DNA from: Brachybacterium halotolerans
GTDB lineage: Bacteria; Actinomycetota; Actinomycetes; Actinomycetales; Dermabacteraceae
Assembly: GCF_016623465.1 (NCBI RefSeq)
Contig: NZ_JAEDAJ010000010.1
Coordinates: forward strand, 16,257 to 48,256
Direction of reading: 5' to 3'
Length of the DNA stretch: 32,000 nt
Shown: positions 1 through 32,000 of the stretch, in pieces
Layout of the letters: each line of letters opens with the position of its first letter
Position numbering within the stretch: position 1 is the first letter of the stretch
Notes under the pieces: model-generated
The model's database searches: none
The model's input: only the letters and a program-made list of their open reading frames with translations
What the model was told of the DNA's origin: nothing
Made by a program: the position numbers and the translations under genes

Positions 1-1014
1 GGCGAGACCGGACTCGTGCTCGAGGGGCTGCTGGAGACGGACGTCGAGACGATCGAGGTGGGGGACCTGCCCGAGATCGACGTCGACCTCATGCTGAACC
101 TCGCCAACCCCGATCTCGCGCTCTCCGTGGCCGCCCTGCCCAGCGCCGGCGTGGGCCTCGCGCGGATGGAGTTCGTCATCAACCGCCAGATCGGGATCCA
201 CCCGCTCGCCCTCCTGGACCCCGAGCACCAGAGCGCCGGGGTGCAGGAGCAGATCGAGCGCGCGACCAGCGCCGACGCCTCCCCGCGGGAGTTCTTCGTA
301 CGGCGCCTCGCCGAGGGCGTCGCGACCATCGCCGCCGCCTTCGCGCCGCGACCGGTGATCGTGCGGCTGAGCGACTTCAAGTCCAACGAGTACGCCGGAC
401 TCGTGGGCGGCGAGGTCTTCGAGCCCGACGAGGAGAACCCGATGATCGGGTTCCGCGGGGCCTCCCGCTACCTCTCCGAGCAGTTCGCCGAGGCCTTCGC
501 CCTCGAGTGCGAGGCGCTGCGCCGGGTGCGCGAGGACATGGGACTGGAGAACCTGCGGATCATGATCCCGTTCGTGCGCACCCCCGACGAGGCCCGGGGC
601 GTCGTCGAGGCACTGGCCTCCCACGGCCTCGAGCGCGGCAAGGACGGGCTCCAGGTCGTGATGATGTGCGAGATCCCCGCCAACGCGCTCAACGCCCCGG
701 CGTTCCTCGAGCACGTGGACGGCTTCTCGATCGGCTCGAACGACCTCACCCAGCTGACCCTGGGCATCGACCGCGATTCAGCGCTCGTCGCGGACTCCTT
801 CGACGAGCGCGACCCCGCGGTGCTGCAGCTCATCGACCTCGCGATCAGCGCGTGCCGTGAGCGCGGGAAGTACGTCGGGATCTGCGGTCAGGCCCCGAGC
901 GACCATCCCGAGCTCGCCGAGCACCTGCGGAGCGCCGGCATCGGATCGATCTCCCTGAACCCCGACACCGTCGTGGACACCTGGATGCGGATCGCGGGTC
1001 AGAAGGTCTCGTAA
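1..1014 (+). CDS. ppsA: Phosphoenolpyruvate synthase (pyruvate, water dikinase), C-terminal PEP-utilising TIM-barrel part; the 5' end lies outside the window
   Basis: Frame 1 is open from base 1 to TAA at 1012-1014. The translation carries RLSDFKSNEY, GFRGASRY, FSIGSNDLTQLTLG-DRDS and GICGQAPSDHPE, which are typical of the PEP-utilising enzyme C-terminal domain. Confidence 0.8.
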   Translation, partial: GETGLVLEGLLETDVETIEVGDLPEIDVDLMLNLANPDLALSVAALPSAGVGLARMEFVINRQIGIHPLALLDPEHQSAGVQEQIERATSADASPREFFVRRLAEGVATIAAAFAPRPVIVRLSDFKSNEYAGLVGGEVFEPDEENPMIGFRGASRYLSEQFAEAFALECEALRRVREDMGLENLRIMIPFVRTPDEARGVVEALASHGLERGKDGLQVVMMCEIPANALNAPAFLEHVDGFSIGSNDLTQLTLGIDRDSALVADSFDERDPAVLQLIDLAISACRERGKYVGICGQAPSDHPELAEHLRSAGIGSISLNPDTVVDTWMRIAGQKVS

Positions 1015-2432
1015 GCCGACTTCGCGACGGTGAATCCGTGGCCCGTCTTCACGTTCCAGCAGGTCATGCCGTCCGACTCGCTCCGGCAGGCGGTGTCGCC
1101 CTGGGTGGCGCTCTCGTCGTAGGCGAGCGTCGTCGGGGAGTCCCCGCCGAAGGTCGTGCCGCACTTCAGGTCCGCCTTCTCGTCGGCGACGCCGATCGAG
1201 AACGGGCCCGAGGAGCAGTCCTCGCTGTCGCCGCCGAAGGAGCGGTCGTCCAGCGAGCAGCCCACCGAGTCGTCGTCCAGGCTGCAGGTGATGTTGCCGG
1301 TGGGGGAGACCACGCGGCTGAGGTTCTTCGCGCCGTCGGGCGCCGGGGACTTGTCCTCGGCCTCGGTCGACTTCTCGGTCTTCGACTCGCTGGGCTTCTC
1401 CGAGGGCTCCTTCGAGGCCGACGAGCTCGCGCTGGTCTGCTGCGCGGACTCGTCGTCCCCGCCGGAGAAGAAGGAGCGCAGGCCGAAGATCGCGACCAGG
1501 GCGACGATCAGGGCGAGCAGCAGGCAGCCGCCGCACGCCCACCAGGTGGCGCGGCTGCGGCCCGAGTCCTCGTCGCCGCCGTCGTCGTGGCCGTCCTGCT
1601 CGTCGTACTCGGCGGGCCCGGCGTAGGCGGCGCCGGCCTGCACGGGCTCCTCGAAGTTCGCGGTCGGGGCCGGAGCCGGGTAGCCGTAGCCCTGGTCCGG
1701 CGCGGACGCCGACTGCGCGGGCGAGGGCATCGACGGGGCCGAGGCGGCGGGCCCGAGCGGGACGACCCCGCCGTCGGGCTTCACGTGGCGCACCGTGCCG
1801 CTCGAGGTCGAGATCGAGGCTGCGGGGGCGGCTGCCGGATGCTCCTGAGGCGCCTTGATCGGGGGCAGGGCAGGGGCGGTCGCGGGGGCGTCCGCGACCG
1901 GCGGCAGCCCCCATGCGGACTGCGCGTCGGGATCGCCTCCGGGGGCGGTCGGCGGCTCCTGGCCCTGCTGGTCGGCCGCGGCGGGATGCGGCGGCTCGCG
2001 GCGCAGCGGGGCGGGGGCGTCGGAGGGCGCCATGGCCTGGGTGGGCGGGCCGTCATCGCCCTCGGGGGCCGAGGAGGCGGGCGCGGGGTCCGTGGAGTCG
2101 GTGCGCTGGAGCTGCCGGGTCGCGAGCACGTCCCCGGTGTCCTCGAGGTCGCCGTCCGCGGCGGGAGCGGGCTGCTGCCGCTCCTCCTGCTGCTGGTCGG
2201 GCCGCTGCTCCTGATCGGGCTGCTGCTCCTGATCGGGCTGCTGCGCCTCCTGCTTCGCGCGCACGCGCGGGTTGGTCGCGAGGATCCACTGCCGCGCCAC
2301 GTCCGGGCAGGAGGGGTTCTCGACCAGGAGTCCGTGCAGCTGGGGGTGCCGCTCGGTGAGCTCCATCAGCCTCTCGGGCGAGGTGCTCGGATCCTGGGCC
2401 TCCTCGGCGGGTGACCGGGGGGTCTCGTTCAC
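999..2432 (-). CDS. Hypothetical single-pass membrane protein: short helical N-terminus, long Pro/Gln/Ala-rich disordered region, one TM helix, and a C-terminal 6-Cys extracytoplasmic domain
   Basis: GTG at 2432 lies 5 nt downstream of AGGAGA and is in frame with the 999..3500 ORF. The N-terminus (ERLMELTERHPQLHGLLVENPSCPDVARQWILATNP) resembles leucine-rich-variant-type repeats. The TM segment is WWACGGCLLLALIVALVAIFGL. The C-terminal ~110 aa contains 6 Cys. The part of the ORF upstream of 2432 is antisense to the SIP gene and is compositionally non-coding. Confidence 0.6.
   Translation of the reverse strand: MNETPRSPAEEAQDPSTSPERLMELTERHPQLHGLLVENPSCPDVARQWILATNPRVRAKQEAQQPDQEQQPDQEQRPDQQQEERQQPAPAADGDLEDTGDVLATRQLQRTDSTDPAPASSAPEGDDGPPTQAMAPSDAPAPLRREPPHPAAADQQGQEPPTAPGGDPDAQSAWGLPPVADAPATAPALPPIKAPQEHPAAAPAASISTSSGTVRHVKPDGGVVPLGPAASAPSMPSPAQSASAPDQGYGYPAPAPTANFEEPVQAGAAYAGPAEYDEQDGHDDGGDEDSGRSRATWWACGGCLLLALIVALVAIFGLRSFFSGGDDESAQQTSASSSASKEPSEKPSESKTEKSTEAEDKSPAPDGAKNLSRVVSPTGNITCSLDDDSVGCSLDDRSFGGDSEDCSSGPFSIGVADEKADLKCGTTFGGDSPTTLAYDESATQGDTACRSESDGMTCWNVKTGHGFTVAKSAYETF
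2189..2242 (-). repeat. In-frame 18-nt tandem repeat encoding PDQEQQ/PDQEQR/PDQQQE
   Basis: gctcctgatcgggctgct occurs twice perfectly (2207-2224 and 2225-2242), with a degenerate third copy immediately 5' on the + strand. Confidence 0.8.
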
Positions 2433-2673
2433 ATCGTTCTCCTGTCGGTGGGCGCCCTGCGCGCGGCCCGTCTCCGGGCGCGCGGCGAGGGCGGCGCTGT
2501 GCGCAGTCACCGAGGATGCCACACGCCCCGGTCGACGGGTCGAGCCGGATGTGATCTGGCGGACCCTCCGGCGCCCTTCAGTGAGGACAGCCTTGCCTGG
2601 CACAATGGTCGAGCGCCCCGCTGTTCCGCCCCGCAGCCCCGCGCTGCCCGCCCGCACATCCGAAGGAGCTGCT

Positions 2674-3660
2674 GTGACGCGTCCGTCCACCACCGCCCAT
2701 CTCGCCGAGGTCCTCCGCGTCGAGGACATGACCCCCGCCTTCCGCCGCGTGGTGCTGGGCGGTGAGGGCATGGCGGAGTTCGGCATCGACCACCACCCGC
2801 TCGACCAGCGCTTCAAGCTCATCATCCCGCCGGGCGGTGGAGATCCGGCCTTCGATCTCGTGGACTTCCTCGAGAGCCACCAGAGCGACGACCTCTCCTG
2901 GTACCAGGCCTGGCTGCAGGTCGACGAGGACGTGCGCGGCGCCATGCGCACGTACACGATCCGCGACTGGGACGAGGCCGCCCGCGAGCTCGTCGTCGAC
3001 ATGGTCCTGCACACGGACGAGCACGGCGTCGGCGGGCCCGCCGGCAGCTGGGCGCAGGCCGTGCGCCCCGGAGGCCGCCTGCACCTCATCGGCCCCCGCC
3101 GCGGAGGGGAGCAGTCCCGCAGCGGCATCGAGTTCGAGCCCGGCGGCGCGAAGGACCTGCTGCTCGTCGGCGACGAGACCGCGGTGCCCGCGATCGCCTC
3201 GATCCTCGAGTCCCTGCGCGGGTCCGACGTGCGCGGCCGGGCCCTCCTCGAGGTGCCGACGGCCGCCGACCGCCTGGATCTCGAGGGGCCGGCCGGCGTC
3301 GAGGTCGTGTGGCTGGCCCGCGACGGCGCCGAGCACGGCTCCCTGCTCGAGCCCGCGGTCCGCGAGGCCGTCGCGGCCGACGCGGATCTGCCCGCCGACC
3401 CGTCGGCCGGCGAGCGGGTCGAGCTCGAGGACGTCGACATCGACTCCACGATTCTCTGGGAGGTGCCCCAGCACCTCACCCACGCCGCCCACGGCAGCAC
3501 CTCCGAGGTCCACCCCGACGAGCGCCCCTTCTACGCGTGGATCGCGGGCGAGGCGGGCGTGGTCAAGCGCCTGCGCCGCTACCTCGTGCGCGAGATCGGC
3601 GTGGACCGCAAGCAGGTCGCCTTCATGGGGTACTGGCGGATCGGCAAGGCCGAGGGCTGA
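2674..3660 (+). CDS. Siderophore-interacting protein (ViuB/SIP family FAD-binding ferric-siderophore reductase)
   Basis: GTG at 2674 lies 6 nt after GAAGGAG. The N-terminal beta-barrel part has LRVEDMTPAFRRVVLGG and RTYTIRDWD. The C-terminal hallmark is FYAWIAGEAGVVKRLRRYLVREIGVDRKQVAFMGYWRIGKAEG. Confidence 0.85.
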   Translation: MTRPSTTAHLAEVLRVEDMTPAFRRVVLGGEGMAEFGIDHHPLDQRFKLIIPPGGGDPAFDLVDFLESHQSDDLSWYQAWLQVDEDVRGAMRTYTIRDWDEAARELVVDMVLHTDEHGVGGPAGSWAQAVRPGGRLHLIGPRRGGEQSRSGIEFEPGGAKDLLLVGDETAVPAIASILESLRGSDVRGRALLEVPTAADRLDLEGPAGVEVVWLARDGAEHGSLLEPAVREAVAADADLPADPSAGERVELEDVDIDSTILWEVPQHLTHAAHGSTSEVHPDERPFYAWIAGEAGVVKRLRRYLVREIGVDRKQVAFMGYWRIGKAEG

Positions 3661-3682
3661 CTGCGGGGCCGGTCGCTCCGGG

Positions 3683-5461
3683 TCACTCCGGGTCGATCAC
3701 CGGGATCGCCGTGGTCCGGGTGATCGGCTCGCCCTGCTCGCCGAGGGGGCGCACCTTCAGCCAGTAGAAGCCGTGGCCGGGGAGCATGACGTCCAGGGTT
3801 CCGTCCTCGCCGAGCGAGGGGAACTCGGCGCCGCCGAAGAGGTCGCGCACGGTGCGTCGGCCCGGCCCCTCGAGCGCGACGCGCGCGGTCACCGGCTGCG
3901 GGGCGAGGTTGAAGACGCACAGCAGGGTCTCGGCGTGCTGGGCGGCCTCCTCCCCGTGGTCCGCGCCGTCATAGGTCCGGGTGAAGGCGAGGACGCGCTC
4001 GTTGTCCGCCTCGACGTGCCGGTAGGCGCCCATGCCGAAGGCGTCGTGCTCGCGGCGCACCGCGAGCATCCAGCGCACGAAGTGCAGCAGCGATCCCGAG
4101 TGCGCCATCTGCGCCTCGACGTTCGTGGTCGCGTAGTGGTAGACGAGCGACTGGATCACCGGCAGGTAGAGCTTGCCGGGATCGGTGATGTCGCTGAAGC
4201 CCGCATTGCGGTCCGGCGTCCACTGCATCGGGGTGCGCACGGCATCGCGATCGGTCAGCCAGATGTTGTCGCCCATGCCGATCTCATCCCCGTAGTAGAG
4301 GAACGGGGAGCCGGGCAGCGAGAGCAGCAGGGCGTGGATCAGCTCGATCTCCGAGCGGGAGTTGTCCAGCAGCGGGGCCAGGCGCCGGCGGATGCCGACG
4401 TTCGCGCGCATGCGCGCGTCCGGTGCGTACCACCCGAGCATCGCCGAGCGGTCCTGGCCCGAGACCATCTCGAGGGTGAGCTCGTCGTGATTGCGCAGGA
4501 ACGTGCCCCACTGGGCGCCCTGCGGGATCTCCGGGGTCTGCGCCATGATCTCGACGATCTGACGCGCGCTGCCTTCCCGCAGCGCGTAGAACAGGCGCGG
4601 CATCACCGGGAAGTGGAAGCACATGTGGCATTCGGGGTCCTCGGGGGTGCCGAAGTACTCCACGACGTCCTCGGGCCACTGGTTGGCCTCGGCGATGATC
4701 ACGCGGCCCGGCCAGCTCTCGTCCACGAAGCGGCGCAGGTCGGCGAGGAAGGCGTGGGTCGCCGGAAGGTTCTCGCCGTCGGTCCCCTCCTCCTCGAAGA
4801 GGTAGGGGATGGCGTCGGCCCGGAAGCCGTCCACGCCCTTGTCCAGCCAGAAGCGCACCACGTCGAACATCGCCTCGCGCACCGCGGGGTTCTCGAAGTT
4901 CAGGTCCGGCTGGTGGGAGAAGAAGCGGTGCCAGAAGAACTGGCGGCGCACCGGGTCGAAGGTCCAGTTCGACTCCTCCGTGTCCACGAAGATGATGCGC
5001 GCCTCGCGGTACTTCTCATCCGTGTCCGACCAGACGTAGAAGTCGCCGTACGGGCCCTCCGGGTCCGCGCGGGACTCGAGGAACCACGGGTGCTTGTCCG
5101 AGGTGTGGTTCATCGGCAGGTCGATGATCACGCGGATCCCCCGGCGGTGGGCCTCGGAGACCAGGCGCTCGAAGTCCGTGATGGAGCCGAAGTCCGGCAG
5201 CACCGCGCCGTAGTCGGAGATGTCGTACCCGCCGTCGCGCAGCGGGGAGGCGAAGAAGGGCGGCAGCCACAGGCAGTCGATGCCCAGCCACTGCAGGTAG
5301 TCCAGGCGCTCGATGAGCCCCGTGAAGTCGCCGGTGCCGTCGCCGTTGCCGTCGGCGAAGCCGCGCACGAGCACCTCGTAGAACACGGCCTTGCGGTACC
5401 AGTGGGGGTCGTAGTCGACCCCGGGGCCCTGCGGTGTGAACTGGGCGGGGTTCAGTGCCAT
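3683..5461 (-). CDS. treS: Trehalose synthase / maltose alpha-D-glucosyltransferase (GH13), with no fused maltokinase domain
   Basis: 592-aa ORF. It carries [64 protein letters not shown] and [16 protein letters not shown], which closely match the TreS signature regions. GGAGG lies 8 nt upstream of the ATG. Confidence 0.9.
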
Positions 5462-5542
5462 CGCGCGATCCTCCGGAGTGACGCCGAGCGGGTCGTCCCA
5501 CAGTAGGCGGGTCGGTGCCCCGGCGCCATGCCTCCGGGCGCG

Positions 5543-6223
5543 TCAGTCCCGCACGACCCGCCAGTCGATCGGCTGCGCCTCCTGCTGCTCCAGCAGGGCG
5601 TTCGCGCGGGAGAAGGGGCGGGACCCGAAGAACCCGCGCGAGGCCGAGAGCGGGCTCGGGTGCGGGGAGGTGATGCAGGGCGTCGGGGACAGCATCGGCT
5701 GCAGGCTCTGCGCGTCACGGCCCCACAGGATCGCCACCAGCGGTCCGCCGCGCGCGGCCAGGGCGCGGATCGCCGCCTCCGTGACCGCCTCCCAGCCCTT
5801 CCCGCGATGCGAGGCGGGGGAGCCCGGCTGCACCGTGAGCACCCTGTTCAGAAGGAGAACGCCCTGGTCCTGCCAGGCGCTGAGGTCGCCGTGGGGCGCA
5901 GGGGCGATCTCCAGGTCCTCCTGCATCTCCTTGAAGATGTTCTGCAGGCTGCGGGGGATCGGGCGCACGTGCTCCTCGACCGCGAAGGACAGCCCGATCG
6001 GGTGGCCGGGCGTCGGATACGGGTCCTGGCCCACGATGAGCACGCGCACGTCGGCGAGCGGCCGGGTGAAGGCGCGCAGCACGTTCTGTCCCGTCGGCAG
6101 GTATCCGCGCCCGGACTCCGCCTCGGTGCGCAGGAAGTCGCCCATCTGATGGATCGCCGGTTCGACGGGGGAGAGGGCCTCGGCCCAGTCGGGGGCGATG
6201 GTCTCGGCGAGGGGGCGCGGCAT
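5543..6223 (-). CDS. ung: Uracil-DNA glycosylase, family 1
   Basis: ATG at 6223 is in frame with the 5543..6628 ORF. Motifs are [19 protein letters not shown] (water-activating loop) and [19 protein letters not shown] (leucine-intercalation loop). Length is 226 aa. Confidence 0.9.
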
Positions 6224-6322
6224 GGGGCAAGTCTGGCATGCGGCGCGACGGAGGCGGGGTGGTCCGACGGGTCCCCGGCGCGCCGGGACGGACGGCCCGG
6301 CGCGCGGCCGTAGGGTGGATCC

Positions 6323-6637
6323 ATGCCCGCCTCCGCCGACCTCCCCGCCCAGGATCCCGACGACCTCTCCGGGGTCGCCGAGCGCTCCGGGGAGGACGGG
6401 AGCACGGGGCTCACGGCGCAGGAGCGTGCGATCCTCGCGATGGAGGAGCGCACGTTCAGGTACGTCGGCGCGAAGGAGCGGCGGATCCGCGAGGAGCTCG
6501 CTCTCACCCCGACCGCCTATTACGTGCGGCTGAACGCGCTGCTCGACCGCCCCGAGGCGCTGCGCTCCGCGCCCGCCCTGGTGCACCGACTGCGCGCCCG
6601 GCGCGTGAGCGCGAGCGACGCCGGCCACGCGGCCTGA
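6323..6637 (+). CDS. DUF3263 domain-containing protein
   Basis: 104-aa ORF with [51 protein letters not shown], the pattern typical of actinobacterial DUF3263. It is divergent from ung and followed by a LytR_C gene, as is common in Actinomycetota. Confidence 0.8.
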
Positions 6638-6717
6638 GCCGGGACACCGTACAGACGTCGCCCGCGCATCGCGTGTGGCTCCCCGCTCCGTCGGCTCGGA
6701 GCTGGTTCAATGGGTCC

Positions 6718-7284
6718 GTGGCAGATTCCGAGTACCCCTACCCTCCGGACCAGTTCGACGAGGAGGCGACCGAGGTCGCCTACCACGGCGCGCATCGCGC
6801 CGAGGAGTCGTTCTGGCGCCAGAACCTCGTCTACCTGATCATCATCGCCGTCGCGGTGGTGGTCCTGCTCGTGCTGCTGTTCACCATCGGCGGGCTCGGG
6901 AAGTCGGGGGACGACCGCGCCGAGGCGCCCACCACGGCCGCGAGCTCGCAGGACGACTCGTCGAAGAGCGATGACGCCTCCGACGGCGGCGGCGAGGACC
7001 AGTCCGAGCCGGACAAGTCCACCCCCGTGCTCGTGATGAACGCCGGCGGGATCTCCGGCATGGCCGGCGCCTGGGAGAAGTCGCTGACCGACGCCGGGTG
7101 GACGAAGGTCGGCATCGGCACCGCGGACAACGTCCAGCAGGAGAGCGTCGTCTTCTACCGCGACGACGAGGACAAGGCCTCCGCGCAGGCCCTTGCCGAC
7201 GAGGTCGGCGCGGGCGACGCCCGCCAGAGCGACGAGTACGACAACCGCATCACCTTCGTCGCCGTCGAGCAGCCCGAGGGCTGA
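6718..7284 (+). CDS. LytR C-terminal domain-containing membrane protein
   Basis: GTG at 6718 (an alternative GTG lies at 6673). The product has an N-terminal YPYPPDQFDEE segment, the TM helix LVYLIIIAVAVVVLLVLLFTIGGL, an acidic Ser/Asp linker, and a C-terminal VLVMNAGGISGMAG...VVFYRDDEDKASAQALADEVG region typical of LytR_C. The start codon is uncertain. Confidence 0.7.
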   Translation: MADSEYPYPPDQFDEEATEVAYHGAHRAEESFWRQNLVYLIIIAVAVVVLLVLLFTIGGLGKSGDDRAEAPTTAASSQDDSSKSDDASDGGGEDQSEPDKSTPVLVMNAGGISGMAGAWEKSLTDAGWTKVGIGTADNVQQESVVFYRDDEDKASAQALADEVGAGDARQSDEYDNRITFVAVEQPEG

Positions 7285-7413
7285 GAAGCTCGGCGCAGCC
7301 ACGCGCGCAGGCGCCGCGCAGGGGCCGGTCACCGGGGACGGTGGCCGGCCCCTCGTGCGTGCCGGGGGCTGCACATGCGAGGGATGCGCCGACGGCGGAA
7401 TCCGTGGGAGGGG

Positions 7414-7440
7414 TTAGCACTCCGAGGGGGAGAGTGCTTA
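7414..7440. promoter_or_regulatory. CIRCE operator (HrcA binding site), copy 1
   Basis: TTAGCACTC-cgaggggga-GAGTGCTTA matches the consensus TTAGCACTC-N9-GAGTGCTAA at 17 of 18 positions. It lies 185 nt upstream of the groEL ATG. Confidence 0.85.
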
Positions 7441-7447
7441 TGATGAT

Positions 7448-7474
7448 CTGGCACTCGACGCCGACGAGTGACAG
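7448..7474. promoter_or_regulatory. CIRCE-like operator, copy 2 (degenerate)
   Basis: CTGGCACTC-gacgccgac-GAGTGACAG has the same 9-N9-9 geometry. The arms are complementary at 8 of 9 positions, and 13 of 18 positions match the CIRCE consensus. It lies 7 nt after copy 1. Confidence 0.6.
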
Positions 7475-7552
7475 CGTCCGGAAGGGCGCGATCGTCGGCG
7501 GAGAGCCAGGAGCATTCCGGCCCCGTGAGGGACCCGGCGCCGCGTGACGTGA

Positions 7553-9262
<1,710 letters not shown>

Positions 9263-9266
9263 TCCG

Positions 9267-9288
9267 CCGCCGGGCAGCTGCCCGGCGG
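9267..9288 (+). terminator. GC-rich perfect palindrome directly after the groEL stop codon
   Basis: ccgccgggcag|ctgcccggcgg is 22 nt and begins 5 nt after the TGA. There is no T-tract. Confidence 0.45.
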
Positions 9289-9326
9289 TGATCGCACCAG
9301 TGATCGCGAACGCTTCACCACACGGC

Positions 9327-9359
9327 GCGGCCGCGTGACCTGCATGGTCACGCGGCCGC
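9327..9359. terminator. 14-bp perfect stem-loop between the convergent groEL and GNAT genes (candidate bidirectional terminator)
   Basis: gcggccgcgtgacc-tgcat-ggtcacgcggccgc. Confidence 0.5.
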
Positions 9360-9416
9360 GCTGCTGTGTGCGCGGGGTGCCGTCTGCTCGTGCGCACGAG
9401 ACTGCCGCGCCTTTCG

Positions 9417-9935
9417 TCAGAACGAGCCGCGAAGCCCATGGGCACGCACCATCACGCTTCCGTTCGGCGTGGTGCGGACTGTCTCGAAGCCTCGAGACCT
9501 GTAGAGCGCAGTCGCAACCGAATTCTCGGCGTCGACGTGGAGGCTGAGTGCGAGGAAGCCCATGTCAGGCGCGAGTTCCAGCAGCCGGTCGAGGAGTCTG
9601 CCACCGACCCCGATGCCCCGGAAGCGCTCGTCGACGGCCAGCACCAGTTCAGGAATCGTGTCCTTCACGAATCCTGACCGTGCGCTCTGGTGCGTGAAGA
9701 GTCGGAACCATGCCGCCCCGCACATCTCCTCGTCGGTCGAGTCGGGGACGGCCACCACTCCTGCGTCGCCTGCGCGGGTCCCGAAGCCATCCACGTAGGA
9801 GTCGGGTGTCCCAGCGGCAGCGTGGATCCGGTACGCGGAGTCGTCCCACGGTTCGCGCCAGCGCCACGCTGCGTAGACCGCGCGCCGCATCGCCTCCTCG
9901 TCGTCGGGCACTGCGCGCCGCATCGTGAAGCCCAT
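9417..9935 (-). CDS. GNAT family N-acetyltransferase
   Basis: The acetyl-CoA binding core is LVLAVDERFRGIGVGGRLLDRLLELA, followed by SLHVDAENSVATALYRSRGFE. The start is ATG 9935 or ATG 9923, and neither has an obvious SD. The upstream part of the 9417..10250 ORF looks non-coding. Confidence 0.7.
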   Translation of the reverse strand: MGFTMRRAVPDDEEAMRRAVYAAWRWREPWDDSAYRIHAAAGTPDSYVDGFGTRAGDAGVVAVPDSTDEEMCGAAWFRLFTHQSARSGFVKDTIPELVLAVDERFRGIGVGGRLLDRLLELAPDMGFLALSLHVDAENSVATALYRSRGFETVRTTPNGSVMVRAHGLRGSF

Positions 9936-10109
9936 GTCGTGGACCGTAGCAGCAGGAGATCTCGACCCGGCTCCGCGGCGATGGCGCACCTTCCTGCTGT
10001 GGTCTTGTGGAAGCATGGCCGGTCCACAACGGCACAGCCGCCTGGATGGGGTGAGAGGATCGTGGCGTCCGGAGTCGGGAGAGCCGTCGCGCCGAGAGTC
10101 CGAAGGGCC

Positions 10110-10931
10110 ATGCTCATGAGCACCGCATCCACCTGCGCACGTCCCACGATCATGCTCACGCCATGGTGCCGCCGCCTGATGCTGAGCGATGAGGACGTGC
10201 CGCGAGCGGCGGCGGACGGGTCGACTGCTCCGACTCCGATCCTCGACCATCGCTCCGCGGCGGTGACGACGCTCGTCGACCGGGCTCGCGTCGCGGCGAC
10301 GTCACCCGGTCCGAGAACGGTCCTGCAGGTCGCCCACCGGATCATCGCGACCGAGATCTCCCCGGTCTATGCGCTCGACGAGACCGTGCCGGCCTCTCGG
10401 ATCATCGCGCGCGGCACGGGATCGTGCAGCCAGCGGCTCGCGGTGCTCGAGAGCGTCGCGCGGGCGATCGGCGTGCGCACACGGGTGCGGGCGCTGCTCA
10501 TCGACGCCTCCTTCTGGTACGACCGCTTCGGTCCCGCGCGGTGGGTGCTGCCCGACGCGATGCTGCTGGTCTGGCCCGAGCTGGAGCTCGCATCGCAGCG
10601 GTGTGCGGGCACGACCGCTGGCAACGGGGCCGACGCCGGCGGGTCCGGCGCCGGTTGGACGAGTGCCGCGGAACTGTTCGGGCCGATCGGCTGCCGCGGA
10701 GGCGCAGCCTTCACGAACACCGGCTCGGAGACGCTCTTCGAAGCCGCCGGACGCTGCGCGATCGACTGGGACGGGCGGACCGACGACCCCGACTTCGACC
10801 TCTCCGGCTTCGTGCGCCACGACTACGGACGCTTCACGGATCGCGACGAGGCGTTCGCCCTGCTGGGGCAGACGCTGTGCGCGCCGAGCCGCCGCATCGC
10901 CGACCCGGTGATGCGGCGGGTCTCGGCCTGA
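10110..10931 (+). CDS. Hypothetical protein with a transglutaminase-like Cys motif
   Basis: It is in frame with the 9690..10931 ORF. The G-S-C-S-Q...ARAIGVRTRV segment (RGTGSCSQRLAVLESVARAIGVRTRVRALL) resembles the nucleophile region of a transglutaminase-like cysteine peptidase. The expected His motif is not obvious. The start is uncertain (ATG at 10110, 10116, 10152 or 10179). Confidence 0.45.
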   Translation: MLMSTASTCARPTIMLTPWCRRLMLSDEDVPRAAADGSTAPTPILDHRSAAVTTLVDRARVAATSPGPRTVLQVAHRIIATEISPVYALDETVPASRIIARGTGSCSQRLAVLESVARAIGVRTRVRALLIDASFWYDRFGPARWVLPDAMLLVWPELELASQRCAGTTAGNGADAGGSGAGWTSAAELFGPIGCRGGAAFTNTGSETLFEAAGRCAIDWDGRTDDPDFDLSGFVRHDYGRFTDRDEAFALLGQTLCAPSRRIADPVMRRVSA

Positions 10932-10947
10932 TCGCGGTCGGGAGCCC

Positions 10948-11781
10948 TCAGGCCCCGAACGGGTTCCAGTAGCGGCCGCCGTCGACGACGACCATGACGA
11001 TCGCGGCGGCGACCACCGCGGCCGCGCCCAGGATCGTGACCCAGTCCCTCGTGCGCATCGGCTTCACGTCGTACCAGGTGCGCCCGCGGCCGCGGCCGAA
11101 GCCGCGCAGCTCCATGGCGCTGGAGACCGTCTCGATGCGGTCCAGGGAGCCCAGCAGCAGGGGCATGAGGGTCGACACCACGTTGCGCACGCGCGTGACC
11201 AGCCCGACCTTCCGTGAGATGTCGAGACCACGGGCCTGCTGCGCCTGGGAGATCGTGCGCATCTCGCGCTGGATGTCCGGGATGAAGCGCAGGGCGAGGG
11301 AGACGGCGAAGGCGACCTTGTACGGGACGCCGATGCGGTGCAGGGACGAGGCGAACTCGGGCGGGCGCGTGGTCGCCACGAACAGCAGCACCGCCGGCAG
11401 CATCGCGAAGTACTTGAGGGTGACCGCGAGCTGATAGAACAGCTGCTCCTGCGTGAGGTCCCAGCGCCCGGGGCCGTCGACGATCACGTGCCGGGCGCCC
11501 AGCAGCTCGCTGCCGTAGCCCGGCGCGAACACGAAGATCAGCAGGTTGTTGAGCACCATGAAGGTGAGGATGATCCACAGCACCGTCGCCAGATCGCGCA
11601 GCCGGACCCGCGAGAGCGCCCAGCCGATCATCGACAGCACCCCGAGCGCCGCCAGGAAGCGCACGTCGAAGCTGATCATCGCCGCGAGCACCATCGCGAT
11701 CGTGAGCACGAGCTTCGCAGTGCCCGTGAGGGTGTGCAGCAGTCCGGGCCGCTCGACGTACCCGAGGAGGGGAGCGGTCAT
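10948..11781 (-). CDS. ecfT: Energy-coupling factor transporter transmembrane component (EcfT/CbiQ family)
   Basis: 277-aa polytopic protein with the family-typical PPEFASSLHRIGVPYKVAFAVSLALRFIPDIQREMRTISQAQQARG coupling-helix region. Its ATG overlaps the upstream stop codon (ATGA at 11778-11781). Confidence 0.85.
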   Translation of the reverse strand: MTAPLLGYVERPGLLHTLTGTAKLVLTIAMVLAAMISFDVRFLAALGVLSMIGWALSRVRLRDLATVLWIILTFMVLNNLLIFVFAPGYGSELLGARHVIVDGPGRWDLTQEQLFYQLAVTLKYFAMLPAVLLFVATTRPPEFASSLHRIGVPYKVAFAVSLALRFIPDIQREMRTISQAQQARGLDISRKVGLVTRVRNVVSTLMPLLLGSLDRIETVSSAMELRGFGRGRGRTWYDVKPMRTRDWVTILGAAAVVAAAIVMVVVDGGRYWNPFGA

Positions 11782-13610
11782 CGCGCACCCTCCCCGGGGT
11801 CCGCGCGGAGCGACCGCTCGGCGCGGTCCGCGGCCACGAAGCGGTGGACGAGCGCGATCGGGTCGGGGATCCCGCAGCGCCGGGCGAGGGTGAACAGGCC
11901 CGTGACCACGAGGTCCGCGCGCTCGGCGAGGGCCTCGTCGGTGAGCACGGCGGCGGGGTCCGTGTCGGCGAGGAGCTCTCCATCGGAGATCACGAGCACC
12001 CGGTCGGTGTATTCGAGGGCGAGGTGCATGTCGTGCGTGATCAGCAGGATCGTGGTGCCCTCCGCGTTGATCCGCGCGAGGAAGTCCATGAACTCGCTGT
12101 AGTGGGCGAAGTCCTGACCGGCCGTCGGCTCGTCGAGGATTAGGATCTCCGGCTCGAGCGCGAGCACGCAGGCGATGCTCAGCCGCTTCCTCTGCCCGTG
12201 GCTGAGGGCCGAGATCGGCCAGGAGCGCATCGGCCGCAGGTCCGTCACCTCGAGCACCCGCGCCGTGCGTCGCTCGATCTCCTCAGCGTCGAGGCCGCGT
12301 GCCCGGAGGCCGAGGCGGATCTCCTCCTCGAGCAGGGGCTGGGAGAGCATCTGACCGGGCTCCTGGAGGACGAAGCCCACGTGCGCGCCGTGCTCGGCCA
12401 GCGGCCAGGAGGCGGCGTCGGCCCCTGCGATCCGCACGACTCCCTCGGTGGCCTTCTCGAAGCCGCTGATCACGCGCGCGAGCGTCGACTTCCCCGCACC
12501 GTTGGAGCCGATCACGCCGAGCATCTCGCCGCGGCGGATCCGGGCCGTGATGCCCCGGAGCGCGCGGACGTCGGCCGAGGCGCCGGGGCGGCGCAGGATC
12601 GCGCCGACGCACTCGAGGTCCAGGGCTGGGACCTCGACGTCGGACGGGGGCCGGGCAGCGGTCGCGGACTTCCGGGACGGATCGGCCGGCGCGTGCTCGA
12701 CCCAGGTGCGCACGGCCTCTCTCTGCGCGGACGAGAGCTCCATGCGGGGAAGGTCCGCCGGATGTTGGCCGGCGGTGACCTGGGCGCCCGCGAGGCGCAG
12801 CGCCTCGACATGCAGGGGAGGGCGGATGCCGTGCTCGCGCAGGAGCGGTGAGGCGAGGAGCGCGTCGGGCGGGAGGTCGGCGATGATGCGGCCCTCGTCC
12901 ATGAGGACGATCCGGTCCAGCGGTCGGTGCAGGAGGTCCTCGAGCCGGTGCTCGACGACGATGATCGTGCGCCCCTGCTCGCGGTGCAGGTCGTCGATGA
13001 GCTCGACGGCCGCGCGGCCGGCCGCGGGGTCGAGCATCGCGAGCGGCTCGTCGAACAGGAGCATCTCGACGTCGTCCACGAGCACGCCGGCGATCGCGAC
13101 CCGCTGCTTCTGCCCCCCGGAGAGCTGCTGCGGGGAGGCGTCGAGGTGGTCGGCGATGCCGGCGGCGCGCGCGGCCTCGGCCACGCGGCCGGGCATCTGC
13201 GCGTGCGGGACCTGCTGGTTCTCGAGGCTGAAGGCCACGTCCTCGGCGACGGTCAGCCCCACGAACTGGCTGGAGGAGTCCTGCAGCACCGTGCCCACGC
13301 GCCGCGAGGTCTCGATGATCGGCGCGGCGCCGGGATCGGTCCCGAAGACCTCGATGCTCCCGCTCGCCTCTCCCGCGTGCACATGGGGGACGAGGCCATT
13401 GAGCGCCGCGAGGAGCGTCGACTTGCCGCATCCCGAGGGGCCGACGACGGCGATCTTCTCCCCGCGGCGCACCGTGAGGTCGATGCCGCGCAGCGTGGGC
13501 TCCGACTGGGCGCGATAGCGGAAGGAGAAGTCGCGGAGGCGGACGGGCACCTCTGCGTCGGGCCTGTCGGAGGTGGCGGACCCGCCCGACCTGGGGTTCT
13601 CGACGCTCAC
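11778..13610 (-). CDS. ECF transporter ATPase, fused A1-A2 (two ABC domains; YkoD-like architecture)
   Basis: GTG at 13610 overlaps the stop of the S-component gene (GTGA at 13607-13610). Walker A motifs are GPSGCGKST and GSNGAGKST. Signature motifs are LSGGQKQR and LSHGQRKR. Walker B motifs are LLFDEP and LILDEP. Confidence 0.9.
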   Translation of the reverse strand: MSVENPRSGGSATSDRPDAEVPVRLRDFSFRYRAQSEPTLRGIDLTVRRGEKIAVVGPSGCGKSTLLAALNGLVPHVHAGEASGSIEVFGTDPGAAPIIETSRRVGTVLQDSSSQFVGLTVAEDVAFSLENQQVPHAQMPGRVAEAARAAGIADHLDASPQQLSGGQKQRVAIAGVLVDDVEMLLFDEPLAMLDPAAGRAAVELIDDLHREQGRTIIVVEHRLEDLLHRPLDRIVLMDEGRIIADLPPDALLASPLLREHGIRPPLHVEALRLAGAQVTAGQHPADLPRMELSSAQREAVRTWVEHAPADPSRKSATAARPPSDVEVPALDLECVGAILRRPGASADVRALRGITARIRRGEMLGVIGSNGAGKSTLARVISGFEKATEGVVRIAGADAASWPLAEHGAHVGFVLQEPGQMLSQPLLEEEIRLGLRARGLDAEEIERRTARVLEVTDLRPMRSWPISALSHGQRKRLSIACVLALEPEILILDEPTAGQDFAHYSEFMDFLARINAEGTTILLITHDMHLALEYTDRVLVISDGELLADTDPAAVLTDEALAERADLVVTGLFTLARRCGIPDPIALVHRFVAADRAERSLRADPGEGAR

Positions 13611-14161
13611 CTGTCGAGCGTCAGGGAGCCGGTCCGGGTGCGCGAGCGGGCGTAGATCCCGAGGATGATCCCGCCCAGGACGGCAGCGGTCACCGAGTTC
13701 GCGACGAAGGCGAGGACCCCCTGCGTGAAGACCTTCGAGGCCGGCTCGCCCATGATCAGCACGTCGCCGATCGGCGCCCACAGCACCCAGGTGACGGCGT
13801 TCGCGATCGCGACGGCCAGGACGAACCGCACCAGGGTGCGGCGCGGGAACTCTCCCTCGCGCACATGGTTGTGGAGCATCACCAGGCCCACGATCAGGGC
13901 GAACACGGCGGTCCCGGTCTCCCAGGTGGGCCAGATGCCATATCCCGTCGCGTCGACGAGCACGTGACCGATGAGCCCTGCGAGCACGCCCACGAGCGGT
14001 CCGTAGAGCACTGCGAACACGGCCAGCACGGCGTACTGGAGGTTGATCGTGGTGTTCGGGATGGGCGTGGGGATCGCGAGGAAGCGACCGAGCACGAAGA
14101 ACAGCGCCGCGCCGATGCCGATCGCGACGACGCGGGTGACGGGGGAGATGCGCGGGCTCAT
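13607..14161 (-). CDS. ECF transporter S (substrate-capture) component, UPF0397/YkoE-like
   Basis: ATG at 14161 overlaps the stop of the upstream gene (ATGA at 14158-14161). The 184-aa product has about 6 TM helices. VVAIGIGAALFFVLGRFLAIPTPIPNTTINLQYAVLAVFAVLYGPLVGVLAGLIGHVLVDAT resembles my recollection of the UPF0397-type S-component N-terminal region. Confidence 0.8.
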   Translation of the reverse strand: MSPRISPVTRVVAIGIGAALFFVLGRFLAIPTPIPNTTINLQYAVLAVFAVLYGPLVGVLAGLIGHVLVDATGYGIWPTWETGTAVFALIVGLVMLHNHVREGEFPRRTLVRFVLAVAIANAVTWVLWAPIGDVLIMGEPASKVFTQGVLAFVANSVTAAVLGGIILGIYARSRTRTGSLTLDR

Positions 14162-15027
14162 GGACGGCTCCGATCCTCGGACGGTGCGGGGCGGACGGGC
14201 TCGAGGGCGACCTCCCACGAGGAGCCCGTGCCCAGGTCGAACGCGCGGGCGTAGGAGCCGCGATTGATCGCGACCGCCATCCGGTCCAGCGAGTTCACGT
14301 AGATGAGGGACTCGCCGAGCTCGACCGCGGCGAAGCTCGGGGCGAAGGTCATCTGCGCGGAGTGGACCACGCGCCCCTGGTGCCGCACGCGCAGCTGGAC
14401 CCGTTCGCCGTGGCGGACGCCGAGCCGTGCGAACAGCGTGCGCGGGATCGAGGTCCACAGGGACCCGTAGCGCACGTCGAGGACGTCGATGGATCCGTGG
14501 ACGGCGCCCTCGCGCAGCTCGGGCTCGAGCAGGGGGAGGGCGACCATGCGCTCGAGCGGGACCTCGGGGCCGACGTTCTCGAAGGCGATCGCCCCGGAGG
14601 CCAGACGGGCGCCCGTGAACGCGTAGATGTCCCTGCCGTGGAACGTGTACGACTCCTCGGAGCCGGCCCGACGGTTCACGGTCTCGTCGATCTGGCGCAG
14701 GTCGGTGACGCCGAAGATCGCGTGGAGGTGCGTGAGGGTGCCGTTGTCCGGCGTGACGACGAGGTGGCCCGTGGCGGTGCGCGCGACGACCGAGAGCCGG
14801 TCCGAGCCGACGCCGGGGTCGACGACGGAGACGAACACCGTCCCCTCCGGCCAGTACGAGACCACCTGGGCGAGACGGTACGAGCCCTCCCAGATGTCGT
14901 AGGGCGGGATGTTGTGGGTCAGGTCGTGGATGCGCAGCTGAGGATCGACGCCGACCGCGACGCCCTGCATCGCGCTGACGGCGCCGTCGTCGAGACCGAA
15001 ATCGGATTGCAGGACGAGTGGATTCAC
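14158..15027 (-). CDS. S-adenosyl-L-methionine hydrolase (SAM:hydroxide adenosyltransferase, DUF62 / fluorinase-chlorinase superfamily)
   Basis: GTG start at 15027. The N-terminus is NPLVLQSDFGLDDGAVSAMQGV. FVSVVDPGVGSDR and YTFHGRDIYAF supply the Asp/Arg/His triad seen in the hydrolytic DUF62 clade. Length is 289 aa. Confidence 0.85.
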   Translation of the reverse strand: MNPLVLQSDFGLDDGAVSAMQGVAVGVDPQLRIHDLTHNIPPYDIWEGSYRLAQVVSYWPEGTVFVSVVDPGVGSDRLSVVARTATGHLVVTPDNGTLTHLHAIFGVTDLRQIDETVNRRAGSEESYTFHGRDIYAFTGARLASGAIAFENVGPEVPLERMVALPLLEPELREGAVHGSIDVLDVRYGSLWTSIPRTLFARLGVRHGERVQLRVRHQGRVVHSAQMTFAPSFAAVELGESLIYVNSLDRMAVAINRGSYARAFDLGTGSSWEVALEPVRPAPSEDRSRP

Positions 15028-15048
15028 ACGGGAAGTATCGCAGGCGGA

Positions 15049-15071
15049 GGGACGGCGGGCACGGCCGTCCC
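15049..15071 (-). promoter_or_regulatory. Stem-loop in the leader of the DUF62-ECF operon
   Basis: On the mRNA strand the sequence is GGGACGGC-cgugccc-GCCGUCCC, immediately followed by UCCGCC. It ends 21 nt upstream of the GTG. No SD is visible at the start codon. Function is unknown. Confidence 0.3.
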
Positions 15072-15206
15072 GACGTCCAATTCATCCGGGTTCATCCTGC
15101 TGTGGACGCGGGTCTCCGAGCTGTGTGGGGGACGGGGGTCCGCACCGGTCCGGACCAGCCCGCACAGACCGGGAAGGTCTCGGGAGGTCCGCGCGTTGGG
15201 AGGGGC

Positions 15207-16175
15207 GTGAGGTACTCCCTGCTGGACCGCTCCCACACGCGCGAGAGGCGCCCCGAGGCCGCCGCCCTGCGCGACAGCGTGGAGCGGGCCGTCGCGGCGG
15301 AGCCCCTGGGCTACCACCGCTTCTGGGTGGCCGAGCACCATGGTGTGCCGGGCATCGCGAGCGGCTCCCCGCCGGTGCTGCTTGCGGCGATCGGGCAGCG
15401 CACGGAGCGGATCCGGCTCGGCTCCGGCGGGGTGATGCTCCCCAACCACCGCCCGCTCGTCGTCGCCGAGCAGTTCCTCATGCTCGAGGCGCTGGCGCCC
15501 GGTCGCGTGGACCTCGGCATCGGTCGCTCGCTCGGCTTCACGGCGCCTGTGCGCGAGGCGCTCGGCCGCGCCCGGATCACCGCCGACGAGTTCGCCGATG
15601 AGGTCGCCCGCGTGCGCGCGCACCTCGAGGGCGAGGCGCCGGTCACCGCCCGCCCGGCGGGAGGATCCCCGCCGCCGATCCATCTGCTCGCCACCGGCTC
15701 CGGGCTGCGCACCGCGGCCCGCCTGGGGCTCGCCGTGGTGATCGGAGGGCCCGTGCTGCTCGGCGAGGACCTCGGGGAGCGGATCGCCGCCTACCGCCGG
15801 GAGTTCCGTCCGCATGCGGGCAGCGTCCCGCACGTGATGCTCTCGATGGACCTGCTGGTCGCCGGCACCGACGCCGAGGCCCGCGAGCTCGCCCTGCCCG
15901 AGGTCTGGGCGATGGTCCGTTCTCGCGAGACCGGTGCGTTCCCTCCGTTGGAGAGCCCCGCGAGCATCCGGGAGCGCGCGCTCGGATCACGCGAGCGCGA
16001 CCGGCTCGAGGCAGGGCTCGACGCCTCGTGGGCGGGCAGCGCGTCGACGCTGCGCCCCCGCCTCGAGAGCCTCGTGGAGACCACGGGGGCCGACGAGATC
16101 CTCGCTTCCGGGGCGACCTTCGACCGGGCGGCGCTCGCCGACTCCGATGCCCGGGTCGCCGCGCTGCTGGGGTGA
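15207..16175 (+). CDS. LLM-class (luciferase-like) flavin-dependent oxidoreductase, group-1/YhbW-like
   Basis: GTG at 15207 follows GGGAGG. The N-terminus VRYSLLDRS fits the usual M-x-x-S-x-L-D start of this family. It also carries HRFWVAEHHGVPGIASGSPPVLLAAIGQRTERIRLGSGGVMLPNHRPLVVAEQF. Confidence 0.85.
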   Translation: MRYSLLDRSHTRERRPEAAALRDSVERAVAAEPLGYHRFWVAEHHGVPGIASGSPPVLLAAIGQRTERIRLGSGGVMLPNHRPLVVAEQFLMLEALAPGRVDLGIGRSLGFTAPVREALGRARITADEFADEVARVRAHLEGEAPVTARPAGGSPPPIHLLATGSGLRTAARLGLAVVIGGPVLLGEDLGERIAAYRREFRPHAGSVPHVMLSMDLLVAGTDAEARELALPEVWAMVRSRETGAFPPLESPASIRERALGSRERDRLEAGLDASWAGSASTLRPRLESLVETTGADEILASGATFDRAALADSDARVAALLG

Positions 16176-16233
16176 GGATCCGGCCCGGAGTGCGGGACCG
16201 GCCCGATGGCCGCGGTGGACGTGAGCCGGCCGC

Positions 16234-16737
16234 TCAGCCCTCGGCCGGCGGCGCCAGGTCCTTGCGGAAGCAGACGCTGATGCCGTCGCTCGGGTCGTAG
16301 GGCGCGAACACCTCCACGTGCTCCCAGCCCTCCCGCTCGTACAGCGCGATCGCGTCGGGCTGGCGATTCCCCGTCTGCAGGAACAGCTCGACGGCGCCCC
16401 GCGCACGGGCGGCGTTCTCGAGGTGGGCGAGGATCGCCCGCGCGAGGCCCAAGCGGCGGAACGCGGGGCCGACGAACAGCCGCTTGACCTCGAGTCGCTC
16501 GGGGAGGCGGCGCAGCGTGCCGGTGGCCGCGGCCTCGCCGTCGACGAGCGCGAGCACGACCGTCTCCACGTCGTCGCCCGTCGGCCGTCCCGGAGGGGTC
16601 GAGGCGCCGCGGATCGGCACGTAGCGCGGGCCGACCTCGGCGTCCATCGCGTTGCGCAGCGCGGCCGCGCGCGAATCCTCCCAGGACACCTCCTCCCAGG
16701 TGATGGAGGGGGTGGGCGTGGTGCGGGTGTCGGTCAT
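16234..16737 (-). CDS. GNAT family N-acetyltransferase (last gene of the seven-gene operon)
   Basis: 167-aa ORF. The core motif is VKRLFVGPAFRRLGLARAILAHLENAARARG, followed by AIALYEREGWE. Its ATG overlaps the ATPase stop codon (ATGA at 16734-16737). Confidence 0.85.
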   Translation of the reverse strand: MTDTRTTPTPSITWEEVSWEDSRAAALRNAMDAEVGPRYVPIRGASTPPGRPTGDDVETVVLALVDGEAAATGTLRRLPERLEVKRLFVGPAFRRLGLARAILAHLENAARARGAVELFLQTGNRQPDAIALYEREGWEHVEVFAPYDPSDGISVCFRKDLAPPAEG

Positions 16738-18521
16738 GCGGTGGCCTCCAGGATCCCGTCGCCGGGCGTGCTCGCTGTGCTCCCCGTGCTCCCCGTGCTC
16801 TGTGTGCGAGTCGTCCTCTCCGCGCCCGCGACGTGCGCGGGGATCGAGGCGAGCAGACGCTGCGTGTACTCGTGCTGCGGGTCGGCGAAGACGCGCACGG
16901 CCTCGCCCTCCTCGACGACCTCGCCGCGGCGCAGCACGGTGAGGGTGTCGGCGACCTGCCGGACCACGCCCAGGTCGTGGGAGATGAACAGGTAGGTGAG
17001 GCCCAGGTCCTTCTGCAGGCGCACGAGCACCTCGAGGATCCCGGCCTGCACCGTGACGTCCAGGGCGCTCGTCGGCTCGTCGAGGACCAGCACTTCGGGG
17101 CGCAGCACCAGGGCGCGGGCGATCGCGACGCGCTGGCGCTGCCCTCCCGAGAGGGCCGTCGGCCGCCTGCCCAGGAGCTCCTCGTCGAGGCGCACCGCGG
17201 CGAGCGCCCAGCTCACGCGCTCCTCGCGCGCGGCGGCATCGCCCACGCGGTACATGTCGAGGGGCTCGCGGACGATCCGGCCCACGGTGAAGCGCGGGTC
17301 GAGCGAGGTGAAGGGGTTCTGATGGACCAGCTGCAGGTCGCGCCGCAGGGCGCGCAGCGCGCGGGGGTCCGACGGGTCGACCGTCCGGCCGTCGACCTCG
17401 AGGGCCCCGGCGTCCAGGCGCTCGAGCCCGAGCAGGGCCCGGGCCGCTGTGGTCTTCCCCGAGCCCGACTCGCCGACGAGCGCGTGGGTGGTCCCGCGCG
17501 CGATCGAGAAGGACACCCCGTGAAGCGCCCGGATCTCGTGGCCGCCGGTGCTGCGGAACGTCCGGGTGATGTCGCGGGCAGTGACACGGGGCGCCGTGGC
17601 GGGCGGGGCTCCGCCGCCCTCCCCGAGGTCCCGGGCGGCGCGCAGGTCGGCGAAGCGATCGGGGTGCAGGCCGGGGACGTCGGCCTGCAGGCGCCGGGTG
17701 TACTCCGAGCGCGGGTGGGCGAAGACCTCGGCGGTGGGGCCCGCCTCCTGGATGGTGCCGCCCGAGAGGACGACGACCTGCTGGGAGCGCTCGGCCGCGA
17801 GGGCGAGGTCATGGGTGATCAGCAGCAGGCCGATGCCGAGCTCGTCCTGGAGGGACGTCAGCAGGTCCAGGATCTGCTTCTGGACGGTGACGTCGAGGGC
17901 GCTCGTGGGCTCGTCGGCCACGAGCAGTGCGGGGCCCGGGATGATCGCCAGCGCGATGAGCACGCGCTGCAGCTGTCCGCCGGAGAGCTGGTGCGGGTAG
18001 GAGGCGGCGATCCGCTCCGGGTCCGTGAGTCCCGCCCGTTCGAGCCCCTCGCGCACGAGAGCCTCGCGTGCGGCCCGGCTGCGGGCCTCCGGCACGAGCG
18101 CCGCGGCCTCGAGGGCCTGGGAGCCGATGGTGCGCACGGGGTTCAGGGCGCTGCCGGGGTCCTGCGGGACGAAGCCCAGCACCCGTCCGCGCAGGGGACG
18201 CAGGGCGTGCTCGCGCAGGCGGGAGATCTCCCGGCCGCGCAGGCGGACGCTGCCCTCGACGCGGGCGCCGCGGCGCTCGAGCAGGCGGAGGACGGCCCGG
18301 GCGATCGTCGACTTGCCCGAGCCGGACTCGCCGATCAGGGCGAGGGTCGAGCCCGCGGGGACGGAGAAGGACACGTCGCGGACGACCTCGCGGGCCGCGG
18401 CTCGCTCGCCGTAGGTGACGCGCAGGTGCTCGACGGTCAGCAGGGGAGCGGTGCCGTGCTCGGTGTCGCCCGCGGTGGTGCTCCCTGCGTCGGGGCGGGT
18501 GTCGGTGTCGGCGGAGGTCAT
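16734..18521 (-). CDS. Peptide/opine/nickel-type ABC transporter ATP-binding protein, fused double ATPase (DppD-DppF-like)
   Basis: ATG at 18521 overlaps the upstream stop codon (ATGA at 18518-18521). It has two GESGSGKST Walker A motifs, the signatures LSGGQLQR and LSGGQRQR, and two Walker B motifs. Confidence 0.9.
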   Translation of the reverse strand: MTSADTDTRPDAGSTTAGDTEHGTAPLLTVEHLRVTYGERAAAREVVRDVSFSVPAGSTLALIGESGSGKSTIARAVLRLLERRGARVEGSVRLRGREISRLREHALRPLRGRVLGFVPQDPGSALNPVRTIGSQALEAAALVPEARSRAAREALVREGLERAGLTDPERIAASYPHQLSGGQLQRVLIALAIIPGPALLVADEPTSALDVTVQKQILDLLTSLQDELGIGLLLITHDLALAAERSQQVVVLSGGTIQEAGPTAEVFAHPRSEYTRRLQADVPGLHPDRFADLRAARDLGEGGGAPPATAPRVTARDITRTFRSTGGHEIRALHGVSFSIARGTTHALVGESGSGKTTAARALLGLERLDAGALEVDGRTVDPSDPRALRALRRDLQLVHQNPFTSLDPRFTVGRIVREPLDMYRVGDAAAREERVSWALAAVRLDEELLGRRPTALSGGQRQRVAIARALVLRPEVLVLDEPTSALDVTVQAGILEVLVRLQKDLGLTYLFISHDLGVVRQVADTLTVLRRGEVVEEGEAVRVFADPQHEYTQRLLASIPAHVAGAERTTRTQSTGSTGSTASTPGDGILEATA

Positions 18522-19414
18522 CGGTTCCTCTCGGTGTCGATGAAGCGGCTGAGACGGCTCACGGAGAGCACGACAATCGCGATCACGAGGCCGGGAGCGA
18601 TCACCAGCCAGGGCGCGTGCAGGAGATGCTCGCGTCCGTCGGCCACCAGCAGCCCCCAGTCGGAGGCCGGCGGCGGATCGCCGTAGCCCAGGAACGCGAG
18701 GCCCGCGATGGTGAGGATCGCGAGGCCGAACTGGAGGACGGCGAGGGACAGCACGGGACGCACGGCGTTCGGCAGCACGTGGCGGATCAGGATGTACGCG
18801 TCCGAGCCGCCGTTCAGGCGGGCGGCCTCTATGAACACGCTCGTGCGCACGCGCAGGACCTCCGCGCGCATGAGCCGGGCGAACACCGCCACCGCGGAGA
18901 CGCCGGTCGCGATCGCGGCGTTGCGGGTGTCGTACCCGAGCGCCGTGACCACGACCACGGCGAGCAGGAAGCTCGGGATCGCCAGCAGCACGTCGACCAG
19001 GCGCCCCAGGACCGCGTCGGCCCAGCCGCCCGCGTACCCGGCGACGAGGCCGATCGCCCCTCCCACGAGCACGCCGATCGCGACCGCGATCAGGGCGCTG
19101 GTCATCGAGGAGGCCGAGCCGTGGATGATGCGCGAGAGCAGGTCCCGGCCCAGGTGGTCGGTGCCCAGCAGGTACTGCCACCCGGGCGGCGTGAACTTCC
19201 GGTCGGGCACGCCGACGGCCGGGTCCGCGCTCGTGAACAGTCCCGGTGCGAGCGAGAACGCGAGCACGAGGAGGAGCACGGCGATGGACAGCCACACGGT
19301 CAGCGGCAGGCGCCGCAGACCGCGCAGCCGTGACCCTGCCTGCGCGGGGGCGCCGGCCGGCGCGTGCTCGGGCGAGCCCGAGGGGTCGCCGGTGGTGAGG
19401 ACCGCTGCGGTCAT
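18518..19414 (-). CDS. ABC transporter permease (DppC/OppC-like)
   Basis: ATG at 19414 overlaps the upstream stop codon (ATGA at 19411-19414). It carries YLLGTDHLGRDLLSRIIHGS and an EAARLNG..YILIRHVLPN EAA-loop region. Confidence 0.9.
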   Translation of the reverse strand: MTAAVLTTGDPSGSPEHAPAGAPAQAGSRLRGLRRLPLTVWLSIAVLLLVLAFSLAPGLFTSADPAVGVPDRKFTPPGWQYLLGTDHLGRDLLSRIIHGSASSMTSALIAVAIGVLVGGAIGLVAGYAGGWADAVLGRLVDVLLAIPSFLLAVVVVTALGYDTRNAAIATGVSAVAVFARLMRAEVLRVRTSVFIEAARLNGGSDAYILIRHVLPNAVRPVLSLAVLQFGLAILTIAGLAFLGYGDPPPASDWGLLVADGREHLLHAPWLVIAPGLVIAIVVLSVSRLSRFIDTERNR

Positions 19415-20346
19415 GACGCCTCCCGGGGTGCGCGCAGCCGCGGGTCCAGCAGCGGCAGCACGAGGTCGATGACGAGGTTGACGCCCACGAACACGGCCGC
19501 GGAGAGCACCACGGCGGCCTGCAGCACGGGCACGTCCTGGCTGGTCACGGCCTTCTGGACGACGGTGCCGATGCCGGCGCGCCCGAAGATCGTCTCGGTG
19601 ATGAGCGAGCCGCCCAGCAGCTCGCCGACCACGAGCCCGCATACGGTGACCGTGGGCAGCAGGGAGGGCCGCAGCAGGTGGCGCGCGAACACCCGCACCG
19701 GGGCGAGCCCGCGGGAGAGCGCGACCTCCGTGTGGTCGAGCGCAGTGGTCGTGTCCAGGGCGGTGATGAACACCTGGGCGATCTGCGCGGACACGGGGAT
19801 CGCGAGGGTCAGGGCCGCGAAGGCCGTGGATCCGGCGGTCTCGGGGTCGATGATGGAGAAGGCGCCCAGCTGCACCGCGAACACCTGGATCAGCACCAGG
19901 CCGATGAGGAAGTTCGGGGTGGACAGGAACACCGTGGGCAGTGAGCGCACCAGGCCGCCCAGCCGGCCCTCGCCGAGGCTCTGCGAGGCGAAGCCCAGGA
20001 TCAGGGCGATCAGCAGCGCGAACACCAGGGCGGTCGCGGCGAGGGCGAGGGTCGAGGGGATCGCCTCACCGATCGTCGAGGAGACCGGCGCCGAGGTCGA
20101 GAGCGAGATCCCGAGGTCGCCGCGCAGGGCGTTGCCGATCGAGATCAGCAGCTGCACGAGCACGGGCTTGTCGAGGCCGTAGAACGAGCGGATCTGCGCC
20201 TTCTCGGCCTCGGAGTAGCCGGCCTGCGGGTTCTCGAGCTGCGCGCTCACCGGGTCGCCGGGGATCGCGGCGAGCACCAGGAACACGAGCACGTAGGCGA
20301 GGGCGATGACGAGGACGGCCTGGCCGACGCGCTTCAGGGCGATCAT
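19411..20346 (-). CDS. ABC transporter permease (DppB/OppB-like)
   Basis: ATG at 20346 overlaps the upstream stop codon (ATGA at 20343-20346). The N-terminus MIALKRVGQAVLVIALAYVLVFLVLAAIPGDPV is typical of DppB. Confidence 0.9.
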   Translation of the reverse strand: MIALKRVGQAVLVIALAYVLVFLVLAAIPGDPVSAQLENPQAGYSEAEKAQIRSFYGLDKPVLVQLLISIGNALRGDLGISLSTSAPVSSTIGEAIPSTLALAATALVFALLIALILGFASQSLGEGRLGGLVRSLPTVFLSTPNFLIGLVLIQVFAVQLGAFSIIDPETAGSTAFAALTLAIPVSAQIAQVFITALDTTTALDHTEVALSRGLAPVRVFARHLLRPSLLPTVTVCGLVVGELLGGSLITETIFGRAGIGTVVQKAVTSQDVPVLQAAVVLSAAVFVGVNLVIDLVLPLLDPRLRAPREAS

Positions 20347-22076
20347 GCGTCCGCCCCCGTCCCGTCGGCCCCCGAGCCCGTCTTCGTCGCCGCGTGGTAC
20401 GAGGGGATGGCGACGGCGTTGACCGTGATGCCGGAGAGCTCGGGGGTCTGGACGTAGATGCGCTGGACGTTCTGCTCGAGCGGGATGAAGTAGGCCTGCT
20501 CGAGGACATGCTGCGAGAGCTCGTCGATCACCCCGGCGCGCTCCGTGCGGTCGGCGGTGCCAGCCACCCGGCCCGCGAGATCCGCGAGGCGCTCGTCGGA
20601 GTCCCCGAGGGCGAACCAGTCCTCGCCGTCGGCGGTGATCACTCCCGCCACGGTGCCGGCGTCCACGAAGCTGCGGGTGACCTCGGCGAGCCCCTGGTCG
20701 GGGTTGTCCTCGACCTTCCCGGAGTAGGCCGCGACGTCGATCTTCTGGGTCGCGACGCGGATGCCCAGGCGGCCCAGCTGCTGGGAGATCAGCTCGGCCT
20801 CGGGCACGGAGCCGGTGAGGTACGGGGTGGGGTAGAGGGTGAACGCGAGCTCCGTGCCGTCCTTCGTGCGGTAGCCGTCCTCGGAGCGCCCGGTCCATCC
20901 GGCGTCGTCGAGCAGCCGCGCGGCCGAGTCCGGGTCAAAGGGGAAGAGGTCCGAATGGTCCTCGGCCTCGGGGACGCTCGACTGCAGCCAGCTCGTCGCG
21001 CTCTCCCAGTCCTTCGTGAACACGGTGCGCAGGATCTCGTCGCGGTCGATGCCGCGGGTGATCGCGCGGCGCACGCGCACGTCGTCGAAGGGCGCCACGT
21101 TCGTGCGCACCCGGAAGCCGTGGGTGAAGCCGAGATAGCGCGGCACCTCGATCGTGAACCCGGCCTCGGTGAAGGAGTCCAGGACCTGCGGGTTCACGTT
21201 GTAGGACACGTCGCTCTGGTGGGCGCGGGCGGCGGAGGCGCGCAGGGTGTCGTCGGGCAGCACCTTGAAGGTGATCCTCCGCAGCGCGGCGGCACCGCTG
21301 CGCCCGAGCACGGGCGGAGCCCAGTCGTAGTCCTCGCGGCGCACCAGGGTGACGTGGTCGCTCGCGGCCCAGGAGTCCAGCACGAAGGGTCCGCTGCCGA
21401 TCTGGTGGGCGAGGTCCGACTGCTCGCCCAGGGAGCGGGCCACGGAGTCGGGGCTCAGCAGCAGGCATCCGTGGTAGCCGAGGGTCGGCAGGAAGGAGAG
21501 GGACGGGGCGGTGAAGCGCACGCGCACGGTGCGCTCGTCGAGCGCCTCGGCCCCGTCGTAGGTCGAGCCGGGGAACAGGCCCACCTTCGCGATGCCCGCG
21601 TCGGGCCGGCCCTTCGCCCAGACGTCGAGGTTCGCGACGACAGCGTCGGCGTCCAGCGCTGTGCCGTCGGAGAAGGTGACGCCGTCCTTCAGGTGCAGCG
21701 TGAACTCGGTCGAGTCGCTCGCGACGTCCCAGCTCTCGGCGATCCACGGGGTGATGGTCCCCTTCTCGTCCGTGTGCACGAGCTTGTCGGTGAGCTGCTG
21801 CCAGACGTTCGCCTCGTAGCTCGAGATCGCGCTCTTGGAGGGCACCCATCCGCCGTCGAGGTTCGAGATGAGGAAGGTCAGCTCGTCCTCGGGCGTCTCG
21901 GAGCCGCCCGCCGCGTGGGCGGCCTCGAGCGCGCAGCCCGCCAGGGGCAGCGCGGCGAGCCCCAGCGCGCCCGCGCCGATACCGCGCAGGAGGCGTCGGC
22001 GGGTGACATCGGGGCCGACGGGGGCCGGGCCGACGGGCGCGGGGCCGACGGGCGCGGGGCCGACGGGCCGGGTCAC
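20343..22076 (-). CDS. ABC transporter substrate-binding lipoprotein, family 5 (peptide/opine/nickel class), with a Tat-type signal
   Basis: GTG at 22076 overlaps the aminotransferase stop codon (GTGA at 22073-22076). It is the only canonical in-frame start upstream of the signal peptide. The twin-arginine motif and lipobox are TRRRLLRGIGAGALGLAALPLAGC. The core ESWDVASDSTEFTLHLKDGVTFSDGTALDADAVVANL is typical of family 5. Confidence 0.85.
   Translation of the reverse strand: MTRPVGPAPVGPAPVGPAPVGPDVTRRRLLRGIGAGALGLAALPLAGCALEAAHAAGGSETPEDELTFLISNLDGGWVPSKSAISSYEANVWQQLTDKLVHTDEKGTITPWIAESWDVASDSTEFTLHLKDGVTFSDGTALDADAVVANLDVWAKGRPDAGIAKVGLFPGSTYDGAEALDERTVRVRFTAPSLSFLPTLGYHGCLLLSPDSVARSLGEQSDLAHQIGSGPFVLDSWAASDHVTLVRREDYDWAPPVLGRSGAAALRRITFKVLPDDTLRASAARAHQSDVSYNVNPQVLDSFTEAGFTIEVPRYLGFTHGFRVRTNVAPFDDVRVRRAITRGIDRDEILRTVFTKDWESATSWLQSSVPEAEDHSDLFPFDPDSAARLLDDAGWTGRSEDGYRTKDGTELAFTLYPTPYLTGSVPEAELISQQLGRLGIRVATQKIDVAAYSGKVEDNPDQGLAEVTRSFVDAGTVAGVITADGEDWFALGDSDERLADLAGRVAGTADRTERAGVIDELSQHVLEQAYFIPLEQNVQRIYVQTPELSGITVNAVAIPSYHAATKTGSGADGTGADA
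22008..22070 (-). repeat. In-frame 15-nt tandem repeat (4 copies) encoding (PVGPA)n ahead of the Tat motif
   Basis: ggccgacggg recurs at 22013, 22028, 22043 and 22058, an exact period of 15. The two central units, cgcggggccgacggg, are identical. Confidence 0.9.
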
Positions 22077-23416
22077 CCTCGGGCCTCCGGATCGGACAGG
22101 GCCGCGGCGAGACGCTCGGCCCCCTCGCGCAGGCGCTCCGGCGGCAGATGGCTGATCCCCACGCGCAGCGCGCCGCGATCGTCGGCCGGGTTCGTGCCCG
22201 ACCCCGCGGCCGGGCCACCGTCCGCGCCCTCCCAGAAGAAGTACCGGCCCAGCACCGCGTCGGTCCCGGTCCGCTCGCGGGCCACGCGCTGGGCCGCGGC
22301 GAGATCGATGCGCTCGTCGCGCACCCGCACCCAGGCGAAGATGCCGCCCGTGCGGTGGACGACCTCGATGCCGCCGGGCACCTGCGCGTCCAGGATCGAG
22401 GTCACGAGGTCGAAGCGCTCGGCGTAGGCGGTGCGGGCGCGGGCGGCGATGGCGTCGAAGCCGCGCGGGGCGAGCGGACCGTCGCCCGGCGCCGGGTGCG
22501 CGGCCGATCCGGCCCCCAGCACCCGCTCGACGATCGCCTGCACGAGCACCGAGGAGTGCTGGTCCTGGTTCGCGCGCAGCCGCGTCACGGGGCCGACGAG
22601 CCATGTCGGCAGTGCGAGCCAGCCCAGCCGCAGGCCGGGCCCGAGCACCTTCGAGAAGGTGCGCACGTGGACCACGCGGTCCGAGCCCAGCGGGTAGTCC
22701 GGCAGCGAGGGGCCGTCGAAGCCCAGCGAGTGGTACGCGTTGTCGGAGACGATCACGAAGCCGAAGCGCTCGGCGAGCTCGACCAGCCGCGCGCGCTCGG
22801 CCGGCGTGGTGACGTACCCGGTGGGGTTGTGGTGATCGGGCACCGTGTACAGCAGCTTCGGGCGCTCGCCCGCGACCAGCCGCGCCTCGAGCGCGTCGAT
22901 GTCGAATCCGCGCTCCGTGAGGCGCAGCGGGACGAGCCGGGGGCGCTTGTGCTGCAGGTCGCGGAAGATCAGCGGGTAGGTGGGATCCTCGACGATCATC
23001 GCGTCGCCCTCGTCGAGCAGGGCGTCGAACAGCAGCGAGAGCCCGTGGAAGGCGCCGTTGGTGACGACGATCCGCGCGGGCTCCGCGCCCTCGCGTCGGC
23101 CGATCCAGTCGCGCAGGCCCGCCAGGCCCGGGCTCTGGGAGTACTGGAGCGCCGCGGCGAGGGCCGACGGATCGGCGGTGAGGTCCTCGGCGGCGTGGCG
23201 GATCTGCGCGAGCGGCAGCAGGTCCTCGCTCGGGGCGCCGCCGAGCAGCGGGATCGAGTCGGCGGGCAGCGAGGAGGCCTTCCCGAAGCCCCGCGCGCGG
23301 TCCTCGCGCGAGCCCAGATCCGAGAGCAGCGCGGAGGGGGAGAGCGCAGGGGCGGGATCGGCGCCGGCCCTCGTCGTCGTTGTGGTCGCTGTGTCCGAAG
23401 TGGTCGCAGTGTTCAT
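22073..23416 (-). CDS. PLP-dependent aminotransferase, class I/II fold (ARO8/LysN/MocR-catalytic-domain-like; no HTH domain)
   Basis: ATG at 23416 lies 5 nt after the FAD-oxidase stop codon. It carries YSQSPGLAGLRDWI, YTVPDHHNPTG, SDNAYHSL and the PLP-lysine motif RTFSKVLGPGLRLGW. Confidence 0.85.
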   Translation of the reverse strand: MNTATTSDTATTTTTRAGADPAPALSPSALLSDLGSREDRARGFGKASSLPADSIPLLGGAPSEDLLPLAQIRHAAEDLTADPSALAAALQYSQSPGLAGLRDWIGRREGAEPARIVVTNGAFHGLSLLFDALLDEGDAMIVEDPTYPLIFRDLQHKRPRLVPLRLTERGFDIDALEARLVAGERPKLLYTVPDHHNPTGYVTTPAERARLVELAERFGFVIVSDNAYHSLGFDGPSLPDYPLGSDRVVHVRTFSKVLGPGLRLGWLALPTWLVGPVTRLRANQDQHSSVLVQAIVERVLGAGSAAHPAPGDGPLAPRGFDAIAARARTAYAERFDLVTSILDAQVPGGIEVVHRTGGIFAWVRVRDERIDLAAAQRVARERTGTDAVLGRYFFWEGADGGPAAGSGTNPADDRGALRVGISHLPPERLREGAERLAAALSDPEARG

Positions 23417-23421
23417 CGGGG

Positions 23422-24942
23422 TCAGAGGGCCTTCCCGGGATTGAGCAGGTGCTGAGGGTCGAAGGCGTCCTTCAGCCGGCGCTGGAGCGCGCGGGACGCG
23501 TCGGAGAGCTCGAGGTCGAGCCAGGAGTGCTTGGCGGTGCCGATGCCGTGCTCGCCGCTGATGGTGCCGCCGAGGGCCAGAGCCTCGCGGACCAGGTCGT
23601 CGGCCGCTTCGTGCAGGACGGGCGGCAGCGGCGCCGAGGGATCGGGGTTGTCCTCGGGGCGGGGGAGCGAGAGCGAGGGGTGGAGGTTGCCGTCGCCCGC
23701 ATGCGCGACCGCCGACGTGCGGATGCCGTGCTCGCGGCCGATCCGCTCGATGACCGCGAAGGCATCGGCGAGGCGCGACTTCGGGATCGCGACGTCCTCG
23801 CCGAGGCGGAAGTGCCCGGCGCCGGAGCCGCGGCCCGAACGGCGCAGCTCCCACCAGTGCTCCGCCTCCGCCTCGTCCTCGAGGACGCGGATCTCGACGT
23901 CCGACGGGCCGGCGTCCCCGCCGTCCCCGCCGTCGTCCGCCGGGCCGCCCGCGCCACCGAGCGCGGCGATCAGGTCGCGGGTCTGCTCCGCGATGCCGTA
24001 GCCGTCGAGCTCGACGAGCAGCACCGCGCTCTCGCCCTCGGCGACGCCCGCTCCCGTGTTCTCGTCGATGTCCTCGAGGGAGCGCGCGTCCAGCAGCTCG
24101 CAGGCCGCCGGCCGCACGGGACTGCGCGAGATCGCGTTCACCCCCGCCGCGGCGCCCGCGACGGTGGGGAAGCGTGCGAGCACGGTGCGTCGGGCGACGG
24201 GCAGCGGGCGGATCCGCACGGTCGCCGCGACGACGATCGCGAGCGTGCCCTCGGAGCCGATGAGCAGCTGCGTGAGGTCGAGCCCGGTGACACCCTTGAT
24301 CGAGCGGTGTCCGGTGCGCAGCAGCGTGCCGTCGGCCAGGACCACCTCGAGCCCGAAAACGGATTCCCTGGTCACCCCATACTTCGCGCAGTGCAGCCCG
24401 CCCGCGTTGGTCGCGATGTTCCCGCCGATGCTGGAGAGCCGCGCGCTCGCCGGGTCCGGCGCGTAGAAGAAGCCGTGCGGCGCGAGCGCCTCGGAGAGGT
24501 CCGCGGTGATCACGCCCGCCTCCACCACGGCGACCTCGTCGAGCACGTCGATCTCGCGGATGCGCGTGAGGCGCTCGAGGCTCAGCACGATCGACCCGTC
24601 GATCGGGGTGGCGCCCCCGGACAGACCCGAGCCCGCACCGCGCGGGACGACGGGCGTGCCGGTCTCGTGGGCCAGGCGGAGGGTGGCCTGCACTCCCTCG
24701 ACGTCGCGGGGGAGGACCAGCAGGAAGCTCGTGCCGGGAGCGGAGGGAACCGCGTGGTCCCCCGCGTACACCGGGTCGGGATCGGTGTGCACGACGCCCT
24801 CCCCGAGGAGGCCGCGCAGGCGCTCGGCGAGGCCGCGCAGACGCGGCGAGAGGGTCGATGCGTCGGCAGAGGGCGCAGAGGGCGCAGGCGGCGGGCCGGC
24901 CGACGCGTCGGCTGAGGTCGAGGCAGAGATCGAGGTCGTCAC
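23422..24942 (-). CDS. FAD-linked oxidase / D-2-hydroxyacid dehydrogenase-like (GlcD family)
   Basis: GTG at 24942 lies 6 nt after GGAG. The FAD-binding region is PVVPRGAGSGLSGGATPIDGSIVLSLERL...IGGNIATNAGG. The C-terminal region is HAGDGNLHP...GGTISGEHGIGTAK...DPQHLLNPGK. A Gly/Asp-rich insertion (GGAGGPADDGGDGGDAGPSD) lies between the domains. Confidence 0.85.
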   Translation of the reverse strand: MTTSISASTSADASAGPPPAPSAPSADASTLSPRLRGLAERLRGLLGEGVVHTDPDPVYAGDHAVPSAPGTSFLLVLPRDVEGVQATLRLAHETGTPVVPRGAGSGLSGGATPIDGSIVLSLERLTRIREIDVLDEVAVVEAGVITADLSEALAPHGFFYAPDPASARLSSIGGNIATNAGGLHCAKYGVTRESVFGLEVVLADGTLLRTGHRSIKGVTGLDLTQLLIGSEGTLAIVVAATVRIRPLPVARRTVLARFPTVAGAAAGVNAISRSPVRPAACELLDARSLEDIDENTGAGVAEGESAVLLVELDGYGIAEQTRDLIAALGGAGGPADDGGDGGDAGPSDVEIRVLEDEAEAEHWWELRRSGRGSGAGHFRLGEDVAIPKSRLADAFAVIERIGREHGIRTSAVAHAGDGNLHPSLSLPRPEDNPDPSAPLPPVLHEAADDLVREALALGGTISGEHGIGTAKHSWLDLELSDASRALQRRLKDAFDPQHLLNPGKAL

Positions 24943-24992
24943 GCGGGCTCCACGGGTCGGTGGCAGGACCGTCCCATCGTGGAGGTCCACGA

Positions 24993-25020
24993 GTATTAGA
25001 GCAACTGATGCTTCACATAA
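24993..25020 (-). promoter_or_regulatory. AT-richer island upstream of the seven-gene operon (candidate promoter)
   Basis: The minus strand reads ccTTATGTgaagcatcagttgcTCTAATactc. TCTAAT matches the TATAAT-type -10 at 5 of 6 positions and lies about 50 nt upstream of the GTG at 24942. The -35 is weak. This is the only locally low-GC patch in the 330-nt divergent spacer. Confidence 0.25.
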
Positions 25021-25273
25021 GGAGACACACAGAGGTGCGCTCGCCGCTCGAGTGGGGCGCAGGTCACATGAGGATTCAGCTCCGGGCGGCACGTCACCAT
25101 CGGTCGGACTCTCTGCCGCCCAGTGCTCTCGGGGGACCCGCCCTCTCCGTGCGGGCGTCTCTTCCCCGTGGTCGTCTCTTCCCCGCGATCACTTCTCGTG
25201 TCGCGTCGAATCCTCTGACCTGCGGATTGGGGACAGAGCCCGGACGCCTGGCGAAGACGGGACACTTCACGAC

Positions 25274-26428
25274 ATGCCTCATGCCCCGGCAGATCTCCCG
25301 GACGCCCTGCCCCGTCCCGTGTTCACGACGCATGACGCCCGCGTCGCAGGCGTGGAGCCGCAGCGCCTCCGCCGCCGGGACGTCACCCGGCTCCGGCAGG
25401 GCCTCTACGCTTGCACCGACGCGCTCCGCGCCGGCAGGGTCACGCGCTGGGACGTCGCCGATGCGATGCTGCGCCTGCACCCCGAGGCCGCCCTGGTCGG
25501 TCTGACCGCGGCCCGGGCCTGGGGACTTCCCTGTCCGGGCGACGCCGACATGACCGGGCGCGAACCGGTGGACGCGCGCTGGGGGATCCCCACAGTGCAC
25601 CTCGGCACCCCGAACGCTGCGCATCGCGCGTCCGACGACGTCGTGCAGTGGAGCCGAGTGCCACTTCAGCCCTGGCAGATCGAGACGGTCGACGGGGTGC
25701 GCATCGCGACATTGGTGCGCACATGGACGGATCTCGCCTCGGTGCTCGGCGACGTCTCGCTGGTGGTCGTGACCGACCGGCTGCGCGCGCGGATCACCCA
25801 GGACAGGTTCATGGAACCGACCGAACCGATGGTCCCCGACGGTGCCCTGATCTGGGCCTCCGGCAGCGGTGTGCACGGTGCACCGAAGGCGGCGACCGCC
25901 CTGATGAGCTCGGGCACCGACAGGCCGAGCGTGCTGCATTCCCGCCTGATGCGCTCGGGCCCCGCGTGGGGACGGGTGCGGCTGAACATGCCGCTGACGG
26001 GCGGGGATCCAGACCCGTCGCCCCCTCACTACGTCCCGGTGCTGCTGCGACGTGCGCATGCGATCTGGTGGGCGGACCGGGTCTATGCGGTGTTCCGCAA
26101 GGAGCCCGTGTGCGCGCCGCGCTGTGGGGACTGCGCTCGCTGCACTCTGCCCTTCGTGCCGCGTCTGCTGCCCGTGCGCATCGCCCACGCGCCGGGTCTG
26201 CCCGGATGGCTGGAGGTGCGCATTCCCGAGCAGGTGCTCGTCCATGACCCCGGTCAGGTGAGGTTCGCCGTGCGAAATGCCGTGTTGGACCAGCGGCGCG
26301 CGCACCGGGCGCGGATGGAGCAGGCCGAATCGCACATCCGGTCGCACACCCGGCGCAGGATTCTCGGATCTCCCGGGGCCGCAGAGGAGCTCGGGTGGCA
26401 GACGGAGAGCGAAGGCGCTAAGGCCTGA
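25274..26428 (+). CDS. Hypothetical protein with an AbiEi-antitoxin-like / DUF559-associated N-terminal region and a C-terminal Cys cluster
   Basis: ATG at 25274. VFTTHDARVAGVEPQRLRRRDVTRLRQGLYA, EAALVGLTAARAWGLP and VDGVRIATLVRTWTDLASVL follow the pattern of the common actinobacterial AbiEi_N-like hypothetical family. The C-terminus contains CAPRCGDCARC. Codons upstream of 25274 are antisense to the FAD-oxidase gene. Confidence 0.6.
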   Translation: MPHAPADLPDALPRPVFTTHDARVAGVEPQRLRRRDVTRLRQGLYACTDALRAGRVTRWDVADAMLRLHPEAALVGLTAARAWGLPCPGDADMTGREPVDARWGIPTVHLGTPNAAHRASDDVVQWSRVPLQPWQIETVDGVRIATLVRTWTDLASVLGDVSLVVVTDRLRARITQDRFMEPTEPMVPDGALIWASGSGVHGAPKAATALMSSGTDRPSVLHSRLMRSGPAWGRVRLNMPLTGGDPDPSPPHYVPVLLRRAHAIWWADRVYAVFRKEPVCAPRCGDCARCTLPFVPRLLPVRIAHAPGLPGWLEVRIPEQVLVHDPGQVRFAVRNAVLDQRRAHRARMEQAESHIRSHTRRRILGSPGAAEELGWQTESEGAKA

Positions 26429-26473
26429 CCCGGGTGACCCCGGAGGCTGAGGGCCCGGGTGACGCCGGGGGCT
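26429..26473 (+). terminator. Two tandem copies of a 20-nt hairpin-forming unit directly after the stop codon
   Basis: cccgggtgaccccggaggct (26429-26448) and cccgggtgacgccgggggct (26454-26473). Each contains ccggg-tgac-cccgg-type self-complementarity. There is no T-tract. Confidence 0.35.
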
Positions 26474-26526
26474 CCCACCTCACCACCTCACGCCGTGCCC
26501 TGCCTCGGCGCCGGTGTGCCTGCTGG

Positions 26527-26593
26527 CGCGTTACGAATTGCGGTGGATTTTCGACGCTTCGCACGTCCGTCCAAAACCCACCGCAAATCGTAA
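26527..26593. repeat. Imperfect inverted repeat with 23-nt arms and a 21-nt spacer, locally low GC
   Basis: The left arm is CGTTACGAATTGCGGTGGATTTT (26527-26549) and the right arm is AAAACCCACCGCAAATCGTAACG (26571-26593). The arms are complementary at 21 of 23 positions. The repeat lies between two convergent genes. Confidence 0.85.
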
Positions 26594-26738
26594 CGCTCGC
26601 GCACACGGGGGCGCCGCGACGACCCGCCCTCGGCCTCGCGTCGCGCCTCCCCTGCGAAGGAGTATGTGGTGGAGGGCGTGCTCCGGTAGCGATATGCCTG
26701 GGCGCCTCGTCGACTCAGCGCCGCGTCGACCCAGCGCC

Positions 26739-27797
26739 TCAGAGCCCCCATGCCTGTGCGAGCAGCTCGTGGGAGCGGTCGCGATGCGCGGGGTCGAAGA
26801 TCTGGCCGGTGACGATGAGCTCGTCGGCCCCGGTCGCGCGGACGATGGATTCGAGCTGCGCGACGACCGTGCGCGGGGAGCCGACGGCGCGCACGGAGAG
26901 CGTCTGGTCGACCTTCGCGAGCAGCGCCGGGTCGGCGAGGCCCTCGAGATCCCGGGGCGGCTTCACCTTCGTGCGCTCGCCGCGCAGGATCCCCAGGAAA
27001 CCCTGCTGCGCCGAGGTGAACAGGTGCTGCGCCTCCTCGTCCGTGGGCGCGACCAGGACGTTCACGCCCACCATGGTGTGCGCGGCGTCGGTCTGGGCGG
27101 ACTCGGCGTCCGCGTCGAAGGTCCGGCGGTAGGCGTCCAGCGCCTGCTCGACCCCGAAGGGCGAGAAGTGCGAGGCGACGGAGAAGGGCATGCCGAGGCG
27201 ACCGGCGAGCTGTGCGCCGTTCGACGTCGAGCCGAGGATCCACATGGCGACCTCGGTGCCCTCGGCGACCGGGGCGGCGATCCGCAGGCCCGTCGGCTGC
27301 TCGGAGCGCGACCAGTCGCGCATCTGCTCGACCGCCGCGATGAATGCCTCCGGCTCGGCCGACGTGCGCGCGAGCAGCTGCGCGGTGAGCGGATCGGTGC
27401 CGGGCGCACGCCCGAGCCCCAGGTCGATGCGATCGCCGTGCATCTGGACCAGGGTGCCGAACTGCTCGATGACCGAGAGCGGGGAGTGGTTGGGCAGCAT
27501 GACGCCGCCCGAGCCCACGCGGATCCGCTCGGTCAGCTGCGCGGCCTGGCCGATGAGCAGGCTGGTCGCGTTCGAGGCCAGGGAGATCGTGTTGTGGTGC
27601 TCGGCGAACCAGTAGCGGGTGAAGCCCAGACGGTCGGCGAGCTGCGCGGAGCTCATCGCGTGGCCGATGGCCTCGCGGGCGTCCATCCCCTCGGAGATCG
27701 GGACGAGGTCGAGGATCGAGAGCGGGACGTGCGGGGTGCGCGACGCGGAGGATGCGGACGGGCCGCTGGGCCCAGGGCCGGGGGCGGGAGTGCTCAT
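26739..27797 (-). CDS. LLM-class (luciferase-like) flavin-dependent oxidoreductase, group-1/YhbW-like (second paralogue)
   Basis: It carries PLSILDLVPISEG, FTRYWFAEHHNTISLASNATSLLIGQAAQLTERIRVGSGGVMLPNHSPLSVIEQFGTL and DLGLGRAPGTD. The start is ATG 27797 or GTG 27848. Confidence 0.85.
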   Translation of the reverse strand: MSTPAPGPGPSGPSASSASRTPHVPLSILDLVPISEGMDAREAIGHAMSSAQLADRLGFTRYWFAEHHNTISLASNATSLLIGQAAQLTERIRVGSGGVMLPNHSPLSVIEQFGTLVQMHGDRIDLGLGRAPGTDPLTAQLLARTSAEPEAFIAAVEQMRDWSRSEQPTGLRIAAPVAEGTEVAMWILGSTSNGAQLAGRLGMPFSVASHFSPFGVEQALDAYRRTFDADAESAQTDAAHTMVGVNVLVAPTDEEAQHLFTSAQQGFLGILRGERTKVKPPRDLEGLADPALLAKVDQTLSVRAVGSPRTVVAQLESIVRATGADELIVTGQIFDPAHRDRSHELLAQAWGL

Positions 27798-27899
27798 GGA
27801 GCCGAGGCTACGCCGCGCCCGGCGCGGGGTGCTGGGCGCTGTGAGCACTCGAGCGTCGGCCCGGGGAATAGCGAGGTCAGCACCGCTTTCCTGCAGCGG

Positions 27900-28544
27900 T
27901 CACCAGGTCGGATGCTGGTGGCGCGCCGCCATCTGCGCGTACTGCGCCTGCACCCGCTGGTTGTGGTTCGAGGCCGCCGTGCAGCCCCAGATGATGCTCG
28001 CGATCCACGCTCCCACGCCGATCAGCGGGACCAGTCCGAACAGCACGGCCCCGATCCCCATCGTCAGCACCGAGAGGATGCCGAACACGATCGTCGAGAG
28101 GACCAGCAGGCCCACGGTGACGCCGATCAGGACGAGCGCCCCTGTCACGCTCGAGTAGAACACCCCGAAGACGCCGAAGAAGAAGGTGAGGACGAAGGCC
28201 ACGCCCACGCTCTTGAGCGGCATCACGGCCACCGGCACGGGCATCACGCCGGGCATCGGAGCAGCACCGGCACCGGGGTTCCCCGTCGGCGCGCCGTGGG
28301 GCTGGAGGGCGGATCCGGGCGGCGGTCCGCCGGGGGAGGAGTACGGGGCGCCCGCGGAAGGTGCCGCGCCGGCTCGCGGTGCACCGTGGGCGTGCTGTGC
28401 GTCGGGGACATGCTGTCCGTCCGCCGCGTACGGGTCGAAGCTCCGCTGCGCCGCGTCCGGGGCGTGATGGTGCACGACCTCGCCCGGGATCACGGGATGG
28501 GGTCCGCGGTGCGGATCCGGTCGGTCCCAGGGTGACTGGCTCAT
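27900..28544 (-). CDS. Hypothetical membrane protein: Pro/His/Gly-rich N-terminal half and 3-4 C-terminal TM helices (TM2-like)
   Basis: 214-aa ORF. The hydrophobic block is KSVGVAFVLTFFFGVFGVFYSSVTGALVLIGVTVGLLVLSTIVFGILSVLTMGIGAVLFGLVPLIGVGAWIASIIWG. A small hairpin (accgct-gcaggaa-agcggt) lies downstream. Confidence 0.6.
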   Translation of the reverse strand: MSQSPWDRPDPHRGPHPVIPGEVVHHHAPDAAQRSFDPYAADGQHVPDAQHAHGAPRAGAAPSAGAPYSSPGGPPPGSALQPHGAPTGNPGAGAAPMPGVMPVPVAVMPLKSVGVAFVLTFFFGVFGVFYSSVTGALVLIGVTVGLLVLSTIVFGILSVLTMGIGAVLFGLVPLIGVGAWIASIIWGCTAASNHNQRVQAQYAQMAARHQHPTW

Positions 28545-28605
28545 GAGTGCCCCTCGCTCGTCGTGCGCATGTGCTTGCGTCGCACCCTACGCGGACGCGC
28601 GGGTT

Positions 28606-29007
28606 TCAGGTCACGTATCGCGTCGGCTCGGCCTGCACGGGCAGGCCCGCCGCGGCCCAGGCGCGGAAGCCGCCTTCGAGGTCCGTGGCCCGGGAGAAGC
28701 CGAGCTCGCGCAGGTCGCGCGCGGCGAGCGAGGAGGAGAACCCTTCGTTGCACACGACGATGACGTCGTCGTCGTAGCTCGGCCCGTCGGCCATGCGGCT
28801 CGGGCTGAGGGGGTCCAGCCGCCACAGCATGACGGTGTGCTCGACCACGATCGCTCCGGGGATGTGCCCCTCGGCGTCGCGCGTCCAGGGCGTGCGCACG
28901 TCGATCACCCGGGCGCCGTCGCGCAGTGGCCCGGGCAGGTCGCTCGGTGCTACGCGCGCCGTGCCGCGCCGGGCCTCGGCGAGGATCTCCGCGATGCTGC
29001 GGGCCAT
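28606..29007 (-). CDS. Rhodanese-like domain protein (sulfurtransferase)
   Basis: 133-aa ORF. It carries VIDVRTP..W...GHIPGA, the catalytic-loop Cys in VVCNEGFSSSLAARDL, and the C-terminal GGFRAW. Confidence 0.8.
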   Translation of the reverse strand: MARSIAEILAEARRGTARVAPSDLPGPLRDGARVIDVRTPWTRDAEGHIPGAIVVEHTVMLWRLDPLSPSRMADGPSYDDDVIVVCNEGFSSSLAARDLRELGFSRATDLEGGFRAWAAAGLPVQAEPTRYVT

Positions 29008-29056
29008 GATGCGCCCCGGGGCGCCCGGACCCGAGACGGGCCGGGCGCGTCCGGTG

Positions 29057-30607
29057 TCAGCCGCGGCGGCCCGAGGAGAAGGCCGCGAGCCCGCCGGAGC
29101 GGCGCGACGAGCCCTCGCCCGAGCTCGAGGTCGAGTAGGAGGTCACCGAGCCGGAGCCCGAGCGGCCGCCGCGGCCGCGACCGCGCGAGCCCTGGCCCGA
29201 GCGCGATCCCTGGCCCGAGCGGCCGTCCTGGCCGGAGCGCGAGCCGTCACCGGAGCGACCGTCCTGGGAGCCCTGTCCGCGGCCGCCCTGGCCGCCGCGA
29301 CCGCGGCCCCCGGAGGAGCGACCGCCGCCGCTGCCGCGACCGCCCTGACCACGACCGCCGCCCTGACCACGACCGCCCTGGCCGCGTCCGCCGCCCTGCT
29401 GGGGCTGCTGTGCCGGGGCCGGTGCGGGTTCGGTGAAGACGCGCTCGCCGGGGGCGAGCTCGCTCAGCACGGGGCTCGTGACGACAACGCCCTCGTGCTG
29501 GGCCGGCGTGATGCGGGCCTTGCGCATGAGGTCGTGCACGTCCTTCTTCTGGTCGGGCGTGCGCACGGTGATCACGGTGCCGGAGCCGCCGGCGCGCGCG
29601 GTGCGGCCCGAGCGGTGCAGGTACGCCTTGTGCTCGACCGGCGGGTCCGCGTGCACGACCAGGGCGACGTCGTCCACGTGGATGCCGCGGGCGGCGATGT
29701 CGGTGGAGACCAGCGTGCTCGCGGTCCCCGAGCCGAAGGCCTCGAGGTTGCGGGTGCGGGCGCCCTGGGAGAGGTTGCCGTGCAGCTCCACGGCGGCCAC
29801 GCCCGAGCGGCTCAGCTTCTGGGCGAGCTTCTTCGCACCGTGCTTGGTGCGGGTGAAGAGGATGGTGCGTCCGGGCGCCGCCGCGAGATCGCGCAGCACG
29901 TCGAACTTCGCATCCGCGCCGACCTCGAGCACGTGGTGCTCCATCGTCGAGACCGGGCTGGTCTCCGGATCGGCCGAGTGGGTGACGGGGGAGTGCAGGA
30001 ACTCCTTGACGAGCTTCTGGACGCCCTGGTCCAGGGTCGCGGAGAACAGCATGCGCTGGCCCTTCGCGGGGGTCTTGGCGAGGATCCGGCGGACCATCGG
30101 CAGGAAGCCCATGTCGGCCATGTGGTCGGCCTCGTCGAGCACGGTGATCTCGACGGCGCCGAGGTCCACGTGGCCCTGGCCCATGAGGTCCAGCAGACGG
30201 CCGGGGCAGGCGACGAGCACGTCGACGCCACGGGCGATCGCATCGACCTGGGGCTTCTGGCCGACGCCGCCGAAGACGACGGTGCTGCGCAGGTTCGCGG
30301 CGCGCAGCAGCGGCGTCAGCGACTGGTCGATCTGGGCGGCGAGCTCGCGGGTCGGGGCCAGCACGAGGGCGCGCGGGAAGCGGCTGCGGCGCTTGCGCGC
30401 GTCCTGCTCGAGGCGGGCGACGAGCGGCAGGCCGAAGGCGTAGGTCTTGCCGGAGCCGGTGCGGCCGCGGCCCAGCACGTCGCGGCCGGCGAGGGAGTCG
30501 CCGAGGGTCGCGGACTGGATCGGGGTGGGGGTGGTGATGCCCTGCGGGGCGAGGGCGTCGATGAGGTGCGAGGGCACGCCGAGGCGCGCGAAGTCAGTGG
30601 AGGTCAC
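29057..30607 (-). CDS. DEAD-box ATP-dependent RNA helicase (RhlE-like) with a ~120-aa RGG/SRG low-complexity C-terminal tail
   Basis: GTG at 30607. The Q-motif region is FARLGVP..TPIQ. Other motifs are motif I GRTGSGKT, Ia PTRELA, II VLDEADHM, III SAT and VI HRSGRTARAG. The tail reads GGGRGQGGRGQGGGRGQGGRGSGGGRSSGGRGRGGQGGRGQGSQDGRSGDGSRSGQDGRSGQGSRSGQGSRGRGRGGRSGSG. Confidence 0.9.
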   Translation of the reverse strand: MTSTDFARLGVPSHLIDALAPQGITTPTPIQSATLGDSLAGRDVLGRGRTGSGKTYAFGLPLVARLEQDARKRRSRFPRALVLAPTRELAAQIDQSLTPLLRAANLRSTVVFGGVGQKPQVDAIARGVDVLVACPGRLLDLMGQGHVDLGAVEITVLDEADHMADMGFLPMVRRILAKTPAKGQRMLFSATLDQGVQKLVKEFLHSPVTHSADPETSPVSTMEHHVLEVGADAKFDVLRDLAAAPGRTILFTRTKHGAKKLAQKLSRSGVAAVELHGNLSQGARTRNLEAFGSGTASTLVSTDIAARGIHVDDVALVVHADPPVEHKAYLHRSGRTARAGGSGTVITVRTPDQKKDVHDLMRKARITPAQHEGVVVTSPVLSELAPGERVFTEPAPAPAQQPQQGGGRGQGGRGQGGGRGQGGRGSGGGRSSGGRGRGGQGGRGQGSQDGRSGDGSRSGQDGRSGQGSRSGQGSRGRGRGGRSGSGSVTSYSTSSSGEGSSRRSGGLAAFSSGRRG

Positions 30608-30963
30608 GGATTTCCGTTCTAGAGGACGCGGTCCCGCCCTGCGCGCTGCGGTCCGCTGGTCCGACGGGGGAGACCCGGTCGGCGTCCGACGGGCAGGGCC
30701 TGGGGACGTGCCCGACGGGGAGGCCCCCCGGGGCTGCGCGCGGACGGCGCGCCGCCGTCGTCGCGCAGTGCGCGGCGAGGCGCGGTGCCATGGCAGGTGG
30801 GACGGCACACGAAGCCACCAGCCTACGGCCGTCCTCGCCGTTCACCCTCATCTGCGGGTCCCGATGTGAGCAACGCACCTGGGGGGCGAGGCCGGCCGGT
30901 ATCCTCGGCGGATCACCGGGGCCGGGGTGGACGGTCCCCGGAACAGCAGGAAGGCGGTGCGCG

Positions 30964-32000
30964 ATGGCCAGGCGCGTGAGCATCAAGGACGTGGCGAAGG
31001 CCGCCGGGGTCTCGTGGAAGACGGTCTCCAACGTCGTCAACGACCGGCCCGTCGTGCGGCCCGAGACCCGTGAGCGGGTCGAACGGGCCATCAGCGAGCT
31101 CGGCTACGTGCCGAACACGATCGGCCGGGAGCTGCGCGGCGGCCCGACGCACACCATCGCCCTGGTGCTGCCCGAGCTCTCCAACCCCTACTTCGCCCAG
31201 CTCGCGCAGATGCTGCACGTCGCGGCCAAGGAGCGCGGGTACACCGTGAGCGTCGAGCTGTCGCTGGGCCGGGGCGAGGTCGAGCGCGCCCACGTGCGCG
31301 GACGCATCAGCCGCCCTGTCGATGCGGTCGTGATCTCGCCGGAGGCGCTGGACCCCGTCGAGATCCGGGACCGCGGGGACGGGCCGCCGCTCGTGCTGCT
31401 CGGCGAGCACCTGCTGAGCGCCGAGGGCGTCACCCACGTCGCCGTCGACAACGTCGAGGCCTCGGCCGACGTGGTCCGCCATCTGGTCGAGCGCGGCTAT
31501 CGCCGACCCGTCTTCCTGGGCGGGGAGTCCGAGCAGCGCTCGGCCGGCACTGACCGCCTCGCGGGCTTCCGCGCCGCCTGCCGGGCGAGCGGCATCGCGA
31601 GCGACCCGGAGCGGATCGCGCACGTGGGCGCGTGGGACATGGCCGAGGGGCGGCGCGCGGTGCTCGACCTCGTCCAGCGCGGCGTCGCGTTCGACGCGAT
31701 CTCCGCGGCCAACGACCAGCTCGCGATCGGCGCCCTCGCGGGCCTGCGCGAGTCCGGGCTCGACGTCCCCGGGGACGTCGGGGTGGTGGGCTGGGACGAC
31801 ACCCCCGGAGCGCGGCACGCCCACCCCGCGCTGAGCTCGATCGCCCCGGACCTCGACGACCTCATCGCCGCGACCCTCGACGCCGCGATCGGCCCGGGAG
31901 GTTCGGAAGGTCCGGGAGGATCGGGTCCCTGTGGGCCGGGTGAAGGGGCGCCCGGCGGGGGAGAGCACGTCGTCCCCTATCGCCTCGTGGCGCGCGAGAG
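30964..32000 (+). CDS. LacI family transcriptional regulator; the 3' end runs off the window (absent from the ORF track because no stop codon is reached)
   Basis: Translation from ATG 30964 gives MARRVSIKDVAKAAGVSWKTVSNVVNDRPVVRPETRERVERAISELGYVPNTIGRELRGG (the LacI HTH). It continues with ALVLPELSNPYFAQLAQ and AANDQLAIGALAGLRESGLDVPGDVGVVGWDD. The frame is open to base 32000. GGAAGG lies 10 nt upstream. Confidence 0.88.
   Translation, partial: MARRVSIKDVAKAAGVSWKTVSNVVNDRPVVRPETRERVERAISELGYVPNTIGRELRGGPTHTIALVLPELSNPYFAQLAQMLHVAAKERGYTVSVELSLGRGEVERAHVRGRISRPVDAVVISPEALDPVEIRDRGDGPPLVLLGEHLLSAEGVTHVAVDNVEASADVVRHLVERGYRRPVFLGGESEQRSAGTDRLAGFRAACRASGIASDPERIAHVGAWDMAEGRRAVLDLVQRGVAFDAISAANDQLAIGALAGLRESGLDVPGDVGVVGWDDTPGARHAHPALSSIAPDLDDLIAATLDAAIGPGGSEGPGGSGPCGPGEGAPGGGEHVVPYRLVARE

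Follow-up and report, generated by a model that had tools for sequence, protein, structure and literature searches.

What would tie an enzyme that cleaves S-adenosylmethionine (SAM) so closely to a dedicated importer that the two are translationally chained, and what does that importer carry? The question is raised by four chained genes on the minus strand of the 32,000-nucleotide stretch of Brachybacterium halotolerans DNA analysed here (the window), which encode a DUF62 SAM hydrolase, an S component, a fused A1A2 ATPase and EcfT (Table 1). The gene order and the ATGA, GTGA and ATGA overlaps given in a preliminary description of this DNA were found at the same coordinates, and the profile-HMM assignment that it proposed returned SAM_HAT_N and SAM_HAT_C, PF07155, two ABC_tran domains with DUF3744, and CbiQ, respectively (Pfam). 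Third-position GC is 0.93-0.97 in all four genes, as expected of real genes in a genome of ~72% GC. The ATPase exceeds the NCBIfam cut-offs of both ECF_ATPase_1 (369.8 bits) and ECF_ATPase_2 (335.8 bits), EcfT matches CbiQ at 114 bits (Pfam), and 69 of 80 related loci have an EcfT orthologue after the ATPase. With S, A and T encoded together and two ABC domains in A, the transporter is a group I (dedicated) ECF module.

Table 1. Features of the DUF62-ECF operon, in window coordinates.
Feature	Position	Strand	Remarks
DUF62-family SAM hydrolase (SAM:hydroxide adenosyltransferase type)	14158..15027	-	289 aa, GTG start; Pfam
ECF S component, PF07155/PRK13661 family	13607..14161	-	184 aa; six predicted helices
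Fused (duplicated) EcfA1A2 ATPase	11778..13610	-	610 aa; two ABC_tran + DUF3744
EcfT transmembrane coupling component	10948..11781	-	277 aa; Pfam CbiQ
ATGA stop/start overlap, DUF62/S component	14158..14161	-	read from sequence
GTGA stop/start overlap, S component/ATPase	13607..13610	-	read from sequence
ATGA stop/start overlap, ATPase/EcfT	11778..11781	-	read from sequence
-10-like hexamer GATACT	15034..15039	-	6 nt before DUF62 GTG start

DUF62 hydrolases have a sole reported activity, the conversion of SAM to adenosine and methionine. The window protein scores 165 bits on SAM_HAT_N and 67 bits on SAM_HAT_C (Pfam), and features SDFG at residue 8, VVDPGVGSDR at residues 68-77 and TFHGRD at residues 128-133, the motifs from which the preliminary description had correctly read a hydrolase-type Asp/Arg/His set. 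In the alignment with the chlorinase SalL, residues D70, R77 and H130 stand where SalL has Tyr70, a Thr and a Tyr, so these residues are of the hydrolase and not the halogenase type, and the combination of both SAM_HAT domains with the Asp-Arg-His triad is that of the adenosine-forming SAM hydrolases. A fluorinase/chlorinase identity was rejected on the same triad and on the TIGR04507 score (94.2 vs 400 bits). Across the 47 ECF-linked DUF62 proteins, D70 and R77 do not vary; H130 is kept in 43, the window protein included, and Tyr takes the place of the His in four. The window protein is 49-62% identical to ECF-linked DUF62 proteins of Firmicutes and matches the solved DUF62/SalL chains much more weakly (83-121 bits), and by these comparisons the ECF-linked proteins comprise a distinct subfamily. 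As the protein also falls far under the (R)-SAM hydrolase equivalog cut-offs (NF058624, 136.9 vs 350 bits; NF053629, 109.4 vs 470), SAM is a putative substrate for it and (R,S) selectivity a putative property. StDUF62 has been reported to hydrolyse (R,S)-SAM selectively, and deletion phenotypes of archaeal DUF62 genes are described in a 2025 preprint; a 2025 paper contests the generality of such a role and doubts that (R,S)-SAM hydrolysis is the physiological function of StDUF62. The earlier view that DUF62 has no experimentally settled physiological role thus requires partial amendment in light of the selectivity and phenotypes reported.

The S component matches Pfam ECF-ribofla_trS (PF07155) at 141.5 bits against a cut-off of 26.7, and NCBIfam PRK13661 at 196.8 bits against 99. 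A Streptococcus suis S protein, which scores 268 bits on PRK13661 and shares 47% identity with the window protein, is encoded adjacent to a DUF62 gene misnamed in the annotation; this neighbor makes it very probable that the S. suis gene is MtsA of the 'methionine-regulated ECF transporter' in SEED. A search for a solved structure of the PF07155/PRK13661 family found none, and the literature searched yielded no binding or transport study of it. The structure prediction suggested in the preliminary description gave an AlphaFold2 model (mean pLDDT 93.6) with six helices, whose top 22 Foldseek matches are all S components, indicating a generic S-component fold. The invariant residues are D70, D133, E139, W77, W80, W125, H66, Y43, Y170, N36, N155 and Q147. 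Judged by the helix boundaries, these would sit at the outer helix ends and connecting loops, the substrate-binding region of S components, and the three acidic and three Trp residues among them would suit a cationic adenosyl-sulfonium.

The gene-neighborhood statistics called for at the outset covered 76 informative S-family loci from other species; 43 of these have a same-strand DUF62 gene, including 7/7 in Actinomycetota and 10/10 in Streptococcus. This linkage spans Actinomycetota, Bacilli, Clostridia and Erysipelotrichia and is kept in four loci with rearranged gene orders, so it is not confined to a few close relatives, the outcome that the preliminary description had named as fatal to a functional pairing. 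DUF62 lies immediately upstream in 40 of the 43 linked loci, and in three loci a pair of DUF62 paralogs is located 3' of EcfT; the two paralogs found at some loci are divergent. Searching from the DUF62 side yielded three contigs, all bearing the same cluster, which in one of them is permuted to DUF62-A-T-DUF62-S. Seven Streptococcus loci keep DUF62 and S as a pair although neither a fused ATPase nor EcfT lies within 7 kb; because the pair stands without A and T, DUF62 is tied to the substrate-binding subunit and not to the energizing module. Moreover, pairwise identities of DUF62 track the values for S, A and T at r 0.79-0.85, which is close to how well the latter three track one another. The remaining 33 loci (43%) have no adjacent DUF62: all Lachnospiraceae, Blautia, spirochaetes and Leptolinea. 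Their S components retain the same invariant putative pocket residues, so the transporter needs no enzyme nearby. Overall, these genomic comparisons support the view that enzyme and transporter form a conserved functional unit, and not a lineage accident.

Regulatory context was assessed by scanning the window, 33 non-actinobacterial loci and 7 actinobacterial loci (40 related loci) with Rfam for riboswitches and T-boxes. Among the 33 non-actinobacterial loci, three (Enterococcus, Carnobacterium and Sporosarcina) feature a T-box 5' of DUF62 with a Met specifier, reading AUG(G), and three feature a SAM-I riboswitch, which lies ahead of DUF62 in one locus (L049) and ahead of the S gene in two (L009 and L014). 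Behind each of these elements come a terminator-like hairpin, a ribosome-binding site and the start codon, in that order. The metQ-metN-metI genes lie directly upstream in 7-8 loci of three lineages, and MTHFR adjoins the cluster in one locus. Together, the Met T-boxes, SAM-I riboswitches and metQNI neighbors place the orthologous operons in methionine/SAM metabolism, and show that those of Firmicutes are under Met/SAM-responsive control, switched on by methionine or SAM shortage; the window operon may belong to the same regulon. No FMN riboswitch was detected in the window or the 40 related loci, and no TPP element upstream of any of these operons. The sole TPP match lies ~1.5 kb downstream of the end of one operon, on the other strand. 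The seven actinobacterial loci returned no riboswitch. The window likewise returned no Rfam family at gathering score, and none at E<=10 in 14900-15700, in agreement with the absence of a THI-box noted previously. A -10-like hexamer stands 6 nt ahead of the DUF62 GTG codon, which suggests a leaderless mRNA; the sequence 5' of the gene holds no Shine-Dalgarno motif, and L004 (CATACT) and L002 (TATATT) possess similar hexamers at the same spacing. The operon mRNA is thus probably leaderless, and a protein regulator is possible for the actinobacterial operons.

We consider it about an even bet (probability roughly 0.5) that the operon encodes an ECF importer of the methionine regulon that carries SAM or a close adenosyl-sulfonium, with DUF62 cleaving what is imported, the substrate being deduced from gene linkage. 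Extracellular SAM, or a very similar adenosyl-sulfonium, would be captured by the S component and taken up by the action of the fused A1A2 ATPase and EcfT, and the co-translated DUF62 would catalyze displacement of methionine by water at C5' of the imported molecule, giving L-methionine and adenosine. Since ECF systems usually scavenge at low capacity, a bulk supply of methionine via this route is doubtful. Known DUF62 enzymes favor the inactive, spontaneously formed (R,S) epimer, which makes a variant attractive: scavenged (S,S)-SAM would be used directly, and DUF62 would clear and recycle the (R,S) fraction expected in environmental SAM, a stereoselectivity that we infer for the ECF-linked subfamily. 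The literature searched described no SAM importer of the ECF type, and we suggest tentatively that this could be the first, with a DUF62 partner that selectively destroys the (R,S) epimer and returns methionine and adenosine.

Against SAM as substrate stand the lack of a methionine-responsive element in the window itself (Rfam) and the equal fit of Met/SAM regulation to any other methionine-related substrate. The ECF system might instead import methionine, S-methylmethionine, homocysteine, methionine sulfoxide or a similar compound, with DUF62 merely co-regulated and recycling the cell's own SAM or (R,S)-SAM under methionine starvation. Met T-boxes, SAM riboswitches and metQNI adjacency suit any methionine source, 43% of S-family loci manage without a nearby DUF62, and a housekeeping role of DUF62 is documented in archaea that have no such transporter. 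The prior annotation, said to go back to Rodionov and colleagues in 2009 and to TCDB, is reportedly an unspecified 'methionine precursor', which also counts in favor of this alternative. However, a shared regulon leaves unexplained why DUF62 lies directly beside the S gene in 40 loci, why the pair persists in Streptococcus with A and T elsewhere, and why it survives rearranged gene orders. Repair of endogenous (R,S)-SAM would be expected at high SAM, yet DUF62 of L049 lies behind a SAM-off riboswitch, and methionine as substrate would duplicate the adjoining MetNIQ. We therefore regard another methionine compound as a somewhat unlikely, though serious, alternative.

A second alternative, which we judge decidedly unlikely, retains the pairing and alters its chemistry: the substrate would be another 5'-substituted adenosine or an unknown sulfonium, and the DUF62 subfamily would have an activity other than plain SAM hydrolysis. 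This is consistent with a subfamily that is conserved across phyla, more distant from the solved enzymes and under the equivalog cut-offs, with the Tyr that replaces the triad His in four members, and with the divergent paralogs. Conversely, the triad Asp and Arg are invariant, the window protein is among the large majority that keep the His, and the regulation, being specific to methionine/SAM, points to methionine as the leaving group.

Riboflavin import, the function by which both Pfam ('ECF-type riboflavin transporter, S component') and NCBIfam (PRK13661) name the family, is very improbable. Both models pass their cut-offs and TmRibU is the best Foldseek match, but the S component is about equally far from RibU (18-19% identity, TM about 0.6), FolT, ThiT, PanT and HmpT, the genes conserved alongside it encode a SAM hydrolase and MetNIQ, and the scan of the window and 40 related loci gave Met T-boxes and SAM riboswitches but no FMN riboswitch. 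A RibU assignment was rejected accordingly, as neither an FMN riboswitch nor specific similarity to RibU was found. Loss of the THI-box from a YkoEDC-type thiamine/HMP importer is barely credible as an explanation: the S / fused-ATPase / T architecture and the DUF3744 linker of the ATPase agree with it, but no YkoE-family match was obtained at E<=0.01 (Pfam, NCBIfam), the S component being PF07155, and none of the operons scanned has a TPP riboswitch upstream.

If the S component does bind SAM, an orphan S family of about 1,600 clusters at 90% identity, labelled "riboflavin transporter", would gain a real substrate, and a prokaryotic ABC-type SAM uptake route would be established. Such a route would be relevant to methionine-auxotrophic pathogens (Streptococcus, Enterococcus, Trueperella, Arcanobacterium) and gut Clostridia, and SAM would become a scavenged 'vitamin' for many host- and food-associated Gram-positive bacteria. 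Likewise, a bacterial DUF62 subfamily would gain a physiological role distinct from housekeeping repair, and the disputed role of bacterial DUF62 would be directly testable through a defined operon with known induction (methionine or SAM limitation). Two annotation errors of a systematic kind also come to light here: PF07155/PRK13661 is labelled "riboflavin transporter", and DUF62 proteins are labelled "RNA polymerase delta subunit".

Comparison with known systems places the proposed SAM importer in context. The likeness to YkoEDC drawn in the preliminary description holds for the dedicated group I module and its order of S, duplicated ATPase and T; it fails for the S component, which is not YkoE-type, and the partners, regulators and missing THI-box differ too. 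RibU shares the six-helix S-component fold and an Ala/Gly-rich helix 1, but is no closer in sequence than other S components, and the window operon has no FMN riboswitch. Among DUF62 enzymes, PH0463, StDUF62 and the (R)-SAM hydrolases SaciSAMH and HvSAMH share with the window protein both Pfam domains and the triad, from which SAM and water would be expected to yield adenosine and L-methionine, although the window protein matches the solved hydrolases weakly. Its context also differs: the Sulfolobus acidocaldarius gene lies with genes for a triphosphate tunnel metalloenzyme and for an NMN adenylyltransferase, whereas the window gene lies with a transporter, and the ECF-linked orthologs are turned on at Met/SAM shortage, a control unsuited to pure housekeeping repair.

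The closest system is MtsABC / MtsTUV, the 'methionine-regulated ECF transporter' of SEED, which we take to be the 'methionine precursor' family of Rodionov et al. 2009 J Bacteriol (TCDB 3.A.1.29). The window system is very probably SEED's MtsABC; it has the same S family, as its identity to the S. suis protein attests, together with the fused ATPase and EcfT, and the Met T-box or S-box control of the orthologs is reproduced independently here. It differs in its probably leaderless mRNA, devoid of a methionine-responsive RNA element, and in its DUF62 partner, which is absent from the published name and description in the accessible literature, although an earlier report is possible. The known SAM importers are Rickettsia RP076 and Chlamydia CTL843, of the drug/metabolite-transporter type, and yeast Sam3. 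All are secondary carriers unrelated to ECF, and those of the obligate intracellular bacteria serve cells without metK; we know of none paired with a SAM-cleaving enzyme. What the window importer would share with these carriers is the uptake of intact SAM.

All four minus-strand genes of the operon were recovered as open reading frames (ORFs) at the positions proposed in the preliminary description, with overlapping junctions that read, in coding orientation, ATGA, GTGA and ATGA, and Pfam placed each product in a family, as a DUF62 SAM hydrolase, an S component, a fused A1A2 ATPase and EcfT. Their third-position GC (0.93-0.97 in all four, in a window of ~72% GC) indicates that they are real genes of this genome. 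The closest species-named matches of the DUF62 protein are from Brachybacterium, at about 80% identity, and the B. subflavum counterpart of the S component shares 78% identity with it. The proposed likeness to ykoEDC-type modules holds for the architecture (S component, fused ATPase, T) but not for the S family: the S component belongs to PF07155/PRK13661 (196.8 bits on the NCBIfam model PRK13661, cut-off 99) and leaves the YkoE family unmatched.

Coordinates of the operon genes, their surroundings and related features (L001-L080, loci found with the S component; L081-L084, further contigs)
Sequence	Feature	Position	Strand	Details
Window	DUF62	14158-15027	minus	289 aa; Pfam SAM_HAT_N + SAM_HAT_C
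Window	S component	13607-14161	minus	184 aa; Pfam ECF-ribofla_trS (PF07155)
Window	Fused ATPase	11778-13610	minus	610 aa; two ABC_tran domains with DUF3744
Window	EcfT	10948-11781	minus	277 aa; Pfam CbiQ
Window	-10-like hexamer	within 15028-15052	minus	GATACT
Window	MsnO8-family oxidoreductase	15018-16175	plus	
L004	MsnO8-family oxidoreductase	3966-4991, 4942-6069		
L006	MsnO8-family oxidoreductase	4883-5899		
L001	MsnO8-family oxidoreductase	881-2140		
Window	413-aa ORF	9690-10931	plus	
Window	GNAT acetyltransferase ORF	9417-10250	minus	
Window	Other regions	16734-22604	minus	
Window	Other regions	7565-9262, 2272-3660	plus	
L025	MET-box-like match	6066-6082		3 mismatches
L072	MET-box-like match	6034-6050		4 mismatches
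L072	DUF62 misnamed "RNA polymerase delta subunit"	6087-6974		Streptococcus suis
L023	MptD/Trep_Strep gene	5260-5883		
L081	PRPP synthetase	3496-4644	opposite to DUF62	
L082, L083	PRPP synthetase	2870-4018	opposite to DUF62	
L016	TFYGRD DUF62	5352-6206		
L017	TFYGRD DUF62	1244-2113		
L032	TFYGRD DUF62	6090-6947		
L035	TFYGRD DUF62	6072-6944		
L009	DUF62 paralogue pair	10269-11955		
L010	DUF62 paralogue pair	10173-11847		
L057	DUF62 paralogue pair	10167-11847		
L084	DUF62 paralogue pair	5001-9266		

The adjacency of DUF62 to this transporter extends well beyond a few close relatives, across Actinomycetota and Firmicutes. An alignment of the S component was used to scan one genome per species, and the 80 loci analyzed are the best tblastn matches of 469 confirmed relatives; their gene content was determined from the ORFs of all six frames, searched with the window's four proteins. 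DUF62 lies on the same strand in 43 of the 76 loci with enough upstream sequence to be informative (57%, a descriptive figure, as the loci are not phylogenetically independent), and in 40 loci it is the gene directly upstream of S. It is present in all seven actinomycetotal loci (Brachybacterium, Dermabacter, Arcanobacterium and an Actinomycetaceae genome), all ten from Streptococcus, six of seven from Oscillospiraceae, the single loci of Enterococcus, Carnobacterium, Bacillus and Sporosarcina, and one of two from Clostridium, and in none from Lachnospiraceae (0/9), Blautia (0/3), Spirochaetes (0/3) or Leptolinea (0/2). Other conserved neighbors of the loci without DUF62 are only lineage-restricted, e.g. 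DUF711 in Lachnospiraceae. Three loci of Erysipelotrichaceae type (L009, L010, L057) carry a tandem pair of DUF62 paralogues after EcfT. Sampling from the DUF62 side led to this ECF cluster in all three contigs, with the order permuted to DUF62-A-T-DUF62-S in one of them. Seven Streptococcus loci retain the DUF62-S pair with the fused ATPase and EcfT absent within 7 kb, which ties the enzyme to the substrate-binding subunit specifically. Moreover, S, A and T correlate with DUF62 in pairwise identity (r 0.79-0.85) to the same degree as with one another.

The regulation of orthologues places the operon in a methionine context. Rfam scans of 40 related loci identified T-box leaders immediately ahead of DUF62 in Enterococcus (L079), Carnobacterium (L078) and Sporosarcina (L069), and covariance-model alignments give all three the specifier AUG followed by G, making them methionine T-boxes. 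The DUF62 gene of L049 is directly preceded by a SAM-I riboswitch, as are the S genes of L009 and L014. All six RNA elements share the same downstream layout: a hairpin resembling a terminator, with a T-run, and after it a ribosome-binding site and the DUF62 or S start codon. These data show that orthologues of the operon, the hydrolase included, are induced under low SAM or poor Met-tRNA charging, and independently reproduce the "methionine-regulated" label that SEED gives this transporter. The genes metQ-metN-metI lie immediately upstream in L008, where they encode NlpA lipoprotein, ABC plus NIL, and permease domains, and by sequence clustering also in L009, L010, L013, L023, L024, L026 and L054; an MTHFR gene adjoins the operon in L081. 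Matches to the streptococcal MET-box consensus are weak (L025 and L072) and at most a lead; these palindromes lie 60-100 nt upstream of DUF62, that of L025 being ATAGTT-N3-AACTAT.

Two further neighbors were observed in these loci. In oral streptococci, a gene annotated as an MptD/Trep_Strep 'putative ECF S component' sits just upstream of DUF62 (L023, and also L024, L026, L054, L065 and L077), so that the hydrolase is flanked by two S-like membrane proteins; metQNI lies further upstream of this gene in four of the six (L023, L024, L026, L054). On three metagenomic contigs, a PRPP synthetase (ribose-phosphate pyrophosphokinase) gene is found upstream of DUF62, which could connect the adenosine released by DUF62 to purine salvage or could be coincidental.

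Taken together, the chemistry of DUF62, its conserved linkage and the regulation of the orthologues are best read as a system in which the PF07155 S component would capture SAM, or a very close adenosyl-sulfonium, from outside the cell, the A1A2-T module would import it, and DUF62 would split it to yield methionine and adenosine. We consider it highly likely that a methionine-related molecule is transported, and put the probability of SAM or an adenosyl-sulfonium at about 0.5. Scavenging is consistent with induction by a lack of methionine or SAM, and a SAM-off riboswitch would provide product feedback on a SAM importer, whereas the same induction fits poorly with pure housekeeping repair, which should be needed most at high SAM. 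ECF systems typically scavenge with high affinity and low capacity, and for this reason we favor a variant in which imported (S,S)-SAM would be used as a cofactor and DUF62 would clear the inactive (R,S) fraction. This variant would explain why 43% of loci have no adjacent DUF62 and yet carry identical invariant residues in S. We infer the SAM-import substrate, the stereoselectivity of DUF62 and the regulation in Brachybacterium. Alternatively, some other source of methionine might be imported and DUF62 might only share its regulon. This would account for the regulation and for the loci without DUF62, but we regard it as rather unlikely, as it leaves unexplained the direct adjacency of S and DUF62, the persistence of the pair without A and T, and the linkage maintained through rearrangements.

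The DUF62 enzymes studied so far hydrolyze SAM to adenosine and L-methionine, and an Asp-Arg-His triad marks the hydrolase type in the DUF62 literature. StDUF62 and two archaeal enzymes are selective for the (R,S) epimer, although one group doubts (R,S)-SAM hydrolysis as the physiological role, and the S. acidocaldarius gene lies in a genomic context other than an ECF operon. The SDFG..DD, VVDPGVGSDR and TFHGRD motifs reported earlier are present in the window protein, and its hydrolase-type set was borne out as D70, R77 and H130, where the alignment of the SalL chlorinase has Tyr70, Thr and Tyr. ECF-linked DUF62 proteins constitute a distinct subfamily: identity between the window actinobacterium and Firmicutes is 49-62%, and solved DUF62/SalL chains are much weaker matches. 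Clustered at 90% identity, the S family comprises 1,625 groups and a search with DUF62 gave at least 8,000, which places most DUF62 genes in contexts without a PF07155 transporter. The distinctness of the subfamily would also suit transport of a different 5'-substituted adenosine or sulfonium, coupled to a variant DUF62 activity, as would the four Oscillospiraceae members with Tyr for the triad His; the full triad kept in the window protein makes this improbable here.

The substitution (TFYGRD) occurs in four Oscillospiraceae/Clostridia ECF-linked proteins, places Tyr where SalL also has it, and may give them an activity different from that of the His-bearing enzymes. Some loci carry two DUF62 paralogues, after EcfT or flanking the A-T genes; the divergent member is 38-40% identical to the window protein, with the N-terminal motif TDFTYKE, and the two may represent two specificities, e.g. 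for the two SAM epimers. The name "RNA polymerase delta subunit" was found on DUF62 proteins P0171, P0206, PDB 7CCG and that of L072. It looks like a propagated mis-annotation that masks the DUF62-ECF link in annotation tables.

Both Pfam and NCBIfam name PF07155/PRK13661 "ECF-type riboflavin transporter". A PDB sequence search with the S component found no family member and only a marginal match to another S component (4HZU_S, E = 0.024), leaving the family without a solved structure. The AlphaFold2 model has six helices (pLDDT 93.6) and resembles RibU, FolT, ThiT, PanT, HmpT and BioY about equally (12-22% identity, TM 0.55-0.7), with RibU no closer than the others. Since Rfam detected no FMN riboswitch in the window or the 40 related loci, and the family occurs with methionine T-boxes, SAM riboswitches and metQNI neighbors, the riboflavin name looks wrong, and we rejected riboflavin import as very improbable. 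A thiamine/HMP importer is scarcely credible in this methionine context, as no TPP riboswitch lies upstream, in the window or the 40 scanned loci (the sole one, in L046, is ~1.5 kb downstream of the operon end on the other strand), and YkoE is unmatched. The residues N36, Y43, H66, D70, W77, W80, W125, D133, E139, Q147, N155 and Y170 are invariant in the S family, including loci without adjacent DUF62. Judged by helix boundaries, they probably lie at the outer ends of helices 3, 5 and 6 and in loops 1, 3 and 5; outer helix ends and loops form the substrate-binding region of S components. That three are acidic and three are Trp would suit a cationic adenosyl compound, which is suggestive only.

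The preliminary description had recognized no THI-box, and the Rfam scan indeed found no family of any kind in the window; the seven actinobacterial loci are likewise devoid of riboswitches and other RNA elements. Alignment of the upstream regions places a -10-like hexamer 6 nt ahead of DUF62's start codon in the window, in L004 (CATACT) and in L002 (TATATT), and no Shine-Dalgarno sequence was found upstream of that start, which together suggest that the operon mRNA is leaderless in Dermabacteraceae. An MsnO8-family LLM-class (luciferase-like) oxidoreductase gene recurs beside the Dermabacteraceae operon in varying orientation; in the window, its listed ORF extends across the beginning of DUF62, and translation therefore probably initiates at a more downstream codon. 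EcfT is faced by a convergent ORF of 413 aa, the two stop codons being 16 nt apart. This ORF is lower in third-position GC (0.82) than its neighbors, lacks any Pfam match at E<=1e-5, and overlaps, on the opposite strand, an ORF for a GNAT acetyltransferase. The remainder of the window looks ordinary, with a fused oligopeptide-type ABC ATPase, a family-5 solute-binding protein, GroEL, a siderophore-interacting flavoprotein, an alpha-amylase and two GNAT acetyltransferases, and no methionine genes near the operon.

Overall, this is an ordinary and well-conserved locus whose S component belongs to a family already tagged as methionine-regulated in SEED. The L072 S component (47% identity to the window protein, 268 bits on PRK13661) is very probably SEED's MtsA, on the basis of a shared DUF62 neighbor bearing the false name. 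Rodionov et al. reportedly named the family MtsTUV in 2009, TCDB reportedly lists a "methionine precursor" family, and the 2020 study of Kornfuehrer et al. may include a comparative-genomics analysis. A full-text literature search found neither an ECF-type SAM importer nor DUF62 as a conserved partner of a PF07155 ECF transporter, although the latter may already be in print. SAM import is a well-supported and directly testable functional hypothesis; the chemistry of DUF62 is already known, and its link to an ECF transporter is the possible new element.
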